NCBI RefSeq assembly: GCF_002854065.1
Contig: NZ_CP024147.1
Length of the DNA stretch: 64,000 bases
From: Escherichia coli
GTDB taxonomy: Bacteria; Pseudomonadota; Gammaproteobacteria; Enterobacterales; Enterobacteriaceae
Reading direction: 5' to 3' (one strand)
Made by a program: the position numbers and the translations under genes. Positions within the stretch are counted from its first letter, which is position 1. Every line of letters starts with the position of its first letter. Under the pieces are notes generated by a model. That model was not told the origin of the DNA, did no database searches, and worked only from the letters and a program-made list of their open reading frames with translations. Of the stretch, positions 1 through 64,000 are shown one piece after another.

Positions 1-68
1 AGCAAGGTGACGATGAGCAATAACGTACGGGCAAATGAACTTCGTGGCGAGAAGCGCAATCGCCTCAT
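1..68 (-). CDS. envZ: Sensor histidine kinase EnvZ, 5' end only (gene continues beyond window start)
   Basis: Minus-strand reading from 68 gives MRRLRFSPRSSFARTLLLIVTLL, matching the EnvZ N-terminus; ATG overlaps the ompR stop (ATGA). Confidence 0.75.
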   Translation of the reverse strand, partial: MRRLRFSPRSSFARTLLLIVTL

Positions 69-784
69 GCTTTAGAGCCGTCCGGTACAAAGACGTAGCC
101 CAGGCCCCAAACGGTCTGAATGTAACGCGGATGCGCTGGATCTTCTTCCACCATGCGGCGCAGACGCGAAATCTGCACGTCGATGGAGCGTTCCATTGCG
201 GAATATTCACGACCACGGGCAAGGTTCATCAGCTTATCGCGGGAGAGCGGCTCACGCGGATGGCTGACCAGTGCCTTCAGTACCGCAAACTCACCGCTGG
301 TGAGCGGCATCGGCTCGTCTTCGCGGAACATTTCGCGCGTACCGAGGTTAAGTTTGAACTTACCGAAAGCAATTACCGCCTCTTCCTGTGACGGTGCGCC
401 TGGTAGCTCGTTCGCCTGACGACGCAGCACCGCACGGATACGGGCCAGCAGTTCACGCGGGTTAAACGGTTTTGGAATGTAATCGTCAGCGCCAATCTCC
501 AGGCCAACGATACGGTCCACTTCTTCCCCTTTCGCCGTCACCATAATGATCGGCATCGGGTTGCTCTGACTACGAAGACGTCGGCAAATCGACAAGCCAT
601 CTTCACCAGGTAACATCAAATCCAGTACCATAAGATGGAAAGATTCACGAGTCAGCAGGCGATCCATCTGTTCTGCATTAGCGACGCTTCGAACCTGGAA
701 GCCTTGTTCGGTGAGATAACGCTCCAGCAGCGCGCGCAGGCGCATGTCGTCATCGACCACCAGAATCTTGTAGTTCTCTTGCAT
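65..784 (-). CDS. ompR: Osmolarity response regulator OmpR (239 aa)
   Basis: ORF 65..799; MQENYKILVVDDDMRLR... receiver plus winged-helix domain; start trimmed to the MQENYK methionine. Confidence 0.96.
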   Translation of the reverse strand: MQENYKILVVDDDMRLRALLERYLTEQGFQVRSVANAEQMDRLLTRESFHLMVLDLMLPGEDGLSICRRLRSQSNPMPIIMVTAKGEEVDRIVGLEIGADDYIPKPFNPRELLARIRAVLRRQANELPGAPSQEEAVIAFGKFKLNLGTREMFREDEPMPLTSGEFAVLKALVSHPREPLSRDKLMNLARGREYSAMERSIDVQISRLRRMVEEDPAHPRYIQTVWGLGYVFVPDGSKA

Positions 785-1011
785 TGTTTGTACTCCCAAA
801 GGTTCGCAACAATTTGTAAGCGTGTATTCTTAAAAAAGCTCACGTTCGTCACCAGCTAAATCTGGTATGAATTTCAGCCTAAATTGTTACAAAGCATATT
901 AAACAGCAGCTTAAGTATACAATTTATTCGGCGAAACATTATTGATTCTGTTGATATGATCACGTTATACCCAATGTGCGCATTATCAAACAGACAAAGG
1001 GAATCAACGAG

Positions 1012-1488
1012 ATGAAAACGCCCCTGGTTACCCGGGAAGGGTATGAAAAACTCAAACAAGAGCTAAATTATCTCTGGCGTGAAGAACGCCCGGAGGTCAC
1101 AAAAAAGGTGACCTGGGCCGCAAGTCTGGGCGACCGCAGCGAAAATGCTGACTATCAGTATAATAAAAAGCGTCTGCGTGAAATCGACCGTCGCGTGCGC
1201 TATCTCACTAAATGCATGGAAAATCTCAAAATCGTCGATTACTCCCCTCAGCAGGAAGGCAAAGTCTTTTTTGGCGCGTGGGTGGAGATTGAAAACGACG
1301 ATGGCGTGACTCACCGTTTCCGTATTGTCGGCTACGATGAAATTTTTGGCCGTAAAGATTACATCTCTATCGATTCCCCGATGGCCCGCGCATTGCTGAA
1401 AAAAGAAGTCGGCGATCTGGCTGTGGTGAATACTCCTGCCGGGGAAGCGAGCTGGTATGTTAATGCTATCGAGTACGTGAAACCGTAA
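1012..1488 (+). CDS. greB: Transcript cleavage factor GreB (158 aa)
   Basis: ORF 976..1488 contains MKTPLVTREGYEKLKQELNYLW...; start placed at the MKTPLV methionine. Confidence 0.95.
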   Translation: MKTPLVTREGYEKLKQELNYLWREERPEVTKKVTWAASLGDRSENADYQYNKKRLREIDRRVRYLTKCMENLKIVDYSPQQEGKVFFGAWVEIENDDGVTHRFRIVGYDEIFGRKDYISIDSPMARALLKKEVGDLAVVNTPAGEASWYVNAIEYVKP

Positions 1489-1584
1489 GGAAGAGTCTTA
1501 ACCTCCTGCCGATGGCTGGCATTTTTGCCAGCCAGTCCGTATAACTATCCCCTGATTTTTGATCCGAAAAGATGAACTCAAACC

Positions 1585-3906
1585 ATGATGAATGATTCGT
1601 TCTGCCGCATTATTGCGGGTGAAATTCAGGCGCGCCCGGAACAGGTTGACGCTGCCGTTCGCCTGCTTGACGAAGGGAATACCGTGCCGTTTATCGCACG
1701 TTATCGTAAGGAAATCACCGGCGGTCTGGATGACACGCAGCTGCGTAATCTGGAAACGCGTCTGAGCTATCTGCGCGAGCTGGAAGAGAGACGTCAGGCG
1801 ATCCTCAAGTCCATTTCCGAGCAAGGCAAACTCACCGATGATCTGGCGAATGCCATCAACGCCACCCTAAGCAAAACCGAACTCGAAGACCTCTACCTGC
1901 CCTACAAACCTAAACGCCGCACCCGCGGGCAAATCGCCATTGAAGCAGGGCTTGAGCCGTTGGCTAACCTGCTGTGGAGCGATCCGTCACACACGCCAGA
2001 AGTCGCCGCTGCGCAATATATTGATGCCGATAAAGGCGTGGCAGATACCAAAGCCGCGCTGGACGGCGCGCGCTATATCCTGATGGAACGGTTTGCCGAA
2101 GATGCCGCGCTGCTGGCGAAAGTGCGTGATTATCTGTGGAAGAACGCGCATTTGGTTTCTACGGTGGTGAGCGGTAAAGAAGAGGAAGGGGCGAAATTCC
2201 GCGACTATTTCGATCATCACGAACCGTTGTCCACGGTGCCTTCTCACCGCGCGCTGGCGATGTTCCGTGGGCGTAACGAAGGCGTACTTCAGCTTTCGCT
2301 GAATGCCGATCCACAGTTCGATGAGCCGCCGAAAGAGAGCTATTGCGAGCAAATCATCATGGATCACCTTGGCCTGCGCCTGAACAATGCCCCGGCGGAT
2401 AGCTGGCGCAAAGGCGTGGTGAGCTGGACGTGGCGCATCAAGGTGCTGATGCATCTGGAAACCGAACTGATGGGCACCGTGCGCGAACGTGCGGAAGATG
2501 AAGCAATCAACGTCTTTGCCCGTAACCTGCACGATCTGCTGATGGCGGCCCCTGCCGGACTGCGTGCAACGATGGGCCTCGATCCGGGTCTGCGTACTGG
2601 GGTAAAAGTGGCGGTGGTCGATGCCACTGGCAAACTGGTAGCGACCGATACCATTTACCCGCACACCGGACAAGCCGCAAAAGCAGCGATGACTGTTGCT
2701 GCGCTGTGTGAAAAGCATAACGTTGAACTGGTGGCGATCGGCAACGGTACAGCTTCCCGCGAAACCGAACGTTTCTATCTCGACGTGCAGAAGCAGTTCC
2801 CGAAAGTGACCGCACAGAAAGTGATCGTCAGCGAAGCTGGCGCGTCGGTTTACTCGGCTTCCGAGCTGGCAGCGCAGGAGTTCCCGGATCTCGACGTTTC
2901 GCTGCGTGGCGCGGTTTCTATCGCCCGCCGTTTGCAGGATCCGCTGGCGGAGCTGGTGAAAATCGATCCGAAATCTATCGGCGTAGGTCAGTATCAGCAT
3001 GACGTTAGCCAGACGCAACTGGCCCGCAAACTGGACGCAGTAGTAGAAGACTGCGTAAACGCCGTTGGCGTCGATCTCAACACTGCTTCTGTTCCGCTGT
3101 TAACCCGCGTGGCGGGCCTGACGCGCATGATGGCGCAAAACATCGTAGCCTGGCGCGATGAGAACGGCCAGTTCCAGAACCGTCAGCAACTGTTAAAAGT
3201 GAGCCGTCTGGGGCCGAAAGCCTTCGAGCAGTGCGCGGGCTTCCTGCGCATTAACCACGGTGATAACCCGCTGGACGCCTCTACCGTTCACCCGGAAGCC
3301 TATCCGGTGGTGGAACGCATTCTGGCAGCAACACAGCAGGCACTGAAAGATCTGATGGGTAACAGCAGCGAACTGCGTAACCTGAAAGCGTCTGACTTTA
3401 CTGATGAAAAATTCGGTGTGCCGACAGTAACTGACATCATCAAAGAGCTGGAAAAACCGGGTCGCGATCCGCGTCCGGAATTTAAAACCGCTCAGTTTGC
3501 CGATGGCGTCGAGACAATGAACGACCTGCAACCGGGTATGATCCTCGAAGGCGCTGTCACCAACGTCACCAACTTTGGCGCGTTTGTCGATATCGGCGTG
3601 CATCAGGACGGCCTGGTTCACATCTCTTCATTGTCGAACAAGTTTGTGGAAGATCCGCATACCGTGGTGAAAGCGGGCGACATTGTGAAGGTGAAAGTGC
3701 TGGAAGTGGATCTTCAGCGTAAACGTATCGCCCTGACTATGCGTCTGGACGAGCAGCCTGGCGAAACCAACGCTCGTCGCGGCGGCGGTAACGATCGCCC
3801 GCAAAACAACCGCCCGGCAGCCAAACCACGCGGTCGTGAAGCGCAGCCTGCCGGTAACAGCGCGATGATGGACGCGCTGGCGGCAGCAATGGGCAAAAAA
3901 CGTTAA
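1585..3906 (+). CDS. tex: Transcription accessory protein Tex/YhgF (773 aa), S1 domain at C-terminus
   Basis: 773-aa ORF with YqgF/HhH region and C-terminal S1 motif ([26 protein letters not shown]). Confidence 0.95.
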
Positions 3907-3987
3907 ACGCCCGGACTGGCCCCTAAACCTGCGCGATAAGGCGTTCACGCCGCATCTGGCAACGAACGCCTTGCCTGACATAAAAGT

Positions 3988-4015
3988 GCCGGAGAATATC
4001 TCCGGCATATTTATT
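3988..4015 (+). terminator. Candidate intrinsic terminator downstream of tex
   Basis: Hairpin GCCGGAG-aatat-CTCCGGC followed by ATATTTATT; a REP-like sequence (gcgataaggcgttcacgccgcatctggc) lies just upstream at about 3937..3965. Confidence 0.4.
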
Positions 4016-4204
4016 CCACAGCCAAACTCACAATATATTTCGTTAATATTTATCACTTCATTAACAACTGAAACCTTAATTAAACATTAGCCAGTCCTGG
4101 TAATTCGCTATTCGAATTATATTTTCGCTGCGATATAACCTTGAGCCACATCAACATTGAGTCAGATTATTATTCAAACCAACATTCGCACACATTTTAA
4201 GTAT

Positions 4205-4240
4205 TGCTGATAGAAACCATTCTCATTATCATTGTACTGT
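4205..4240 (+). promoter_or_regulatory. Fur-box-like sequence in the feoA upstream region
   Basis: tgctgatagaaaccattctcattatcattg contains a CATTATCATT core resembling the Fur consensus GATAATGATAATCATTATC; AT-rich region about 100 bp upstream of feoA. Confidence 0.35.
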
Positions 4241-4343
4241 TGATTATTTAATCTCTCCTTCGTTGGCAAATCATCTGGTCTCATGTCGCTGTCAAACGCC
4301 CCATGAGGTAGTTATCCAGTTAATGAGAAACAAGTAGGCACCT

Positions 4344-4571
4344 ATGCAATACACTCCAGATACTGCGTGGAAAATCACTGGCTTTTCCCGTGAAATCAGC
4401 CCGGCATATCGCCAAAAACTGCTTTCTCTTGGCATGTTACCTGGCTCCTCTTTTAATGTGGTGCGCGTCGCTCCACTCGGCGACCCCATTCATATCGAAA
4501 CCCGTCGTGTGAGCCTGGTATTACGCAAAAAAGATCTGGCCTTATTAGAAGTGGAAGCGGTTTCCTGTTAA
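4344..4571 (+). CDS. feoA: Ferrous iron transport protein FeoA (75 aa)
   Basis: [78 protein letters not shown]. Confidence 0.96.
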
Positions 4572-4587
4572 TACGGTGATAACAACA

Positions 4588-6909
4588 ATGAAAAAATTAA
4601 CCATAGGCTTAATTGGTAATCCAAATTCTGGCAAGACAACCTTATTTAACCAGCTCACTGGCGCACGTCAGCGTGTAGGTAACTGGGCTGGCGTTACCGT
4701 CGAACGTAAAGAAGGGCAATTCTCCACCACCGATCATCAGGTCACGCTGGTGGACCTGCCCGGCACCTATTCTCTGACCACCATCTCATCGCAGACCTCG
4801 CTCGATGAGCAAATCGCCTGTCACTACATTTTGAGTGGCGACGCCGACCTGCTGATTAACGTGGTGGATGCGTCTAACCTTGAGCGTAACCTGTACCTGA
4901 CGCTACAACTGCTGGAACTCGGCATTCCCTGCATCGTGGCACTGAACATGCTCGACATTGCCGAGAAGCAAAATATTCGTATTGAAATTGATGCTCTGTC
5001 GGCGCGTCTTGGCTGCCCGGTGATCCCGCTGGTTTCAACCCGTGGTCGCGGTATTGAAGCGCTCAAGCTGGCGATTGATCGCTATAAAGCTAACGAGAAT
5101 GTGGAACTGGTGCATTACGCACAGCCGCTGCTCAACGAAGCAGATTCACTGGCAAAAGTGATGCCTTCCGACATCCCGCTGAAACAACGTCGCTGGCTGG
5201 GCCTGCAAATGCTGGAAGGCGATATCTACAGCCGCGCCTACGCCGGTGAAGCGTCGCAGCATCTTGATGCCGCCCTCGCCCGTCTGCGTAATGAGATGGA
5301 CGATCCGGCGCTGCACATTGCCGATGCGCGTTACCAGTGCATTGCTGCCATCTGTGATGTGGTAAGCAACACCCTGACGGCAGAACCCAGCCGTTTCACC
5401 ACTGCGGTAGATAAAATCGTGCTCAACCGTTTCCTCGGTCTGCCGATTTTCCTCTTTGTGATGTACCTGATGTTCCTGCTGGCTATCAACATCGGCGGGG
5501 CGTTACAGCCGCTGTTTGACGTCGGCTCCGTGGCGCTATTTGTGCATGGTATTCAATGGATTGGCTACACGCTCCACTTCCCGGACTGGCTGACTATCTT
5601 CCTCGCCCAGGGCTTGGGTGGCGGTATTAACACCGTGCTGCCACTGGTGCCGCAGATCGGCATGATGTACCTGTTCCTCTCCTTCCTTGAGGACTCCGGC
5701 TATATGGCGCGTGCAGCGTTTGTGATGGACCGCCTGATGCAGGCGCTGGGCTTGCCGGGGAAATCCTTTGTGCCGCTGATCGTCGGTTTCGGTTGTAACG
5801 TACCGTCGGTAATGGGTGCACGTACACTTGATGCACCGCGTGAACGTCTGATGACCATCATGATGGCACCGTTTATGTCCTGCGGCGCGCGTCTGGCTAT
5901 CTTCGCAGTATTCGCGGCTGCCTTCTTCGGGCAGAACGGTGCGCTGGCGGTCTTCTCGCTGTATATGCTCGGTATCGTGATGGCGGTGCTGACTGGCCTG
6001 ATGCTCAAGTACACCATCATGCGCGGTGAAGCGACGCCGTTTGTCATGGAGCTGCCGGTCTACCATGTACCACACGTTAAAAGCCTGATTATCCAGACCT
6101 GGCAGCGTCTGAAAGGCTTCGTTCTGCGTGCTGGTAAAGTGATTATCATCGTCAGCATTTTCCTGAGCGCTTTCAACAGCTTCTCGTTGAGCGGGAAAAT
6201 CGTCGATAACATCAACGACTCGGCGCTGGCTTCCGTCAGCCGGGTGATCACCCCGGTCTTCAAGCCGATTGGCGTGCATGAAGATAACTGGCAGGCAACA
6301 GTTGGCCTGTTTACGGGTGCAATGGCGAAAGAAGTGGTGGTGGGTACGCTCAACACCCTCTACACCGCAGAAAATATTCAGGACGAAGAGTTCAATCCGG
6401 CGGAATTTAACCTCGGTGAAGAGTTGTTCAGCGCGGTAGATGAAACCTGGCAGAGCCTGAAGGACACCTTCAGCCTTAGCGTACTGATGAACCCCATTGA
6501 AGCTAGCAAAGGCGACGGCGAAATGGGTACCGGGGCGATGGGCGTGATGGATCAGAAATTCGGTAGCGCAGCTGCCGCATACAGCTACCTGATTTTCGTC
6601 CTGCTGTATGTACCGTGCATCTCGGTGATGGGAGCCATCGCCCGTGAATCAAGCCGTGGCTGGATGGGCTTCTCCATCCTGTGGGGGCTGAATATCGCTT
6701 ACTCACTGGCAACATTGTTCTATCAGATCGCCAGCTACAGTCAGCACCCAACTTACAGCCTGGTGTGCATTCTGGCGGTTATCCTGTTTAACATCGTGGT
6801 TATCGGTCTGCTGCGCCGCGCGCGTAGCCGGGTGGATATCGAACTGCTGGCAACCCGTAAGTCGGTAAGCAGTTGCTGCGCAGCCAGCACCACCGGTGAT
6901 TGCCATTAA
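4588..6909 (+). CDS. feoB: Ferrous iron transporter FeoB (773 aa), N-terminal G-domain plus polytopic membrane domain
   Basis: ORF 4576..6909; start set at [21 protein letters not shown] (G1 P-loop motif). Confidence 0.96.
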
Positions 6910-7145
6910 TGGCTTCACTTATTCAGGTGCGTGATTTGCTGGCGTTACGGGGCCGTATGGAAGCGGCCCAGATAAGCCAGACATTGAACACTCCACAGCC
7001 AATGATTAACGCCATGCTGCAACAACTGGAAAGTATGGGCAAAGCCGTGCGGATTCAGGAAGAACCTGACGGCTGCCTCTCCGGCAGTTGTAAAAGCTGC
7101 CCGGAAGGAAAAGCCTGTCTGCGCGAGTGGTGGGCGCTGCGTTAA
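6909..7145 (+). CDS. feoC: FeoC (YhgG), winged-helix Fe-S protein (78 aa)
   Basis: [27 protein letters not shown]...[15 protein letters not shown]; its ATG at 6909 overlaps the feoB TAA stop by 1 nt. Confidence 0.93.
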
Positions 7146-7166
7146 CCATACTCCATCGCCTGTTTT

Positions 7167-7202
7167 GAAAAGCCCGGTATGCGTTTGCATCCGGGCTTTT
7201 TT
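7167..7202 (+). terminator. Rho-independent terminator of feoABC
   Basis: AAAAGCCCGG-tatgcgtttgcat-CCGGGCTTTT followed by a T-run. Confidence 0.8.
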
Positions 7203-7347
7203 GCGTGCGGCTTTCCATAAAAATGCAATTCTTGCAGCGCGACGTAAGTTCCTCTGAAAGCGTCTCGCAGGGATGAAAACTCGCTAATGCACAGGTGTGG
7301 AGTGGCGCATAGAGTCGCGGCATTCAAACAACAGGTGAAGGAGCGCC

Positions 7348-8226
7348 ATGAGCAAAAAGCAGAGTTCCACCCCACACGATGCGCTGTTCAAACTCTTTTT
7401 ACGCCAACCGGAGACGGCACGCGATTTTCTTGCGTTTCATTTACCGGCACCCATTCACGCGCTCTGTGATATGAAAACCCTCAAGCTGGAGTCGAGCAGC
7501 TTTATTGATGACGATCTGCGTGAAAGCTATTCCGACGTGCTGTGGTCGGTGAAAACGGAACAAGGACCAGGATACATCTATTGTCTGATTGAACATCAAA
7601 GCACCTCAAACAAACTGATCGCATTCCGCATGATGCGTTACGCCATTGCCGCAATGCAAAATCACCTTGATGCCGGATACAAAACGTTGCCGATGGTGGT
7701 GCCATTGTTGTTTTATCACGGTATTGAAAGCCCCTATCCCTATTCGCTGTGTTGGCTGGATTGTTTCGCCGATCCCAACCTGGCAAGGCAGCTCTATGCC
7801 TCTGCATTTCCGCTGATTGATATCACCGTCATGCCTGATGATGAAATCATGCAGCACCGACGCATGGCGCTGCTGGAGTTAATTCAAAAACATATTCGTC
7901 AACGCGACCTGATGGGGCTGGTAGAACAAATGGCCTGCTTATTAAGTAGTGGATACGCTAATGACAGACAAATCAAAGGGCTGTTTAATTACATACTGCA
8001 AACCGGCGATGCGGTACGTTTTAACAATTTTATCGACGGCGTTGCCGAACGATCACCGAAACACAAGGAGAGTTTAATGACTATTGCGGAAAGATTGCGG
8101 CAGGAGGGGGAACAATCCAAAGCCCTGCATATAGCCAAAATAATGCTTGAATCCGGAGTTCCTCTTGCAGACATCATGCGCTTTACCGGGCTGTCAGAAG
8201 AAGAGTTGGCTGCGGCGAGTCAGTAA
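7348..8226 (+). CDS. rpnA: Rpn-family recombination-promoting nuclease (YhgA/RpnA, 292 aa)
   Basis: 292-aa [36 protein letters not shown]..., transposase_31-like fold recognised by sequence. Confidence 0.9.
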
Positions 8227-8252
8227 AGTTCTGTCTCGCCATTCAAAAGTGC

Positions 8253-9744
<1,492 letters not shown>

Positions 9745-9802
9745 AGCCTCGATGATGGGCGTATTATAACCAACTAAAATAGTCAACTATTAGGCCATTA
9801 CT

Positions 9803-10378
9803 ATGATCCGTATTTCCGATGCTGCACAAGCGCACTTTGCCAAACTGCTGGCAAACCAGGAAGAAGGGACACAAATCCGCGTATTTGTGATTAACCCTGG
9901 CACGCCTAACGCTGAATGTGGTGTTTCTTATTGTCCGCCGGATGCCGTGGAAGCCACTGACACTGCCCTGAAATTTGACCTGCTGACCGCGTATGTTGAT
10001 GAGTTAAGCGCTCCTTACCTGGAAGATGCAGAGATCGATTTTGTTACCGACCAGTTGGGTTCTCAGCTAACACTGAAAGCGCCTAACGCCAAAATGCGTA
10101 AAGTGGCAGATGATGCACCACTGATGGAGCGCGTGGAGTATATGCTGCAGTCGCAGATCAACCCACAGCTTGCTGGTCACGGTGGTCGCGTTTCACTGAT
10201 GGAAATCACCGAAGACGGTTACGCCATTCTGCAATTTGGCGGCGGCTGTAACGGTTGTTCCATGGTCGATGTGACGCTGAAAGAAGGGATCGAGAAGCAG
10301 CTACTAAACGAATTCCCGGAGCTGAAAGGTGTGCGCGATCTCACCGAACACCAGCGCGGCGAACACTCCTACTACTAA
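9803..10378 (+). CDS. nfuA: Fe-S cluster carrier protein NfuA (191 aa)
   Basis: [29 protein letters not shown]...; C-terminal CXXC (GGGCNGCSM). Confidence 0.95.
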
Positions 10379-10436
<58 letters not shown>

Positions 10437-10562
10437 GTTGAACATGTGCCAGACGTTGGCGCAGCATTGCTTTGGCAAATCCCTCCCTTCGTTTCCCCGC
10501 GATAATATGACCAACCTCTCATAATTTAAATTTACCCCGCTCTGGTGATTCTCAAACGCCAG

Positions 10563-10584
10563 ATGTTACCCGTATCATTCACAT
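10563..10584 (+). promoter_or_regulatory. Putative GntR operator in the gntT promoter region
   Basis: ATGTTACCCGTATCATTCACAT shares the ATGTTAC half-site with the palindrome upstream of gntK. Confidence 0.3.
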
Positions 10585-10738
10585 GAGTACCAAACATACC
10601 CCTGACATCTGACTACAATAATTAGTTTTAGTGGGTATCAGTCGTGGTGCCGCAATATCTCTGTTCCCGATTGGGATAATTAGAGTTTGTCGTCAGAAAA
10701 TTGACGTTACCCATAACAAATGAAAGGCCAGGTAAATC

Positions 10739-12055
10739 ATGCCATTAGTCATTGTTGCTATCGGTGTAATCTTGTTGTTGCTCCTGATGATCCGCTTCAA
10801 AATGAACGGCTTCATCGCTCTCGTCCTCGTGGCGCTTGCTGTTGGATTAATGCAAGGAATGCCGCTGGATAAAGTTATTGGCTCCATCAAAGCCGGTGTC
10901 GGCGGGACGCTCGGTAGCCTTGCCCTGATCATGGGTTTTGGCGCAATGCTGGGCAAAATGCTGGCAGACTGCGGTGGCGCACAACGTATCGCCACCACGC
11001 TGATTGCCAAATTTGGTAAAAAACACATCCAGTGGGCGGTGGTACTGACCGGTTTTACCGTTGGTTTTGCCCTGTTCTATGAAGTGGGCTTTGTGCTGAT
11101 GCTGCCGCTGGTGTTTACCATCGCGGCTTCTGCGAATATTCCACTGCTGTATGTTGGTGTACCAATGGCAGCTGCACTGTCTGTGACCCACGGCTTCCTG
11201 CCACCGCATCCGGGTCCGACTGCGATTGCCACCATTTTCAATGCCGATATGGGTAAAACCCTGCTGTACGGTACTATTCTGGCAATCCCGACCGTGATTC
11301 TCGCCGGTCCGGTTTACGCTCGCGTGTTGAAAGGTATCGATAAGCCGATCCCGGAAGGTCTGTACAGCGCGAAAACCTTCAGCGAAGAAGAGATGCCGAG
11401 CTTTGGCGTCAGCGTCTGGACCTCTCTGGTGCCGGTAGTGCTGATGGCGATGCGTGCGATTGCCGAAATGATCCTGCCGAAAGGTCACGCTTTCCTGCCG
11501 GTAGCGGAGTTCCTCGGTGACCCGGTAATGGCTACGCTGATTGCCGTGCTGATTGCGATGTTCACCTTTGGCCTGAACCGTGGTCGTTCAATGGATCAGA
11601 TTAACGACACGCTGGTTTCTTCCATCAAAATCATTGCGATGATGCTGTTGATCATCGGTGGTGGCGGTGCGTTCAAGCAGGTGCTGGTAGACAGCGGCGT
11701 GGACAAATACATTGCTTCCATGATGCACGAAACCAACATTTCTCCGCTGCTGATGGCCTGGTCGATTGCTGCCGTACTGCGTATCGCGCTGGGTTCCGCA
11801 ACCGTTGCGGCAATCACTGCGGGTGGTATCGCGGCACCGCTGATTGCAACGACGGGTGTTAGCCCGGAGCTAATGGTTATTGCGGTGGGTTCCGGTAGTG
11901 TGATTTTCTCTCACGTGAACGATCCAGGCTTCTGGCTGTTCAAAGAGTACTTTAACTTGACTATCGGCGAGACCATCAAGTCCTGGTCGATGCTGGAAAC
12001 CATTATCTCGGTGTGCGGTCTGGTAGGCTGTCTGCTGCTGAATATGGTGATTTGA
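10739..12055 (+). CDS. gntT: High-affinity gluconate transporter GntT (438 aa)
   Basis: 438-aa polytopic ORF MPLVIVAIGVILLLLLMIRFKMNGF..., GntP family. Confidence 0.95.
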   Translation: MPLVIVAIGVILLLLLMIRFKMNGFIALVLVALAVGLMQGMPLDKVIGSIKAGVGGTLGSLALIMGFGAMLGKMLADCGGAQRIATTLIAKFGKKHIQWAVVLTGFTVGFALFYEVGFVLMLPLVFTIAASANIPLLYVGVPMAAALSVTHGFLPPHPGPTAIATIFNADMGKTLLYGTILAIPTVILAGPVYARVLKGIDKPIPEGLYSAKTFSEEEMPSFGVSVWTSLVPVVLMAMRAIAEMILPKGHAFLPVAEFLGDPVMATLIAVLIAMFTFGLNRGRSMDQINDTLVSSIKIIAMMLLIIGGGGAFKQVLVDSGVDKYIASMMHETNISPLLMAWSIAAVLRIALGSATVAAITAGGIAAPLIATTGVSPELMVIAVGSGSVIFSHVNDPGFWLFKEYFNLTIGETIKSWSMLETIISVCGLVGCLLLNMVI

Positions 12056-12067
12056 TAACACTGACTG

Positions 12068-12088
12068 CCGGATGCATCGCATCCGGCA
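12068..12088. terminator. Hairpin between convergent gntT and malQ (possible bidirectional terminator)
   Basis: GCCGGATGC-atc-GCATCCGGC perfect 9-bp stem; no strong T-run. Confidence 0.35.
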
Positions 12089-12099
12089 TCAACCGCACT

Positions 12100-14184
12100 C
12101 TACTTCTTCTTCGCTGCAGCTCTGCGCCGTCTGTCCAAATCCTTCAGCAACTTGTTCACGCCATCATCGGCAAACATCGTCTCAAGCGTTGCGGAAAGCT
12201 TGCGTCGCCAGTTTTTATACTGGTAACTGGTGCCAGGAATATTCACCGGTTCGGCCATATCCAGCCAGTCTTCCGGCTGTAGTCCTAACAGAGCACTGTT
12301 ACTGTCGGCAATGTAGCGCTGCAAACCACGGTTCAGCGTCGGCGTCATCGACATCAACGATGCCTTATGCCCGGCACGTTTTGGCAGACAACCATATTTA
12401 TGCAGTGCATCCAGCAGCCCTTGCTTCGCCAGTTCGCGATCCTGATACAGACCGCGCAGTACCACTTCATCCGGATACAGCCCCAGGGTTTTGCCCAGCG
12501 TTAGATCCCCGCTCTCCCAGTAGCCGCGTAGCGTAGGCAGGTCATGTGTCGCCGCAACCGCCATCGACTGCTCCGGATACGCTTTCGGTGCACGGAACGT
12601 CTTCTCGTGGTCGTTTTCGAAATAGAGCACTTTGTAGGAGTACACACCGCTGCTGCGCAGCTTACCGACAATCTCTACCGGTACGGTACCGAGATCTTCA
12701 CCAATCACCATACAGCGATGACGTTTACTTTCGAGTGCCAGAATCGAGAGCAGATCATCCACCGGATAGTGAACATACGCGCCCTGATCTGCCGTCTCGC
12801 CATACGGTATCCACCACAAACGCAGCATCGACATCACATGGTCAATTCGTAATGCGCCGCAGTTTTGCATATTGGCACGCAACAGCTCGATAAACGGTTC
12901 ATAGGCACGCGCGGTGATGATATGCGGGTCCATTGGCGGCAATCCCCAGTTCTGCCCCAACGGGCCGAGGATATCCGGCGGCGCGCCAACCGACGCTTTC
13001 AGGCAATACAGTTCACGGTCGCACCAGGTTTCCGCCCCACCTTCCGCTACGCCAACCGCCAGATCACGATACAAGCCAATCGGCATTTCATAGCCCTGGC
13101 TTATCTCCCAGCAGGCGGCAAACTGGCTGTAAGCCAGCCACTGCAGCCAGAGATAAAAATCAACGTCATCGCGATGTTCTTCGCAGAACTGACGCACTTC
13201 TGGTGAATCCACGTTCTGATACATCTCTGGCCATGCAGGCCAGCCCCAGCGCATTTCGTCCTCTTTCACTTGCTGGGCATGTAGCGCATCAAAGGCTGCC
13301 TGCCAGAACAGGCTGTCGCCTTGATCTGCAACAAACTGGCGAAACGCGGCCATCTGCTCATCATCACGTTGCGCGAAACCTTTCCACGCCATTCGTAATG
13401 CTGTCATTTTTAGGGCGGTAACCGTGGAGTAATCGACCCAGTCGGCATCCCGCGCCTGTTGCAGCGTCTGTTGCGTGGTCGGCAACTGCCACCAGGCCTG
13501 AGCCTCTTCGCTAAGATGGAAATCTTCGACGGCGTTAACGTCGATATAAATCACATTCAGCCAACGGCGAGAAGACGGGCTGTATGGGCTGGCGCTCTCC
13601 GGATTTGCCGGATAGAGCGCATGAATCGGGTTCAGGCCGATGAACGACCCGCCACGTTTTGCCACATCCACCAGCATCGCTTTGAGATCGCCAAAATCCC
13701 CAATACCCCAGTTTTTTTCCGATCGCAGCGTATAAAGCTGGACGCAGGCACCCCACAGCTTTTGTTTATTCAGCAACGCCTGCGGTTCGTAACAGCGTTT
13801 CGGGGCGACAATCACCCTGCAATGCGCGCGCTGGTCTTCCTGGGTAAGCGTCAGCGTGTGATAACCTTCCGGCAGCTTCGTCGGTAGATTGAACGCTTTG
13901 CCCCCAGTTACATGGCCTTTGTACTGCGTTCCTTCTTCGGTGGTCAGCAGCCAGCTATATTCGCCGCTGCCCTCCACCACCATCGGCATTTTTTTGCCGC
14001 TGGTATAAACCATGACATTCGGGACTGGCGTTACCGCCACTTTCGTGGCGGTACGTTGATGCATCGCGTCAAGCAAACGCCGTTTGGTTTCGGCGCTAAT
14101 CGACTGCGGTTTACCGTGGGCATTGATGTAATTGGGGCTAATCCCCGCCGCCAGCGCGGCATTATCCAGACGTTTGCTTTCCAT
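12100..14184 (-). CDS. malQ: 4-alpha-glucanotransferase (amylomaltase) MalQ (694 aa)
   Basis: 694-aa ORF MESKRLDNAALAAGISPNYINAHGKPQ... Confidence 0.96.
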   Translation of the reverse strand: MESKRLDNAALAAGISPNYINAHGKPQSISAETKRRLLDAMHQRTATKVAVTPVPNVMVYTSGKKMPMVVEGSGEYSWLLTTEEGTQYKGHVTGGKAFNLPTKLPEGYHTLTLTQEDQRAHCRVIVAPKRCYEPQALLNKQKLWGACVQLYTLRSEKNWGIGDFGDLKAMLVDVAKRGGSFIGLNPIHALYPANPESASPYSPSSRRWLNVIYIDVNAVEDFHLSEEAQAWWQLPTTQQTLQQARDADWVDYSTVTALKMTALRMAWKGFAQRDDEQMAAFRQFVADQGDSLFWQAAFDALHAQQVKEDEMRWGWPAWPEMYQNVDSPEVRQFCEEHRDDVDFYLWLQWLAYSQFAACWEISQGYEMPIGLYRDLAVGVAEGGAETWCDRELYCLKASVGAPPDILGPLGQNWGLPPMDPHIITARAYEPFIELLRANMQNCGALRIDHVMSMLRLWWIPYGETADQGAYVHYPVDDLLSILALESKRHRCMVIGEDLGTVPVEIVGKLRSSGVYSYKVLYFENDHEKTFRAPKAYPEQSMAVAATHDLPTLRGYWESGDLTLGKTLGLYPDEVVLRGLYQDRELAKQGLLDALHKYGCLPKRAGHKASLMSMTPTLNRGLQRYIADSNSALLGLQPEDWLDMAEPVNIPGTSYQYKNWRRKLSATLETMFADDGVNKLLKDLDRRRRAAAKKK

Positions 14185-14193
14185 CGAGCTTCC

Positions 14194-16611
<2,418 letters not shown>

Positions 16612-16654
16612 TCAACACAACGTTATCGCTAGTTTGCCAGGCTCGATGTTGACC

Positions 16655-16702
16655 TTCCTCATCCTGCGGGGGATTAGGCAGGGAGGAGTTGCGGGGATGA
16701 GC
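16655..16702. promoter_or_regulatory. Cluster of MalT-box-like motifs upstream of malP
   Basis: GGGGATGAG at 16693..16701 and CCTCATCC (inverted GGATGAGG) at 16657..16664, 70-115 bp upstream of the malP start. Confidence 0.4.
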
Positions 16703-17057
16703 AAGGAAATGTGATCTCGACCACTTAAAGCTAGTGCAAACCACAGGATTAGCAGCAAATCAATGCCATACAGCGCAGAAAATCTGTATCTAAGTGCAAA
16801 AAATGGCCGTTGCGTATTTTCAAAAAGCGGAAGGTAACTCTATAAATTAAGTAAAGGAGTGAAACAGTTTCACAAGTAAAATATCCAGTGTGCTCCATCT
16901 CATTCTTAATAGATTTATTAAGATCATCTTTTTAGATAGCACTTTCATCAGGAATGAAGAAGAAACCCTTGCTTAAATGAATCTGATGAACATAAGGGAA
17001 ACCAGTATTCACGCTGGATCAGCGTCGTTTTAGGTGAGTTGTTAATAAAGATTTGGA

Positions 17058-17079
17058 ATTGTGACACAGTGCAAATTCA
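17058..17079 (+). promoter_or_regulatory. CRP-like half-site in the malT promoter region
   Basis: aattGTGACAcagtGCAAAttca: good TGTGA half-site with a weak second half, about 130 bp upstream of malT. Confidence 0.3.
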
Positions 17080-17192
17080 GACACATAAAAAAACGTCATC
17101 GCTTGCATTAGAAAGGTTTCTGGCCGACCTTAGAACCATTAATTACGAAGCGCAAAAAAAATAATATTTCCTCATTTTCCACAGTGAAGTGA

Positions 17193-19904
<2,712 letters not shown>

Positions 19905-19964
19905 GTTTGTATAGCGTTTTTATGTACACTCTTTATACTGTATATAAAATCGCACTACAGGCTC

Positions 19965-20249
19965 ATGAATATGAAACCGGAAAGCAAAGAAGCGCCAATC
20001 AATATCAGAGCGAAAGCCTCACAGCGTGACCTGATTGATATGGCAGCGAATCTGGTCGCAAAATCGCGCACTGATTTTATGCTGGATGCCGCATGCCGTG
20101 AAGCGCAAGACATCTTATTAGATCAACGACTATTCATCCTTGATGACGAGCAATACGATGCGTTTCTCGCTGCCCTGGACGCCCCCATCACTGCTGAGCG
20201 TCAGGCCAAAATTAACGCGTTGATGAATCGTAAATCGCCATGGGAATAA
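19965..20249 (+). CDS. DUF1778 (ribbon-helix-helix) antitoxin of a GNAT-type type II TA pair (94 aa; TacA/AtaR/KacA-like)
   Basis: MNMKPESKEAPINIRAKASQRDLIDMAANLVAKSRTDFMLDAACREAQDILLDQRLFILDDEQYDAFLAALDAP... fits the DUF1778 pattern; 3' end overlaps the next ORF by 10 nt. Confidence 0.7.
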   Translation: MNMKPESKEAPINIRAKASQRDLIDMAANLVAKSRTDFMLDAACREAQDILLDQRLFILDDEQYDAFLAALDAPITAERQAKINALMNRKSPWE

Positions 20250-20725
20250 CGGCTCCTACTCCCCTAACGTCTGAACATAATCTGGCTGACTTTTGCTGTT
20301 CCGATCACGGGATGAATGAATGGCTAAAAAAGAAAGCATTAAAAAATCACAGCTCCGGTCTGTCTCGTGTTTACGTTATCTGTATTGCCAATACCCGCCA
20401 GGTAATCGGCTATTACTGCCTTTCTACAGGCAGTATTCAACGTAATTTGGCCCCTGGAGCCATGCGACGTAATGCTCCCGAATCGTTGCCTGTTGTCGTA
20501 TTAGGCAGACTGGCAATTGATCAAGCCTGAGCAGGTAAAGGGTTGGGCGTCGCATTGTTGAAAGATGCAGTCTATCGCACAATGTCCATAGCTCAACAGG
20601 TAGGGGTTCGTGCGCTCATTGTTCATGCCTTAGACGATTCAGTACGCAATTTCTATCTGAAGTATGCCTTTGTACCTTCACCATTCCAGTCACTTACCTT
20701 ACTGTATCCCATTACTCTGGAGTAA
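20240..20725 (+). pseudogene. GNAT-family acetyltransferase toxin (TacT/AtaT/KacT-like) interrupted by an in-frame TGA at 20528..20530
   Basis: ORFs 20240..20530 and 20543..20725 are in the same frame; translation ...PLTSEHNLADFCCSDHGMNEWL...VVLGRLAIDQA*AGKGLGVALLKDAV... carries the GNAT acetyl-CoA motif split by the stop. Confidence 0.7.
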
Positions 20726-20774
20726 TTTACCTCTACCGGATAGTCACACTGATGAGTCTGATCCGGGAGGGATT

Positions 20775-21806
<1,032 letters not shown>

Positions 21807-23033
21807 TTATCCTTTTACGCACACCACCTGACGCAGGGTGTAGATAACTTCCACCAGATCGCTTTGTGCCGCCATCACCGCATCAATATCTTTATACGCC
21901 ATCGGGATTTCGTCGATCACTTCGGCATCTTTACGGCATTCCACATGCGCGGTAGCACGAATTTGATCTTCCACGCTGAACAGTTTTTTCGCTTTAGTAC
22001 GGCTCATTACCCGCCCGGCACCGTGGCTGCATGAACAGAACGACTCTTCATTTCCCAGCCCACGGACGATAAAGCTTTTCGCTCCCATCGACCCTGGAAT
22101 AATTCCATATTGACCAGCACGCGCAGACACCGCGCCTTTACGCGTCACGTAGATCTCTTCACCAAAGTGCTGTTCTTTTTGCACATAGTTGTGGTGACAG
22201 TTGATCTCTTCCATCGCCAGCGTTTGTGGCTGTCTGACCGTTTTCTGCGTAATGCTCTGCAACGCCGTTACTACGTTTTCCATCATCGCATCGCGGTTAA
22301 GGCTGGCAAAAAGCTGCGCCCAGGCCACGGCTTTCAGGTAATCATCAAAGTATTCCGTACCTTCCATAAAGTACGCCAGATCACGCGACGGCAATGTTTC
22401 AAGCGTTTCCTGCATCTCTTTTTGCGCCAGATCGATAAAGTAAGTCCCGATGGCATTACCAATTCCGCGTGAACCGGAGTGCAGCATAATCCACACCTGG
22501 TCCGACTCATCAAGGCAGATTTCAATAAAGTGGTTACCCGTTCCCAGCGTTCCCAGGTGTTTATAGTTGTTAGTGTTAAGGAAACGCGGATATTTTTGCG
22601 TTAACCACTGATAACCGGCCTCCAGCTCAGCCCATTTCGCATCGACGTTAACAGGCGGGTTTTCCCATGCGCCTTTATCACGTTTACAACGTCCGGTAGT
22701 ACGCCCGTGCGGCACGGCCGTTTCAATCGCCTGACGCAGCTCCGCCAGGTTTTCAGGCAGATCTGCCGCCGTTAACGCGGTACGCAGCGCGTTCATTCCA
22801 CAGCCAATATCCACGCCCACCGCCGCCGGAATAATCGCCCCTTTGGTCGGGATCACGCTACCAATGGTGGAACCTTTACCCAGGTGTACATCAGGCATTA
22901 CCGCAATATGTTTGAAAATAAACGGCATCTTCGCCGTATTAATAAGTTGCTGACGCGCATCGGCTTCTACCGGCACGCCTTTGGTCCACATTTTTACCGG
23001 GGCATTTTCAGTGGTCAGTAATTCGTAATTCAT
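21807..23033 (-). CDS. rtcB: RNA-splicing ligase RtcB (408 aa)
   Basis: 408-aa ORF MNYELLTTENAPVKMWTKGVPVEADARQQ... Confidence 0.96.
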   Translation of the reverse strand: MNYELLTTENAPVKMWTKGVPVEADARQQLINTAKMPFIFKHIAVMPDVHLGKGSTIGSVIPTKGAIIPAAVGVDIGCGMNALRTALTAADLPENLAELRQAIETAVPHGRTTGRCKRDKGAWENPPVNVDAKWAELEAGYQWLTQKYPRFLNTNNYKHLGTLGTGNHFIEICLDESDQVWIMLHSGSRGIGNAIGTYFIDLAQKEMQETLETLPSRDLAYFMEGTEYFDDYLKAVAWAQLFASLNRDAMMENVVTALQSITQKTVRQPQTLAMEEINCHHNYVQKEQHFGEEIYVTRKGAVSARAGQYGIIPGSMGAKSFIVRGLGNEESFCSCSHGAGRVMSRTKAKKLFSVEDQIRATAHVECRKDAEVIDEIPMAYKDIDAVMAAQSDLVEVIYTLRQVVCVKG

Positions 23034-23069
23034 TTTGTTTTTCTCTTTTCGTTGGTATGTCCTGATAAT

Positions 23070-23086
23070 TGCAACCGTCGTGCCAG
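23070..23086 (-). promoter_or_regulatory. Sigma-54 (-24/-12) promoter of rtcBA
   Basis: Minus-strand sequence CTGGCACgacggTTGCA matches TGGCAC-N5-TTGCA, about 35 bp upstream of the rtcB ATG and next to divergent rtcR. Confidence 0.8.
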
Positions 23087-23219
23087 AAAATTAAATAAGC
23101 AGATTAATTTTTTAATTCATTGTTTTAAAAAAGATTATATCTTTACGTCCGTAACCGGAGATTTCCCGCAAAGCCGATTTACCGATAATGAAATATCGTC
23201 TTTTATAAGGATATCTAAG

Positions 23220-24818
23220 ATGCGTAAAACAGTGGCTTTTGGCTTTGTCGGAACGGTGCTGGATTATGCCGGGCGCGGCAGTCAGCGCTGGTCGAAATGG
23301 CGTCCGACGCTTTGTTTATGCCAGCAAGAATCGTTGGTCATCGATCGACTGGAATTATTGCATGACGCCCGCTCGCGCTCGCTATTTGAAACGCTTAAAC
23401 GCGATATCGCCAGCGTTTCGCCAGAAACAGAAGTGGTGAGCGTTGAGATTGAACTGCATAACCCGTGGGATTTCGAAGAGGTTTACGCCTGCCTGCATGA
23501 TTTCGCCCGTGGTTACGAGTTTCAACCAGAAAAAGAAGACTATTTAATTCACATCACCACCGGCACCCACGTCGCGCAGATTTGCTGGTTTCTGCTGGCG
23601 GAAGCGCGTTATCTACCCGCCCGGTTGATACAATCTTCACCTCCGCGCAAAAAAGAACAACCGCGCGGCTCAGGTGAAGTGACGATTATCGATCTCGATC
23701 TAAGCCGTTATAACGCCATCGCCAGCCGCTTTGCCGAGGAACGCCAGCAAACGCTTGATTTTCTTAAGTCCGGCATTGCCACGCGTAACCCCCACTTCAA
23801 CCGCATGATTGAGCAGGTTGAAAAAGTGGCGATTAAATCCCGCGCACCGATCCTGCTTAACGGCCCGACCGGTGCGGGTAAGTCGTTTCTGGCACGACGC
23901 ATTTTCGAATTAAAACAGGCGCGGCATCAGTTTAGCGGCGCGTTTGTGGAAGTGAACTGCGCCACCTTGCGTGGCGATACCGCCATGTCGACGCTGTTTG
24001 GTCATGTAAAAGGCGCGTTTACCGGGGCGCGGGAATCCCGTGAAGGATTATTACGTAGCGCCAACGGTGGAATGTTGTTTCTTGATGAGATTGGCGAACT
24101 GGGCGCAGACGAACAGGCAATGCTGCTGAAAGCCATTGAAGAGAAAAACTTTTACCCGTTTGGCAGCGATCGCCAGGTGAGCAGTGATTTTCAGCTCATC
24201 GCCGGAACGGTGCGCGATTTACGCCAGCTGGTTGCCGATGGCAAATTCCGCGAAGATCTATACGCGCGGATCAATCTCTGGACCTTCACCCTGCCGGGGC
24301 TACGCCAGCGTCAGGAAGATATTGAACCTAACCTGGATTATGAAGTGGAGCGCCACGCTTCACTCACCGGCGACAGCGTGCGTTTTAACACCGAAGCGCG
24401 GCGCGCCTGGCTGGCCTTTGCGACATCTCCCCAGGCAACATGGCGCGGTAACTTTCGCGAGCTTTCTGCCAGCGTCACGCGAATGGCAACCTTTGCCTCT
24501 AGCGGACGCATTACTCTGGACGTGGTTGAAGATGAGATAAACCGTCTGCGCTATAACTGGCAGGAGAGCCGCCCCTCCGCGCTTACGGCGTTGCTGGGCG
24601 CAGAGGCAGAAAACATCGATCTCTTCGACCGTATGCAACTGGAACACGTTATCGCTATCTGCCGCCAGGCAAAGTCGCTTTCCGCAGCCGGACGCCAGCT
24701 TTTTGACGTTTCGCGCCAGGGCAAAGCCAGCGTCAATGACGCGGATCGGCTACGCAAATACCTGGCGCGTTTTGGTCTGACGTGGGAAGCATTGCAGGAT
24801 CAGCACAGCTCCAGTTGA
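23220..24818 (+). CDS. rtcR: Sigma-54-dependent activator RtcR (532 aa)
   Basis: ORF 23052..24818; start set at [20 protein letters not shown]; AAA+ motifs GPTGAGKS and GAFTGA; 3' end overlaps glpR by 19 bp. Confidence 0.93.
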
Positions 24819-25558
24819 ATATGGTGGTCCGTCAGCACCTGCATCACGCTTACTGGCGGCGGGGCGTCGGTGTAGACGGCATCTACCATGCTGATGCTGC
24901 CCATATTGACCATCGCGTTACGGCCAAATTTGGAGTGATCGACAACCAGCATAACGTGGCGCGAGTTCTCAATAATGGCGCGTTTGGTGCGAACTTCGTG
25001 GTAATCGAACTCCAGCAGCGAGCCGTCGCTATCGATGCCGCTTATCCCCAGAATGCCGAAATCAAGGCGGAACTGGGAGATAAAATCGAGCGTCGCTTCG
25101 CCAATGATCCCGCCATCGCGGCTGCGTAATTCGCCACCGGCGAGAATAATGCGGAAATCTTCTTTTACCATCAACGTGTTAGCAACATTGAGATTGTTGG
25201 TGACAATGCGCAAATTGCTGTGATTGAGCAGCGCGTGCGCCACCGCTTCCGGCGTGGTGCCGATATCGATAAACAGCGTCGAGCCGTTGGGGATTTGCTC
25301 CGCCACTTTACGGGCAATCCTCTCTTTTTCTTCGGTCTGGGTGGCTTTACGATCGTGCCACGGCGTGTTAACCGAACTGGAAGGCAGCGCCGCACCGCCA
25401 TGATGGCGCAGGATCAGGTTTTGCTCTGCCAGTTCGTTGAGGTCGCGGCGAATAGTCTGCGGGCTGACGGAGAAGTGCTCCACCAGCTCCTCGGTACTGA
25501 CATAACCCTGCTGTTTAACCAGTTCGATAATACCGTTGTGACGTTGTGTTTGTTTCAT
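24800..25558 (-). CDS. glpR: DeoR-family glycerol-3-phosphate regulon repressor GlpR (252 aa)
   Basis: ORF 24800..25609; start set at MKQTQRHNGIIELVKQQGYVSTEELVEHF. Confidence 0.94.
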   Translation of the reverse strand: MKQTQRHNGIIELVKQQGYVSTEELVEHFSVSPQTIRRDLNELAEQNLILRHHGGAALPSSSVNTPWHDRKATQTEEKERIARKVAEQIPNGSTLFIDIGTTPEAVAHALLNHSNLRIVTNNLNVANTLMVKEDFRIILAGGELRSRDGGIIGEATLDFISQFRLDFGILGISGIDSDGSLLEFDYHEVRTKRAIIENSRHVMLVVDHSKFGRNAMVNMGSISMVDAVYTDAPPPVSVMQVLTDHHIQLELC

Positions 25559-25574
25559 TTCTAAATCCCTGGAA

Positions 25575-26417
<843 letters not shown>

Positions 26418-26449
26418 TTATTCCACACAAAAGGGGACAGTATAAAGCG

Positions 26450-26854
<405 letters not shown>

Positions 26855-26912
26855 TTATACATATCACTCTAAAATGTTTTTTCAATGTTACCTAAAGCGC
26901 AATTCTTTGCTA

Positions 26913-26935
26913 ATATGTTCGATAACGAACATTTA
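26913..26935. promoter_or_regulatory. GlpR operator palindrome in the glpD promoter
   Basis: atATGTTCGATAACGAACATtta, a perfect 18-bp palindrome matching the GlpR half-site WATGTTCGWT; overlaps a TAATAT -10-like hexamer about 35 bp upstream of glpD. Confidence 0.75.
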
Positions 26936-26965
26936 TGAGCTTTAACGAAAGTGAATGAGGGCAGC

Positions 26966-28471
26966 ATGGAAACCAAAGATCTGATTGTGATAGGTGGCGG
27001 CATCAATGGTGCTGGTATCGCGGCAGACGCCGCTGGACGCGGTTTATCCGTGCTGATGCTGGAGGCGCAGGATCTCGCTTGCGCGACCTCTTCCGCCAGT
27101 TCAAAACTCATCCACGGTGGCCTGCGCTACCTTGAGCACTATGAATTCCGCCTGGTCAGCGAGGCGCTGGCTGAACGTGAAGTGCTGCTGAAAATGGCCC
27201 CGCATATCGCCTTCCCGATGCGTTTTCGCCTGCCACATCGTCCGCATCTGCGCCCGGCGTGGATGATTCGCATTGGTCTGTTTATGTACGATCATCTGGG
27301 TAAACGCACCAGCCTGCCGGGATCAACTGGTTTGCGTTTTGGCGCAAACTCAGTGTTAAAACCGGAAATTAAGCGCGGATTCGAATATTCTGACTGTTGG
27401 GTAGACGACGCCCGTCTGGTACTCGCCAACGCCCAGATGGTGGTGCGTAAAGGCGGCGAAGTGCTTACTCGTACTCGTGCTACTTCTGCTCGTCGCGAAA
27501 ACGGCCTGTGGATTGTGGAAGCGGAAGATATCGATACCGGCAAAAAATATAGCTGGCAAGCGCGCGGCCTGGTTAACGCCACCGGCCCGTGGGTGAAACA
27601 GTTCTTCGACGACGGGATGCATCTGCCTTCGCCTTATGGCATTCGCCTGATCAAAGGTAGCCATATTGTGGTGCCGCGCGTGCATACCCAAAAGCAGGCC
27701 TACATTCTGCAAAACGAAGATAAACGCATTGTGTTCGTGATCCCGTGGATGGACGAGTTTTCCATCATCGGCACCACCGATGTGGAATACAAAGGTGATC
27801 CGAAAGCAGTGAAGATTGAAGAGAGTGAAATCAATTACCTGCTGAAAGTGTATAACACGCACTTTAAAAAGCAGTTAAGCCGTGACGATATCGTCTGGAC
27901 CTACTCCGGTGTGCGTCCGCTGTGTGATGATGAGTCCGACTCGCCGCAGGCTATTACCCGTGATTACACCCTTGATATCCATGATGAAAACGGCAAAGCA
28001 CCGCTGCTGTCGGTATTCGGCGGTAAGTTGACCACCTACCGCAAACTGGCGGAACATGCGCTGGAAAAACTGACGCCGTATTATCAGGGCATTGGCCCGG
28101 CATGGACGAAAGAGAGCGTGCTGCCGGGTGGTGCCATTGAAGGCGACCGCGACGATTACGCAGCTCGTCTGCGCCGTCGCTATCCATTCCTGACTGAATC
28201 ACTGGCGCGTCATTACGCACGCACTTACGGCAGCAACAGCGAGCTGCTACTCGGCAATGCGGGGGCGATAAGCGACCTCGGGGAGGATTTCGGTCATGAG
28301 TTCTACGAAGCGGAACTGAAATACCTGGTGGATCACGAATGGGTCCGCCGCACCGACGATGCCCTGTGGCGTCGCACAAAACAAGGCATGTGGCTGAATG
28401 CGGATCAACAATCTCGTGTGAGTCAGTGGCTGGTGGAATATACGCAGCAGAAGTTGTCGCTGGCGTCGTAA
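26966..28471 (+). CDS. glpD: Aerobic glycerol-3-phosphate dehydrogenase GlpD (501 aa)
   Basis: ORF 26951..28471; start set at METKDLIVIGGGINGAGIAADAAGRG (FAD-binding GXGXXG). Confidence 0.96.
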   Translation: METKDLIVIGGGINGAGIAADAAGRGLSVLMLEAQDLACATSSASSKLIHGGLRYLEHYEFRLVSEALAEREVLLKMAPHIAFPMRFRLPHRPHLRPAWMIRIGLFMYDHLGKRTSLPGSTGLRFGANSVLKPEIKRGFEYSDCWVDDARLVLANAQMVVRKGGEVLTRTRATSARRENGLWIVEAEDIDTGKKYSWQARGLVNATGPWVKQFFDDGMHLPSPYGIRLIKGSHIVVPRVHTQKQAYILQNEDKRIVFVIPWMDEFSIIGTTDVEYKGDPKAVKIEESEINYLLKVYNTHFKKQLSRDDIVWTYSGVRPLCDDESDSPQAITRDYTLDIHDENGKAPLLSVFGGKLTTYRKLAEHALEKLTPYYQGIGPAWTKESVLPGGAIEGDRDDYAARLRRRYPFLTESLARHYARTYGSNSELLLGNAGAISDLGEDFGHEFYEAELKYLVDHEWVRRTDDALWRRTKQGMWLNADQQSRVSQWLVEYTQQKLSLAS

Positions 28472-28533
28472 ATTAACGTAAGGTGATCAGGTCAGATTTC
28501 AATCTGGCCTGAGACTGATGACAAACACAAAAT

Positions 28534-28632
28534 TGCCTGATGCGCTACGCTTATCAGGCCTACGTGGTTTATGCAATATGTTGAATTTGCATGATTTTGT
28601 AGGCCTGAGAAGGCGTTCACGCCGCATCAGGA
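28534..28632. repeat. Pair of inverted REP elements (BIME-like) downstream of glpD
   Basis: tgcctgatgcgctacgcttatcaggcctacg and gtaggcctgagaaggcgttcacgccgcatcagg match REP consensus in opposite orientations. Confidence 0.7.
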
Positions 28633-28684
28633 ATGAACAAAGTGCACTTTGTCAACAATCTGACCTACTTTTTGAGTCAGAGAA

Positions 28685-29287
28685 TTACCGCAAAGCCCAC
28701 GCCATCATACCCAACGTAACAAAACTCAGGCACGTTCCCCACTCACTCCACTTCCGTATCTGGCTTCTATTTTTGCTACGCCACTGGCAATAATATCCCA
28801 ACGCAAAACCAAGCTGTGCGCTTATTGGACCGATAAAATCCGTCCACGGCTGAGGCCAAAATGGCGAAAAATTCAGGGGTAGCCAGACAACAAGCAGAAA
28901 GAAATTGCGGATACTTTCCAGCAACGCAATTTTCGCTGGCGCGATGTAAAAAATGATATTCCAGAGGATCAACCATAAATAGACCGGTGCGAATACCAAC
29001 CAACAATGGAGCCTGCTTTTCAATTCAGATTGAGTTCTACGAGTAAATTGCCAACCAACGCAACACATTACACAGAAGAAAAGCGCATATTCAGCCGATA
29101 ACCAAAGTTGTAATTGCAGAAGTGAAATACGCCTGATCATGAGCGGGATTGAGAACAGCATTTCCCCCAGAAAACTCAGCGTGATAATACAAGCAGCCAG
29201 CGCAACCACCATCGGCCACACCAACAACGGCACAATAACAAAGCCGAGAAATAACGGATAAATATAAAGTCTGATTATATTCATCAT
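28685..29287 (-). CDS. Polytopic inner-membrane protein, unknown function (200 aa); third gene of the PstS-like operon
   Basis: Hydrophobic ORF MMNIIRLYIYPLFLGFVIVPLLVWPMVVALAACIITLSF... with about 5-6 predicted TM segments; ATG overlaps the upstream gene's stop by 1 nt. Confidence 0.6.
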   Translation of the reverse strand: MMNIIRLYIYPLFLGFVIVPLLVWPMVVALAACIITLSFLGEMLFSIPLMIRRISLLQLQLWLSAEYALFFCVMCCVGWQFTRRTQSELKSRLHCWLVFAPVYLWLILWNIIFYIAPAKIALLESIRNFFLLVVWLPLNFSPFWPQPWTDFIGPISAQLGFALGYYCQWRSKNRSQIRKWSEWGTCLSFVTLGMMAWALR

Positions 29288-30279
29288 TATTGTCCTGATG
29301 ATTCGGGGGATGCTTCATACAGCAGCACATACCCCACATCCTCTACCAACTGTTGCCCCTGCTGACTTATAAACCAGTCAACAAATTTCTGCGTTTCCGG
29401 CGTGGGATTTTCACGCGTCACCATATAGGCATCCACAATGTATGGATAAGTGCCGTTGCGGATATTTTCCTCGGTAGGCGCAACGCCATTTATAGCCAAA
29501 AGTTTAATCTGCTTGCGCATTTTGAGCATATTGTCATTCATACGAGTGACGTAATAGTGGAAGGTGTACCCAATGGAAGATGGCGTGTTTTGATAGTCGG
29601 CAACTTCAGTAATTAAACCGCCCATAAGATCAATCACAGTAGATTTTTTAGCTGGCAGCATTGGGGTGTCTTGCATAACCAATCCCTTCATAATCGTTTG
29701 GCTTCCAGAATCTTCAGGGCGCTGCCAGACTTTTATATGTTCGTCACTACCACCTACTTTATTCCAGCGGCTAGTTTTGCTGCTAAAAATATCTTTAACC
29801 TGGTGCTCAGAGAGAGAATTTACCGGGTTATTAATATCAACGATAAAGACAAAGGCTTCGCGGGCGAAAGCGGTATATTTCAGTTTAACACCCGCTTCTT
29901 CTGCACGTTTTTTCTGTCCTTCCGACGGTTGTGCAACAAAAATAACCGTCGCGGAACCTTTAATCAGACTATCGTAGGCTTCAGCTGTTCGGGTTTGCTG
30001 CAAACCATACGCCTGCCAGGCCAGCGAGGTTCGATCCTTATCTTTTGGCTCGGGTACTAATTTATAATACGCGGAGGCATACAGCGGGTATAAGGCTGTA
30101 GCGCCGTACACTCTCGGCCATCTTGACCAATCATCGCTGTAACGTAATGCAGGTTGCCCCCGCAGAGACGTCAGTCCATGGCTCTCTTCTTCCCTGACGC
30201 TGTTATAGTACCCTTCCCGGTCGACACATCCCGCCAGTAACGCCGTGCCTAATAGTAAAACACCGGTGAATTTATTCAT
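29287..30279 (-). CDS. PstS-like (PBP_like_2 fold) periplasmic-binding lipoprotein (330 aa)
   Basis: ORF 29287..30342; start set at MNKFTGVLLLGTALLAGC (lipobox LAGC); PstS-like motifs GATALYPLY, RPEDSGSQT, SIGYTFHYY. Confidence 0.7.
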   Translation of the reverse strand: MNKFTGVLLLGTALLAGCVDREGYYNSVREEESHGLTSLRGQPALRYSDDWSRWPRVYGATALYPLYASAYYKLVPEPKDKDRTSLAWQAYGLQQTRTAEAYDSLIKGSATVIFVAQPSEGQKKRAEEAGVKLKYTAFAREAFVFIVDINNPVNSLSEHQVKDIFSSKTSRWNKVGGSDEHIKVWQRPEDSGSQTIMKGLVMQDTPMLPAKKSTVIDLMGGLITEVADYQNTPSSIGYTFHYYVTRMNDNMLKMRKQIKLLAINGVAPTEENIRNGTYPYIVDAYMVTRENPTPETQKFVDWFISQQGQQLVEDVGYVLLYEASPESSGQ

Positions 30280-30304
30280 CTCGCTGATTCCTTTCTCTCG
30301 AGCG

Positions 30305-31822
30305 TTATTCCATTGTTGGATACAGCGGCACATATCCCACATCTTCTACCAGACTCTGCCCCTGCGGCGTTAAAAACCATTCGACCAGTTTTTGTGTTTC
30401 TGACGTTGTATTTTCCCTCGTTACCATAAAGGCATCGACGATATAGGGATATTTGCCGTTGCGAATATTTTCCGCAGTCGGTGTAATACCGTTAATCGCT
30501 AGCAGTTTTATATTTTTATCAGCATTCATTTGCGTCGCGTAATAGCGGAAGGTATAGCCTATTGCGTTGTTTGTATTACGGTATTCGGCAACGACTTTAA
30601 TCATTCCCTCCATCACGCTTGCCACTTCCATTTCCTGCGGCGAGATCATGCGGACATTTTTCATGACCTGTGATTGCATCACTGTCTGGCTGCCAGAGTC
30701 TTCCGGGCGCTGCCAGGTCTGGATCTCCTGATCGTTACCGCCAACAGTACGCCAGTTGGTAATTGCACCACTGAAAATGTCACGCACCTGTTGTTCAGTC
30801 AGGGAATTAACCGGATTATCCGCATTGACGATGAAAACGAATGCTTCACGGGCAAAGGGGGTGTACAGCAAAGTGACACCAGATTCCTTTGCACGTTTTT
30901 TTTGCCCACCGGAAGGTTGCGCCACGAAAATAATATCAGCATCGCCCTTAACGATTTTGTTATATGCTTCTGGCGTACGAGAGTTTTCCAGATAATCCCA
31001 AACGTGAAAATCCTCTGGTATTACACTTAATGCATAAAATGCAGAAGCATAAATTGGGTACGCAGCCGTGGCGCCATCGATTCGCGGCCAGTTTTGCCTA
31101 AACTGAATTTGCGGTTTGCCACGCAGCGGCGTCAGTCGATTATTGAGTTTATCGGGTTGCCAGGCCCAGATATCAATATTTTCGCGTACACCGACACCAG
31201 GATTGAGCTGTTTATATAAATAACCCTGATAACCAGCGACAAAACCAAGCATGAGAAGGATAAACAGGAGGGAATTACGGCAACGTAGCCCGGATGTACC
31301 GGTTAAAGGATGTCTGGTTGGCCGGCCGTACCCCAGCGAAAAACTGATATGCGCGCCAACGGGTATAATGACTATCCACCAGTACTCACCTCCGACTACT
31401 GAGACTAACAAAACGCCCAGCCAGGGGAGCATAAGATCAGCCAACCAACCCGATCCCATCTGGTGAAATTGATAATCTGCCAGATGCAGCGCGATTATCC
31501 AGCCAACCAGGATTAATAAAGCGGGTACTAAAAAAAGACATTGTCGCCAGACGGCTATTTCTCTTTTTTCTGGTGCACTATCGCCTGCCCATACTCGCCC
31601 CGAGAAAAATAGCATTAATGCGCCCAGCGCCAGCATAAAAATGTTGAGCAGAAGGTAAATTGTTGGCGTGATAAGGATATTACAAACTTCAATAATACCG
31701 GCAAGTCCGACACCCAGCATAGCAACAACCGCCGCCAAAAATTGCGTCAGTATGGGGATGCCGAAAAAAGTCATTACCAGCGAGGACAAAATCCATTTTC
31801 TGTTTTGCATTATTCTTTCCAT
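30305..31822 (-). CDS. Fusion protein: N-terminal polytopic membrane domain (about 190 aa) plus C-terminal PstS-like binding domain (505 aa)
   Basis: N-terminus hydrophobic (MERIMQNRKWILSSLVMTFFGIPILTQFLAAVVAML...); C-terminal half paralogous to the lipoprotein (GATAAYPIY, RPEDSGSQT, AIGYTFRYY); alternative start at 31810; TATAAT on minus strand at 31840..31845. Confidence 0.65.
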   Translation of the reverse strand: MERIMQNRKWILSSLVMTFFGIPILTQFLAAVVAMLGVGLAGIIEVCNILITPTIYLLLNIFMLALGALMLFFSGRVWAGDSAPEKREIAVWRQCLFLVPALLILVGWIIALHLADYQFHQMGSGWLADLMLPWLGVLLVSVVGGEYWWIVIIPVGAHISFSLGYGRPTRHPLTGTSGLRCRNSLLFILLMLGFVAGYQGYLYKQLNPGVGVRENIDIWAWQPDKLNNRLTPLRGKPQIQFRQNWPRIDGATAAYPIYASAFYALSVIPEDFHVWDYLENSRTPEAYNKIVKGDADIIFVAQPSGGQKKRAKESGVTLLYTPFAREAFVFIVNADNPVNSLTEQQVRDIFSGAITNWRTVGGNDQEIQTWQRPEDSGSQTVMQSQVMKNVRMISPQEMEVASVMEGMIKVVAEYRNTNNAIGYTFRYYATQMNADKNIKLLAINGITPTAENIRNGKYPYIVDAFMVTRENTTSETQKLVEWFLTPQGQSLVEDVGYVPLYPTME

Positions 31823-31894
31823 TCTTTCTGAATGGCGAAATTATACTCCCCGAGTCCCCTTGCCCCTTCTGGACACTTTTCCGAAATGATGGCG

Positions 31895-31921
31895 AAAAAA
31901 ACGGGACCCTTTGGCCCCGTT
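31895..31921 (-). terminator. Rho-independent terminator downstream of glgP
   Basis: Minus-strand AACGGGGCCAAAGGGTCCCGTT hairpin followed by TTTTTTT, immediately after the glgP stop. Confidence 0.7.
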
Positions 31922-31937
31922 CTATTTATTGGTGAAA

Positions 31938-34403
<2,466 letters not shown>

Positions 34404-35837
34404 CTATTTCAAGCGATAGTAAAGCTCACGGTACGACTTCGCCGCGACCTGCCAGCTAAAATCCATTGCCATAGCCTGACGTTGCACAAACCGCCACAGT
34501 GAAGGACGGGACCACAGTACAAAAGCACGTCGAATAGCCCGTAACAGCGACCAGGCATTACTATCTTCAAAGACAAACCCACTGGCGACGCCATCTGCAA
34601 GGTTCTCAAGAGAACAGTCAGAAACCGTATCAGCAAGCCCACCGGTGCGCCGCACTAACGGCAGCGTACCGTACTTCAATCCATAAAGTTGCGTTAAGCC
34701 GCACGGTTCAAAACGGCTGGGCACCAGAATGACGTCCGCGCCGCCCATAATGCGATGCGAAAATGCTTCGTGATAGCCAATCTGAACGCCCACTTGGCCG
34801 GGGTATTCCGCTGCCGCCGCAAGGAAACCTTCCTGCAGCACCGGATCGCCCGCGCCGAGTAGCGCCAGCTGCCCGCCCTGCTCCAGAAGGCCCGGTAAGG
34901 CTTCCAGCACCAGGTCGAGACCTTTCTGGCTGGTCAGACGGCTCACCACTGCAAAAAGCGGCACTTTATCGTCAACCTTAAGCCCCATTGCGATTTGTAA
35001 CTGGCGCTTATTTTCCGCTTTATCTTCCAACGTATCGCGGGTGTAACGCGAGGCCAACAGTAAGTCCGTCTCTGGACTCCAGATTTTCTCGTCCACGCCG
35101 TTCAGTACGCCGGAAAGACGCCCTTCACGGTGACGCTGTTGCAACAGACCTTCCATACCGTAGGCAAACTGCGGTTCGGTGATCTCGCGAGCGTAGGTTG
35201 GACTGACCGCCGTAATGTGATCGGCATAGTACAGACCGGCCTTCAGGAAAGAGATTTGTCCGTTGAATTCCAGCCCATGAATATTAAAGAATGACCATGG
35301 CAATTGGATGTCATTCATGTGATGTGCATAAAACATGCCTTGATAGGCCAGGTTGTGCACAGTAAACACCGACTTCGCCGGACGCCCGCGCGCCGCCAGA
35401 TACGCAGGCGCAAGGCCTGCATGCCAGTCGTGCGCATGCACCACATCAGGACGCCAGAATGGGTCAAGCCCGCTGGCCATTTCTGCCCCAACCCACCCCA
35501 GCAGCGCAAAACGCAATACGTTGTCGGTATAGGCAAATAAGTTGGTATCGTGATACGGGCTTCCCGGACGATCATAGAGATGCGGCGCGTCAATCAGGTA
35601 TATGCCAACCCCGTTGTAATGACCGAACAACAGCGTGATATGCCCGGCAAAGGTATCACGACGGGATACTACCTGCGCATCGGTCACGCCACGGCGAATA
35701 TCGGGAAATGCAGGCAACAGTACGCGAGCGTCAACGCCGTCTGCGATTTGTGCTGCGGGTAATGCCCCAATAACATCAGCCAGACCGCCGGTTTTAAGCA
35801 GCGGGAACATCTCTGAACATACATGTAAAACCTGCAT
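34404..35837 (-). CDS. glgA: Glycogen synthase GlgA (477 aa)
   Basis: 477-aa [30 protein letters not shown]... Confidence 0.96.
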
Positions 35838-37132
35838 TATCGCTCCTGTTTATGCCCTAACTTCCGTAGCATTTCGCGCGTTACCAGCACGATGCCTTCT
35901 TCTGAACGATAGAAACGACGTGCATCTTCCTCTGCGTTTTCACCAATCACCATGCCTTCCGGAATAACACAAGCACGATCGATGACGCAGCGGCGCAGAC
36001 GGCACGAGCGACCTACCCATACTTCCGGTAACAATACGGCGGAATCAATGTTGCAGAATGAATTCACGCGAACGCGCGAGAACAGAACGGACTGCACCAC
36101 CACCGAACCGGAGATCACACAACCGCCGGATACCAGTGAGTTAAGGGTCATCCCGTGGCTACCGGAGCGATCCTGCACGAATTTCGCTGGCGGTAATGAT
36201 TCATTGTAGGTGCGAATTGGCCAATTGCGATCGTACATATCCAGTTCCGGCACCACAGAGGCCAGATCGAGGTTCGCTTTCCAGTAAGCTTCCAGCGTAC
36301 CCACATCGCGCCAGTACGGCTCGGCATCCGGATCGGATTGTACGCAAGAGAGCGGGAACGGGTGCGCATAGGCCAGACCGGCTTCGGTGATCTTGGGAAT
36401 CAAATCTTTGCCAAAGTCGTGGCTGGAGTTCTCATCGCGATCGTCTTCTTCCAGCAGTTCATACAGATAGTCGGCGTCAAAGACGTAGATACCCATACTC
36501 GCCAGAGATTTGCTCGGATCGTTCGGCATTGACGGCGGGTTAGCAGGTTTTTCAACGAATTCGATAATTTTATCGTTCTCATCAACCGCCATAACGCCAA
36601 ATGCGGAGGCTTCTTCAATCGGTACTGGCATACAAGCAACGGTGCAACGTGCGCCTTTTTCGACGTGATCGATAAGCATACGCGAGTAGTCTTGCTTGTA
36701 GATATGGTCGCCCGCCAGGATCACCACGTATTCCGCTTTATAACGGCGGATAATATCGAGGTTTTGGGTGACCGCATCTGCGGTGCCGCGATACCAGTTT
36801 TCCCCTTTCATTCTCTGCTGCGCTGGCAGCAGATCGACAAACTCGTTCATTTCTTCATTAAAGAATGACCAGCCGCGCTGAATGTGCTGCACCAGAGTGT
36901 GGGACTGGTACTGGGTGATCACGCCCATACGACGGATCCCGGAGTTGATGCAGTTAGACAGCGCAAAGTCGATAATGCGGAACTTACCGCCGAAGTGTAC
37001 GGCCGGTTTTGCTCGCTTATTGGTTAAATCCTTCAGGCGGGTACCACGTCCTCCCGCCAGTATCAGGGCAACAGATTTCAATGGCAGCTGGCGCGCCAAC
37101 ATTAAGTGATCGTTCTTCTCTAAACTAACCAT
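35837..37132 (-). CDS. glgC: Glucose-1-phosphate adenylyltransferase GlgC (431 aa)
   Basis: ORF 35837..37168; start set at [33 protein letters not shown]. Confidence 0.95.
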
Positions 37133-37149
37133 GACTAACTCCTTTTTTA

Positions 37150-39123
37150 TCATCTCTGGAACACACACAATCCGTGTGCAGGTCCCTGCCAGACAGCCGT
37201 AATCACTGGGTTATCCTCTCCAGCGAATGGGGGAATGGCGTGCCACTCCCCAGCAGGTAAAACAATCTCTGTTACCTCAAGCGTGGCGTTAATTGCGATC
37301 AAAAAGCGATCCGAGAGCAGAATTTGCAGCTGTTTCGGCCCGTTTTGCCACTCATCCGTGCTTAAAGGTTGAGCATATCGATTTAGCCAACGGACATTGC
37401 CGTCGCCTTCTTCCCACCAGCGATTCTCCACCAAAGCGGGAATACGCTTGCGCAGATGGATTAACGCGGCGGTAAATGCGGTTAAACCACTGCTTGCCTG
37501 CGACCAGTCCAACCAGGTTAATTGGTTATCCTGACAGTAGGCATTGTTATTGCCATGCTGGCTGTGACCATGTTCGTCACCGGCCAGTAACATCGGCGTG
37601 CCCTGGGAGAGCAACAACGTTGTTAACAGGGCATGAATGCTGTCGCGCCGCCGTTCAACCAGATCAAGAGTACCGCCTAACCCTTCTTTACCATGATTGT
37701 TACTGTAATTGTTGTTGGTCCCGTCGCGATTTTCTTCTCCGTTTGCTTCATTGTGTTTATGGTTGAAACAAACGCAGTCGCGAAGCGTAAAACCGTCATG
37801 CGCGGTGACGAGATTAATCGCGGCACTCGGCAGACGACCATTACGTTTAAAAACATCGCTGGAGGCAGCAAAACGCCCGGCAAACGCCCCCAGAGGCAAA
37901 TCATAATGTAGCCAGAAACGACGGGCAGCATCGCGGAAATGATCGTTCCACTCGGCAAACAGCGGCGGGAAATTTCCCACCTGATAACCACCAGGAGCGA
38001 TATCCCACGGTTCAGCAATTAACTTCACCTGCGAGAGCACCGGGCAGTTCTGGATAGCGGTAAACAACGGCGCATCCTGACGGAACTCTGGCGTACGGCC
38101 CATGACTGCCGCCAGATCAAAGCGGAAACCATCGACGTGGCAGGTTTCTACCCAATAACGCAGGCAGGCGCTGGCATAATCCACCACCGCCGGGTGACTC
38201 AAATTGAGCGTGTTGCCACAACCGGTCCAGTTGTGATAATCGCCGTCTTCTCTTATCCAATAATAGCTACGGTTGTCGATCCCACGCAGCGAGAATAACG
38301 GGCCGTCGAGGTCCAGTTCCGCACTATGGTTGAGCACGATATCAAGAATGACTTCGATACCCGCTTTATGCAGTGCTTTGATTGCATCGCGAAACTCATG
38401 CAGCGCCGTTTCTGGCGAGCAGGCATACGCCGGATGCAGCGCAAACATCGCCACCGGGTTGTAACCCCAGTAGTTACTTAGCCCCATGCGTTGCAGACGT
38501 GGTTCACTGGCAAACTGCGCCACTGGCAGCAGTTCCAGCGCGGTAATGCCCAATTGTTTCAAATAGTTGATCATCACCGGATGCCCGAGGGCTTTATAAG
38601 TGCCACGGATCTCGACCGGGATCTCCGGGTGCAGGTACGTTAATCCTTTAACATGGGCTTCATAAATGATGGTGCTGCCCCACGGCGTGCGCGGCGGGGC
38701 ATCATCTTCCCAGTCATAGTGATCAACCACCACTACGCATTTCGGCGCAATGGCGGCGTTGTCGCGATAGTCAGGTTCATTATGACCGGCGTGCAGCAGC
38801 GGGTTATCTTTAAACTCCCCGTCAATTTGCCGCGCGCAAGGATCAATCAACAACTTCGCCGGGTTAAAGCGATGCCCCTCGGCGGGTTGCCAGGGGCCAT
38901 GAACGCGATAACCATAACGCAAACCCGGGCGCGCATCCGGCAGATAACCGTGCCAAATGTCGCCACTGTGCCCTGGCAAGTCATAGCGATGTTCCTGGCC
39001 ATTGGCGTCAAAGACACACAGCTCTACCCGCTCGGCATGAGCGGAGAAAAGTGTGAAGTTGACGCCCTGACCGTCGTAATGCGCGCCGAGGGGAGCGGGT
39101 TTGCCAATGGCGAGTTGTGTCAT
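37150..39123 (-). CDS. glgX: Glycogen debranching enzyme GlgX (657 aa)
   Basis: 657-aa [38 protein letters not shown]... Confidence 0.96.
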
Positions 39124-41306
39124 TCTGCCTCCCGAACCAGCCAGATAGTGGCCAGCGGTGGTAGCGTCAGGCTTAGTGAATGCTGACGACCGTGGCTGGC
39201 AATCTCATCGCTGTGTACCGTGCCGCCATTGCCTGCATTACTGCCGTGATAGTGCATGGAATCGGTATTGAGGATCTCACGCCATTTGCCTGGCTGATTA
39301 ATGCCGAAGCGATAATCATGACGCGGCACCGGCGTAAAGTTACTGGCAACAATGATTTCGTTACCCTCTTTATCGCGACGCACAAAGATCAGCACCGAGC
39401 GTTCTTTGTCATCCACCACCAGCCATTCAAAGCCGTACGGGTCAAAATCCAGTTCATGCATCGCTTTATGGTGGCGGTAGGTGAGGTTCAGATCGCGCAC
39501 CAGACGCTGGACACCGTGGTGCCAGTTATCGCCGCCTTCCAACAGATGCCAGTCGAGGCTGGCGTCATGGTTCCACTCGCGGCCCTGGGCAAATTCGTTC
39601 CCCATGAACAGCAGTTTCTTGCCCGGAAATGCCCACATCCAGCCATAGTAAGCGCGCAGGTTAGCGAATTTCTGCCATGCGTCGCCCGGCATGCGGTCGA
39701 GAATCGATTTTTTACCGTGGACCACTTCATCATGCGACAACGGTAGGACGAAGTTTTCAGTGTAGTTGTAGAGCATCCCGAAGGTCAGTTTATCGTGATG
39801 ATACTGACGATAAATCGGGTCGAGCTTCATGTAGTCCAGGGTGTCATGCATCCAGCCGAGGTTCCACTTGTACCAGAAGCCCAGACCGCCCATATCCTGC
39901 GGACGAGAAACGCCAGGGAAATCGGTAGACTCCTCAGCCATTGTCACCGCACCGGAAACCTGCTCACCAAGAATACGGTTGGTATTACGCAAGAATTCAA
40001 TCGCTTCAAGATTCTCGCGCCCGCCAAATTCGTTCGGGATCCACTCCCCCTCTTTACGGCTGTAGTCACGATAAATCATCGACGCCACCGCATCGACGCG
40101 CAGCGCATCAATACCAAAACGTTCAATCCAGTAAAGCGCGTTACCGACGAGGAAGTTACTGACTTCACGGCGACCATAGTTGTAAATCAGCGTGTTCCAG
40201 TCCTGATGATAGCCTTCGCGCGGATCGCTGTGTTCATACAAGTTCGTACCATCAAATTCGGCAAGCGCAAAGTCATCAGTCGGGAAGTGGCCTGGCACCC
40301 AGTCGAGAATCACGTTCAGACCAGCTGCGTGTGCAGCATCAATGAAATAACGGAAGTCGTCGCGAGTACCAAAACGGCGGGTTGGTGCATACAGGCCGGT
40401 TGGCTGATAACCCCAACTGCCATCGAAGGGATGCTCGTTAATGGGCAGTAGTTCGAGGTGGGTAAAGCCCATCCATTTAGCATAAGGCACCAGTTGATCG
40501 GCCAGCTCGCGGTAGCTCAACCAGAAATTGTTGTCGGTGTGGCGACGCCAGGAGCCCAGGTGAACTTCATAAATAGAGATTGGCGCATCAAACTGATTCG
40601 CTTTTTTGCGCTCTTCAGTCTGTACAACCTTTTCCGGCAGCCCGCAAATAAGAGACGCGGTTTCCGGGCGCATTTGCGCTTCGAAGGCATAAGGGTCGGA
40701 CTTCAGACGCAAGTTGCCATTGGCATCAATCATCTCGTATTTATAGAGCTGACCGTTATGCGCCCCAGGGATAAACAGTTCCCAGATGCCGCTCTCTTTA
40801 CGCAGGCGCATCGGGTGACGGCGACCGTCCCAGTAGTTGAATTGCCCAACCACCGAGACCCGACGGGCGTTTGGAGCCCAGACAGAGAAACGCGTACCTG
40901 TGACGCCATCCATAGTATCTGCATGCGCGCCTAAAGTTTCATACGGGCGCAGGTGAGTACCTTCAGATAATAGCCAGGCATCCATTTCCTGGATTAGCGG
41001 ACCAAAACGGTAAGGATCATCAATCAGGTTTTGCTGACCATGCCAGACAACAGCCAACTGATAGCGGAAAAAATTCTTACGTCGCGGAATGATGCCGCTA
41101 AAGAATCCCCGTGAGTCGAGACACTCCAGTTTTGCGAGTTTGCGCCCGGTTTTCGGTTCAATCACCCAGACATCGGTAGCGTCGGGTAAAAGGGCACGGA
41201 CTTCCAGTCCCGCGGTGGTTTTATGCATTCCCAGTACGGAAAAAGGATCCGCAAAATGGCCTGCAATTAGCGCGTTAATCACGTCTCTATCGATACGATC
41301 GGACAT
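39120..41306 (-). CDS. glgB: 1,4-alpha-glucan branching enzyme GlgB (728 aa)
   Basis: 728-aa [31 protein letters not shown]...; 4-nt overlap with glgX. Confidence 0.96.
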
Positions 41307-41578
41307 GCTTGTCTTCCTGTTTTATTGTGTCACCCCATCCAATTGGATTTTTGACTTCTGGTTGTGACATTTTTTTGACCTGAACGGCGCAGCACTCTGT
41401 GCATCCTCTCTGCGTCGTCCTCACTTCAGGTAAGGCTGTGAATACTCATGTATTCAGCCACCCTTAAAGAATAGCCAATGCTCTATTTAACTCCCGGTAA
41501 ATCATGAAACATCTGCGCTTACTCCTGTATTACGCACTAACAGGGGCGGCATCGCGCCCCAGATTTAATGAATAAAGA

Positions 41579-42682
41579 TTACGCCAGTTGACGAAGCATC
41601 CGACGCAGCGGCTCCGCGGCCCCCCACAGCAGCTGGTCGCCCACGGTAAAGGCTGACAGGAACTCTGGTCCCATATTCAGCTTACGCAGGCGGCCTACCG
41701 GCGTGGTCAGCGTGCCGGTAACGGCAGCTGGGGTTAGCTCACGCATAGTGATTTCCCGATCGTTCGGAACGACTTTCGCCCACGGATTGTGTGCAGCCAG
41801 CAGTTCTTCCACGGTCGGAATAGACACATCTTTTTTCAATTTAATAGTGAATGCCTGGCTGTGGCAGCGCAATGCCCCGACACGCACACATAAACCATCT
41901 ACCGGAATTACGGAAGATGTGTTGAGGATCTTGTTGGTTTCCGCCTGCCCTTTCCACTCTTCGCGGCTCTGACCGTTATCGAGCTGTTTGTCGATCCACG
42001 GAATCAGGCTACCCGCCAGCGGCACGCCAAAGTTATCCACCGGCAGCTCACCGCTACGGGTTAAGGTTGTGACTTTGCGTTCGATATCGAGAATAGCAGA
42101 GGACGGGGTCGCGAGTTCATCTGCTACATGGCCATACAGATGGCCCATCTGGGTTAATAACTCACGCATATGTCGCGCACCACCGCCGGAAGCGGCCTGG
42201 TAGGTTGCAACGGACACCCAATCAACAAGATCATTGGCGAATAAACCACCCAACGACATCAACATCAGGCTTACGGTACAGTTACCGCCAACAAAAGTCC
42301 TGATGCCATTATTTAATCCGTCGGTAATGACGTCCTGATTGACGGGGTCAAGAATGATGATGGCGTCATCTTTCATGCGCAGAGACGATGCTGCGTCAAT
42401 CCAGTAACCCTGCCATCCGCTTTCACGAAGCTTTGGATAGATTTCGTTGGTATAATCGCCGCCCTGACAGGTCACAATGATATCGAGGGCCTTTAGCGCC
42501 TCCAGATCAAAGGCATCCTGAAGTGTGCCAGTGGTTCCGCCAAAAGACGGCGCAGCCTGACCAAGCTGAGAAGTAGAAAAAAAGACAGGGCGAATGGCGT
42601 CGAAGTCGCGCTCTTCAACCATGCGTTGCATGAGAACGGAGCCGACCATACCGCGCCAGCCGATAAAACCAACATTTTTCAT
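41579..42682 (-). CDS. asd: Aspartate-semialdehyde dehydrogenase Asd (367 aa)
   Basis: ORF 41579..42742; start set at [24 protein letters not shown]. Confidence 0.95.
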
Positions 42683-42873
42683 AAGCGTTTTTTCCTGCAA
42701 AGATGTGTGCTGTATAAATGTGCCGGTCTCCTCTTGGCACATCTTTCACCATACAAAAAGCAGCCAAAGTCGCAAGTGAAATTAATCAATGATAGCGAAG
42801 CCATCAGTAATGCGACTTATCCTGCTTTGTTAGCACGCAGAAAGTCCGCGGCAATTATCAGGGAATTTGAGTT

Positions 42874-43467
42874 ATGAATGAAATCATTTCTGCAGCAGTT
42901 TTATTGATCCTGATTATGGATCCGCTCGGAAACCTACCTATTTTCATGTCCGTACTGAAACATACTGAACCGAAAAGACGGCGGGCAATCATGGTGCGAG
43001 AGTTGCTTATTGCTCTCCTGGTGATGCTGGTGTTCCTGTTTGCGGGTGAGAAAATTCTGGCATTTCTCAGCCTACGAGCAGAAACCGTCTCCATTTCTGG
43101 CGGCATCATTCTGTTTCTAATTGCCATTAAGATGATTTTCCCCAGCGCTTCAGGAAATAGCAGCGGGCTTCCGGCAGGTGAAGAGCCATTTATCGTGCCG
43201 CTGGCAATTCCGCTGGTCGCCGGGCCAACTATTCTCGCCACGCTGATGTTGTTGTCTCATCAGTACCCGAATCAGATGGGACATCTGGTGATTGCTCTGC
43301 TGCTGGCCTGGGGCGGCACCTTTGTCATCCTGCTACAGTCTTCGCTATTTTTACGTCTGCTGGGCGAGAAAGGGGTGAACGCACTTGAACGCCTGATGGG
43401 ATTGATTCTGGTGATGATGGCAACCCAGATGTTCCTCGACGGCATTCGAATGTGGATGAAGGGGTAA
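42874..43467 (+). CDS. yhgN: MarC-family inner-membrane protein YhgN (197 aa)
   Basis: 197-aa hydrophobic ORF MNEIISAAVLLILIMDPLGNLPIFMSVL... Confidence 0.93.
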   Translation: MNEIISAAVLLILIMDPLGNLPIFMSVLKHTEPKRRRAIMVRELLIALLVMLVFLFAGEKILAFLSLRAETVSISGGIILFLIAIKMIFPSASGNSSGLPAGEEPFIVPLAIPLVAGPTILATLMLLSHQYPNQMGHLVIALLLAWGGTFVILLQSSLFLRLLGEKGVNALERLMGLILVMMATQMFLDGIRMWMKG

Positions 43468-43472
43468 GGTTC

Positions 43473-43510
43473 AAACAGGTGCTGCACACAACCAGACGCG
43501 GCACCTGTTT
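43473..43510. terminator. Hairpin between yhgN and the DprA-like gene (possible bidirectional terminator)
   Basis: AAACAGGTGC-18 nt-GCACCTGTTT 10-bp inverted repeat followed by TTTTATTACC. Confidence 0.45.
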
Positions 43511-43512
43511 TA

Positions 43513-44715
43513 TTACCTGAACTGATAATGACCTTCGCCCAATCGGATAACCCTTCCCTCTTCTTCTGCGCGGTTCAGCCACACACTAATTTGTTCGATG
43601 GTTAAACCAGTACAAGACGCCAGCCTTTCAATACTTATCGATTCCTTTGCAAGGATCGCCAGTTCCGCCACAAAGAGTTGATAAAAATCGACAGGCGTAT
43701 ACGCGGGCATTACTGCGTAATTTGCGTCATCTTCATGCAGCGAAAACAGTTCTGGTTGAGCGTTACGGAGTGCTCTGTCATACATCAGCCCAGGAACGTC
43801 TGGCAGTCTGATCGTCACATTCTCAGCCTGTTCAGCACTCCATGACGCCCCATTTTCTACTAATCGTGAATTGGCTGATTGCATATCCTGATTTGGTTTA
43901 ACCTGCACAGGCAGCCACTGATGTTTTAATGCCTCCATCGCCCCGGTTATCGTTCCACCGGTCATTCCCGCACGTACAACCATTGCGCTTTCAGCAAGGC
44001 AATAAATATATTTATTTCGCGCCATCGCATTGCCGACGGTGAAACGTACCTCTGGGTAAAACGGCGAAATCAACACCAGGTTGCCTGCTATAAGCCCTTC
44101 ACGCCATTTCACTAACGTACTCGTTTTTAACAAGCTATCAGCTAATACGCCAACGGCAGTTCCCCCGGCCTCCAGTACCGACGCCATTGCACATTCATCA
44201 ATACCTCGCGCACCACCAGAGATAACGCAAATCCCCTGTTGGGCCAGTTTCGCGGCCAGTTGTTGGGTATAGCGCAAATCGTCAGTCGGAGCATCTCGCG
44301 AGCCAACAATCGCCATACCTTCCGCTTGCAGTAATGCTTTATTCCCGCAGCCAAATAAAACGGGAGGTGCATCCGTTCGCAATCGGTTTTTCAAGCGAAC
44401 GGGATAATCAGCATCTCCGCGGGTTAAGATCCATAAACCGGCGCGTTGCCACTTATCTACCGCCAACGCCAGACTATGACCACGCGCCAGCAAGCCAAGA
44501 ATACGCTCCTGAGAAATACGCGGATCGCTCCAGCCTGTAAGTTTCTCTTGCGGTTGCGGCACCAGAAGCTCGGCGGGACTGATACGTTGGTGCTTCAGCC
44601 ATAATGCAAACTTCCCCCATTCACTATTACTAAGAGGTTTATACTCACTCGCCGCCGCGCGAGAAAAATCGCTGGTTAGCAGGAGAGTTGCTTGTGCATT
44701 GGCTGAAAGATTCAT
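43513..44715 (-). CDS. DprA/Smf-like Rossmann-fold protein (about 400 aa), candidate antitoxin of a PsyrTA/ShosTA-like module
   Basis: ORF 43513..44808; DprA signature MAIVGSRDAPTDDLRYTQQLAAKLAQQGICVISGGARGIDECAMASVLEAGGTAVGVLADSL; start favoured at MNLSANAQ, whose ATG overlaps the upstream TGA (ATGA-type coupling). Confidence 0.75.
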   Translation of the reverse strand: MNLSANAQATLLLTSDFSRAAASEYKPLSNSEWGKFALWLKHQRISPAELLVPQPQEKLTGWSDPRISQERILGLLARGHSLALAVDKWQRAGLWILTRGDADYPVRLKNRLRTDAPPVLFGCGNKALLQAEGMAIVGSRDAPTDDLRYTQQLAAKLAQQGICVISGGARGIDECAMASVLEAGGTAVGVLADSLLKTSTLVKWREGLIAGNLVLISPFYPEVRFTVGNAMARNKYIYCLAESAMVVRAGMTGGTITGAMEALKHQWLPVQVKPNQDMQSANSRLVENGASWSAEQAENVTIRLPDVPGLMYDRALRNAQPELFSLHEDDANYAVMPAYTPVDFYQLFVAELAILAKESISIERLASCTGLTIEQISVWLNRAEEEGRVIRLGEGHYQFR

Positions 44716-46822
44716 CAATTTTTTACCGAGGTAGAAGCAAGGGCAAGAGGATAAACCGTCGGGCAACCTGCCTGGCGTAACAGTGCTGTCAGAACTGTCA
44801 GCGTCCATGCAGAATCCACGATATCGTCAACCAGCAACGCCGGACCAGGCATCAAAGGAGGGGTAATCACAAACGCCCCGTCGAGATTTTGACACTGGTG
44901 GAAACGGTTTTGCTGCATTTTCTGCGGTGGATTGTCCACGACTTTTTCAATGGCATCAATAATAGGTAAGCCAAGTTTCGCCGCCAGTCGCCGGGCAAAA
45001 TCAGGAACCAGGTCGAGGTGCTTTAATGAAGGAACGCAGCATACCCAGGTTGGTTCAGGATGCGGATTCCAGCGTTGGCGAACCATTTCCGCACATGCCT
45101 CCACCAGTTCATCACTGAATCGCCCCGTTTTTTTCTCCTGTGCTACCTGCTTTCCCCACCCGGAATCTCCCCAACGAGAAAGGATTCGCCCCGTAGATCC
45201 TTGTAAAATCGCAGGCAAGTTCCCTTTAAATCCGTATTGCGTAAAAGCCCCAGCTGCCACCTGTTTATTGAGATTTAATGACAGGTCAGCGTGTTTAATA
45301 AATAAGTTTGCCGCATGGAGTAAGCCGCTATCAATGTCGGGCGACAACAACGGATGCTGAAGACAACTGCTACATTTACCACAATGTTCGGCACCTGGCT
45401 CATCGAGTGCGCGGCGCAGAAATTGCATTTTGCACTCCTTGGTCGTGATATAGCTTTCAACGTCTGCCAGCTCACTTTTTCTCTGATTCATCAAATGGTT
45501 AATTCGTTCATGGTCAGGAGAAAAACTGACAATTGTTCTGCGCCATAATTTCTCGGTATACACCACAGGCGATGGATTTTCAGCTACCAATAATTTCAGT
45601 GCTTTTTCTATTTGCCCATAACGGAGATTCGTCCGTTGTTCAATGCCTCGTAAGGTAAGACCGTCATTCACGCTAAGTACGTTGAGTATTTCATGAATTT
45701 GCGCCTCCGCAGGAAAGGCGCTTTCACGGAAGAATTTATGAATAGCACGGTCTTCACTGCCGCAAAGCAGTATGCCAACAGCAGAATCGATACCGCGACC
45801 GGCACGCCCCACCTGTTGGTAGTAACCAACTATCGAACCTGGCATCTGGTAATGAATAACAAACCCCAAATCCGGTTTGTCAAAGCCCATTCCCAGCGCC
45901 GTTGTCGCAACCAGCACTTTAATTTTATTTGCCAGCAACGCCTGCTCCAGATATTCCCTGGCAGTATTAGAATCTTCCGCGCCTTCACAAGTCACGCCGC
46001 TGTAGTAAGCAAATGCACTGATACCATTTTTCCTTAACCACTCGGCGACAAGTTCGGCATCGCGAGTAGTCAGGGTATAAACAATTCCCGATTTGGAAAA
46101 CTGAGGGAAAACTGAGGGATAACCGTTGCTAACCATGCCAGACGGGATGACTGTTCACCTAAGACTAAGGCATCAAGCGCCAAACTTTCGCGAGCCAGCG
46201 TTCCACGCTGAATCACAATGTCACCCAATTGCTGACGGATATCCTCAACGACACGGTTATTCGCTGTCGCGGTTGTACCCAGAACAGGGGTATTCGCAGG
46301 TAGTTGGCGCAAAATATCTAATATACGTCGGTAATCCGGGCGAAAATCGTGGCCCCAATCAGAGATGCAGTGCGCCTCGTCGACCACAAGCAAGCCAATA
46401 TGATCGGCTATAGGATATAAAACCGTTTCGATAAAGTCCTGGTTTGCCAAACGTTCCGGGGAAACCAGCAAGCAATCGACCTCACCTTGCAGCAACTTAT
46501 CGCTAATGCGCTGCCATTCTTCTCTGTTTGTAGAATTCAACGTTTCAGCCGTAATACCTAACCGTTCAGCGGCGGCAACCTGGTTACGCATCAGGGCAAG
46601 CAAAGGAGAGATGATAATTGTCGGGCCAGCGCCGCGATCGCGGAAGATTTTACTGGCGATGAAGTACACAGCACTTTTCCCCCAGCCAGTGCGTTGGACA
46701 ACCAGCAGTTTTCGCCGTTGGTTCACCACCGCGTCTATGGCTTCCCATTGCCCTTCCCTGAAAGTAGCGGTGGTATTTCCTAACATCCGCTGTAAAAGCA
46801 ATTCAGCTGCGTGCTTTTCCAT
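44715..46822 (-). pseudogene. RecQ-like helicase fused to a C-terminal PRTase domain (PsyrT/RqlH-like toxin candidate), frameshifted by an 11-bp tandem duplication
   Basis: ORF 46070..46822 has helicase motifs I-III (QRTGWGKS, VVDEAHCISDWGHDFRPDYRRI, GTTATA); ORF 44715..46136 in another frame has helicase motifs IV-VI (YQQVGRAGRG) and a PRTase motif (LLVDDIVDSAWT); deleting one repeat copy at 46096..46117 joins them into about 698 aa. Confidence 0.75.
46095..46119. repeat. 11-bp perfect tandem duplication (GAAAACTGAGG x2) inside the helicase gene
   Basis: Forward ...tttgGAAAACTGAGGGAAAACTGAGGgat...; on the coding strand both frames read PQFS across the copies. Confidence 0.9.
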
Positions 46823-46924
46823 CTTTATCTCCTGCGATCTTTAGGCAGTGATTAGAACGGATTATTTGCAGGTAAATTTGCGAGAGAGATCAAAAAGATG
46901 AAGAGAGGAGAAAAGAGAAATGAA

Positions 46925-46948
46925 TTACTGCGAGCAAGCTCGCAGTAA
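46925..46948 (-). terminator. Hairpin downstream of gntU (candidate terminator)
   Basis: TTACTGCGAGC-aa-GCTCGCAGTAA perfect inverted repeat, then TTCATTTCTCTTTTCTCC on the minus strand; sits between the gntU stop and the helicase start. Confidence 0.5.
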
Positions 46949-46961
46949 TTTGTCGCAGTAA

Positions 46962-48302
46962 TTAACTCAACAGCTGGAACGCAATCATCCCAACGATGGC
47001 ACCGACAGTGCCGAGGATGGTTTCCATCATGGTCCAGGTTTTCAGCGTTTCGGCTTCGGTCGCGCCGGTAAATTTACCGAACAACCAGAAACCAGCGTCG
47101 TTAACGTGGCTGACAACAATCGAACCACCGGCGATACAAATCGACAGCGCCGCCATTTGCGCACCGGAGTAGTTCAGTTGTTCAATAACCGGCATCACCA
47201 GTCCCACCGCCGTTAAACAGGCAACGGTTGCAGAACCCTGAATGATGCGCACTGCAGCGGCCAGCACGAAGCAGGTGATGGCAATCGGCAGGCCCATGCC
47301 GGTTAACGCTTCGCCCAGTGCCGGACCTACGCCAGAGTCAACCAGCACCTGTTTGAACACGCCGCCCGCACCAATCACCAGCAGAATGATCCCCGCCGGT
47401 TGCAGCGCGTGACCGCAAATATCCATCACTTTGTCTTTTGGCATGCCCTGACGCATTGCCAGGCCATAAATCGCTACCAGACAAGCAACCAGAATCGCGG
47501 TAAACGGATGACCAATAAACTCGAACCATTCGTAAGCGGTAGAGCCTTCCGGCACAAAACGCGCGGCAATGGTTTTCAGCCCCACCAGCACCAGCGGCAG
47601 CAGGATCAGCGACAGGCTGAATCCGAAGGACGGCATTTTGCCTTCGCCGAGATGCGGCTCGCTGATGTCGTCAGGAATATGCAGCTCAACGTAACGGCTG
47701 ATGAAGTTACCCCACAGCGGCCCGGCAATAATCATTCCCGGAATTGCCGCACACAGGCCAATCAGGATCATCCAGCCAAAATCGGCGTTCATCTGCGATG
47801 CCAGCAGCATTGGCGCTGGCCCAGGCACCAGGAACGCCGCCGCGGCCGCCACGCCTGCGAATAATGGGATTACCAGCTTCACCAGGTTCGTACCGGTGTG
47901 GCGCGCCATTGAGAAAGCAACGCTAATCAGCAGAACAATCGCCACTTCAAAGAACAGCGGTAGCGCACAGACCAGCCCCGCAAGGCCGATGGCATAATGC
48001 GCGCGGCTGTGACCGAAGGATTTGAGCATTTTGACGGCAATCTGATCGACTGCGCCGGTTTCATGTAAGATCTTGCCAAACATAGCTCCCAGGGCGACAA
48101 CCACCGCCAGGAAGCCGAGGGTGCCTCCCATCCCTTTTTCCATCGTCGCTGCGATTTTATCGAGCGGCATACCGGAAAAAAGGCCAGCCCCCATGGACAC
48201 CACCATTAAAGCCAGGAAAGCGTGCATACGCGCCTTCATGACTAAAAACAGCAGCAGTAAAACAGACCCTACTGCTGTTAAAACAAGCGTTAATGTAGTC
48301 AC
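46962..48302 (-). CDS. gntU: Low-affinity gluconate transporter GntU (446 aa)
   Basis: 446-aa polytopic ORF MTTLTLVLTAVGSVLLLLFLVMKARMHAFLALMVV..., GntP family. Confidence 0.95.
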   Translation of the reverse strand: MTTLTLVLTAVGSVLLLLFLVMKARMHAFLALMVVSMGAGLFSGMPLDKIAATMEKGMGGTLGFLAVVVALGAMFGKILHETGAVDQIAVKMLKSFGHSRAHYAIGLAGLVCALPLFFEVAIVLLISVAFSMARHTGTNLVKLVIPLFAGVAAAAAFLVPGPAPMLLASQMNADFGWMILIGLCAAIPGMIIAGPLWGNFISRYVELHIPDDISEPHLGEGKMPSFGFSLSLILLPLVLVGLKTIAARFVPEGSTAYEWFEFIGHPFTAILVACLVAIYGLAMRQGMPKDKVMDICGHALQPAGIILLVIGAGGVFKQVLVDSGVGPALGEALTGMGLPIAITCFVLAAAVRIIQGSATVACLTAVGLVMPVIEQLNYSGAQMAALSICIAGGSIVVSHVNDAGFWLFGKFTGATEAETLKTWTMMETILGTVGAIVGMIAFQLLS

Positions 48303-48305
48303 TAC

Positions 48306-48833
48306 TTATTTGCCTTTTTTAATAACCTCAATGGTGCTTGCCACAACACCTTCCAGCGGTTGATCGATATCCACCACCAGTACATCGGTTTCGTCCGCAC
48401 CCGGCTCCTGCAGCGTTTCAAACTGCGTCACCAACATTTGGGTTTTAAAGAAATGGCCTTTGCGCGCTTTCAGGCGGCTTTCAATCACATCAAAATCGCC
48501 TTTCAGGTAGATGAAAGAGAGATTCGGATTACCTTCACGCAGCAAGTCGCGATAGTGTTTTTTCAATGCAGAACAGACGATCAGTGACACTTTATTAGTG
48601 CGCTGCATAGCAAACGCGGCGTCGTTCAGCGCCTGCAACCACGGTTTGCGATCGTCGTCATTCAGCGGTTCGCCAGACGCCATTTTTTCGATATTGCGCC
48701 GTGGATGGAGGAAATCGCCATCAAGAAACGCGGCATGAAGTTGATGCGCCACTTCACTGGCGACCGCAGATTTGCCGCTGCCCGATACGCCCATCAAGAC
48801 GTAAATGTGGTGATCATGGTTAGTCGTGCTCAA
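48306..48833 (-). CDS. gntK: Gluconokinase GntK (175 aa), apparent TTG start
   Basis: ORF 48306..48854; product recognised from (M)STTNHDHHIYVLMGVSGSGKSAV; the codon at that start is TTG. Confidence 0.88.
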   Translation of the reverse strand: MSTTNHDHHIYVLMGVSGSGKSAVASEVAHQLHAAFLDGDFLHPRRNIEKMASGEPLNDDDRKPWLQALNDAAFAMQRTNKVSLIVCSALKKHYRDLLREGNPNLSFIYLKGDFDVIESRLKARKGHFFKTQMLVTQFETLQEPGADETDVLVVDIDQPLEGVVASTIEVIKKGK

Positions 48834-48863
48834 AGTGGTGCCCCCACAATACAAGAATTAAAA

Positions 48864-48893
48864 AATGTTACGGGTAACTGTTATCGGTAACAT
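48864..48893. promoter_or_regulatory. GntR operator-like palindrome upstream of gntK
   Basis: AATGTTACgggtaactgttatcgGTAACATT with outer inverted repeat ATGTTAC/GTAACAT, about 30 bp upstream of the gntK start. Confidence 0.55.
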
Positions 48894-48972
48894 TCTCCGG
48901 CCGGACAATATCAGAAGCAATATCCATCCGTGCCTTAAGTGTATAAGTGTGAGCTACTTCAAATTTGTGGGC

Positions 48973-49968
48973 TTAAATAGATCCGCCCGGTGACAAGGTG
49001 AAACCTAAATCTAACATTTTCGGTGTCACAGATTCGCCACGAATACGCGCCAGAAGGCGTTCAGCGCCAATACTGCCCATCCGCTCACGCGGCGTCAGCA
49101 CGCTCGCAAGTCGTGGCTCCATCACCTGACCAATGTCATGACCGTGGAAACCGGCAATCGCCATATCGTCAGGAACTTTTAACCCCAGACGCTGACATTC
49201 AAACGCCGCGCCGACCGCCAGATCATCATTAGTACAGAACACGCCATCCAGCTGCGGATATTCCCGCCGCGCCTGGCGAATCAGTTCAATACCGGAAGAG
49301 TAAGAAGAAGATTGCTCAACCATCACGCTATACGGCACCAGGCCTGCATCCAGCATCGCCTGTTCGTATCCCTTCTGTTTGATGATAGTACGTTCGTCGA
49401 GACGTGCGCCGAGATAGGCAATATGGCGATGCCCGCGAGCAATAATGGCGGTGGTCATCTGGCGTGCCGCTTCAAAGTTATCAAAACCGACGGCGATATC
49501 GAGGCACGGCGACTTGCTGTCCATCAGTTCCACCACGGGAATACCCGCCACTTCAATCATCTTTAAGGTGCGCGGCGTGTGCGTACGTTCAGTGAGGATC
49601 AGGCCGTCGATATTCCAGGAGAGCATGGATTCGAGGCGTTCTTGCTCCATTTCCGGTTTATAACCGTAGTGGGCCAGCATGGTCTGATAACCGTGCGCGT
49701 CGGTGACGCTTTCGATTCCGCGTAATACTTCCGCGAAAACCTGGTTGGTGAGAGAAGGTAACAGGACGCCAATCGCCCGGCTGGTGGCGTTAGAGAGGAT
49801 ATCGGGCGCACGATTGGGAATATAGCCCAGTTCATCAAGAGCCGCGGCAATCTTGCCGCGTAGAGCGACGGAAACCTGCTCCGGGTTGCGTAAAAAACGG
49901 CTGACCGTCATTTTGGTCACGCCTACACGGTCAGCCACATCCTGAAGTACGGGTCTTTTCTTTTTCAT
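48973..49968 (-). CDS. gntR: LacI-family gluconate repressor GntR (331 aa)
   Basis: 331-aa ORF MKKKRPVLQDVADRVGVTKMTVSRFLRNPEQVS... (HTH plus periplasmic-binding-like fold). Confidence 0.95.
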   Translation of the reverse strand: MKKKRPVLQDVADRVGVTKMTVSRFLRNPEQVSVALRGKIAAALDELGYIPNRAPDILSNATSRAIGVLLPSLTNQVFAEVLRGIESVTDAHGYQTMLAHYGYKPEMEQERLESMLSWNIDGLILTERTHTPRTLKMIEVAGIPVVELMDSKSPCLDIAVGFDNFEAARQMTTAIIARGHRHIAYLGARLDERTIIKQKGYEQAMLDAGLVPYSVMVEQSSSYSSGIELIRQARREYPQLDGVFCTNDDLAVGAAFECQRLGLKVPDDMAIAGFHGHDIGQVMEPRLASVLTPRERMGSIGAERLLARIRGESVTPKMLDLGFTLSPGGSI

Positions 49969-50191
49969 CGTCCTGAAGGTACAAAAGAGATAGATTCTCT
50001 TAGTTTAACACGGACGCATCAGAACCTTCCCGGGGAAAACAGTGCTTGTTTACAATTATTAGATATACACTAAATCAATTGCATCGCATTGTGCTAACGA
50101 CGCGGCAAAACCCCGGAAGCGTACATCAGCACGCGACCGGAGCGAGCGAGGAAGCCTGCAAAAAGGCAGGCTTCAAAGATGCCGTTGAGTT

Positions 50192-50887
50192 TTAAACCGG
50201 CGGCAGATCGAACAGTAACACTTCGCTGTCGCTATCCGCATGGATGGAGATTGCCTGCTCATCCCAGATTGCCAGACCATCGCTGGTCGAGGCTTTCACG
50301 CCGTTAATGGTGACATTGCCTTTCACCACCTGGATCCAGACGCGGCGTTCAGCGGCAATCTGATGCACCGACTGCTCATCTTTCAGCAACGCCCAGCGGT
50401 ACAGTTCCATATCCTGATGCACTTTCAATGAGCCATCTCGCGCATCCGGCGAGAGCACCAGCTGTTTGCCCTGTACGGCATCGAAGCGACGCTGTTCATA
50501 ACGCGGCGTAATACCGTTTTCTTCAGGCATGATCCAGATCTGATACAGATGCAGACGCTCGGTGCTGCTTGGGTTGTACTCTGAGTGACGAATACCCGTA
50601 CCAGCACTCATAATCTGGAACTCACCCGCCGGAACCTGCTCTTTATTGCCCATGCTGTCCTGGTGCTCAACAGTACCTTCCAGCACGTAGGTCAAAATTT
50701 CCATATCTTTATGCGGGTGAGTGCCGAAGCCCTGCCCTGCTTCAATCACGTCGTCGTTAATCACGCGCAGCGCGGAGAAGCCCATAAAGTTCGGATCGTA
50801 ATAGTTGGCAAAAGAGAAAGTATGCCAGGAGTCCAGCCAGCCATGATTTGCATGACCACGTTCATTTGCTTTGCGTAAGTAGATCAT
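50192..50887 (-). CDS. yhhW: Pirin-like cupin (quercetin 2,3-dioxygenase) YhhW (231 aa)
   Basis: 231-aa ORF MIYLRKANERGHANHGWLDSWHTFSFANYYDP... Confidence 0.93.
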   Translation of the reverse strand: MIYLRKANERGHANHGWLDSWHTFSFANYYDPNFMGFSALRVINDDVIEAGQGFGTHPHKDMEILTYVLEGTVEHQDSMGNKEQVPAGEFQIMSAGTGIRHSEYNPSSTERLHLYQIWIMPEENGITPRYEQRRFDAVQGKQLVLSPDARDGSLKVHQDMELYRWALLKDEQSVHQIAAERRVWIQVVKGNVTINGVKASTSDGLAIWDEQAISIHADSDSEVLLFDLPPV

Positions 50888-51009
50888 TTGTATTCGCCCC
50901 CTGAATGATTTCGATGGGCTTAGTGTGGACCCGATCTGCCTGGGATGATAGAGGGTGAAAATTGCCCCCTCTGTTCAAAAAAATTGAACTATTAGAGGGG
51001 CCATCAAAC

Positions 51010-52047
51010 TTACTTCGCGAGAGTCACTGTGGAGGGAGAGGCTTGCTCGAATCCGCGTTCAAGGATTTCCAGATTGGTAAGAACTTCAGATTCCTTGACG
51101 TAATTTGGCGCACCGTGGGTGATGGTTTGATACAACGCATCATAAACGCGCCCGTAATCGCCCATCTCCGGCTTCATCTCTTCTCTGACCGTCACGCCCT
51201 CGTCATTGACATACTCCAGCACACCGACCGAATCATCCGCTGCGAATCCCGGTTCGCCCGGCATAATATTAGCCTTCAGGCTGGTTTCCTGCTGGTCGAT
51301 ACCGTATTTAATAAACGAACCTTTCTTACCGTGAACGATAAATTTCGGATAATCGATTTTCACCAGATGGCTGGTTTTGACGATGGCTTTTAGATCGCCA
51401 TAAAACAGTTGCGCTTCGAAAGTATCGTCAGGATTGGCTTTAATGCGCAGGCTGCGGATGTCATAAGCGACGTGATCCGGGCGACCGAACAGAGAAATAA
51501 TCTGGTCCATCGTATGCACACCAAGGCCATAGAACGCGCCATCCTGCGGCAGCCCAGGTTTGGTTTCTGCCACCGGGCGGTAATAGTCAAAATGGCTTTC
51601 CACTTCGACAATCTCTCCCAGCTTGCCGCTTTCAATCGCTTTTTTCGCCGTCAGGAAGCAGGAATCAAAGCGACGATTCTGATATGGCGTGACGGTCAGC
51701 CCTTTGCTTTTCGCCAGTGCAAACAGCTCTTTCGCCTGCGCAAGTGTCGGAGTGAACGGTTTTTCGACCAGCACATTTTTCCCGGCTTCCAGCGCGCGCT
51801 TCGCGTACTCGAAGTGGCTGTCCGCATGGGTGCAGACAACAACCAGCTTAACATCGGGATCGTTTAGCACTTCGTTGAGATCGCTGGTGAAATGGATATG
51901 AGAGTAAATGGGAGCTTGTTCTTCCGGCTTTGCATGGCGGCGAAAAATATGCGCGACATGCCAGCTATCCTTGCGGTTAAGTACATACGGCAGATGGTAA
52001 CGGGTGGTGCTTTTGCCGAAGCCAATAAAGGCGCAGTTGATGACCAT
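51010..52047 (-). CDS. yhhX: Gfo/Idh/MocA-family NAD(P)-dependent oxidoreductase YhhX (345 aa)
   Basis: 345-aa ORF MVINCAFIGFGKSTTRYHLPYVLNRK... Confidence 0.93.
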   Translation of the reverse strand: MVINCAFIGFGKSTTRYHLPYVLNRKDSWHVAHIFRRHAKPEEQAPIYSHIHFTSDLNEVLNDPDVKLVVVCTHADSHFEYAKRALEAGKNVLVEKPFTPTLAQAKELFALAKSKGLTVTPYQNRRFDSCFLTAKKAIESGKLGEIVEVESHFDYYRPVAETKPGLPQDGAFYGLGVHTMDQIISLFGRPDHVAYDIRSLRIKANPDDTFEAQLFYGDLKAIVKTSHLVKIDYPKFIVHGKKGSFIKYGIDQQETSLKANIMPGEPGFAADDSVGVLEYVNDEGVTVREEMKPEMGDYGRVYDALYQTITHGAPNYVKESEVLTNLEILERGFEQASPSTVTLAK

Positions 52048-52169
52048 GATTTCGTCCTTTTTAAGGTGGTTATTTACACCTTAGCGCAAAGCGGACGTGG
52101 TTCCTACTGGAGTGCGCATAACGAACACAAGCACTTCCCGAGGATAAATTGAGAACGAAAGATCAAAAA

Positions 52170-52259
52170 AAAAGCCAGCACCCGGCTGGCTAAGTAATAC
52201 TGGAAGCAATGTGAGCAATGTCGTGCTTTCAGGTTCTCCGCGAGGGTCTTCCTGATCGC
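52170..52259 (-). ncRNA. ryhB: Iron-responsive small RNA RyhB (90 nt)
   Basis: Minus-strand GCGATCAGGAAGACCCTCGCGGAGAACCTGAAAGCACGACATTGCTCACATTGCTTCCAGTATTACTTAGCCAGCCGGGTGCTGGCTTTT matches RyhB as I recall it, with the terminator hairpin plus T-run. Confidence 0.9.
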
Positions 52260-52261
52260 GA

Positions 52262-52286
52262 GACAATAATAATCATTCTCATTCGC
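52262..52286 (-). promoter_or_regulatory. Fur box overlapping the ryhB promoter
   Basis: Minus-strand GAATGAGAATGATTATTATTGTC resembles the Fur consensus and overlaps a TATTAT -10 placed 7 nt upstream of the RyhB 5' end. Confidence 0.75.
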
Positions 52287-52380
52287 ACTTGTCCAACACT
52301 TTTTGCAAAAAAATGCATTTGACTCGCATTCGAAAGTCAATGATGTTGAAAGGGACTTTTACCCCAAAGAGGACAAAGGA

Positions 52381-52869
52381 ATGAGTGAGATAGTGATACG
52401 CCATGCTGAAACGCGCGATTACGAGGCCATCAGGCAGATTCACGCCCAGCCGGAGGTGTATTGCAACACACTACAACTACCTCATCCTTCGGAAGGCTGG
52501 TGGCCAGAAAGATTGAAAGATCGCCAGGGTTTTAAACAACTGGTTGCCTGCATTGATGGCATCGTAGTGGGTCATCTTTTCATTGAGGCTTATCAAGGCC
52601 CACGCCGCAGTCATGTTGCAACTTTTGGTATCTGTGTTGACTCCCGCTGGCACAACCGCGGCATCGCCAGCGCCCTGATCCGCGAATTGATTGAAATGTG
52701 CGACAACTGGTTACGGATAGATCGTATTGAGTTGACGGTGTTTGCGGATAACGCCCCGGCAATCACAGTCTATAAAAAATTCGGATTTCACATAGAAGGC
52801 ACCGGCAAAAATTACGCTTTTCGTAATGGTGAATATGTCGATGCGTATTATATGGCGCGGGTGAAATAG
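52381..52869 (+). CDS. yhhY: GNAT-family N-acetyltransferase YhhY (162 aa)
   Basis: ORF 52303..52869; start set at MSEIVIRHAETRDYEAIRQIHAQPEV. Confidence 0.9.
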   Translation: MSEIVIRHAETRDYEAIRQIHAQPEVYCNTLQLPHPSEGWWPERLKDRQGFKQLVACIDGIVVGHLFIEAYQGPRRSHVATFGICVDSRWHNRGIASALIRELIEMCDNWLRIDRIELTVFADNAPAITVYKKFGFHIEGTGKNYAFRNGEYVDAYYMARVK

Positions 52870-52894
52870 AGAATTTGCAATCTAAGTTTGTCAT

Positions 52895-52925
52895 TTAAGC
52901 CCTCACCTACCGGGAGAGGGCTTAA
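52895..52925. terminator. Hairpin between convergent yhhY and ggt
   Basis: TTAAGCCCTC-acctaccggg-GAGGGCTTAA inverted repeat in the 60-bp gap. Confidence 0.45.
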
Positions 52926-52929
52926 GATA

Positions 52930-54675
52930 TTAATACCCCGCCGTTAAATCATCCACCGAGCGCGGGTCGGATGCGCCGTACAACTCACCGTCCGGCCCAA
53001 CCATAATGCTTTGTGTACTGCCCATCGCCTCTTTCAGCGCCACTTTCTGACCTTTTGCTTCCAGCAGCTTGAGCGTATCCGGGCTAAACCCTTTTTCGAC
53101 ACGCAGCTCGTCCGGCAACCACTGATGGTGGAAACGCGGCGCATTGGTCGCTTCGGCGACATTCATACCATAATCGATGCTATTCACCACCATTTGAAGC
53201 ACGGTGGTAATGATCCGGCTCCCGCCAGGGCTACCGGTGACCAGCCAGGTTTTACCGTCTTTCACCACAATGGTGGGTGACATCGATGACAGCGGGCGTT
53301 TGTTCGGCCCGACGGCGTTGGCATCACCGCCCACCAGCCCATAAATGTTCGGTACGCCCGGTTTGGCGGAGAAATCATCCATCTGGTTATTAAGCAGAAT
53401 ACCGCTCTCGCCCGCGACAATGCCCGTACCGAAGGTGGTGTTCAGCGTATAGGTCACCGCCACCGCGTTACCATCTTTATCCACCACTGAGTAATGGGTA
53501 GTTTGATTACTCTCATAAGGCGCAAGCTTACCAGGGCGAATCTCGCTGGACGGTTTCGCTTTATTGATATCGATTTGCTCGGCAATAGATTTGGCATAGG
53601 CTTTATTGGTCAGCGCCTGCCACGGGACTTTGACAAAATCCGGGTCGCCAAGATATTCCGAGCGGTCAGCGTAGGCATATTTCTCCGCTTCTGCCATGAT
53701 CTGCATCGCGTCGGCGCTGCCAAAACCGTATTTCTTCATATCGAAGTTTTCCAGAATATTGAGGATTTGTACGATATGGATCCCGCCGGAGGATGGCGGT
53801 GGCATGGAGTAAACCTGATACCCGCGATAATCGCCGCTTATCGGTGTGCGTTCGACTGCTTTATACGCCGCTAAATCTTCTTTAGTGATCAGGCCACCGT
53901 TTTTCTGCATCTCCTGGGCAATCTGTTCCGCTATCGTGCCTTTGTAGAATTCGTCCGGGCCGTTTTCGGCAATCATCTCCAGGTTCTTTGCCAGGTTCGC
54001 CTGCACCAGCTTGTCGCCCTTTTTCAGCGGCTCGCCCTCTTTCCAGAAGATAGCCTTGCTGTTTTCGTGATTCGGCAGCACTTCGCTCCCGTAGGTTTTG
54101 AGATCGTCAGCCAGCGCGTCGTTAACGATAAAACCATCGCGTGCCAGTTTAAACGCTGGCTGCACCACTTTGTTCAACGGCATTGTGCCGTATTTATCCA
54201 ACGCCAGCGAGAAACCAGCGACCGTACCGGGCGTGCCGGAAGCCAGATGCGAAGTGAGTGATTTTTTGCTGTCCGGGTTGCCCTGGTCATCGAGAAACAT
54301 ATCGCGGGTCGCTTTGGCGGGTGCCATTTCGCGGAAATCGATAGCGGTGGTATTGCCATTTTTCGAGCGGATCAGCATAAAACCACCACCGCCCAGATTC
54401 CCTGCCTGCGGATGCGTTACCGCCAGCGCGTAGCCCACAGCCACGGCGGCATCAACGGCATTCCCGCCCTCCTTGAGGATATCCACCCCCACCTGAGTGG
54501 CAGTAGCATCTACAGATGCCACCATCCCCTGTTTCGCGCGTACCGGATGAAAGACATCTTCCTCCACGCCGTAAGAAACAGGAGACGGCGCAGGTGGCGC
54601 GGCTACCGTACTAAAACAACTTCCTGAGAGCAGAGCAGCAATGGCCACCCGGCGTAAAAACGTCGGTTTTATCAT
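52930..54675 (-). CDS. ggt: Gamma-glutamyltranspeptidase Ggt (about 580 aa)
   Basis: ORF 52930..54702; start set at MIKPTFLRRVAIAALLSGSCFS (signal peptide); autoprocessing Thr in ...QTTHYSVVD... Confidence 0.94.
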   Translation of the reverse strand: MIKPTFLRRVAIAALLSGSCFSTVAAPPAPSPVSYGVEEDVFHPVRAKQGMVASVDATATQVGVDILKEGGNAVDAAVAVGYALAVTHPQAGNLGGGGFMLIRSKNGNTTAIDFREMAPAKATRDMFLDDQGNPDSKKSLTSHLASGTPGTVAGFSLALDKYGTMPLNKVVQPAFKLARDGFIVNDALADDLKTYGSEVLPNHENSKAIFWKEGEPLKKGDKLVQANLAKNLEMIAENGPDEFYKGTIAEQIAQEMQKNGGLITKEDLAAYKAVERTPISGDYRGYQVYSMPPPSSGGIHIVQILNILENFDMKKYGFGSADAMQIMAEAEKYAYADRSEYLGDPDFVKVPWQALTNKAYAKSIAEQIDINKAKPSSEIRPGKLAPYESNQTTHYSVVDKDGNAVAVTYTLNTTFGTGIVAGESGILLNNQMDDFSAKPGVPNIYGLVGGDANAVGPNKRPLSSMSPTIVVKDGKTWLVTGSPGGSRIITTVLQMVVNSIDYGMNVAEATNAPRFHHQWLPDELRVEKGFSPDTLKLLEAKGQKVALKEAMGSTQSIMVGPDGELYGASDPRSVDDLTAGY

Positions 54676-54794
54676 CGTTATTCTCCAGAGATTAAGGGGC
54701 AACCCCAGCTAAGCCTGGTATATAACTCTGAATTAATCCTGATGATTGCAGGAAAGGAGTAAACTTAAAGAATATCTTCAGAGGAGGATACGCG

Positions 54795-55235
54795 ATGAAA
54801 CGACTTCTGATTCTTACGGCACTCCTGCCGTTTTTCGGCTTTGCACAGCCCATTAATACTCTGAACAACCCTAACCAGCCGGGGTATCAGATCCCCAGTC
54901 AGCAGCGGATGCAAACCCAGATGCAGACTCAGCAAATCCAGCAAAAAGGGATGCTGAATCAGCAACTGAAAACGCAAACTCAGTTGCAACAACAGCATTT
55001 AGAAAACCAGATAAACAATAATTCTCAGCGGGTGTTGCAGTCACAGCCGGGGGAGCGAAATCCCGCCCGGCAGCAAATGCTGCCCAACACCAATGGCGGG
55101 ATGTTAAACAGCAACCGTAATCCGGATAGTTCGTTGAATCAGCAGCATATGTTGCCGGAGAGGAGAAACGGCGACATGCTGAATCAGCCCGGCACGCCGC
55201 AGCCTGATATACCGTTGAAAACTATTGGGCCGTAA
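54795..55235 (+). CDS. yhhA: Secreted Q-rich protein YhhA (DUF2756, 146 aa)
   Basis: 146-aa ORF with signal peptide [19 protein letters not shown] and low-complexity Q/N-rich body. Confidence 0.9.
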
Positions 55236-55965
55236 AGTTCGGACCAATCACATCAATCGCATCGGTACAGATGCAATCCACGCCCCAGCGCAGCAACTCT
55301 GCCGCGCGCTGGGGTTTATTGACGGTATAAACCAGAATCCGTAATCCGGCGTCTTTCAACTGCATCACTCGCGCTTTATCGAGTAACTTATGATTGAGAT
55401 GAATAGAGACGCAGCCCAGCCGCGCGGTCAGTTCTCGCCAGTCGTCGCGCCACTCATCCAGCAACAAACCGCGCGGCAGTTCTGGTACTGCCTGTTGTGC
55501 GGCTTCTAAAGCATCAATCTCAAACGATGACAGTAGCGGCGGCGTCATACCGGCCCACAGCTCGCGTGCCGCCAGCGCCACCATTTTGCCCGTTAATGGC
55601 CCGGTGCCAGTGGTGGGTTTGATTTCGATATTCGCCATCATCCCATGTTCGCGACAGCGTTCCGCCACCTGCGAAAGCAACGGCAGCGGCTCACCTTTAA
55701 ACGCTTTGCCGTACCAACTGCCTGCATCCACACGTAGTAAATCCTGCCAGTTCAGTTCACCCGCGACGCCCCAGCCGTTGCTGGTACGTTCAAGATTGTC
55801 GTCATGGAGCAGAAAGATCTCGCCATCTTTCGATAACTTCGCGTCAAATTCGATCATCTTATGACCGTATTTTGCCCCGACGTCGGTTGCCGCCAGGGTG
55901 TTTTCCGGGGCCAGCTTACCGCCGCCACGATGTGCGACGATGCGGGGATAAGGCCAGTTACTCAT
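55222..55965 (-). CDS. ugpQ: Glycerophosphodiester phosphodiesterase UgpQ (247 aa)
   Basis: 247-aa [29 protein letters not shown]... Confidence 0.95.
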
Positions 55966-57032
55966 ACTCGTTGTCCTGTTTCACCATCAAAAAGATGCAG
56001 CTGATTTTCCGCCAGATGCAGCCACAGCGTGCTGCCTGCCGTCGGGCGCTCCTGATGCGCCAGTCGCACCACCAGCTTCTGTTCGCCCCAGCGTCCGTGC
56101 GCCAGGTTATCTGCGCCGAGGATCTCCAGCGTGTCCATCACCAGCGGTACGCCGCCTTCTGCCTGCGAGCTTAGCGCAATATGTTCCGGGCGAATGCCGA
56201 GAGTCATTTTACGCCCGGCATACTGACGGTAGCCACCGTTTAGCGGTAGCACGATACCGCCGTCCAGTTCAAAATGCGTGCCTTCATTATTCACGCGGCC
56301 TGTCAGCAGATTCATCGCCGGACTGCCAATAAAACTCGCCACAAACAGGCTGGCGGGCTTTTCGTAGACTTCAACTGGCGTGCCAATCTGTTCGGCAACG
56401 CCGCCGTTCATCACCATTACTCGCTGGGCGAGCGTCATCGCCTCAACCTGATCGTGAGTAACGTAGAGTGATGTCGTTTTCAGGCGACGGTGCAGCTGTT
56501 GCAGTTCAAGACGCATCTGTACGCGCAGCTTGGCATCGAGGTTAGAGAGTGGCTCATCAAACAGGAACACCGCCGGATCGCGCACAATCGCGCGGCCCAT
56601 CGCCACACGCTGACGCTGACCGCCGGAAAGCTCGCGCGGGCGGCGCTTAAGCAGACCGTCCAGTTCCAGAATGCGCGCCGCCTCTTTAACGCGCTCGGCA
56701 ATTTGCTGCTTGCCCATGCCGCGAATTTTCAGCCCCCACGCCATGTTTTCTTCAACACTCATATGCGGATAAAGCGCGTAGTTCTGGAACACCATCGCAA
56801 TCCCGCGATCTTTCGGCTCCATTTCGGTCACCCGCTGGTCGTTGATCCAGATATCGCCTTCCGTCACCCGCTCCAGCCCGGCAACCATGCGCAGCAGCGT
56901 CGATTTCCCGCAGCCTGACGGCCCGACCATCACGATAAATTCGCCATCCGCCACATCAAGGGTCAGCGGTTTAATCACCTGGGTTTTGCCATCCCAGCTT
57001 TTGGTTACTGCCTGTAATTTCAGTCCTGCCAT
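55962..57032 (-). CDS. ugpC: sn-glycerol-3-phosphate ABC transporter ATPase UgpC (356 aa)
   Basis: ORF 55962..57071; start set at [20 protein letters not shown]; Walker [10 protein letters not shown], signature LSGGQRQR. Confidence 0.95.
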
Positions 57033-57033
57033 C

Positions 57034-57879
57034 TTATTTCTCACTATCGACCAGGCCGCGCACGAAGGCACGCTGCATCACTAAAACAATCACTACTGGT
57101 GGGATCAGGGTTAACAACATCGCCGCCATCACTGAGTTCCATTCTGTGGTGCCTTCGCCAGTGGCGATCATCCCTTTGATCCCTGCCACGGTGGTGCCGA
57201 GATCCACGTCGGTAATAATCAACAACGGCCACAAATACTGGTTCCAGCCGTAAATAAAGGTGATCACAAACAACGCCGCCAGATTAGTTTTGGACAACGG
57301 AAAAACGATGTCGCAAAAGAAGCGCATTGGCGATGCGCCGTCGATCCGCGCGGCTTCCACCAGTTCATCCGGTAGGGTCATAAAGAACTGGCGGAAAAGA
57401 AACGTCGCGGTCGCCGAGGCCATCAGCGGCAGCGTTAAACCTGCGTAGCTGTCGAGCATCTTCAGGTTGGCGATGACTTCCACCGTCGGGAAGATACGTA
57501 CTTCAACCGGCAACATCAGGGTGATAAAAATCATCCAGAAAAAGAGGTTACGCAGCGGAAAACGAAACCAGACAATGGCGAATGCCGAGAGCATCGAGAC
57601 GGTAATTTTGCCGAGCGTAATGCTGAACGCCATCACGAAGCTGTTAAGCAACATCCGCCAGAACGGCGCACTATTTGTGCCTACCCCGTTTACCCAGATG
57701 TTGTGGATGTTTTCCAGCAGATGCGTGCCGGGGATGAGCGTCATCGGCGCGGCGTAGATGGCCTGTTTATCCAGCGTCGCCGCGACAAACGCCACGTACA
57801 GCGGGAATAGGATCACCGCGATCCCGAGGATCAGCATGGTATGGCTGAATATCGTCAGCCACGGACGGTTCTCAATCAT
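57034..57879 (-). CDS. ugpE: sn-glycerol-3-phosphate ABC transporter permease UgpE (281 aa)
   Basis: 281-aa [32 protein letters not shown]... Confidence 0.95.
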
Positions 57880-58763
57880 TGGTAACGCACCTTGCTTTCA
57901 ACATAGCGGAACTGCACCACCGTCAGCACGATGACGAGGAACATCAACACCACCGACTGTGCGGCAGACGAAGCCAGATCCAGTCCGGTAAAGCCTTCAC
58001 GGTAGATCTTATAAATCAGCGTCGTGGTGGCCTGCACCGGCCCACCGGACGTGGCGGCGTCGATCACCGGGAAGGTGTCGAAGAAGGCATACACCAGGTT
58101 CACTACCAGCAGGAAGAAACTCACCGGAGCGATAAGCGGTAGCGCAATCTTAAAGAAGCGGCGAATCGGGCCTGCGCCATCAATGGCTGCGGCTTCAATC
58201 AACGAACGGGGAATGGATTGCAGCGCGGCATAGAAGAACAGAAAGTTGTAGCTGATTTGCTTCCACACCGAGGCAAACACCACCAGAAACATCGCCTGAC
58301 CGCTGTTTTGCGCGTGGTTCCAGTCGTAGCCGAACTCGGCGAGAAAATGAGTGATCAGCCCGCGACCGGGGTTAAACAAAAATATCCACAATACGGCGGC
58401 AACGGCGGGAGCCACGGCATACGGCAGCAGCATCAAGGTTTGATAGAAACGACTGCCGCGCACGATGTACTCCACCAGCGCCGCAAAGAACAGCGATACC
58501 AGCAAACCGCTGACGGTGACAAAGGTGCTGAATTTTATCGTCGTCCAGAAGGAGTCGATATAGTAGCTGTCATGAAACAGCGCGACGAAGTTATCCAGGC
58601 CGACAAACTGGCTAGAGAAACCAAACGGATCGACGCTTTGTAGCGAGTACCACAACGCTTCGCCCGCAGGCCAGATAAAAAAGATAACGGTGATGATGAG
58701 CTGCGGCGCGACCAGCAAATAAGGCAACCAGCGCGAGCGGAACACCGGACGGGATGATGACAT
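57876..58763 (-). CDS. ugpA: sn-glycerol-3-phosphate ABC transporter permease UgpA (295 aa)
   Basis: 295-aa [32 protein letters not shown]... Confidence 0.95.
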
Positions 58764-58783
58764 TACGGTTAATTCCTGAACTG

Positions 58784-58854
58784 TGCCGGATGCGCTTCGC
58801 TTATCCGGCCTACACGCGATGCCAGGTCAGATAAGCGAAACGCATCCGACATTA
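58784..58854. repeat. REP/BIME element between ugpA and ugpB
   Basis: tgccggatgcgcttcgcttatccggcctaca plus inverted partner gataagcgaaacgcatccgacatt. Confidence 0.7.
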
Positions 58855-58860
58855 CACTGA

Positions 58861-60177
58861 TTAAGACTTCGTCGATTTCTCAAAGCGGCGCAGTAACTGG
58901 TTCCCACGCTCAACGGCGGTATCCAGTGCCTGCTGCGGTGTCTTCTTACCGGTCCACACGCTCTCCAGCTCTTCATCCACAATCACGCGGATCTGCGGCA
59001 TGTTGCCCAGACGCAGCCCTTTGGTGAACGGCAATGGCGGCTTGTTCAGCATCTGACGCGTCGCGGTATCCGCCCCTGGGTTTTTCTCATAAAAGCCCTG
59101 CTCACGAGTCAAGTCATACGCCGCTTTGGTGATTGGCAGATAACCAGTTTTCTGATGCCACTCGGCAGCATTTTCTGGCTTAGCGAGGAAGTCGAGGAAC
59201 TTCGCCACGCCGGTATAAGTTTCTTTATCTTTGCCCTGCATCACCCACAGGCTGGCCCCGCCGATAATGGCGTTTTGCGGTGCATCTTTCGCATCGGCGT
59301 CGTAAGGCATCATGCCTACGCCATAGTTGAATTTGGCGTACTCGCGAATATTAGCGAGAGAACCGGAAGAGGCGGTGGTCATCGCGCAATCACCGTTATA
59401 GAACTTCTCGGTGGATTCATCCTTACGCCCGACGTAGCTGAAATCGCCCTTCTTGTTCATCTCTTCGAGCATGGCGATGTGTTTCACCTGCTCCGGCTTG
59501 TTGAACTCCAGCACCGCATCCGTGCCGTCAAAGCCGTTGTTTTTGCTGGCAAACGGCAGACCGTTCCAGGCGCTAAAGTTTTCCAGTTGGATCCAGCCCT
59601 GCCAGCCGCTGGCGTAGCCGCACTTCATTCCGGAGGCTTTCAGTTTTGCAGAATAGTCCGCCAGATCCTGCCAGGTTTTCGGCGGCTGTTCCGGGTCTAA
59701 TCCTGCTTTCTTGAAGGCGTCTTTGTTGTAATAGAGAACGGGGGTCGAGCTGTTGAATGGCTGGGAGAGTAAGTGGCCGGTTTTGCTGTCGGAGTAGTAA
59801 CCGGAAACCGTCGGCACAAACTGCGACTCATCGAATTGAATCCCCGCCTCTTTAAACACGTCATATACCGGTTTAATGGCTTTCGACGCCATCATGGTGG
59901 CGGTGCCAACTTCATAAACCTGCAAAATAGCCGGAGCGTTGCCGGTACGAAATGCGGCAATCCCCGCGCTTAAATTCTGTTCGTAGTTGCCTTTATAGGT
60001 CGGTACAATTTTGTAATCCGGGTTTTCGGCGTTAAAACGTTGGGCCAGAGAATCCACCTCTTTACCCAGTTCCCCTTCCATAGAATGCCAGAACGGAATG
60101 GTCGTCACTGCCTGTGCATTCCCCATTAACGCCAGTCCGAGCGCCAGTGCTGAAGCTGTATAATGTAACGGTTTCAT
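58861..60177 (-). CDS. ugpB: sn-glycerol-3-phosphate-binding periplasmic protein UgpB (438 aa)
   Basis: 438-aa [41 protein letters not shown]... Confidence 0.96.
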
Positions 60178-60296
60178 CGTTTATCTCTCTTGTTGTACCG
60201 AATGCGCGAATTCACGCGTTTTATGCTCGCGGGGTAACATGACATGCTCGAATTACAGAAAAATAACTTTTTTGTTACATTTGTAAGATAGTAAGG

Positions 60297-60314
60297 TGTC
60301 AGAAAGATGACAAG
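60297..60314 (-). promoter_or_regulatory. Pho-box-like direct repeats upstream of ugpB
   Basis: Minus-strand TTGTCATctttCTGACAC, two 7-bp repeats resembling CTGTCAT separated by 4 bp, about 120-140 bp upstream of the ugpB ATG. Confidence 0.5.
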
Positions 60315-60536
60315 GCGGTGACGGTACGGGTGAGGGAAAATGGGAGATGGGGCACGGATATCCCGAGAATGCACTGAAAAGAGGCGATTAACGGCCAGCT
60401 AATCGCCAGAACTCCTTACCATGAAGAGCAAAAATGGCAGCAAATTCTGCGTCCAGTTTTGCTGCCCGATGAGAGCTACATTTTTCAATTTTAACAAAAG
60501 ATTGCCGCGACACTGGTCTAACGGCAAAGAAGATTT

Positions 60537-61283
60537 TCATTGCACCACACTCTGCTTCAACCGTTCATTGGCGGTCTTAATCCATTCCCGGTGGTGTTTT
60601 CTATAATGAGGTCTTGAGCGTTTAGCCGTATCAACTACAGCAACATACTGCTCGTTGGCTTCACGTAACCGACTCATTTTCGCCAACATTTCCGCATAGT
60701 AAATACGCGCCTGCGGGCCGGGGTAATAAGAAATCAATACTTCAAACTCGCTTTCCGCATCAGCGTATTTTTCTTGTGCGGCTAACGTTCTGGCAAATAA
60801 CAAATGCCCGTCTGCCGACTGAAAATCAGGGTTATAACGCATCACATCTTCCAGCGTCTGCTGACAGGCGGCGAACTCCTGAATAGCAAACTGTGCCTGC
60901 GCCAGGCTTAGCATCATTGCCGCTTCATGGGCGAATATCCCGCTTAACGCCTGCTGATAATGGGGAACGGCTTCGTGGTAACGCTCCAGACGCGCCAGCT
61001 CGTTGGCAAGTTGATAGTGGTTTTGATTGGTCTCGGCAATCGCCAGCTCTTCGGTTAATTTGCGCAGGTGACGTTCCGGATTGATTTTGTCCTGCAGGCG
61101 CATCAGAAAGGTACGCCCGTGACGGTCAGCGCCCGTTTCTGGCAGCATCACCATGACAAAATACGCCACGCAACCAATCACCGGAAAACAGAAGATGATA
61201 AAAAACCAATATCGCTCTTGTCCGGTACGGTAAGCGTGGATACAGCAAAGCATTTCAAGCATGGCGACAACGGCATAATGCAT
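60537..61283 (-). CDS. Hypothetical membrane-anchored protein: N-terminal two-helix PLDc_N-like anchor plus cytoplasmic TPR-like helical repeats (248 aa)
   Basis: ORF MHYAVVAMLEMLCCIHAYRTGQERYWFFIIFCFPVIGCVAYFVMVML... (W...FP.IG...Y pattern), then alpha-helical repeats rich in A/L/Q/E/Y; GGAAAGG SD-like sequence upstream. Confidence 0.55.
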   Translation of the reverse strand: MHYAVVAMLEMLCCIHAYRTGQERYWFFIIFCFPVIGCVAYFVMVMLPETGADRHGRTFLMRLQDKINPERHLRKLTEELAIAETNQNHYQLANELARLERYHEAVPHYQQALSGIFAHEAAMMLSLAQAQFAIQEFAACQQTLEDVMRYNPDFQSADGHLLFARTLAAQEKYADAESEFEVLISYYPGPQARIYYAEMLAKMSRLREANEQYVAVVDTAKRSRPHYRKHHREWIKTANERLKQSVVQ

Positions 61284-61365
61284 GGGAGGGAACCTTTCCG
61301 TGGCAAATAAGTGGTCTGGTTTTAATCCTCCCGGTCAGTTGAAACAAGTCTGTATACGGACGAAT

Positions 61366-61392
61366 AACCCGGCAGAACTTAGCTGCCGGGTT
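61366..61392 (-). terminator. Hairpin downstream of livF
   Basis: AACCCGGCAG-ctaagtt-CTGCCGGGTT perfect 10-bp inverted repeat just after the livF stop; no clear U-tract. Confidence 0.4.
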
Positions 61393-61401
61393 ATTGATAA
61401 T

Positions 61402-62115
61402 TTACCCGCCTAAATACGCACTTCTCACCGCTTCATTCGCTAGTAGCGCATCACCAGTATCGGAGAGCACTACATGGCCGTTTTCCAGCACGTAGCCGCG
61501 ATCAGCGAGCTTTAGCGCCTGGTTGGCGTTCTGCTCGACGAGGAAGATAGTCATCCCCTGCTCGCGCAGCTGCTCGATGGTGTCGAAAATTTGCTGGATG
61601 ATAATCGGCGCAAGACCGAGCGATGGCTCATCAAGCAACAACAAACGCGGGTTGCTCATCAGCGCGCGACCAATCGCCAGCATCTGCTGTTCACCGCCGG
61701 ACATGGTGCCTGCCCGCTGAACACGGCGCTCATGCAGACGCGGGAACAGTTCATACACCCACTTTATGCGCTCCTGGAACTGGTCGCGTTCGGCAAAGAA
61801 GCCGCCCATCGCCAGGTTCTCTTCCACCGTCATCCGCGAGAAGACGCGACGCCCTTCCGGGACAATCGCTACCGCTTCGCGCATGATTTTCGCCGTCTGC
61901 CAGTCGGTAATGTCTTTATCATCAAACACAATTCGCCCGCTGGTGGCGCGTGGATCGCCGCATAATGTGCCAAGCAAGGTGGTTTTCCCCGCCCCGTTTG
62001 CGCCAATGAGGGTGACAATCTCGCCCTGATTGATATGCAGGCTCACCTCATGCAGCGCCTGGATTTTGCCGTAGTGGGCGCTGACTTTGTCAAAGGACAA
62101 CATGACTTTTTCCAT
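61402..62115 (-). CDS. livF: Branched-chain amino acid ABC transporter ATPase LivF (237 aa)
   Basis: ORF 61402..62127; start set at MEKVMLSFDKVSAHYGKIQALHEV; Walker A GANGAGKTT. Confidence 0.95.
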   Translation of the reverse strand: MEKVMLSFDKVSAHYGKIQALHEVSLHINQGEIVTLIGANGAGKTTLLGTLCGDPRATSGRIVFDDKDITDWQTAKIMREAVAIVPEGRRVFSRMTVEENLAMGGFFAERDQFQERIKWVYELFPRLHERRVQRAGTMSGGEQQMLAIGRALMSNPRLLLLDEPSLGLAPIIIQQIFDTIEQLREQGMTIFLVEQNANQALKLADRGYVLENGHVVLSDTGDALLANEAVRSAYLGG

Positions 62116-62116
62116 C

Positions 62117-62884
62117 TTATGCCTCACCTAAATAGGCACGGATCACGTCCGGGTTATTACGGATTTGCTCCGGCGTACCGTTTGCCAGCGGCGTCCCCTG
62201 ATTGACCACGTAAATTCGGTCCGAAATTCCCATCACCAGCTTCATATCGTGTTCAATCAACAAGATAGTGGTGTTGTGATGGTTACGCAGTTCGGCAATC
62301 AGCTCATCCAGCTCTTTGGTTTCTTTTGGGTTAAGACCTGCTGCCGGTTCGTCGAGCATTAAAATCTCCGGCTGCGTCACCATGCAGCGGGCAATCTCCA
62401 GACGGCGCTGGTCACCATAGGCCAGGTTACTCGCCTGACGGTTGGCGTGTTCCAGCAAACCAATACGCTCAAGCCAGGTGGCGGCGCGGTCGAGCGCTTC
62501 GCTCTGGGTGCGACGGAAAGACGGCGTTTTCAACAGGCCTGAGAACAGCCCGGTTTTCAGTTGCTGATGCTGCGCCACCAGCAGGTTTTCAATTACCGTC
62601 ATTTCACGGAACAGACGCACATGCTGGAAGGTACGCACCACGCCCATGCGGGCAATTTGCTGCCCCGGTAAACCTTCCAGATGCTGATCGCGCAGTAAAA
62701 TGGTGCCTCCTGTGGGTTTGTAGAATCCGGTCAGGCAGTTAAAGACCGTGGTTTTTCCGGCACCGTTAGGACCGATTAACGAGACGATCTCCTGCGGGTA
62801 CAATTCAAGATTGACGTTATTCACAGCCAGCAGGCCGCCGAAGCGCATCATCAGGCCGTTAACAGATAATAATGGCTGACTCAT
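62117..62884 (-). CDS. livG: Branched-chain amino acid ABC transporter ATPase LivG (255 aa)
   Basis: 255-aa [32 protein letters not shown]...GPNGAGKTT. Confidence 0.95.
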
Positions 62885-64000
62885 GCCTGCTCTCCTTTCG
62901 CTGCGCCGTTTTTCAGCTTCAGTTGCGGGCGCGTCATGGGCAGCAAGCCCTGCGGACGCCAGATCATCATCAGCACCATCAAACCACCGAGCATTAACAT
63001 GCTGTATTCGTTGAAATCACGCATCAACTCGCGCGACACCACCAGCAAAATTGCCGCCAGAATTACCGCAAATTGCGAGCCCATACCGCCGAGCACCACT
63101 ATCGCCAGCACAAACGCCGATTCGGCAAAGGTGAAGGATTCCGGGCTGACAAAGCCCTGACGCGCAGCAAACAGCGTTCCGGCAAAACCGGCAAACGCGG
63201 CGCTGATGGTAAAGGCAGTCAGCTTGATACGACGCGGGCTTAAGCCCAGCGAACGGCAGGCGATTTCATCTTCACGCAACGCTTCCCACGCACGCCCCAG
63301 CGGCATCCGCAGCAGGCGGTTAATGACAAACAGGCTTAGCACCACCAGCAGCAACGCCACCAGGTAGAGGAAGATGACACGATCGGAGGGATCGTATTTC
63401 AGGCCAAAGAAATTACTGAACGTGTCCCAGCCGCCTTCACGAGCGGTACGGCTGAACTCGAGTCCGAAGAGTGTCGGTTTCGGGATCTGACTGATACCGT
63501 TCGGGCCGCCGGTAATTCCGGTGTTATTGAGCAGCAATATGCGCACAATTTCGCCGAAACCGAGGGTAACGATCGCCAGATAGTCGCCGCGCAGGCGCAG
63601 CACCGGAAAACCGAGCAGGAAGCCCGCCGCCGCTGCCATTAACCCGGCAATCGGCAGACAGGTCCAGAAGCCCAGGCCGTAATAGTGATTGAGCAGCGCA
63701 AAGGTGTAAGCGCCGATGGCGTAAAAGCCGCCGTAACCCAGCACCAGCAGGCCAGAAAGCCCTACCACCACGTTCAGCCCGAGACCAAGGATAATGTAGA
63801 TCATGGTCAAGGTGGCGATATCCACCGTCCCGCGTGAAACCATAAACGGCCACGCCACCGCAAGCACCAGCAGCGCCACGAGAAACAGCTTTTGCCTCAC
63901 CGTGGAGCCATCAATGGCGGGCAGAATAAACTTCGGTCCGGAAACGCTTTTCAACCCTTTCTGGAAAGCCGGTCGCAAAAGCTGGAAGAAAAAGACCACC
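62881..64000 (-). CDS. livM: Branched-chain amino acid ABC transporter permease LivM, 3' portion (gene continues beyond window end)
   Basis: Frame open to the window edge; translation ...[29 protein letters not shown]...[13 protein letters not shown]; stop overlaps the livG start. Confidence 0.9.

Follow-up and report, generated by a model that had tools for sequence, protein, structure and literature searches.

In the Escherichia coli DNA analyzed here (the window, a single stretch of 64 kb), the psyrT (rqlH) toxin gene is interrupted by an exact 11-bp tandem duplication, while its DprA-like partner gene, psyrA (rqlI), retains an intact open reading frame (ORF). We regard it as very likely that this arrangement represents ordinary toxin-first decay of the PsyrTA module, in which a lineage-specific slippage duplication cost psyrT its function, the allele came to be shared by a whole clade, and psyrA was left intact. 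The event is of a known kind in a known system. Public annotation already marks the gene as a pseudogene, and the 11-bp duplication is specific to one clade.

PsyrTA, also described as RqlHI, is a toxin-antitoxin and anti-phage system (Russell & Mulvey 2015, PMC4670107; Millman 2022, bioRxiv 10.1101/2022.05.11.491447), the second of which cites Sberro 2013. According to PMC4670107, RqlH alone causes SOS induction, filamentation, and growth inhibition, and RqlI binds and counteracts RqlH. A psyrA deletion construct was not transformable, and PsyrTA is listed among anti-phage systems (bioRxiv 10.1101/2022.05.11.491447). PsyrTA of E. coli NILS69 gave no detectable protection under the conditions of one native-host study. 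Our search of the literature from 2023 onward returned no mechanistic or structural PsyrTA paper, and the results were dominated by "PSYRATS" psychiatry papers.

Structure of the duplication and its effect on psyrT

The 11-mer GAAAACTGAGG occurs twice in exact tandem on the + strand of the window, at 46096-46106 and 46107-46117 (CCTCAGTTTTC twice on the coding strand), as had been noticed in a sequence-only reading of this DNA. No third copy was found on either strand of the 64-kb window. The period-11 run covers 46095-46119 (GGAAAACTGAGGGAAAACTGAGGGA), and the corresponding TRF array (46095-46123, 2.6 copies) is longer: the next bases, GGATAAC, form an imperfect partial copy that was there before the duplication. 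By our calculation, exact 11+11 tandems are expected by chance about 0.015 times per 64 kb. Across the whole window, TRF reported just two further small imperfect arrays, one at 40077-40109 (period 14, 2.3 copies, 89% matches) and the other at 56072-56103 (period 16, 2.0 copies, 81% matches).

The single-copy sequence already contains GGAAAAC and GGATAAC, 11 nt apart, together with a GGA microhomology. We propose that replication slippage duplicated the 11 bp in the lineage of the window, and that slippage was probably aided by this microhomology and the imperfect repeat.

The psyrT pseudogene occupies 44715..46822 on the minus strand. Removing one copy of the 11-mer in silico restored a continuous ORF whose 698-aa product agrees with the length of about 698 aa predicted earlier. 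The reconstructed protein matched the PADLOC PsyrT model over nearly its whole length (E = 0, 1061.7 bits; residues 3-697 aligned to profile positions 5-687 of 689) and scored 253 bits against NCBIfam recQ_fam, for which the cut-off is 219.8. Pfam domains were assigned as DEAD (23-194), Helicase_C (239-339), RecQ_Zn_bind (443-484), and a weak Pribosyltran match (605-683); the PRPP loop VDDIVD at residue 661 corresponds to D663 of Russell & Mulvey. A PDB search with PsyrT recovered RecQ-core relatives only, with nothing beyond the RecQ core. The single-copy product thus combines an N-terminal RecQ-family helicase core with a C-terminal PRTase domain. Together with the full-length PADLOC match of its neighbor to PsyrA, and with the roles described for the two proteins (PMC4670107; bioRxiv 10.1101/2022.05.11.491447), this upholds the earlier interpretation of the pair as a toxin and a DprA-like partner.

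The duplication places 11 extra nt after psyrT codon 239 and shifts the frame, and the aligned gap relative to ES5 and O157:H7 was located at 46095-46105. The toxin ORF is consequently divided in two, and every element of the frame description given in the sequence-only reading was reproduced in the ORF translations. The N-terminal fragment (46070..46822, minus strand, 250 aa) comprises native residues 1-239 followed by an 11-residue tail and a stop, its junction reading TVIPQFS and then LSFPNRELFIP. These native residues span the first helicase lobe and include its Walker A (residue 46) and DEAH (148) motifs. The C-terminal ORF (44715..46136, minus strand, 473 aa) runs SVFPQFS and then KSGIVYTL, regaining the native frame at K240, and contains the second helicase lobe, the Zn-binding region, and the PRTase domain. 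The insertion lies between the two RecA-like helicase lobes, within their linker and immediately ahead of the KSGIVYT strand. Ribosomes that initiate at the native start codon now reach a stop after 250 residues, leaving a first-lobe stub and a downstream ORF devoid of a ribosome-binding site. The full-length helicase-PRTase toxin would thereby be lost, and the defense function with it.

The psyrT start is preceded by a good Shine-Dalgarno sequence (AGGAG at 46829-46833), and none was found upstream of the ATG at 46136, which directly follows CATCCCGTCTGGC; the 473-aa ORF is thus probably not translated efficiently. A terminator-like hairpin after gntU (46923..46950, minus strand) confines the space for the psyrTA promoter to about 100 nt (46823-46922). 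A simple scan of 43400-47000 gave no sigma-70 consensus match, either for psyrTA or for an internal psyrA promoter.

Any -1 slip within the last 36 nt ahead of the stop at 46070 would bring ribosomes back into the native frame. It could accordingly be imagined that a programmed -1 ribosomal frameshift ahead of this stop yields full-length PsyrT with four extra residues. Inspection of the zero frame (TTT TCC CTC AGT TTT CCA AAT CGG GAA TTG TTT ATA CCC TGA) disclosed no X XXY YYZ slippery heptamer. The arrangement was also not conserved, being present in 2 and missing from 1,648 of 1,650 orthologues, and secondary lesions have piled up downstream of it. We consider programmed frameshifting exceedingly improbable.

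The DprA-like partner gene psyrA

The psyrA gene lies directly downstream of psyrT and overlaps it (43513..44715, minus strand, 400 aa counted from M32), and a longer ORF at 43513..44808 is also intact. The product matched PADLOC PsyrA (7.2e-202, residues 32-431 on profile positions 1-397 of 398) and, more weakly, the PADLOC ShosA models (4.9e-26). It also aligned with solved DprA and ShosA (9vzo) structures in the PDB, including the SGGARGID loop.

PGAP annotates psyrA as a 431-aa gene starting at 44808, with a 94-nt overlap with psyrT. This start is probably too far upstream. We place the start at M32 (44715) on the basis of the PADLOC profile fit, the calls of other gene callers, and the literature, in which full-length RqlI is given as 1-400 (PMC4670107). 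The ATG at 44715 overlaps the psyrT stop as TGATG, an arrangement that suggests translational coupling of the two genes. If they are coupled, the psyrT frameshift could exert a polar effect on psyrA.

The psyrA ORF was intact in all eight clade members inspected, in line with the earlier remark that the DprA-like gene is retained. Changes in psyrA within the clade amounted to one synonymous and one nonsynonymous substitution (G198S), too few for selection on psyrA after toxin loss to be assessed. The nonsynonymous change lies in the SGGARGID loop (window position 44217; codon 198 in the 431-aa and 167 in the 400-aa numbering) and was found in CUWW06 and in one further clade locus (L011). Conservation of this loop extends from PsyrA to DprA proteins of solved structure, and the window keeps G at 198. 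G198S may be a sign that constraint on the antitoxin eased once the toxin was lost, but it is a single substitution.

Distribution of the duplication among E. coli genomes

The locus was present in 1,650 of 5,426 complete E. coli genomes (about 30%), always on the chromosome. Seven complete-genome loci were inspected on both flanks, and each was bounded by yhgN on one side and gntU on the other. We counted the duplication with a 121-nt query spanning the repeat. Only CUWW06 and strain 100416 matched this query at 100%, and the remaining 1,648 locus-bearing genomes showed an 11-nt gap. Because nearly all orthologues (1,648 of 1,650) carry a single copy, the two-copy state is an insertion relative to the ancestral single copy, and not a general property of the gene with a continuous frame of its own. 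In RefSeq, PGAP marks the CUWW06 allele as a pseudogene ("frameshifted") and its DprA neighbor as intact.

The two complete genomes with the duplication are very close to the window: CUWW06 is separated from it by one SNP (44217), and strain 100416 by an IS5 insertion and one SNP. Over the 17 kb on the gntU side (47000-64000), identity of about 100% was seen only with these two genomes. The next-best genome reached just 99.0%, indicating that the lineage is rare among complete genomes.

In a collection of 15 billion proteins, the exact 250-aa frameshift product was found on 225 contigs (356 index blocks) that originate from NCBI isolates, Logan assemblies, and ENA gut metagenomes. The exact 473-aa ORF appeared on 1 contig, which is explained by gene callers picking other starts (for example, a 426-aa call) and not by rarity of the allele. 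The double 11-mer was present in 5/5 fetched loci, which showed 0-7 SNPs per 8.7 kb relative to the window.

These counts bear on the suggestion, raised in the sequence-only reading, that the duplication is a sequencing or assembly artefact and that the true genome is single-copy. Nothing beyond that prior suggestion speaks for it. The duplication is shared by three separate assemblies, all of them complete or near-complete (the window, CUWW06, and strain 100416), the exact frameshift product recurs on the 225 contigs, which come from a variety of projects and kinds of sample, and an 11-bp non-homopolymer duplication is atypical of platform errors. We discard the artefact explanation, to which we attach next to no probability.

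Perfect tandem duplications can in principle revert exactly by slippage, and outside the duplication the window's psyrT is undamaged. From this one could argue that the two-copy tract is a contingency locus, in which a return to one copy reactivates the module. Copy number did not vary among close isolates: all eight clade members inspected had two copies and every non-clade genome had one. In addition, two copies of an 11-mer lend themselves poorly to slippage next to genuine contingency tracts, and some clade members carry irreversible second lesions. A reversible switch is thus very improbable in our judgment.

The second lesions are of several kinds. Strain 100416 carries IS5 at psyrT codon 222, and within the region of the 473-aa ORF, Q463* was found in L011 and L677P in another clade locus (L008). 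The allele is disrupted relative to the ancestral state, inherited throughout the clade, and joined by further lesions, as would be expected of a fixed pseudogene. The clade has diversified since the duplication, and its psyrT bears the signature of a pseudogene drifting free of constraint. This qualifies the earlier proposal of a recent inactivation. Inactivation is supported as the most reasonable interpretation, but "recent" holds only in a relative sense: the clade in which the allele became fixed has gone on to gain SNPs and secondary psyrT lesions.

A different view of the split gene would be that it is still active, with weak translation of the C-terminal ORF preserving PRTase-dependent toxicity or defense, so that psyrA is still needed. 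The ORF is open over 473 codons in the window, reinitiation could support low-level translation, and psyrA is intact throughout the clade members inspected. The available text of PMC4670107 maps toxicity to the PRTase domain, requiring D663, and reports that the helicase-dead variants K49A and D148A are still toxic, implying that helicase activity as such is dispensable. The truncations described there are PRTase-deleted and PRTase-alone forms, none of them resembling residues 240-698. The same text reports that the PRTase alone is not toxic, which implies that other parts of RqlH are required. Moreover, the ATG at 46136 has no Shine-Dalgarno sequence before it, IS5 cuts the ORF off from the native promoter in strain 100416, and the clade tolerates the upstream IS5, Q463*, and L677P, a pattern that fits neutral drift. 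Continued activity of the split gene seems decidedly unlikely to us. Even with the PRTase domain intact in its 473-aa ORF, the copy in the window is very probably non-functional as a toxin-antitoxin or defense module.

Independent psyrT lesions and the order of decay

Loss of psyrT integrity was not confined to the duplication clade. In O55:H7 RM12579, psyrT has lost 1 bp at codon 173 and carries Q332*. O157:H7 PV15-279 shares both lesions and has a third in the PRTase region, where 29 bp at codon 606 are exactly duplicated in tandem (window-equivalent positions 46306, 45818, and 44967-44995). The decay of psyrT is stepwise in the O55:H7 to O157:H7 lineage. All sampled O55:H7/O157:H7 genomes had a broken psyrT, and PsyrA was identical in O55:H7 and O157:H7 (WP_001398326.1).

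Three other strains carry further disruptions, namely an extra C at codon 548 in XJ6-3, a 1.2-kb ISKpn26-family insertion sequence at codon 15 in S1-KEN-03-A, and, in g1-11, an integrated IncI1 conjugal-transfer segment (traF/H/I/J) that takes the place of approximately the first 200 codons. In the O55:H7 and O157:H7 genomes and in these three strains, psyrA is annotated as intact. In all, psyrT has been broken independently in at least four lineages besides the duplication clade.

We used 60 evenly spaced genomes among the 1,650 that bear the locus as a sample. This sample also served for the O157-type allele because a short query over both copies of the 29-bp duplication is uninformative, with single-copy genomes likewise aligning at 100% in two overlapping pieces. 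Length anomalies were found in psyrT in 13 of the 60 genomes (about 22%; 10 of them O157-type) versus none of the 60 for psyrA. Among all 1,650 genomes, psyrA was covered to at least 80% in one place in every case, and psyrT was found in a single place in 1,642.

This asymmetry should not be taken as statistically decisive, given phylogenetic non-independence and the 1.7:1 ratio of gene lengths. With three informative secondary lesions, our own arithmetic gives p ~0.26 for the psyrT versus psyrA difference under neutrality. Toxin-first decay leaving an orphan antitoxin is the generic expected route for toxin-antitoxin systems.

PMC4670107 reports that an F11 ΔrqlI mutant is sick and that transposon insertions in rqlH rescue it. 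Because loss of psyrA first is deleterious, as shown for F11, the only viable route to loss of the module begins with psyrT. We accordingly propose that the duplication allele was passed to the whole clade, where psyrT decay would be continuing, and that psyrA is still intact since its loss would be safe only after that of the toxin and too little time may have passed for psyrA lesions to appear. With the first lesion constrained to psyrT, three informative secondary lesions, and psyrT 1.7 times longer, the persistence of psyrA needs no continued selection, though it is compatible with it.

A more speculative possibility is that the orphan PsyrA is selected for a role of its own, such as neutralizing incoming PsyrT- or ShosT-like PRTase toxins (anti-addiction) or DNA repair, or that a weakly active C-terminal fragment keeps PsyrA essential. 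We consider this unlikely. If true, it would explain how at least five separate psyrT breaks, including that of the whole O55:H7/O157:H7 group, occurred with no ORF-breaking or length lesion of psyrA in the sampled genomes. Toxin-first decay is the most economical account and the one that we prefer.

Implications for surveys of PsyrTA

The direct significance of the duplication is small, as it concerns a lineage-specific pseudogene in a characterized toxin-antitoxin and defense system that the NCBI pipeline has already flagged. Of modest use are the list of independent psyrT lesions, with the steps seen in O55:H7/O157:H7, and a caution on presence calls. Because a sizeable share of psyrT genes is broken (about 22% of the evenly spaced locus-bearing sample, mostly O157:H7-type), HMM-based censuses of PsyrTA may overstate the number of functional systems unless ORF integrity is checked. 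One census of defense systems found PsyrTA enriched in E. coli phylogroup E2, with an odds ratio of 7.8 (bioRxiv 10.1101/2022.08.21.504612). If E2 corresponds to O157:H7-like strains, that count would include pseudogenized toxin genes.

The repeated toxin-only lesions also provide a natural set of alleles. They could be used to ask what toxicity requires of RqlH outside the PRTase domain, and whether the DprA-like antitoxin has any function when the toxin is absent.

Comparison with known systems

The locus in the window resembles PsyrTA/RqlHI in having the same two genes in the same order with the same overlap, full-length PADLOC matches, and a 400-aa RqlI, and its gntU-side neighbor agrees with the operon description of Russell & Mulvey. 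It differs in that the toxin gene is frameshifted, and the copy is for this reason very probably inactive.

ShosTA is similar in pairing a PRTase toxin with a DprA-like antitoxin, and the toxins of ShosTA and PsyrTA both cause filamentation and DNA damage (PMC11961720, PMC12961424). Unlike the PsyrT of the window, ShosT has no RecQ helicase domain. The solved ShosA (residues 1-313) has a SAM domain before the DprA fold, whereas PsyrA is 400 aa long with a putative HTH at its C terminus.

Other interrupted rqlH alleles offer further parallels. In Shigella sonnei 53G, an insertion element separates the helicase and PRTase parts of rqlH, according to PMC4670107. In this strain, as in O55:H7/O157:H7 and in the window, the toxin gene is interrupted and the antitoxin gene is kept. 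The O55:H7/O157:H7 alleles also occupy the same chromosomal site as that of the window, and the O157:H7 allele likewise carries a short exact tandem duplication (29 bp). The positions and types of the lesions in S. sonnei 53G and O55:H7/O157:H7 are different from those in the window. Overall, the locus follows the generic course of toxin-first decay with nothing distinctive about it, as lesions build up in the toxin gene and the antitoxin ORF persists.

What the first reader, a model, noticed from the sequence alone, without database searches (positions are those of the whole stretch)
46823..46961. Junction between gntU and the inserted module: perfect hairpin plus short direct repeat
The 139-bp spacer contains TTACTGCGAGC-aa-GCTCGCAGTAA (a perfect 11-bp inverted repeat) and a nearby partial direct copy ATTACTGCGA, followed on the minus strand by a C/T-rich tract and an AGGAGA Shine-Dalgarno sequence for the helicase gene. 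This may be the gntU terminator reused as the upstream boundary of the insertion, or a footprint of the insertion event itself.
Basis: seen in the sequence. Interest (0 to 1): 0.3.

Follow-up and report, generated by a model that had tools for sequence, protein, structure and literature searches.

The report
gntU terminator hairpin before PsyrTA module
The hairpin is real and is most likely an ordinary transcription-terminator stem-loop ending the gluconate transporter gene gntU, keeping that operon's transcription out of the adjacent, already known PsyrTA (RqlHI) toxin-antitoxin/phage-defence genes; it is not a scar of an insertion event.

Summary
The inverted repeat is 13/13 bp (46923-46935 / 46938-46950, 2-nt gap). 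The direct repeat is 11/11 nt (46940-50 and 46953-63) and overlaps the gntU stop codon by 2 nt.

The "inserted module" is the known PsyrTA/RqlHI toxin-antitoxin defence pair. Its toxin gene is a pseudogene in this O157:H7 window.

Against K-12, homology stops exactly at the yhgN and gntU stop codons. K-12's 56-bp spacer, with a different hairpin, is replaced by 3,494 bp with no similarity above chance. No repeat flanks the segment and it carries no mobility genes.

The locus is strictly biallelic in 5,424 E. coli genomes: 1,650 with the module and 3,774 K-12-type.

The same gntU-hairpin-psyrT arrangement, with a ~140-nt spacer, occurs in at least seven further enterobacterial lineages whose PsyrT is only 67-75% identical. 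The top of the stem (CTGCGAG/CTCGCAG) is conserved and the lower stem shows compensatory changes.

Best reading: an inherited intrinsic-terminator-like hairpin plus a pyrimidine-rich tract that ends gntU transcripts and insulates psyrTA.

The perfect direct repeat is seen only in E. coli and is a local 13-bp duplication; one genome has lost a unit. Ordinary kind, low interest.

The parts
46962..46964 (-). gntU stop codon (TAA). The right-hand breakpoint between the two alleles lies immediately 3' of it.
   Evidence: ORF list. All 3,774 K-12-type genomes align only from query position 263 = 46962. The reciprocal search breaks at K-12 locus position 2501 = the gntU stop. The 60 nt of gntU next to the breakpoint are identical in K-12 and in the window.
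46953..46963 (-). Outer copy of the 11-nt direct repeat (AATTACTGCGA on the minus strand). It starts in the AA of the stop codon.
   Evidence: D2, 100%. Strain HB6 lacks exactly one 13-bp unit. The stop-proximal segment TTA..CTG is partly conserved in the Citrobacter-like lineages L087, L088 and L090.
46938..46950 (-). 5' arm of the hairpin as read on the gntU transcript (AAUUACUGCGAGC). It contains the inner direct-repeat copy (46940-46950).
   Evidence: RNAalifold and pair counts on 8 lineages.
46936..46937 (-). Centre of the hairpin. The folded structure opens the innermost pair to give the 4-nt loop CUUG.
46923..46935 (-). 3' arm of the hairpin (GCUCGCAGUAAUU).
   Evidence: The core CTGCGAG-N4-CTCGCAG occurs once in the 64-kb window, against 0.01 expected.
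46877..46922 (-). Pyrimidine-rich, G-poor tract after the hairpin (CAUUUCUCUUUUCUCCUCUCUUCAUCUUUUUGAUCUCUCUCGCAAA). Its start is the T-rich terminator tail. It contains a TTGAT block (46888-46893) whose TGAT is invariant and an adjacent conserved TCRCAAA block.
   Evidence: Tail scored by the terminator scan. Composition in nine junction sequences. Invariant columns T79 G80 A81 T82, T88 C89.
46851..46856 (-). TCTAAT, a -10-like hexamer conserved as nTnAAT / TAAAT in all lineages. It is a candidate psyrTA promoter element, inferred only; no -35 match.
   Evidence: Alignment A4. The consensus scan found no promoter on this strand.
46820..46833 (-). Shine-Dalgarno AGGAGA (46833-46828) and the ATG (46822-46820) of psyrT/rqlH.
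   Evidence: GG and ATG are invariant.
44715..46822 (-). psyrT (rqlH): a RecQ-like helicase fused to a phosphoribosyltransferase-domain toxin. Here it is a pseudogene, broken by an 11-bp tandem duplication (TCCCTCAGTTT x2) at 46109-46119.
   Evidence: PADLOC PsyrT E=0, and Pfam DEAD, Helicase_C, weak Pribosyltran. RefSeq note 'frameshifted; internal stop'. Lesion mapped.
43513..44808 (-). psyrA (rqlI): the DprA-like antitoxin, intact.
   Evidence: PADLOC PsyrA E=4.6e-202 and Pfam DNA_processg_A. Annotation.
43473..43510 (.). Hairpin at the other junction (AAACAGGTGC...GCACCTGTTT) in the 45-bp psyrA-yhgN spacer. It is unrelated in sequence to the gntU-side hairpin.
43468..46961 (.). The whole allele-specific segment (3,494 bp) that stands in place of K-12's 56-bp yhgN-gntU spacer.

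Best explanation
The stem-loop is the 3'-end hairpin of the gntU (gntKU/gntRKU) transcript in the psyrTA-bearing allele of this locus. It is an intrinsic-terminator-like element: a 12-13 bp stem of about -17 kcal/mol, followed by a T-rich, then C/T-rich and G-poor, tract.

RNA polymerase arriving from the gluconate operon would stop, or the transcript would be trimmed back to the hairpin. As a result, the toxin-antitoxin operon psyrT-psyrA, 139 nt downstream on the same strand, would be transcribed from its own weak signals rather than by gluconate-driven read-through.

The hairpin is not the K-12 terminator and not an insertion scar. It is an inherited part of an old 'gntU-hairpin-psyrTA' arrangement that segregates against a module-less allele with a different hairpin.

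The perfect 11-nt direct repeat is a secondary, E. coli-only local event: a 13-bp tandem-type duplication or homogenisation of the 5' arm. I assign it no function.

Shown here: the anatomy, the breakpoints, the population frequencies, the conservation and the covariation. Inferred: that termination actually occurs there, and that insulation of the toxin gene is the selected function.
For: Position and form:
- The hairpin starts 15 nt after the gntU stop, on the gntU strand.
- It is the only terminator-like hit on that strand in 43300-47200.
- It dominates the MFE and centroid folds. The local fold is -17.2 kcal/mol, against -19.6 for the K-12 fold that contains the K-12 hairpin.

The two alleles carry analogous elements. 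K-12-type genomes have a different hairpin plus TTCTTTTCG at the same place.

Selection on structure, across eight lineages with PsyrT only 67-75% identical between genera:
- 83% of cells are paired.
- 7 pairs carry changes on both sides.
- The covariation score is 0.367 against 0.125 in shuffles (0 of 500 reach it). Slid controls give 27-51% paired.
- RNAalifold independently returns the same 12-bp helix with 5 covarying pairs.

Within E. coli, all 1,650 module-bearing genomes keep the 100-nt terminator region at 98% identity or better, in single copy. It is absent from the other genomes.

The tract after the hairpin is pyrimidine-rich and G-poor in every lineage.

[quoted passage not shown] E. 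coli PsyrTA systems share genomic context, conserved upstream regions and correlated expression (bioRxiv 10.64898/2025.12.14.694197).
Against: No transcript 3'-end data were available, so termination is not shown.

The U-tract is interrupted in E. coli (CAUUUCUCUUUU). It is poor in the Citrobacter-like and Silvania lineages. The element may therefore be a weak or leaky terminator, or mainly a 3' stabiliser.

The top 7 bp of the stem are conserved in sequence, not only in pairing. A plain terminator does not require this.

No sigma-70-like promoter was detected for psyrT in the spacer, which leaves room for read-through contributing to psyrTA expression.

The published RT-PCR did not test the gntU-rqlH junction.
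Confidence: 0.7

Rival explanations
1. The hairpin is mainly an mRNA 3'-end protector or processing stop. Actual termination of gntU transcription would be Rho-dependent, loaded on the untranslated C-rich, G-poor tract that follows. The hairpin would only define and stabilise the mature gntU 3' end.
For: The 60 nt after the hairpin have C 13-20 against G 3-9 in all nine junction sequences examined. This is the composition expected of Rho loading sites (established knowledge). The U-tract is imperfect in several lineages.
Against: In E. coli, L090, L028 and L098 the stem is directly followed by T-rich runs that satisfy a terminator scan. The two mechanisms are not exclusive, and both give the same insulation.
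Confidence: 0.15
2. The palindrome is a double-stranded DNA operator (CTGCGAG-N4-CTCGCAG) bound by a dimeric regulator, for example the antitoxin PsyrA/RqlI, which would autoregulate the toxin-antitoxin operon.
For: The 7-bp half-sites are nearly invariant across lineages while the rest of the spacer diverges. Toxin-antitoxin operons are commonly autoregulated at palindromes (general knowledge).
Against: The bases flanking the conserved core change, but stay complementary: 5 pairs carry double changes. That is expected for a folded single strand, not for a protein-read duplex.

The centre of the palindrome lies about 80 nt upstream of the only conserved -10-like block and about 115 nt from the ATG.

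PsyrTA homologues in other contexts (within type I R-M operons, on islands, after glmS) have no such palindrome.
Confidence: 0.06
3. The hairpin and/or the direct repeat are a footprint of how the module arrived: a target-site duplication, a recombination site, or a terminal repeat of a mobile element.
For: The outer repeat copy abuts the allele breakpoint. Downstream-junction hairpins in some lineages also contain CTGCG/CGCAG.
Against: Both repeat copies are at one end, and there is none at the yhgN junction.

The empty site has no copy and no similarity to the segment.

The segment holds only psyrT and psyrA, with no integrase or transposase.

No near-identical copies occur on plasmids or phages.

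The sequence is single-copy per genome.

The junction is shared by lineages with 67-75% identical PsyrT, so it long predates any recent event.

The perfect repeat is seen only in E. coli.
Confidence: 0.03

Closest known systems
Rho-independent (intrinsic) transcription terminators of enterobacterial operons, e.g. the hairpin after gntU in K-12
   Same: A GC-cored stem-loop with a short loop. It lies just downstream of the last stop codon on the coding strand and is followed by a T-rich tail. Its stability is comparable to the K-12 element at the same position.
   Different: The sequence is unrelated to the K-12 hairpin. The U-tract is interrupted. The upper 7 bp are conserved in sequence across genera, which is more than a generic terminator needs.
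PsyrTA / RqlHI toxin-antitoxin and anti-phage system (Sberro 2013; Russell & Mulvey 2015, PMC4670107; Millman 2022, bioRxiv 10.1101/2022.05.11.491447)
   Same: The two genes downstream of the hairpin match the PADLOC PsyrT and PsyrA models end to end. They have the published order, toxin then antitoxin.
   Different: In this O157:H7 window the toxin gene is frameshifted. The searched literature does not mention the gntU junction or its hairpin.
REP-like extragenic palindromes that follow gntU in module-less Citrobacter, Pseudescherichia and related species
   Same: They occupy the same position after the gntU stop and are also hairpins.
   Different: REP elements are multi-copy families (own knowledge). 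Here, one Citrobacter locus (L017) carries the palindrome as a tandem array, whereas the CTGCGAG hairpin is single-copy per genome and tied to psyrTA.
Target-site duplications of transposable elements and islands
   Same: A short perfect direct repeat lies next to a presence/absence breakpoint.
   Different: The repeats do not flank the segment. There is no mobility gene. The empty site has no copy.

Membership tests
Intrinsic (Rho-independent) terminator | Stable GC-containing stem-loop with a short loop | tested here: met
   12 pairs (5 G-C) and a 4-nt loop, about -17 kcal/mol.
Intrinsic (Rho-independent) terminator | Uninterrupted U-tract immediately 3' of the stem | tested here: inconclusive
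   The E. coli tail CAUUUCUCUU passes a lenient rule of 5 T in 8 but is interrupted. The tails of L087, L088 and L061 are poor; those of L090, L028 and L098 are better.
Intrinsic (Rho-independent) terminator | Lies downstream of the last gene of an operon, on its strand, before the next transcription unit | tested here: met
   It starts 15 nt after the gntU stop and ends 100 nt before the psyrT ATG, on the same strand.
Intrinsic (Rho-independent) terminator | Transcript 3' ends map to the tail; termination in vitro | not testable with these tools
   No transcriptome or biochemical data were accessible.
Conserved structured RNA element | Base pairs kept through compensatory changes in independent lineages | tested here: met
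   7 of 15 pairs carry double changes, 0 of 500 shuffles reach the score, and slid controls are far lower. RNAalifold finds 5 covarying pairs. No Rfam family matches; the best E-value is 0.5.
Target-site duplication / insertion footprint | Direct repeats flank the inserted segment, one at each end | tested here: not met
   The copies lie at 46940-50 and 46953-63 only. There is none near 43468-43512.
Target-site duplication / insertion footprint | The empty site carries one copy of the repeat | tested here: not met
   The K-12, E. albertii and Escherichia sp. spacers lack TTACTGCGA. There is no similarity above chance.
Mobile element / genomic island | Integrase, transposase or terminal inverted repeats; copies in other replicons or sites | tested here: not met
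   The segment holds only psyrT and psyrA. It occupies one chromosomal site in all 1,650 genomes. The only plasmid relative is at 66% identity, and there are no phage copies.
REP/BIME repeated palindromes | Many copies per genome | tested here: not met
   A median of one place per genome, and only in module-bearing genomes. It occurs once in the 64-kb window.
PsyrTA / RqlHI system (the adjacent module) | A RecQ-like helicase + PRTase toxin followed by a DprA-like antitoxin | tested here: met
   PADLOC PsyrT E=0 and PsyrA E=4.6e-202. Pfam DEAD, Helicase_C, weak Pribosyltran, and DNA_processg_A.
PsyrTA / RqlHI system (the adjacent module) | Intact toxin gene | tested here: not met
   In this window an 11-bp duplication splits the reading frame. 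It is intact in other strains.

The most novel reading that the evidence does not exclude
The hairpin, whose 7-bp top is conserved in sequence, may be more than a stop signal. Together with the conserved downstream blocks (TTGAT...TCRCAAA...TAAAT), it could be a dedicated leader that sets how much gluconate-operon read-through reaches the toxin gene. Alternatively it could be bound as a folded strand by the DprA-like antitoxin. Either way, PsyrTA activity would be tied to gluconate use in the gut. This would explain why the enterobacterial PsyrTA clade has stayed glued to gntU while its proteins diverged to about 70% identity.
Probability: 0.08. Interest if true: 0.5.

Novelty: new member of a known kind. 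Interest (0 to 1): 0.2.

Why it matters
On its own this is an ordinary terminator-like hairpin. What the analysis settles:

- It shows how the yhgN-gntU presence/absence polymorphism in E. coli is built. It is a clean swap of the whole intergenic region at the two stop codons: 30% of complete genomes carry PsyrTA and 70% do not.
- It shows that the PsyrTA allele, including its upstream hairpin, is old and shared with Citrobacter, Klebsiella, Silvania and other enterobacteria.
- It removes a false lead, the supposed insertion scar.

The practical consequences are modest. Anyone cloning or deleting rqlHI/psyrTA, or interpreting its expression, should treat the 139-bp spacer as a conserved unit. 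That unit probably contains the gntU terminator and the native psyrTA control region.

Tried and rejected
- Rfam scan of 46600-47200 at E-value up to 10: only chance-level hits.
- Consensus promoter scan: nothing on the minus strand of the spacer. The psyrT promoter is therefore left as an inferred -10-like block.
- Local alignment of K-12's 56-bp spacer to the module and to its ends: no better than shuffles. This rejects a simple insertion into, or deletion from, the K-12 sequence.
- Search for the repeat unit elsewhere in the window: no copy at the other junction. This rejects a target-site duplication.
- Plasmid and phage collections: no close copy of the module or the junction.
- Unbiased metagenome scan with the hairpin pattern WWGCTGCGAGNNNNCTCGCAGCWW: 30 hits. 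Two are enterobacterial junctions that carry both gntU and psyrT. The other 28 are unrelated, mostly high-GC contigs, roughly the number I estimated for chance. No case of the hairpin next to gntU without the module was found.
- Literature: no paper in the library mentions both yhgN and gntU. No open paper was found on the gntU terminator.
- Alternative pairing of the outer repeat copy with the 3' arm (I3): considered as an attenuator. Rejected because both pairings leave the same hairpin-plus-tail, and the repeat is missing in other genera.
- A 16-codon ORF on the plus strand (46898-46948): I took it to be spurious, because the sequence beneath it is not conserved in other lineages.

Full report
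**What is there**

The window is E. coli O157:H7; it is 100% identical to NZ_AP018488 over the region tested. The finding covers the 139-bp spacer between the stop codon of gntU (46962-46964, minus strand) and the ATG of a RecQ-like gene (46822-46820, minus strand).

The inverted repeat is longer than reported. It is 13/13 bp, AATTACTGCGAGC / GCTCGCAGTAATT, at 46923-46935 and 46938-46950, with 2 nt between the arms. The direct repeat is 11/11 nt, TCGCAGTAATT, at 46940-46950 and 46953-46963. The outer copy runs 2 nt into the gntU stop codon.

In 20,000 dinucleotide-preserving shuffles of the spacer, none gave a perfect inverted repeat of 13 bp or more, and 0.27% gave a direct repeat of 11 nt or more. 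The C/T-rich tract and the AGGAGA Shine-Dalgarno sequence on the minus strand are also present.

**What the "inserted module" is**

The two genes between yhgN and gntU match the PADLOC models PsyrT (E=0, full length) and PsyrA (E=4.6e-202). Pfam finds DEAD, Helicase_C and a weak phosphoribosyltransferase domain in the first, and DprA (DNA_processg_A) in the second.

This is the known PsyrTA toxin-antitoxin / anti-phage system. In extraintestinal pathogenic E. coli it is called RqlHI (PMC4670107; bioRxiv 10.1101/2022.05.11.491447). In this O157:H7 window the toxin gene is a pseudogene, broken by an 11-bp tandem duplication at 46109-46119.

**Breakpoints**

K-12 has a 56-bp yhgN-gntU spacer: CGAGGAGAGTTTTTCGAAAAGAACCCGGTAGCGTCACAACTACCGGGCGAACAAAC. 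In the window, 3,494 bp (43468-46961) stand in its place.

The 60 nt of yhgN and the 60 nt of gntU next to the breakpoints are identical in the two strains. The first differing base on each side directly follows the stop codon. The K-12 spacer has no similarity above chance to the 3,494-bp segment or to its ends; 211 of 300 and 255 of 300 shuffles respectively score at least as well.

The difference is therefore a swap of the complete intergenic region. It is not an insertion into the K-12 sequence.

No copy of the repeat lies at the yhgN-side junction. The segment encodes no integrase or transposase. No close copy exists on plasmids or phages. A target-site duplication or other insertion footprint is not supported.

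**Population**

Of 5,426 complete E. coli genomes, 5,424 have the locus. Of these, 1,650 carry the module-type junction and 3,774 the K-12-type junction, with no third state.

The 100 nt that hold the hairpin, the repeat and the tail are at least 98% identical in all 1,650 module-bearing genomes. This stretch is single-copy and absent from the others.

One genome, HB6, has an exact 13-bp deletion that removes one repeat unit, so the hairpin starts at the stop codon. This shows that the repeat behaves as a slippage-prone tandem-type duplication.

Between two E. coli module alleles, the first ~85 nt after gntU are almost invariant. The promoter-proximal part of the spacer and the 5' end of psyrT differ by about 9%.

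**Other genera**

A scan of one genome per species with GntU returned 80 enterobacterial loci. The interval after gntU is highly variable, from about 45 bp to more than 2.5 kb.

E. albertii, an unnamed Escherichia species and the E. coli representative have the K-12-type hairpin. Citrobacter, Pseudescherichia and others have REP-like palindromes at that place.

PsyrTA follows gntU directly in Klebsiella grimontii (L028) and Silvania hatchlandensis (L061). Looking up PsyrT homologues gave the same picture. Every homologue looked up with at least 68% identity lies directly 3' of gntU, with a 140-144 nt spacer. These are C. freundii L086/L087 and the unnamed contigs L088/L089, L090, L094 and L098. 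Two further junctions came from an unbiased hairpin-pattern scan of metagenomes.

Homologues of 66% identity or less are elsewhere. They lie between or just after type I restriction-modification genes (L091, L092, L099/L100), in an island with recombinase and transposase genes (L093), or after glmS while dragging a remnant of an hsdS 3' end (L096/L097). None of these has the hairpin.

PsyrT is only 67-75% identical between genera, while GntU is 94-99% identical. The gntU-psyrTA linkage is therefore old.

**The hairpin is conserved as a structure**

All gntU-linked junctions have a stem-loop 15-20 nt after the gntU stop. The upper stem is nearly invariant (CTGCGAG-N4-CTCGCAG). The lower stem differs between lineages but stays complementary:

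- E. coli: AATTA/TAATT
- Citrobacter-like: TATTG/CAATA
- Silvania: CATAAG/CTTATG
- Klebsiella: TAGCG/CGCTA

On the eight-sequence alignment, 83% of cells pair. Seven of 15 pairs have changes on both sides. The covariation score is 0.367 against 0.125 ± 0.033 in shuffles (0 of 500 reach it). Sliding the partner columns drops pairing to 27-51%. RNAalifold independently predicts the same 12-bp helix with five covarying pairs.

The exact core occurs in 10 of the 95 loci held at that point, all of them gntU-psyrT junctions, and in none of the module-less gntU loci. No Rfam family matches.

**How it most likely works**

On the gntU strand the element looks like an intrinsic terminator. It has 12 pairs and a 4-nt loop at about -17 kcal/mol, followed by CAUUUCUCUUUU. 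It is the only such site on that strand between yhgN and gntU.

The K-12 allele has an unrelated hairpin plus UUCUUUUCG at the same place. Each allele therefore carries its own gntU terminator.

After the hairpin, every lineage has a pyrimidine-rich, G-poor stretch (C 13-20 against G 3-9 in 60 nt). This composition would also favour Rho loading on the untranslated RNA (established knowledge; inference here).

The likely role is to end gluconate-operon transcripts and shield the toxin-antitoxin operon from read-through. [quoted passage not shown]

Several points are not shown or remain open:

- Termination at the hairpin has not been demonstrated.
- The U-tract is imperfect and is weak in some lineages.
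- No sigma-70-like promoter was found in the spacer.
- The sequence conservation of the upper stem exceeds what a generic terminator needs.

I therefore give the terminator/insulator reading 0.7, a hairpin-as-3'-stabiliser with Rho termination 0.15, a duplex operator 0.06, and an insertion footprint 0.03. The operator is disfavoured because the flanks covary rather than stay fixed or drift, and because the palindrome lies about 80 nt from the only conserved -10-like block.

**The direct repeat**

The perfect 11-nt repeat is seen only in E. coli. In the Citrobacter-like lineages the stop-proximal segment is homologous (TTA..CTG) but matches the hairpin arm at only about 8 of 13 positions. In Klebsiella it does not match.

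Lineage L090 has its own 7-nt repeat (CTGTTGC) at the same place. Together with the HB6 deletion, this points to recurrent local slippage or homogenisation of the 5' arm. It does not point to a functional element or an insertion scar. Either repeat copy can pair with the 3' arm (I3), and both pairings leave the same tail, so no switch is implied.

**Verdict**

The footprint reading is rejected.

The element is a new, undescribed example of a very well known kind. The adjacent module is already known. Interest is low (0.2). The one feature worth a follow-up experiment is the cross-genus conservation of the hairpin's upper stem and of the gntU-psyrTA linkage.

Noticed in passing
window 46109-46119 (within psyrT, 44715-46822, minus strand): The O157:H7 psyrT/rqlH toxin gene is inactivated by an 11-bp tandem duplication (TCCCTCAGTTT x2) relative to the intact 698-aa genes of other E. 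coli. The antitoxin gene psyrA stays intact.
   Followed up: yes
window 44713-44808: The annotated psyrA start (44808, 431 aa) overlaps psyrT by 94 nt. The PADLOC match begins at residue 32, and homologues are 394-401 aa. Met32 (ATG at 44715-44713) overlaps the psyrT stop by 1 nt, so the true start is probably there, giving translational coupling.
   Followed up: partly
L095 (E. coli HB6, NZ_CP040305) 353-376, equivalent to window 46940-46952: One of the 1,650 module-bearing genomes has an exact 13-bp deletion of one direct-repeat unit, leaving the hairpin abutting the gntU stop codon.
   Followed up: yes
window 43468-43512; L087, L088, L094, L061 downstream junctions: The psyrA-yhgN spacer holds its own hairpin (AAACAGGTGC...GCACCTGTTT in E. 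coli). In C. freundii, L094 and Silvania the downstream hairpins differ but contain CTGCG/CGCAG-like cores reminiscent of the upstream hairpin (for example L094, TTACTGCGGCC-GGAA-GGTCGCAGT). Whether this is chance was not tested.
   Followed up: partly
L006-L085 (gntU loci of 80 enterobacterial species): The interval after gntU is a hypervariable spot across Enterobacteriaceae. It ranges from about 45 bp to more than 2.5 kb and includes REP-like palindromes, sometimes in tandem arrays (L017). No yhgN homologue was found between gntU and asd in the Klebsiella and Raoultella loci.
   Followed up: partly
L091, L092, L099/L100 (type I R-M operons); L096/L097 (after glmS): More distant PsyrTA homologues (about 65-66% identity) follow hsdS with a 14-15 nt gap, and in L092 are followed by hsdR. 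The copy after glmS still carries a recognisable remnant of an hsdS 3' end in its upstream spacer, which suggests it was captured from an R-M-embedded ancestor.
   Followed up: partly
psyrT of L003 versus window (gene positions 1-150, 301-450, 901-1050): Divergence between E. coli psyrT alleles is patchy, with 17-26 differences per 150 nt in some blocks and 2-5 in others. The block boundary in the spacer lies about 85 nt after the gntU stop. This pattern suggests recombination mosaics.
   Followed up: partly
window 46888-46893, 46877-46883, 46851-46856: Three short blocks in the spacer are conserved across genera at fixed spacing: TTGAT, TCRCAAA, and a -10-like nTnAAT about 31 nt further on. 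They may be the native psyrTA control region. No -35 match was found.
   Followed up: partly

Follow-up and report, generated by a model that had tools for sequence, protein, structure and literature searches.

A UUG start codon generally lowers translation initiation. In Escherichia coli, UUG accounts for about 3% of starts, and reporter measurements place AUG, GUG and UUG in one group, with expression at 10-100% of that from AUG (bioRxiv 10.1101/063800); the K-12 annotation listed 81 UUG starts before TetRP (PMC4909307). The closest described counterpart of the gene studied here is gntK of K-12 (b3437; GNTK_ECOLI; PDB 1KNQ), which encodes the thermoresistant GntI gluconokinase of 175 residues and belongs to the GntR-repressed gntKU operon. 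Its thermosensitive GntII paralogue, idnK (gntV), is a member of the same GntK/IdnK-type family.

We analyzed a stretch of 64,000 nucleotides of E. coli DNA (NZ_CP024147.1), which we call the window. The window encodes the same GntK protein as K-12 in a 528-nt coding sequence that begins with the same TTG, and it shares with K-12 the gene order and the GntR operators; it differs slightly from K-12 in the leader, and it adds a frameshifted helicase and dprA beyond gntU. The TTG start of gntK is already known, as a long-standing curated annotation, and is ordinary. An earlier note on this DNA had proposed that gntK begins at the TTG at 48833..48831 (minus strand), just before the residues STTNHDHH. 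We find that the curated annotation, a Shine-Dalgarno (SD) sequence, the switch to ATG in orthologues, the coding signature and its boundary, and the alignment to the family model all agree on this codon, and we therefore take it as the start of gntK. With high confidence, we infer that in vivo translation starts at this UUG by ordinary SD-led initiation.

The gnt locus and its control region

Three open reading frames lie on the minus strand between 46962 and 49968, and in matching RefSeq and K-12 genomes they are annotated as gntR (48973..49968), gntK (48306..48833) and gntU (46962..48302). The three have a match at 95% identity or more in all but 2 of the 5426 complete E. coli genomes. The gntK coding sequence, which encodes a GntK/IdnK-type gluconokinase, consists of 175 codons plus the stop codon TAA (48308..48306); RefSeq strains and K-12 b3437 have gntK annotated with identical bounds. 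Gluconate kinase activity is predicted from the identity of the product to the crystallized E. coli enzyme.

In strains with 100% identity, the locus is flanked by yhhW and by a frameshifted RecQ-family helicase. In the window, we noted two overlapping RecQ-family/DEAD-box helicase reading frames just 3' of gntU (44715..46822, minus strand), which the annotation of an identical strain treats as one frameshifted pseudogene, followed by dprA. In a second identical strain, the helicase is interrupted by IS5. K-12 has neither the helicase nor dprA at this place, and yhgN directly follows gntU.

Two GntR operator half-palindromes, offset by 13 bp and overlapping (48866..48892, minus strand), lie ~30-60 nt upstream of the gntK start; they match the pattern TGTTAC-N3-TAACA at 48866..48879 and 48879..48892 in the gntK promoter and leader. 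This pattern occurs 7 times in the window, compared to 0.64 expected, and the operators at gntK are conserved in most species; the overlapping arrangement in E. coli gntKU has been described (PMC4052901). By eye, we read a putative sigma-70 promoter of gntKU at 48892..48920 (minus strand), composed of TTGCTT (48920..48915), a 17-nt spacer and GAGAAT (48897..48892). A consensus promoter scan did not flag a promoter for gntK. Other species have a conserved equivalent of the -10 element, GACAAT, next to the operators. Upstream of the promoter is a CRP-like site, TTTGA-N6-TCACA (48948..48963, minus strand), with one mismatch to TGTGA-N6-TCACA; it is the sole such match in the window, but 1.8 would be expected by chance. 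The putative promoter and the CRP-like site may both be functional.

Two differences in the leader were noted in the comparison with K-12. The T-run that follows the GntR operators is one T longer in the window than in K-12 (L002, 2620..2660), and the putative -10 element of the window reads GAGAAT, where K-12 and most other species have GACAAT. We also noted GntR-operator-like sites at 10564..10577 and 10705..10718, upstream of a reading frame for a GntP-family protein of 438 amino acids (10739..12055, plus strand). From its position, this is a putative gntT.

The start codon of gntK

The TTG at 48833..48831 (minus strand) reads directly and in frame into AGC ACG ACT AAC CAT GAT CAC CAC, which encodes STTNHDHH, and the in-frame leader up to and including this codon reads TAA TTC TTG TAT TGT GGG GGC ACC ACT TTG. 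We compared four candidate starts: the upstream TTG at 48854 (48854..48852), the TTG at 48833, a TTG at 48797 and the ATG of Met14 at 48794 (48794..48792). Pairing with the 3' end of 16S rRNA was found for the 48833 codon only, and for none of the other three. The SD is GGGGG at 48841..48845 (minus strand), 7 nt before the TTG, with a predicted anti-SD duplex (GGGGGC) of -8.4 kcal/mol. The initiation region was less structured than shuffled controls (z = +1.55), and an Rfam search of 46800..50100 gave no match at E <= 1. By itself, the TTG triplet is at chance level; its conservation and context exceed chance.

The proposed course of initiation is a conventional one. The 30S subunit would pair with the GGGGG (48845..48841), which would bring the UUG 7 nt downstream into the P site, and the initiator tRNA would read UUG with a mismatch at the first position, such that formyl-methionine is inserted. 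Ser at position 2 leads us to expect, by the usual rule for methionine aminopeptidase, that this methionine is removed and that the mature protein begins STTNHDHH. Initiation at this UUG would probably occur at a lower rate than at an AUG.

Curated annotation agrees with this codon. The earlier note had proposed a comparison with curated gntK starts, and this comparison bears out its reading: both K-12 b3437 and the RefSeq strains annotate a 528-nt gntK coding sequence that begins with the same TTG. Three forms of the protein are nonetheless found in public records. The 175-residue form, from the TTG at 48833, carries the name GNTK_ECOLI and is found on at least 1000 contigs, and the K-12 protein record, now in its second version (NP_417894.2), has 175 residues. 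A 162-residue form, from the ATG at 48794, is found on 998 contigs and bears the K-12 name 'ORF_f162', the original K-12 call. The 182-residue form, from the TTG at 48854, is found on 25 contigs and is annotated in a few O157:H7 records. In contig-level gene calls, the unsupported 162-residue form is nearly as common as the curated one.

Family models place the start at the same residue. The equivalog model NF008583 of NCBIfam scored 373.6 bits (cut-off 265), with GntK residues 1-174 aligned to positions 1-174 of a 177-position profile; the subfamily model TIGR01313 scored 241.7 bits (cut-off 113.75), with an alignment that begins at GntK residue 11. GntK passes this subfamily model, but it scores only 184 bits against the idnK model NF007336, below the equivalog cut-off of 304. 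The idnK equivalog lacks the STTNHDHH segment of GntK, and its alignment begins at residue 10; idnK itself is not present in the window. The crystallized chain of 1KNQ is identical to GntK residues 2-175, has Met as its residue 1, and aligns from 1-175 to residues 8-182 of the open reading frame, such that it begins at the 48833 codon; this chain mirrors the cloned construct, however, and so does not map the start independently.

No entry for gntK or b3437 was found in the supplementary tables of TetRP (PMC4909307) or TRAINSPOTTER (PMC13245402), which is unsurprising, because gntK is repressed without gluconate. A full-text literature search, whose scope lay outside the primary gnt papers, returned nothing on the gntK start site. 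The N-terminus of purified GntK was reportedly sequenced by Izu et al. in 1996, and UniProt P46859 is likewise said to record it, with the initiator methionine removed.

The comparison of orthologues was based on 80 species-level genomes of Enterobacteriaceae, which we fetched with peptide patterns that excluded the start codon. The codon aligned to the gntK start is TTG in 77 of these species and ATG in the other three (Yokenella regensburgei, Trabulsiella odontotermitis and a Buttiauxella; L035, L051 and L073), and the ATG codons trace to two independent T-to-A events on the gntK gene tree. When orthologues exchange one start codon for another at a fixed position, this is a classical mark of a true start. 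Downstream of this codon, the sequence evolves as a protein: in codons 2-13 across 81 sequences, we counted 17, 7 and 72 changes at the first, second and third codon positions, with third positions accounting for 72 of the 96. In contrast, the 30 columns upstream change fast and without periodicity, except for the SD core and the C at -2. Within the SD, the G at -10 is invariant and positions -11, -9 and -8 are nearly so (81 sequences), and a purine-rich SD is present at the same distance in all 80 species. We also noted that the C at -2 (48835, minus strand) is present in 81 of 81 sequences; its neighbors in the leader changed 8-13 times on the tree.

Two other starts have been annotated. Translation from the upstream TTG at 48854 would yield a protein of 182 residues, extended by MYCGGTTL. 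This TTG is a legal start codon, it lies in frame after the TAA that closes the frame upstream (48858..48860), and it would probably be within the mRNA if the promoter is indeed TTGCTT-17-GAGAAT. The earlier note had read an in-frame ATG at 48854, but the codon is TTG; the program that listed the reading frames prints M for any start. The extension, given in the note as MYCGGTT, would read fM-YCGGTT-L. The upstream TTG has no SD within 20 nt upstream, however, and the SD that serves the 48833 start falls inside the putative extension. Moreover, the frame is not conserved. Related species carry the upstream TTG at -5, -6, -7 or -9 codons, outside the frame, or not at all; the majority have none in frame, and in Citrobacter amalonaticus (L009) a 1-nt deletion shifts it out of frame. 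Indels in the leader are not multiples of three among species, and in 36 of 81 sequences the conserved codon (TTG, but ATG in three species) is the first in-frame start after the preceding stop. The columns that would encode the extension show no third-position periodicity, and the alignment to the family model starts with the residue at 48833 rather than within the extension. These comparisons come close to refuting a start at 48854, to which we give next to no credence.

In frame and 13 codons downstream of the TTG at 48833 lies the ATG of Met14, which is the closest ATG and the one chosen by gene callers with a preference for ATG. The statement in the earlier note that no other in-frame ATG lies nearby overlooks this codon. 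Initiation at Met14 would yield the 162-residue protein, and it too lacks an upstream SD. Because codons 2-13 evolve as translated sequence, Met14 is not the main start. In addition, both family models begin before Met14 (NF008583 at residue 1 and TIGR01313 at residue 11), and the K-12 record now has 175 rather than 162 residues. The region lost would include residues 10-14, a hydrophobic strand (I-Y-V-L-M; I/V at the first position) that directly precedes the Walker A loop G15-S22 (G-V-S-G-S-G-K-S; GxxGxGKS), and both M14 and G15 are invariant in the 81 sequences. We take this strand to be the first beta strand of the P-loop kinase fold, which a start at Met14 would delete. With the comparative data strongly against Met14 as the main start, we consider it very improbable that the 162-residue protein is the principal product. 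Met14 may give rise to a minor internal-start proteoform alongside the product of the TTG at 48833, which we retain as the start of gntK.

The gntU start and its relation to gntK

The earlier note had suggested that a non-ATG start would leave the kinase poorly translated compared to the co-transcribed transporter. This part of the proposal does not survive inspection of gntU, which likewise begins with a non-ATG codon, a GTG at 48300..48302 (minus strand), 3 nt after the gntK stop; the family model NF007781 aligns residues 1-446 of its product to profile positions 1-446. In an unbiased tabulation of 81 sequences (the window and L003-L082), the gntU start is GTG in 62, TTG in 19 and ATG in none. 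No well-spaced SD of its own precedes gntU. In most species, the stop codon of gntK and the start codon of gntU either share bases (TAGTG or GTGA) or are separated by 3 nt, and because of this close spacing the sequence suggests that gntU is translationally coupled to gntK rather than independently loaded.

Within the first 50 nt of gntU, across codons 9-21, lies a terminator-like hairpin (48277..48252, minus strand) with an 11-pair stem followed by CTGTTTTTAG, which we list as a possible attenuator. Codons 16-19 of gntU (CTG CTG CTG TTT) had 4, 0, 1 and 1 changes at their third positions, whereas the median for the remainder of the gene was 15. The hairpin could act to attenuate transcription between the two genes, or its conservation could merely reflect a preference for CTG codons. 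Attenuation between gntK and gntU has reportedly been described in the gnt literature. Given the GTG start, the missing well-spaced SD, the likely coupling and the early hairpin, transporter output should, if anything, equal that of the kinase or fall below it.

Selection on the weak starts and comparison with known systems

We considered that the non-AUG starts of gntK and gntU might be actively maintained, such that they cap or balance the output of gntKU or the ratio of its products. Several observations are in line with this idea. TTG is kept at the gntK start in all but three of the 80 species, gntU has GTG or TTG in every one of the 81 sequences, and the putative gntT, a GntR-regulated transporter of the same regulon, has an ATG start, unlike both gntK and gntU. 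The T of the gntK start codon changed only 2 times; at 48 fourfold-degenerate sites the median was 14.5, and only 2% of these sites are equally slow. However, if only transversions are counted, 21% of the fourfold sites change as rarely as this T and the excess conservation is not significant; this is the fair comparison, since the viable changes from T (to A or G) are transversions. Furthermore, in the three species with ATG the SD is among the weakest observed (-6.5, -6.5 and -5.8 kcal/mol, compared to the commonest value of -8.4), a direction that fits the compensation between SD and start codon found by Belinky et al. (PMC5622118). This comparison rests on two independent events, though, and in roughly 30 of the 78 sequences with TTG the SD is just as weak; moreover, selection generally favors AUG, and selection on start codons is weak (PMC5622118). 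Thus, maintenance of the two weak starts by selection is a tentative idea, for which the odds are somewhat unfavorable; selection for the weak gntK start in particular is possible, but we do not claim it.

If that idea were true, the output of the kinase and the low-affinity transporter would be capped, or their ratio fixed, rather than the weak starts being merely tolerated. The presence of non-AUG starts in both genes of gntKU makes the operon a small, testable case of possible start-codon tuning. Beyond this, the start of gntK matters mainly for the quality of annotation and for little else. Its non-ATG codon splits public annotation among proteins of 175, 162 and 182 residues, of which the 175-residue form alone is supported, and the TTG at 48833 is the start to use for cloning and modeling of GntK and for engineering of gluconate and Entner-Doudoroff flux. 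Replacement of this TTG with ATG would be expected to raise expression of gntK.

To our knowledge, no autoregulatory role has been described for the start codon of gntK. The AUU codons of infC and pcnB are non-canonical starts, and the TTG of gntK is not of that kind. Instead, gntK resembles the other UUG-initiated genes of E. coli, in that a canonical, SD-led start takes place on a near-cognate codon.

Follow-up and report, generated by a model that had tools for sequence, protein, structure and literature searches.

GntR operators upstream of gntK and gntT

The gluconate genes in this 64-kb stretch of Escherichia coli chromosomal DNA (the window, by which we mean the whole stretch analysed) raise the question of whether the palindromic sequences upstream of gntK and gntT are operators of one shared repressor, and whether the long element at gntK is a single site or more than one. 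Our analysis indicates that these sites are almost certainly the canonical GntR operators of the GntI gluconate regulon in E. coli, and the feature is already known, being the textbook GntR operator set of that regulon. The original prediction had claimed ATGTTAC-type palindromes at both genes, and a motif search with the GntR dyad found both, each identical to its K-12 counterpart. Its proposal that one LacI-type repressor serves the two units was also borne out, as the product of gntR (48973..49968, minus strand) carries LacI HTH and Peripla_BP domains and the published GntR 16-mers match the sites.

The gntR gene is an intact open-reading frame of 331 aa immediately upstream of the gntK operators, it is annotated as GntR, a LacI-family gluconate repressor, and its product matches the Pfam LacI HTH (residues 8-52) and Peripla_BP_1/3 profiles. 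Next to it lie gntK (48306..48833, minus strand), a gluconokinase with a TTG start which is supported by the annotation of an identical genome, by its translation and by Pfam kinase folds, and gntU (46962..48302, minus strand), a GntP-family gluconate permease and the second gene of gntKU (annotation; Pfam GntP_permease, E = 4e-189 in gntT and E = 1e-168 here). The gene order in the identical RefSeq genome is yhgN, DprA-like, helicase, gntU, gntK, gntR and yhhW. The distant gntT gene (10739..12055, plus strand) is an open-reading frame encoding a high-affinity permease of the same GntP family, in agreement with the K-12 annotation. Over 48300..50000 the window is matched by 5424 of 5426 complete E. 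coli genomes, with gntR, gntK and gntU annotated. Only 61 of those 5424 genomes share at least 99% identity across gntRK, the others sharing 95-99%, so the window stems from a lineage that is sequenced less often; its nearest matches were strain 100416 (Gambia, stool) and CUWW06 (wastewater).

On the gene (minus) strand the gntK element reads ATGTTACCGATAACAGTTACCCGTAACAT from 48893 to 48865. It had been described as one 30-bp palindrome, but it consists of two 16-bp sites of the GntR consensus (ATGTTA-N4-TAACAT), which are offset by 13 bp and share 3 bp. The promoter-proximal operator 1, ATGTTACCGATAACAG (48878..48893, minus strand), has one mismatch to the consensus, whilst operator 2, CAGTTACCCGTAACAT (48865..48880, minus strand), has two mismatches and overlaps operator 1 by the 3 bp.

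A generic consensus promoter scan did not call a gntK promoter (score 7 of 12), and the hexamers were assigned instead from cross-genus conservation. The putative -10 hexamer, GAGAAT (48892..48897, minus strand; GACAAT in K-12), is suggested by the sequence and by a GAnAAT pattern shared across genera, and it shares its final two bases with the beginning of operator 1. The putative -35 hexamer, TTGCTT (48915..48920, minus strand), lies across a 17-bp spacer and coincides with a peak of cross-species conservation. Taking the start site to be ~7 nt after the -10 hexamer places it at ~48885, so the operator pair would overlie the -10/+1 region of the predicted gntK promoter. Further upstream, a putative cAMP-CRP site, TTTGA-N6-TCACA (48948..48963, minus strand), was identified from the sequence, with both half-sites kept across genera; its centre would be at ~-70.5 to -71.5 from the predicted start.

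Upstream of gntT there are two separate sites. Operator 1, ATGTTACCCGTATCAT (10563..10578, plus strand), has one mismatch to the consensus and covers the spacer and the -10 hexamer TATCAT of a promoter-like sequence, TTCTCA-18-TATCAT (10549..10578), with which it coincides. The original prediction had this site in place, although its interval of 10563..10584 overshot the end by 6 nt, and it missed operator 2, ACGTTACCCATAACAA (10704..10719, plus strand; two mismatches), which follows operator 1 at a distance of 141 bp and precedes the gntT ATG by 20 bp. Peekhaus and Conway are said to have described a second gntT operator in 1998, with both sites reportedly needed for full repression. A putative cAMP-CRP site, TATGA-N6-TCTCA (10506..10521, plus strand), is identical in K-12, and its centre would be at ~-71.5 from the predicted gntT start (~10585). 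The gntK and gntT sequences would both be candidates for the 22-bp sites with TGTGA-N6-TCACA cores that class I cAMP-CRP-dependent promoters have near -61.5, -71.5 or -82.5.

Alignment to E. coli K-12 (NC_000913) showed that all four operators are identical base for base. The spacer between gntR and gntK differs from that of K-12 by three substitutions and the length of one T run, none of them inside the 29-mer: GAGAAT replaces GACAAT in the putative -10 hexamer, T6 replaces T5 after operator 2, and there are two other substitutions. Similarly, none of the differences upstream of gntT touches an operator, a promoter hexamer or the putative CRP site.

Placement of the sites within the window

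A search of the 64-kb window for ATGTTA-N4-TAACAT, allowing up to two mismatches, returned five matches against 1.76 expected. Four of the five fell in the control regions of gntT and gntK, which together span 339 bp (0.53% of the window), a clustering with a Poisson probability of ~3.5e-10, and Markov simulations never placed more than one dyad match within those 339 bp. The half-site shared between the two genes, ATGTTAC, was also put forward as evidence, and taken by itself this 7-mer had to be rejected; it is not enriched, with 6.06 matches expected and 8 found, a count that 28 of 100 shuffled sequences reached. It is therefore the arrangement as dyads and the position of these dyads, and not the shared 7-mer, that make the observation real and non-random.

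The fifth dyad match (26852..26867) was considered as a GntR site and rejected, being located between glpE and glpD and probably unrelated. This intergenic region (26852..26940) contains the two-mismatch dyad match ATGTTATACATATCAC, another ATGTTAC and a palindrome, ATGTTCGATAACGAACAT, which we take to be GlpR-operator-like. Half-sites of the ATGTT type are thus not unique to GntR.

Conservation of the gntK control region

Scanning 100,044 species-representative genomes for GTTACNNNTAACNGTTACNNNTAAC returned at least 120 loci. Among the matches listed, 99 of 120 loci had the double site upstream of a GntK homologue (64-99% identical), at a distance of 18-153 bp (median 33), with a GntU homologue next in line. 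The Enterobacterales genera with the double site, again among the matches listed, included Citrobacter, Enterobacter, Klebsiella, Salmonella, Kluyvera, Photorhabdus, Providencia, Proteus and Edwardsiella. None of the at least 120 matched loci listed was a gntT homologue with upstream sites, the only permease gene of the pair being gntU, downstream of gntK.

Using the motif as the query makes the conservation of the 18 bases that it fixes a circular finding, and we considered the positions outside the query. An ungapped profile of 95 unique upstream sequences, anchored on the motif, peaked at the AT flanking operator 1, at the adjoining upstream GAnAAT, whose end is this AT, at TTGCTT 17 bp further upstream and at TTTGA-N6-TCACA. 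GAnAAT was almost invariant across the 95 unique upstream regions, despite being outside the search pattern. We infer that GAnAAT, TTGCTT and TTTGA-N6-TCACA represent the -10 hexamer, the -35 hexamer and the cAMP-CRP site, respectively. The sites thus have the consensus dyad, identity with K-12, overlap with the core promoter (for operator 1 at gntT and, with a predicted promoter, at gntK), an intact LacI-family repressor and conservation upstream of gntK, as is found for GntR operators.

The 13-bp-offset doubled dyad, TGTTACCGGTAACTGTTACCGGTAACA, was also found outside the Enterobacterales among the matches listed (loci L012, at 1349..1373, L020, L041 and L122, and L004, L050, L075 and L105). 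In Advenella and in proteobacterial MAGs (Burkholderiales-like) it separates a gene for a LacI-family regulator, which shares 28-30% identity with GntR, from a divergent gene. In Actinobacteria it is directly upstream of large open-reading frames, which by eye are putative glycosidases (beta-galactosidase-like).

Alternative readings of the gntK element

The gntK element might be a single long palindromic operator (~31 bp) that is recognised as a unit by way of the outer arms AATGTTAC (48864..48871) and GTAACATT (48887..48894), both of which were confirmed in the sequence. A repeat search does find an inverted repeat here, with 15-nt arms at 48864-48878 and 48880-48894 that are 87% complementary and 1 nt apart, and the 29-mer is perfectly palindromic in Proteus and Providencia. 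However, the same search found the region to be a 13-nt direct repeat as well, with 13-bp spacing, each 16-bp half on its own matches the consensus of the single gntT sites, and the inner TAAC/GTTA half-sites are conserved as much as the outer ones. The literature describes two overlapping sites (PMC4052901), and an isolated 16-mer works alone (PMC10450161). We regard a single unit as very improbable, the 30-bp super-palindrome arising because two palindromic operators are placed side by side with a 13-bp offset.

It is slightly less probable still that the repeat and its T run act mainly as RNA, in the form of a hairpin that serves as an intrinsic terminator or attenuator of read-through from gntR into gntK. 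The repeat lies 79 nt past the gntR stop and is followed on the minus strand by TTTTTT, but the predicted fold is weak (-9.3 kcal/mol, z = -0.75, with 45 of 200 shuffled sequences folding as well), and neither a terminator scan of the gntK region nor Rfam gave a match. Among the matches listed, the T run is missing in most other genera, whilst the DNA dyads are retained; at most, a minor ancillary RNA effect of the repeat may exist in E. coli. The least credible reading is that the sites are used mainly by the paralogue GntH/IdnR, or are chance matches with no function. Cross-recognition of sites by GntH/IdnR is documented (PMC4052901), yet gntR is intact and immediately upstream, GntR-dependent function has been demonstrated for these exact sequences (PMC10450161; bioRxiv 10.1101/2023.01.10.523462), and any action of GntH would add to GntR control and not replace it. 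Chance could draw on the consensus-like match at 26852, probably unrelated to GntR, but it is excluded for the gnt sites by the placement statistics and by conservation among the matches listed. Two overlapping GntR operators at gntK, and two separate ones at gntT, remain our preferred reading.

The PsyrTA-like block downstream of gntU

Homology to K-12 breaks off right at the yhgN stop (43467) and picks up again at that of gntU (46962), from which it follows that the segment 43468..46961 replaces the whole 56-bp yhgN-gntU intergenic region of K-12, including any terminator it holds. The segment carries the PsyrTA-like block, which does sit directly downstream of gntU, as had been noted, but it was also called newly inserted and this does not hold: 1650 of 5426 complete E. 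coli genomes (about 30%) carry the block at 95-100% identity, and it is therefore an old, common accessory segment. It leaves gntR, gntK, gntU and the gntK upstream control region intact.

Within the block, the DprA-like PsyrA gene is intact (43513..44808), whilst the RecQ-like helicase PsyrT is split into two overlapping open-reading frames (46070..46822 and 44715..46136), which cover profile positions 5-241 and 237-687. An apparent 11-bp tandem duplication near 46085..46106, where CCCTCAGTTTT occurs twice, falls at this split and would shift the psyrT frame. In two related genomes the gene for this putative toxin helicase is likewise a pseudogene, disrupted by IS5 in strain 100416 and frameshifted in strain 109.

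A terminator-like hairpin with a 12-pair stem and a U/C-rich tail (46923..46950, minus strand) begins 11 nt past the gntU stop and has a predicted RNA fold of -16.6 kcal/mol (z = -5.84). This hairpin is probably the end of the gntKU transcript, which makes it plausible that the block lies beyond the regulated unit, as was originally suggested. As the hairpin sits in the replacing segment, the gntU terminator here differs from that of K-12. No sigma-70-like promoter was called between the gntU hairpin and psyrT.

Published evidence and proposed mechanism

For physical binding, the response to gluconate, activation by CRP and the function of the overlapping pair we draw on the literature. One study gives the exact sequence of gntK operator 1, ATGTTACCGATAACAG, as the site at which GntR acts in the promoter of the gluconate operon, and shows it to be functional in a GntR-based switch (PMC10450161), where function was GntR-dependent and gluconate-responsive and was lost once the site was deleted or split. 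The same source gives ATGTTACCCGTAACAT as the consensus, citing Porco 1997. The sequence of gntT operator 1, ATGTTACCCGTATCAT, appears in another study as a 16bp E. coli GntR operator from Peekhaus & Conway 1998, and in the purified cell-free biosensor of that study GntR repressed through it and gluconate relieved the repression (bioRxiv 10.1101/2023.01.10.523462). Published summaries state that gluconate inhibits the binding of GntR at the gntT promoter and that CRP-cAMP activates the gnt genes, gntT included. Mutation of a repressor site upstream of gntT has been recurrently selected in evolution experiments. A literature search for the gntK promoter found no E. coli promoter work, the results being mostly on Corynebacterium.

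In the mechanism that we propose, GntR dimers would occupy the 16-bp ATGTTA-N4-TAACAT dyads when gluconate is lacking. At gntKU, the dyad pair would extend from the end of the predicted -10 hexamer across the start site to about 20 bases into the transcript, so that the bound repressor would exclude or trap RNA polymerase. At gntT, operator 1 would act over the spacer and the -10 hexamer, whilst operator 2, ~125 bp into the leader (about +126 from the predicted start), could be a roadblock or a looping partner. Gluconate, on binding to the periplasmic-binding-protein-like domain of GntR, would lower its affinity for DNA and derepress both units, and the putative cAMP-CRP site near -71 in each promoter would add catabolite control and activation. 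The strain would thereby keep textbook GntR/CRP control of gluconate uptake and phosphorylation, which matters little beyond correct annotation.

The 13-bp offset of the gntK dyads, which is strictly conserved, may reflect a non-canonical mode of DNA occupancy by LacI-family proteins, a suggestion that we offer tentatively and consider rather doubtful. Two dimers may bind on faces ~86 degrees apart, the two registers may be mutually exclusive, or the DNA may be locally unwound. If true, this would be a property of the whole family and not specific to this window. The use by two LacI-type dimers of sites at a 13-bp offset is a general question, already raised in the literature.

Comparison with known systems

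The closest known system is the GntI regulon of E. coli K-12, which has the same gene order (gntR-gntK-gntU), a LacI-family repressor, the consensus ATGTTACCCGTAACAT and the same 13-bp overlapping pair at gntKU; downstream of gntU the two differ, the K-12 intergenic region being swapped for the PsyrTA-like block here. Ravcheev et al. 2014 (PMC4052901) describe the overlapping GntR sites ~13 bp apart upstream of gntKU as functional, citing Tsunedomi 2003a, and found the ~13-bp arrangement to be kept in more than half of the GntR-regulated operons of the gamma-proteobacteria.

The paralogous LacI-family regulator GntH/IdnR (GntII) has operators at idnK and idnDOTR which are cross-recognised (PMC4052901), however these control the subsidiary L-idonate/gluconate system, at another locus outside this window. 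The wider LacI/GalR family (LacI, PurR, GalR and CcpA cre) likewise has 16-bp dyad operators with a C/G-rich centre which overlap the core promoter, and its repressors combine an HTH with an effector domain of the periplasmic-binding-protein type. In lac and gal there is also an auxiliary distal operator, comparable to gntT operator 2. Unlike the generic operators of this family, the gntK sites are offset by 13 bp and overlap by 3 bp at their inner half-sites, an arrangement which Ravcheev et al. 2014 considered hard to square with known LacI-family DNA complexes and flagged as structurally unexplained for LacI-type dimers.

Follow-up and report, generated by a model that had tools for sequence, protein, structure and literature searches.

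An intact ryhB small RNA locus with an overlapping Fur box between yhhX and yhhY in Escherichia coli

The window, by which we mean the whole 64,000-nucleotide stretch of E. coli DNA that was analysed, carries the small RNA (sRNA) gene ryhB in the 333-bp intergenic region between yhhX and yhhY. By exact string search, the minus strand of 51900-52600 reads GCGATCAGGAAGACCCTCGCGGAGAACCTGAAAGCACGACATTGCTCACATTGCTTCCAGTATTACTTAGCCAGCCGGGTGCTGGC, then nine T, with the first base at 52259. The features of the locus are as follows.

51010-52047, minus strand: yhhX (oxidoreductase), downstream of ryhB and on the same strand; from the ORF list and RefSeq.
52081-52266, minus strand: mechanical ORF of 61 aa with a TTG start; from the ORF list.
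52104-52340, minus strand: mechanical ORF of 78 aa with a TTG start; from the ORF list.
52165-52259, minus strand: ryhB sRNA gene, RNA start at 52259 by exact string match.
52165-52173, minus strand: T-tract of 9 T (the U-tract of the RNA), RNA nt 87-95; read from the sequence.
52173-52191, minus strand: Rho-independent terminator hairpin, RNA nt 69-87, 7-bp stem with 5 G-C pairs and a 5-nt loop; from the terminator scan.
52214-52222, minus strand: pairing core, RyhB nt 38-46 (GACAUUGCU), complementary to the sodB start-codon region.
52262-52280, no strand assigned: Fur box, -21 to -3, 16/19 matches to GATAATGATAATCATTATC, spanning the whole -10 hexamer.
52266-52271, minus strand: -10 hexamer TATTAT, -12 to -7 from the RNA start; from the promoter scan, identical in K-12.
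52268-52286, no strand assigned: second, weaker Fur-box-like match, -27 to -9, 14/19 (5 mismatches), overlapping the first at an offset of 6 bp.
52290-52295, minus strand: -35 hexamer TGGACA, -36 to -31 from the RNA start; from the promoter scan, identical in K-12.
52381-52869, plus strand: yhhY (N-acetyltransferase), divergent from ryhB; from the ORF list and RefSeq.

Neighbouring genes were annotated from the RefSeq record of strain CUWW06, which is 100% identical over the compared stretches, and from K-12. Both sources, together with the ORF list, agree with the initial annotation that yhhX and yhhY flank the sRNA gene. The 3' end lies at 52170 for the 90-nt form of the RNA and at 52165 for the 95-nt extent annotated in K-12. 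The initial annotation had described an intact 90-nt RyhB on the minus strand, and counting from +1 at 52259 to nt 90 at 52170 arrives at exactly its lower coordinate.

To assign the RNA to a family, the whole window was scanned against Rfam 15 at the gathering threshold. RF00057 (RyhB) matched once, at the canonical yhhX-yhhY position (52230-52166, minus strand), with a score of 83.1 bits, an E-value of 3.6e-14 and coverage of model positions 1-67 of 67; the gathering score of this family is 55 bits. A permissive E-value search of 51000-53500 found no RNA families besides RyhB. As reference we used K-12 MG1655 3579000-3583000, which carries the curated ncRNA ryhB (b4451) between yhhX and yhhY. 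When window positions 52140-52400 (minus strand) were aligned to MG1655 ryhB, no mismatch appeared in the RNA, promoter, Fur box or terminator; the 95-nt annotated gene and no fewer than 100 bp of upstream sequence are 100% identical. The locus differs from K-12 by 3 SNPs in flanking intergenic sequence, none of them in the gene or promoter. The Rfam search and the K-12 alignment were the two checks proposed with the initial annotation, and both bear out its assignment to RyhB.

Exactly one sigma-70-like promoter, that of ryhB, was found in 51900-52600 by a consensus scan, a crude match that weak or non-sigma-70 promoters would escape. Its hexamers match the consensus at 10/12 positions and are separated by an 18-bp spacer, with the -10 hexamer ending 7 nt upstream of the RNA start. 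The TATTAT -10 reported earlier was recovered at 52271-52266 and lies, with the Fur box, inside the initially annotated interval; the -35 hexamer falls just beyond its upper coordinate, 52286. Fur boxes were sought with the 19-bp consensus GATAATGATAATCATTATC, and chance levels were taken from shuffled sequence. The site at 52262-52280, with 3 mismatches, is the sole site of this quality in 64 kb (0.01 expected from shuffles), and it remains the only one when up to 4 mismatches are admitted. The overlapping Fur box of the initial annotation is thus present, and it covers the -10 hexamer. A Fur box lying over the -10 hexamer and reaching -3 has the geometry expected for repression through promoter occlusion, and we predict this mode of control here. 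In K-12, overlapping Fur sites are clustered directly before ryhB, the best scoring 25.2 bits; Fur binding to an oligonucleotide of the promoter was confirmed by gel shift, and the same authors cite a demonstration of ryhB repression by Fur (Chen et al. 2007, PMC2189734). The 14/19 match at 52268-52286 is consistent with this published cluster.

A terminator scan of 51900-52600 likewise returned exactly one terminator-like site, at the RyhB 3' end. As previously claimed, it consists of a hairpin (7-bp stem, 52191-52173) and a U-tract, encoded by the 9 T that follow. A terminator with polyU constitutes an Hfq-binding module (Morita et al. 2015). The hairpin is also present in the Rfam consensus structure and in the minimum-free-energy fold of RyhB, where it follows a 5' stem and a central stem-loop. 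Compared with shuffled sequence, the RyhB fold showed no extra stability (z = -0.67), which is usual for trans-acting sRNAs with an open seed region.

Taken together, the data identify the locus, with near certainty, as canonical E. coli ryhB, predicted to encode an Hfq-dependent sRNA of about 90 nt from a sigma-70 promoter whose -10 region lies under a Fur box. Judged by its sequence, this is an already known gene rather than new biology, and the copy is identical to the reference; RyhB ranks among the most thoroughly characterised sRNAs of bacteria.

Two mechanical ORFs, of 61 aa and 78 aa, overlap the ryhB locus, and a reading in which one of them encodes a small protein in place of a noncoding RNA was considered. 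However, the RNA begins at 52259, downstream of both TTG starts, and each ORF extends through the intrinsic terminator; the RyhB RNA, as read from the sequence, has no AUG. Neither ORF has a Pfam match, no feature is annotated under the match in 12 E. coli genomes among the matches listed, and the conservation of the locus is accounted for by the covariance-model match. With starts outside the transcript and no Pfam match, the protein-coding reading is effectively refuted, and we give it almost no credence. The initial annotation had stated that the RNA is absent from the six-frame track and is not a protein ORF. The second part stands; the first needs a caveat, as the two mechanical ORFs do overlap the locus.

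The arrangement of ryhB and yhhX raises a further question about the transcript. Since yhhX lies on the same strand, with its start codon 117 bp past the ryhB T-tract, ryhB might serve mainly as a 5' leader, under Fur control, of an operon with yhhX, in which readthrough supplies yhhX and the terminator is a regulated attenuator. The consensus scan of 51900-52600 revealed no further sigma-70-like promoter, although so crude a scan could miss weak or non-sigma-70 promoters of yhhX. The gene yhhX was first picked up as a Fur-titration clone, and readthrough at the ryhB terminator is frequent on plasmids (Morita et al. 2015). Against this, the same study states that co-transcription of ryhB and yhhX "has not been shown experimentally", and reports that iron depletion enhances ryhB termination, exactly when the promoter is active (Morita et al. 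2015). Strong coupling of ryhB and yhhX is disfavoured because termination is enhanced under iron depletion, and we consider the leader reading improbable, though it is compatible with, and complementary to, a role of RyhB as a trans-acting sRNA. A related proposal, that transcription from the ryhB promoter may read through the terminator and so also drive yhhX, is similarly doubtful. If true, the uncharacterised oxidoreductase YhhX would be Fur- and iron-regulated and physically coupled to RyhB, as setA is to sgrS, and the ryhB terminator would set the ratio of sRNA to mRNA.

Returning to ryhB as a trans-acting sRNA gene, complementarity to a target was assessed with sodB sequence taken from K-12. 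RyhB nt 38-46, which fall where the Rfam model is most conserved, form a 9-nt perfect Watson-Crick complement of K-12 sodB -4 to +5 (AGCAAUGUC), across the start codon. Taken alone, this complementarity is modestly unlikely, as 25 of 1000 shuffles attain 9 nt. Pairing of the RyhB core with sodB is functional according to the literature. Whole-molecule duplex energies were also calculated. RNAduplex gave -34.8 kcal/mol for RyhB and the sodB 5' region; shuffled sequences averaged -28.0 (sd 4.4), and 30 of 500 did as well. Ten genes of the window, feoA, nfuA, yhhX and yhhY among them, were treated in the same way through their 5' regions. The duplexes were long and unspecific, and unrelated genes such as ggt and rpnA outscored sodB. 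These energies did not discriminate targets and were dropped in favour of the exact-complementarity test.

In the proposed mechanism, Fur-Fe2+ would sit on the box when iron is plentiful and block ryhB transcription; when iron is scarce, Fur would leave the DNA and RyhB would be produced. The transcript would stop at the intrinsic terminator, and Hfq would bind the hairpin and U-tail formed there. The conserved single-stranded core could then pair with mRNAs of non-essential iron-using proteins at their translation-initiation regions; the targets include sodB, sdhCDAB, acnA/B, fumA, ftnA and bfr. Such pairing would block translation and lead to RNase E-dependent decay, and iron would be spared. 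For RyhB, repression by Fur, binding and stabilisation by Hfq, the target set and RNase E decay are established (Massé and Gottesman 2002, later work). From the identity of this allele to that of K-12 and from published work, we infer that iron-starvation induction, Fur repression, Hfq binding and target decay would also occur in this strain.

The distribution of the locus was examined in 5426 complete E. coli genomes. A 136-bp segment containing the promoter and gene had a match in 5424/5426, with at least 99% identity in 5413. The surrounding 301-bp region also had a match in 5424/5426, with at least 99% identity in 1169; over these 301 bp the matches were mostly 95-99% identical, and all E. 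coli matches were chromosomal. Sequence conservation is markedly higher in the RyhB RNA and promoter than in the adjoining flanks. These data bear on whether ryhB might be a decayed or silent relic in this strain. The locus is near-invariant in the 5413 genomes, and from promoter to terminator, RNA and Fur box included, the sequence does not differ from the functional K-12 allele. The relic reading is excluded because of this complete identity to a functional allele, and its likelihood is negligible.

RefSeq has no feature annotated at the ryhB locus in the examined E. coli genomes other than K-12. This missing annotation is a pipeline gap and not absence of the gene. A scan of raw sequence therefore finds a genuine regulator that is missing from most automated gene tables, and the value of the result is an annotation point only.

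The window also contains the feoABC operon, at the following positions.

4344-4571, plus strand: feoA.
4588-6909, plus strand: feoB.
6909-7145, plus strand: feoC.

The initial annotation had placed ryhB about 48 kb from feoABC, and the distance from the feoA start to the ryhB 3' end is 47.8 kb (45-48 kb for the separation of feoABC and ryhB). In K-12 the interval is 40.8 kb; strain-specific insertions between the loci account for the additional ~7 kb in the window. About 35 unrelated genes lie between feoABC and ryhB (mal, rtc, glp, glg, asd, gnt and others), and Fur-box-like matches upstream of feoA are weak, reaching 13/19 at 4212-4236. A functional link between feoABC and ryhB is unsupported, given the ~35 intervening genes and a distance that differs by strain. 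The presence of feoABC and ryhB in one window reflects the E. coli chromosome map, with no sign of a functional unit. A third iron-related locus, nfuA (Fe-S cluster carrier; 9803-10378, plus strand), lies 2.7 kb downstream of feoC.

Several other segments of the window differ from K-12. Beside ryhB, yhhY here adjoins ggt (52930-54702, minus strand), whereas K-12 has yhhZ-yrhA::IS1E-yrhD-yrhB in between. Comparison of K-12 3581627-3585080 with window 52870-52930 gives ~3.4 kb extra in K-12, where yhhZ is a putative endonuclease, and the segment beside ryhB is variable. Between malT and rtcA, at ~20480-21240 on the plus strand (mapped from CUWW06 4319480-4320234), there is a DUF1778 / GNAT N-acetyltransferase pair that K-12 lacks and that resembles a type II toxin-antitoxin module; in CUWW06, the annotation places an internal stop in the GNAT gene. 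Between glpD and glgP, K-12 has yzgL alone, and the window has, at ~28685-31822 on the minus strand, a three-gene island for two PstS-family phosphate-binding-like proteins and a hypothetical protein. Its 505-aa ORF (30305-31822) is uninterrupted in the window; in CUWW06 an IS1 element splits it, and the 777-bp coordinate offset of CUWW06 corresponds to IS1 plus a 9-bp target duplication. At the edge of this PstS-like island, in intergenic sequence just downstream of glpD (coordinates mapped to CUWW06), lies a match to the ES036 (CssrF) sRNA, RF02751, at 28556-28598 on the minus strand; it covers the full model (1-43) with an E-value of 2e-4 and is barely above threshold at 39.3 bits (gathering score 37.6). 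Between yhgN and gntU, at ~44000-46800 on the minus strand, the window carries a DprA-like gene and a RecQ-family helicase gene, and K-12 has nothing there. The helicase gene is annotated as frameshifted in CUWW06 and is apparently interrupted by a ~1.2-kb insertion in strain 100416.

RyhB-like sequences were also matched in plasmid and phage collections, and these were rejected as mobile copies of RyhB; they have no bearing on the window. The plasmid-collection matches are chromosomes filed as plasmids, or replicons with chromosomal-type genes and the second paralogue of Klebsiella or Enterobacter. Paralogues on plasmid-filed records lie at 2438-2501 (record L008), 2498-2561 (L009) and 2498-2561 (L010). 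A 10.9-kb Enterobacter roggenkampii plasmid has its paralogue beside diguanylate cyclase genes with IS903B nearby, and two Klebsiella pneumoniae replicons of ~220-230 kb with a paralogue carry chromosomal-type genes (trpBA, fiu). The plasmid-filed copies are probably each genus's second RyhB gene, carried on chromosomal DNA that was captured or mis-assigned, and they have only the core and the terminator architecture in common with the window RyhB. In the phage collection, the matched records were either unannotated 2-kb fragments or genomic contigs of Salmonella. Two Salmonella genomic contigs contain RyhB-like sequence at 87.7% and 91.5% identity. Records OR845464.1 and OR851358.1 ("Escherichia phage ECO95 1-6-1" and "Salmonella phage S.Kent 1-2-1"), unannotated and ~2 kb long, contain RyhB-like sequence with 88.5% identity to the window, and they are likely fragments of host DNA and not phage genes.

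Among known systems, the closest counterpart is ryhB of K-12 MG1655, which has the same RNA, -35 and -10 hexamers, Fur box, terminator, flanking genes and orientation. The second RyhB paralogues of other Enterobacteriaceae (Salmonella RyhB-2/IsrE and the Klebsiella and Enterobacter copies) share the core (ACGACAUUGCUCACAUUGCUUCCAGUAU) and a terminator hairpin with a U-tail, and those of Klebsiella and Enterobacter match RF00057 at 70-74 bits. They differ in the 5' part, in the sequence of the terminator stem and in context, lying near fiu in Klebsiella and beside diguanylate cyclase genes in Enterobacter. Functional analogues exist in other phyla and orders: PrrF1/2 of Pseudomonas, IsrR of Staphylococcus, described in PMC9410917, and FsrA of Bacillus are Fur-repressed sRNAs that lower iron-using proteins. 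Their logic is that of RyhB, but their sequences and structures are unrelated to it and fall outside RF00057.

Follow-up and report, generated by a model that had tools for sequence, protein, structure and literature searches.

The 60-bp interval between yhhY and ggt in the window (the whole 64,000-nt stretch of Escherichia coli DNA analysed here) very probably represents the ancestral, uninterrupted junction of these two genes, into which an islet was inserted later in part of E. coli. The two genes were convergent, with a stop-to-stop gap of exactly 60 bp (Table 1). The predicted YhhY protein matched the Pfam family Acetyltransf_1 (E = 1.6e-16), the predicted Ggt protein shared 98.6% amino acid identity with that of K-12, and the gene order yhhW-yhhX-ryhB-yhhY / ggt-yhhA-ugpQ was common to the window and K-12. 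The RyhB sRNA gene (Rfam RF00057, 83 bits) was located at nt 52166-52230 on the minus strand, between yhhX and yhhY, which is its expected K-12 position. In K-12 MG1655, the gap between yhhY and ggt is 3,454 bp in length and holds tssD/yhhZ, a truncated yrhA, IS1, yrhD, and yrhB; homology between the window and K-12 ended at nt 52872 and restarted at nt 52930. Being a deterministic difference in presence or absence, this result raises no question of chance. Coordinates and folding therefore agree with the preliminary description, in which the two genes were placed about 60 bp apart with a hairpin in the spacer. Its statement that several kb with yhhZ, yrhA, IS1, and yrhB lie between them in K-12 was also right, yrhD alone having been omitted, and a K-12 reference with the two genes equally close together was not found (3,454 bp versus 60 bp).

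Table 1. Coordinates of features at the yhhY-ggt junction and of other segments in the window
Feature	Position (nt)	Strand	Description
yhhY	52381-52869	+	GNAT N-acetyltransferase, 162 aa, left flank; ORF and translation; annotated yhhY in XJ34 and 042
Divergent mosaic tract in yhhY	~52476-52820	+	Gene nt ~96-440; rare E. coli allele class
Convergent intergenic spacer	52870-52929	.	60 bp, uninterrupted junction; read from the sequence
GC-rich hairpin	52895-52925	.	Common to both convergent genes; putative bidirectional terminator or 3'-end stabiliser
ggt	52930-54675	-	Gamma-glutamyltransferase, 581 aa, right flank; ORF; annotated ggt in XJ34
Segment absent from K-12	19909-20797
Segment absent from K-12	28745-31592
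Segment absent from K-12	43468-46961
Segment absent from K-12	60361-61401

In a census of 5,426 complete E. coli genomes, in which the empty state was defined by contiguity of a 131-bp junction probe, 985 genomes (18%) possessed the empty junction, 3,829 (70%) the yhhZ-yrhA islet, 343 (6%) a DUF4225 islet of the O157 lineage or type, and 233 (4%) yrhB only, these four states together accounting for 99.3% of the genomes. All 343 copies of the DUF4225 islet were at least 99% identical, and IS1 was observed at the junction in one genome (H56). As in the window, the empty junctions of E. coli 042, NCTC10444, XJ34, and CUWW06, and likewise those of E. albertii, E. whittamii, and Escherichia sp. E1V33, lay between convergent genes, had a start of AGAAT, and carried a GCCCTC...GAGGGC hairpin; that of CUWW06 was identical to the window, and the others showed only point differences, apart from two cases in E. 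albertii and E. whittamii described below. A 178-bp fragment of the ggt 3'-end (92.7% identity), annotated as a hypothetical protein, was also located on a 184-kb E. coli plasmid (NZ_AP022088.1, nt 4189-4365).

The K-12-type and O157-type islets had GC contents of 34% and 32%, respectively, compared with 52% for the window. In K-12 YhhZ, Pfam matches were obtained for an Hcp domain (PF05638, E = 1.6e-11) and, weakly, for HNH at the C-terminus (0.005), and YrhB was assigned to Imm35 (Pfam, E = 4e-23), while no Pfam family was matched by YrhA or YrhD. YhhZ has been placed among the Hcp-family His-Me finger toxins (PMC5714182), and Hcp-ET1 is an HNH DNase delivered by T6SS, with a cognate immunity protein (PMC6730261). 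The yhhZ-yrhAB region has appeared before among predicted genomic islands, under the name "Gist34" (PMC3309015), and IS1E has been located in yrhA (PMC12428005). The interval in the window had the same chromosomal position and flanking genes as this K-12 interval with its Hcp-ET1-type HNH toxin module, but lacked the entire 3.4-kb segment and carried a different variant of the ggt-side hairpin; in K-12, yhhY is directly followed by another hairpin, which belongs to the islet. No homologue was revealed when YhhZ, YrhA, YrhB, and the DUF4225 protein were searched against the 64-kb window by tblastn, and the window was thus rejected as a carrier of the Hcp-ET/YhhZ polymorphic toxin-immunity module.

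Between the O157 (DUF4225) and K-12-type islets, just the terminal 30-36 bp were held in common, corresponding to the hairpin next to ggt. Neither blastn nor tblastx comparison of the two islets detected any likeness beyond this terminal hairpin, and their left junctions differed. In the O157-type strain 472 (locus L003, nt 7146-9000), the islet encoded a 303-aa DUF4225 protein. Its other strand contained a 138-aa ORF that lacks annotation (nt 8216-8632), the product of which appeared hydrophobic by eye and is possibly an immunity partner.

Outgroups were sought in the species-representative genomes of GTDB, one per species, by peptide-pattern matches only, a scan that yielded 40 loci with a YhhY relative and returned neither E. 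fergusonii nor the main E. coli representative. Both genes were present at 38 of these loci, including those of E. albertii, E. whittamii, Escherichia sp. E1V33, E69, and SCPM-O-B-8794, Citrobacter, Enterobacter, Klebsiella, Lelliottia, and Pluralibacter. The spacers were 34-122 bp in length in 35 of them, all of which carried GC-rich hairpins, 231 and 369 bp in two, and 2,859 bp in Franconibacter only. The Escherichia spacers of 59-70 bp (042, NCTC10444, E69, E1V33, E. albertii, E. whittamii, and SCPM-8794) aligned full-length, column by column, with that of the window. Since the outgroup genes lie close together and the Escherichia spacers are orthologous, the empty state is considered ancestral and the AT-rich K-12 segment an insertion. 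The preliminary description had called the K-12 segment absent; it is indeed missing, and the outgroups and orthologous spacers refine this statement to a segment that was never inserted rather than one that was deleted. Besides point differences, two departures from the window were observed among these spacers. That of E. whittamii had 10 extra bases, and that of E. albertii (locus L010, nt 6457-6518) had the inner part of the hairpin inverted, its loop and inner stem being the reverse complement of those in E. coli (CCGGTAGG versus CCTACCGG) with the outer stem unchanged, which looks like a hairpin flip. Two contigs labelled Flavihumibacter (a MAG, L007) and Chryseobacterium (L037) carried an enterobacterial yhhY, with ggt in L037 and no ggt match in L007; they probably reflect contamination or mis-binning of the assemblies.

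It is quite improbable that the ancestor of the strain possessed a K-12-type islet and that a precise deletion left the 60 bp behind. Such a loss would fit the presence of the islet in 70% of E. coli genomes and the yrhB-only state, a partial-deletion derivative whose occurrence in 233 genomes indicates that deletions do happen at this locus. However, the window spacer was orthologous over its full length to those of E. albertii, E1V33, E69, and E. whittamii, no islet remnant was present in the window, and the islet lacked flanking repeats able to mediate precise excision. The empty alleles, furthermore, carried the hairpin variant found in other Escherichia lineages, unlike the ggt-side variant kept in every occupied E. 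coli allele (GCCCTCTTCCCACGAAGAGGGCCGCTAACC). Because the variants of empty and occupied alleles differ, the spacer seen in the window could not arise merely by deleting the islet.

The hairpin, the sole one of the spacer, possessed a 10-bp outer stem (UUAAGCCCUC/GAGGGCUUAA) and 3 inner pairs. Its predicted free energy was -18.8 kcal/mol on the plus strand (z = -4.8, with 0 of 200 shuffles equally stable) and -18.9 kcal/mol on the minus strand (z = -3.0), so that a stable GC-rich stem-loop is formed on both strands, 25 nt beyond the yhhY stop and 4 nt beyond the ggt stop. The stem was kept across Escherichia, in a consensus from 8 sequences only, with one compensatory change from A-U to C-G, and other genera carried GC-rich hairpins of different sequence at the same yhhY/ggt site. 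Bidirectional intrinsic terminators occur between convergent bacterial genes. The window resembled these in having a single strong GC-rich hairpin, stable on both strands and within 25-30 nt of both stops, but differed in lacking a canonical U-tract on either side: no U-rich tract was located directly 3' of the stem on either strand, the tails being UUAAGAUAUUAAUA (+) and UUAAAUGACAAAC (-), and a consensus promoter/terminator scan of nt 52200-53200 called 0 terminators because the U-tract is weak. Most likely, both transcripts are terminated or stabilised at the hairpin, which would serve as a bidirectional terminator or a 3'-end hairpin; given the poor U-tract and the negative consensus scan, it may just stabilise the 3' ends. 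An Rfam scan of nt 52200-53200 (E <= 1) gave no match in the spacer, RyhB alone being found nearby. A repeated palindrome of the REP/BIME type was rejected, as a search of the window allowing up to 3 mismatches gave a single copy of the hairpin. The 131-bp junction probe matched at most 4 places per genome, those being gene ends.

In the proposed course of events, part of E. coli gained an AT-rich accessory islet at a point past the yhhY stop codon and before the hairpin. In K-12 the cargo consists of yhhZ, an orphan gene for a T6SS Hcp-HNH toxin, together with yrhA (subsequently interrupted by IS1), yrhD, and yrhB, an immunity gene of the Imm35 family, while an unrelated DUF4225 module occupies the same point in the O157 lineage. 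The window strain may never have received the islet, or may have regained the ancestral allele via homologous recombination through the flanking genes. Strains would exchange junction states through homologous recombination within the two flanking genes, with no site-specific integrase involved, and the divergent core of yhhY described below would be a trace of this exchange history, that is, an old rare allele travelling mostly with the empty junction. We infer exchange by homologous recombination because integrase, tRNA, and border repeats were lacking and yhhY was mosaic: no integrase was annotated in the K-12-type or the O157-type islet, no tRNA or tmRNA gene was found at nt 48000-58000 of the window, and the K-12 islet had no border direct repeats, only AT-rich chance repeats and IS1 ends.

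Chromosomal hotspots, a concept of comparative genomics, are sites where accessory genes lie between conserved core genes in E. coli. The junction was like such sites in its alternative AT-rich cargoes, the lack of an integrase, and unusually divergent mosaic flanks, but its diversity was low, with essentially four states and approximately seven accessory gene families. The suggestion in the preliminary description of an integration hotspot is thus borne out as regards a variable junction (two unrelated cargoes, yhhZ-type and DUF4225-type, at the same point, the yrhB-only state, and IS1 in H56) but should not be taken to mean a site-specific attachment site, in view of the lack of integrase, tRNA, and direct repeats; the term is justified solely for the replacement of cargo within conserved surroundings. 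A dedicated attB at this position, for which the hairpin might be a candidate, reused by integrase-bearing mobile elements, is very unlikely. Although the same hairpin is abutted by two unrelated cargoes and the cargo is AT-rich, both islets lacked an integrase, recombinase, or transposase except for the secondary IS1, neither tRNA/tmRNA genes nor flanking direct repeats were present, the left junctions of the islets differed, and just four states covered nearly all of the genomes in the census.

The window was colinear with K-12 over 64 kb, except for four window-specific insertions (Table 1) and the absence at yhhY-ggt. It shared 100% identity over 24 kb with the complete genome of CUWW06 and 99.2-99.5% identity with XJ34. 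The four insertions, the absence, and the identity to CUWW06 confirm the non-K-12 background proposed in the preliminary description. In XJ34 and O157, the counterpart of the insertion at nt 43468-46961 is a RecQ-family helicase gene with a frameshift, and the insertion at nt 60361-61401 was situated where O157 has a gene for a TPR-repeat protein, between ugpB and livF. A match to the sRNA family ES036 (CssrF) of Rfam at nt 28556-28598 on the minus strand (39.3 bits, with a gathering threshold of 37.6 bits) adjoined the insertion at nt 28745-31592. Collapse or loss of the islet in the window assembly is of practically negligible probability, considering that the same junction was contiguous in 985 complete genomes, that the window was identical over 24 kb to a complete genome, and that the outgroups were arranged alike.

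A divergent mosaic tract occupied the core of yhhY. This tract was 77% identical in nucleotide sequence to K-12 and 76.6-78.2% identical to its counterparts in all other Escherichia lineages compared; those other yhhY alleles shared 90-99% identity with K-12, so that even the E. albertii allele was closer to K-12 than the window tract. The sequences on either side were 98-100% identical to ordinary E. coli, with sharp boundaries, and the tract was the most divergent aligned stretch between the window and K-12 (76% versus a median of 98.5%). Its dS was approximately 1.0 relative to all known Escherichia alleles, compared with 0.33 for K-12/E. albertii, and its dN/dS of 0.14 indicates that yhhY is functional and under purifying selection. 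The rare allele, defined by at least 90% identity to the window in the tract, was carried by 161 of 5,423 E. coli genomes (3%), and the remainder shared 77-79% identity, giving a bimodal distribution; an apparent intermediate class of 80-90% was rejected as an artefact of partial local alignments. Identical tract boundaries were observed in the window, 042 (empty site), and ETEC4070 (yhhZ islet), and dS within the class was 0.05-0.09, which, judged from these sequences, points to one old event. Of the 161 genomes with the rare allele, at least about 92 and at most about 139 had the empty junction, these numbers being bounds on the combination of rare allele and empty site and not an exact count, as against about 16-17% of the other genomes.

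No donor turned up in any taxon sampled. The scan of GTDB species representatives gave nothing above 84% amino acid identity, and when 5.8 billion protein clusters were searched, all hits with a name and more than 85% identity were labelled E. coli; proteins of Citrobacter (78%) and Salmonella (76%) were more distant. Gene conversion from a paralogue was rejected, since one place per genome was found in carrier strains. No description of a yhhY dimorphism was found in the searchable literature on yhhY and yhhZ. YhhY is reported to detoxify aminoacyl-nucleotide antibiotics, and the divergent core could alter its substrate range. The locus may conceivably be an old two-haplotype system, with a rare haplotype (divergent YhhY core and empty junction) and a common one (usual YhhY and mostly the T6SS islet) maintained by balancing selection tied to interbacterial antagonism, a reading that we regard as rather doubtful. 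Alternatively, the rare core may have been introgressed from an unsampled sister lineage of Escherichia.

As a whole, the junction is an ordinary, already known strain difference, namely a known islet missing from a non-K-12 strain, and its only mildly novel element is the rare, deeply divergent form of yhhY that mostly accompanies the empty junction. The 77% tract illustrates clearly how an ancient mosaic allele can lie next to a variable locus, and could be worth a brief note on its population genetics. The polarity matters, in that the natural reading of a deletion is corrected: K-12 has the insertion and the window strain keeps the ancestral state. The window strain lacks the yhhZ toxin gene and the immunity genes yrhA and yrhB, and, because these immunity genes are absent, it is predicted to be sensitive to competitors armed with Hcp-ET1.

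Follow-up and report, generated by a model that had tools for sequence, protein, structure and literature searches.

LapB/YciM, HemY and YfgM are inner-membrane adaptors in which an N-terminal membrane anchor is followed by a tetratricopeptide repeat (TPR) or TPR-like domain. LapB/YciM has, in addition, rubredoxin-like metal-binding CxxC pairs that lie C-terminal to its TPR repeats. An anchor of another type is found in the cardiolipin synthase ClsA, where two transmembrane domains (TMDs) form a hairpin ahead of the catalytic domain. [quoted passage not shown] A linker of charge +3 serves as a retention signal that blocks translocation of the domain, and the addition of two Glu residues flips it. 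The lipid-dependent inversion needs the native two-TMD hairpin, for which the LepB hairpin is no substitute; P48 and G51, the conserved "PxxG" of the second transmembrane domain, are dispensable for flipping (PMC11698083).

We have analysed a gene of Escherichia coli that joins elements of both designs. In the reading we prefer, to which we give a probability of roughly 0.6, it encodes a non-enzymatic TPR docking protein of the inner membrane, made up of a PLDc_N-type hairpin, an amphipathic helix and a cytoplasmic domain of four TPR repeats; the gene is ancestral and stands alone. It lies on the minus strand between livF and ugpB, where an earlier note on this DNA had placed an ORF of 248 aa. 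The features of the locus are listed below by their positions in the window, by which we mean the whole stretch of 64,000 nucleotides that was analysed.

58861..60177: ugpB, flanking gene
60361..61401: variable allele segment of 1041 bp; K-12 has a 215-bp REP-containing filler here instead, other strains phd-doc
60373..60407, minus strand: terminator-like hairpin, 10 pairs followed by TCTTTT
60388..60498, minus strand: Phd/YefM antitoxin remnant, C-terminal half, residues 38-74 (tblastn E 4e-9, 46% identity)
60537..61283, minus strand: TPR-protein CDS, complete from its ATG start, 248 aa and TGA stop
60540..61079, minus strand: TPR domain, residues 69-248 (Pfam, PDB matches, AlphaFold)
61080..61127, minus strand: basic amphipathic linker helix, residues 53-68 (charge statistics, hydrophobic moment, AlphaFold)
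61128..61283, minus strand: PLDc_N-type hairpin, residues 1-52 (Pfam, conservation, ClsA alignment, hydropathy, AlphaFold)
61284..61362, minus strand: 5' leader and candidate promoter region (sequence comparison, promoter scan)
61293..61299, minus strand: Shine-Dalgarno (SD)-like GGAAAGG, 9 nt before the ATG (read from the sequence; kept in Escherichia orthologues)
61363..61395, minus strand: livF-proximal hairpin, 13-bp stem and 7-nt loop, starting seven bases past the livF stop codon
61402..62115: livF, flanking gene

The ORF is a real, conserved gene. It is the orthologue of WP_000558842.1 of O157:H7, and the two CDSs are identical or near-identical. Where E. coli carries the gene, in 12% of genomes, RefSeq names it "tetratricopeptide repeat protein", and the counterpart in O157:H7 Sakai (ECs_4300, NP_312327.1) is labelled "hypothetical protein". 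The earlier note, with some doubt, knew of no annotated gene at this position in K-12, and K-12 indeed has none; in the carriers the gene is annotated. Pairwise Nei-Gojobori comparisons among the window, O157:H7, two cryptic Escherichia lineages and E. whittamii gave dN/dS ratios of 0.07-0.14, and 0.23 for one close pair, at dS values of 0.10-0.37; by this measure the gene is under purifying selection. The Citrobacter freundii orthologue, for which dS is saturated, retains 75% amino-acid identity to the window protein. Its 248 codons match the length in the window, in O157:H7 and in two other Escherichia lineages, and the start position is kept in 133 of 145 homologues. GC3 is 54%, below the 63-72% of the flanking transporter genes, which suggests that the gene is expressed at a low level.

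Homologues are numerous. Among 1.84 billion representative proteins, a profile search matched 637 clusters with E<1e-30 and, at the looser limit of E<1e-10, 1879; the top 150 matches are nearly all 243-255 aa long and align end to end. The earlier note had allowed that the ORF might be spurious and lack conserved homologues; with at least 637 clusters at E<1e-30, it is instead one member of a proteobacterial family that has no curated model and no characterised member. Outside the Enterobacteriaceae the gene occurs in the Pseudomonas mendocina/alcaligenes group, in Lysobacterales, Nevskiales and Thiotrichales, and in Bradyrhizobium, Rhodopseudomonas and other Alphaproteobacteria. One UniRef entry of the family is named "Cardiolipin synthase N-terminal domain-containing protein", so the combination of PLDc_N and TPR has already been recognised by machine. 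Literature searches for ECs4300 and for guessed EDL933 Z-tags returned nothing relevant and no study of the protein, and PF13396 was mentioned solely in a paper on the SHOCT domain. In the literature and databases searched, the protein is annotated generically and characterised nowhere. The family has been overlooked because the gene is missing from the laboratory strain, though it is present in O157:H7 and other pathogenic lineages.

The N-terminal region had been described from the sequence as two short hydrophobic helices with a W...FP.IG...Y pattern. The pattern is there (W26...F33-P34-x-I36-G37...Y41); the hydrophobicity of both helices holds less well. Helix 2 (residues 25-51, containing W26, P34-x-x-G37 and Y41) is strongly hydrophobic, with a 19-residue Kyte-Doolittle mean of 2.6 in the window sequence, compared with about 1.0 for helix 1 (residues 2-19, with conserved Q/E10 and H16). 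Helix 1 is thus marginally hydrophobic, which makes the presence of two transmembrane helices uncertain. The helices are joined by a basic loop with the consensus [RK]19-T-G-R22, which averages 2.15 K/R across the family; the tail ahead of helix 1 has about 4 residues and no charge. Among 145 diverse homologues, the set used for the conservation and PLDc_N statistics, W26, G37 and Y41 each occur in 144, H16 in 142, P48 in 139 and P34 in 133.

This region resembles PLDc_N, as the earlier note had suspected. The window protein itself matches PF13396 over residues 26-43 with 16.3 bits (E 0.0099), short of the gathering cut-off of 23.3. Because its own score is sub-threshold, we base the assignment on the family, in which 89 of the 145 homologues match at E<=0.01 (best E 4.7e-7), and on an in-register alignment with the second TMD of ClsA. 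Residues 38-59 of ClsA from E. coli K-12 align with an HMM of the first 75 columns of the family (17.1 bits), such that W26, P34, G37 and Y41 correspond to ClsA W40, P48, G51 and Y55. The two proteins share the helix 2 motif W-x7-P-x2-G-x3-Y, and two hydrophobic helices with this motif in the second are the mark of PLDc_N. A PDB sequence search with the N-terminal 76 residues returned noise only (for example, connexin at E 0.08).

Beyond the hairpin, the linker helix is amphipathic, with a hydrophobic moment of 0.60 over residues 54-67, and the surrounding segment 47-75 averages 6.2 K/R and 3.2 D/E across the family, a net charge of about +3. The remainder, foreseen as a soluble alpha-helical TPR-like domain, matches TPR_19 (PF14559) with 36.4 bits against a Pfam cut-off of 25 and belongs to the TPR group, whose fold is a superhelix of helix pairs. 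AlphaFold models reached a pLDDT of 87.8 with 19 sequences and of 96.5, with pTM 0.85, when 145 were supplied. The modelled anchor consists of helices at 2-19, 25-51 (kinked at P34) and 54-67. The modelled TPR domain begins with an N-terminal cap helix (71-82), continues with four pairs (86-112, 121-150, 157-186 and 191-222) and is closed by a basic C-terminal capping helix (225-247) that includes W234. The high pTM means that anchor and TPR domain are predicted to form a single rigid body. At two groove positions the Escherichia clade departs from residues otherwise conserved in the family, E191 being replaced by Q and R195 by Y. Cysteines occur at 13, 14, 32, 38 and 140 only, and Cys140 is the sole one in the TPR domain. 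A PDB search with the whole-family profile returned generic TPR matches only, among them LbcA (PA4667). The sequence contains no H.K....D, the HKD catalytic motif, and no PLDc Pfam domain.

The protein is like ClsA in having two hydrophobic helices with a basic loop between them, the helix 2 motif and a linker of net charge about +3 (PMC11698083). It differs from ClsA in carrying a TPR domain in place of the PLD/HKD catalytic domain, and in a shorter helix 1 with a conserved Q/E and an invariant His. Membership of the cardiolipin synthase or PLD superfamily is rejected, since the two HxKxxxxD (HKD) motifs in PLD domains that define it are lacking; the TIGR04265 score is 12.6, where 290 is the cut-off, and the match covers residues 24-99 only. 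With LapB, HemY and YfgM it shares the plan of a membrane anchor and a TPR adaptor and lacks the defining features of each; unlike them it has a PLDc_N type of anchor, and with 248 aa and four repeats it is much smaller. It is not LapB/YciM, as it has no CxxC motif, nor HemY, for which TIGR00540 scores 16.6 against a cut-off of 142 and no HemY_N domain is found. CpoB/YbgF was likewise rejected (TIGR02795, 30.4 bits against 90.1). The soluble or lipoprotein TPR adaptors CpoB/YbgF, MamA, LbcA and PilF show generic repeat similarity, at 10-20% identity, and none has a PLDc_N anchor.

The gene is absent from K-12, as had been expected: the livF-ugpB gap of MG1655 measures 398 bp and is gene-free. 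Homology of the flanks with K-12 ends on the livF side right behind the stop codon and on the ugpB side at ...GGGGCACGGATA, a point 183 bp upstream of that gene, and these breakpoints are identical in every allele of the gap. In a census of 5426 complete E. coli genomes, the TPR-gene allele was found in 659, the K-12-type 215-bp REP-containing filler in 4630 and the phd-doc allele in 107; roughly 30 genomes fall outside these types. Carriers of the TPR gene include O157:H7, O55:H7, O145 and ST38. The TPR-gene allele always sits on the chromosome, as a single copy in 658 of the 659 carrier genomes. The filler (L002 1762-1976) contains REP-type palindromes and itself matches a median of 11 places per E. 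coli genome, and a search of it for traces of the TPR gene gave chance 8-9-mers only. Gene loss is associated with this REP/BIME-bearing replacement, which also brings a new livF-proximal hairpin.

The order livF-TPR gene-ugpB is found in Citrobacter sp. NCU1, Pseudocitrobacter, E. whittamii, E. albertii and the cryptic Escherichia clades. Given this synteny across Escherichia, Citrobacter and Pseudocitrobacter, the gene is ancestral at the site and K-12 represents a loss. Comparison of these sequences thus places the gene between livF and ugpB since before the Escherichia/Citrobacter split and implies its loss from about 88% of E. coli. In C. freundii, livF is followed by the TPR orthologue, two small ORFs, phd, doc and ugpB. 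Its nucleotide homology to the window (69%) runs from livF across the intergenic region and the gene, while the phd-doc part is homologous to the E. coli phd-doc allele. The co-occurrence of the TPR gene and phd-doc in C. freundii suggests that an ancestral array was larger and has been lost differentially, and the phd remnant in the window supports decay from an array of the Citrobacter kind. In E. albertii NBRC 107761 (L016, 6001-6743), a frameshift near codon 185 leaves a truncated ORF of 202 aa, which could be a pseudogene or an error in the type-strain assembly. The loss from 88% of E. coli and this frameshift indicate that the gene is dispensable.

The region between livF and the start codon bears on how the gene may be expressed. 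The SD-like sequence noticed earlier is indeed present, and so is the hairpin next to livF. As no T-run follows it, this hairpin is at best a weak terminator, and a terminator scan made no call there. Upstream of the gene, Escherichia species share a block of about 80 bp with hardly any differences, and C. freundii retains part of it; a consensus scan found no sigma-70 promoter between livF and the start codon. Expression probably comes from liv transcripts that read through the weak livF-proximal hairpin, or from a weak non-consensus promoter of the gene's own, which would lie in this upstream block. The transcript probably ends at the hairpin at 60373..60407, immediately ahead of the ugpB promoter region, which is retained. 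In E. whittamii, an insertion of about 400 bp separates the livF-proximal hairpin from the conserved block of about 85 bp before the TPR start (L015, about 5520-5930).

Should the gene be cargo of a toxin-antitoxin or defence islet, it might act with an adjacent Phd/Doc module, and the phd-doc that follows it and two small ORFs in C. freundii would then be significant, as would the location of the gene in a multi-allele hotspot. In the window, the phd remnant forms the last 37 residues of a 50-aa ORF (60388-60540, minus strand), identical in O157:H7, whose ATG overlaps the TPR stop codon (ATGA). The remnant falls short of a full-length antitoxin of about 73 aa with its N-terminal DNA-binding half, and no doc homology accompanies it. 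We clustered the ORFs of 80 loci and scanned with Pfam the 139 immediate neighbours at 70 non-Escherichia loci. No conserved neighbour emerged: the commonest Pfam family occurs in 5 of the 139 flanking ORFs, which renders guilt by association uninformative, and no toxin-antitoxin or defence family recurs beside the gene. No PADLOC-DB family matched at E<=1. Moreover, the gene is found without a phd remnant in E. whittamii and Escherichia sp. E1V33, and phd-doc is found without the gene in E. coli strains. The census largely refutes a role as islet cargo, which we regard as very improbable. Less credible still, and by a wide measure, is that the ORF is spurious or a decaying pseudogene. Its absence from 88% of E. 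coli, the frameshifted E. albertii orthologue, the low GC3 and the lack of a consensus promoter would agree with decay, but a dN/dS of about 0.1, a length of 248 codons that O157:H7, two further Escherichia lineages and C. freundii share, 637 homologous clusters and a pLDDT of 96.5 speak against it. For the window copy we reject it on the grounds of dN/dS, family size and model confidence.

The alternatives that deserve more weight concern topology. Orientation is ambiguous from sequence because the loop and the linker after helix 2 are both basic, and Sawasato, Dowhan and Bogdanov discuss the same charge ambiguity for ClsA (PMC11698083). It is unlikely, if a good deal more plausible than islet cargo, that the same architecture is inserted the other way round, with helix 2 as a signal-anchor and the TPR domain acting as a periplasmic envelope factor like CpoB/YbgF, YfgM or LbcA. 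The basic [RK]-T-G-R loop directly before helix 2 does resemble a signal-anchor n-region, the hydrophobicity of helix 1 is marginal, and periplasmic TPR proteins appear in the searches, with LbcA (PA4667) among the sequence matches and tol_pal_ybgF as the best, though weak, NCBIfam match. Yet YbgF reaches 30.4 where its cut-off demands 90.1, the TPR matches are all generic, and the 29 residues after helix 2 have the net charge of about +3 that blocks domain translocation in ClsA (PMC11698083). On the strength of this net-positive segment and of the analogy with ClsA, a cytoplasmic TPR domain is most likely, and we would favour it over a periplasmic one by about two to one. A further possibility, improbable in our estimation, ties the protein to the state of membrane lipids: its hairpin might let it sense anionic or non-bilayer lipids or invert as ClsA does, or might pair with the ClsA hairpin and modulate cardiolipin synthesis. 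The TMD2 motif common to both proteins, in register, would suit this idea, as would a charge layout like that of ClsA (basic loop and +3 linker) and the need of ClsA inversion for its own hairpin rather than that of LepB (PMC11698083). The argument is one of analogy, however, and small proteins of many unrelated kinds also bear PLDc_N (Pfam description; PMC3581485). The 70 loci show no genomic link with cls or any other lipid gene, and the PxxG shared with ClsA is not needed for flipping (PMC11698083).

Our preferred reading of a cytoplasmic docking protein would work as follows. The two-helix hairpin of the ClsA kind would anchor the protein in the inner membrane, with the TPR domain on the cytoplasmic face like the domain of ClsA. 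Hairpin and basic amphipathic helix together would fix the four-repeat TPR groove at the membrane surface, and this groove, lined with polar residues conserved in the family, may dock a partner protein or peptide. Such a docking role is, judging from the architecture, the most likely one; genome context, literature and source annotations point to no partner.

The downstream side of the gene and the wider liv region hold other small insertions. In Escherichia sp. MOD1-EC7003 (L012, downstream of 5802), the TPR gene is followed by another ORF, again with an ATGA overlap, that looks by eye like a putative SMI1/KNR4-type protein; it lends further support to the downstream side as a cargo site. In O157:H7 Sakai (L091, 26978-27778), ECs_4307 and ECs_4308, an acetyltransferase and antitoxin-component pair, lie between panM and livJ and constitute a second small accessory, toxin-antitoxin-like insertion near the liv genes. 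The livF-ugpB gap itself appears as one chromosomal site with alternative ancestral cargoes, namely the TPR gene, phd-doc and the REP filler, which have been differentially lost by lineage.

The TPR gene defines a small, clean and widespread proteobacterial family that has neither a curated model nor a studied member. Its hairpin could conceivably be a portable, lipid-responsive topological switch that moves the TPR domain from cytoplasm to periplasm upon PE depletion or osmotic down-shock, as has been shown for ClsA, or a partner of the ClsA hairpin that tunes cardiolipin synthesis; we rate this specific proposal as slightly less probable again than a general tie to lipid state. Were either version true, the function of a non-enzymatic protein would depend on the lipid state of the membrane; under the first, the family would be a second natural client of the hairpin. 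In the TPR protein, a ClsA-type hairpin has been reused on a non-enzymatic TPR domain. With one native cysteine in its soluble domain, the protein may offer a simple second test case for lipid-dependent topology dictated by the hairpin.
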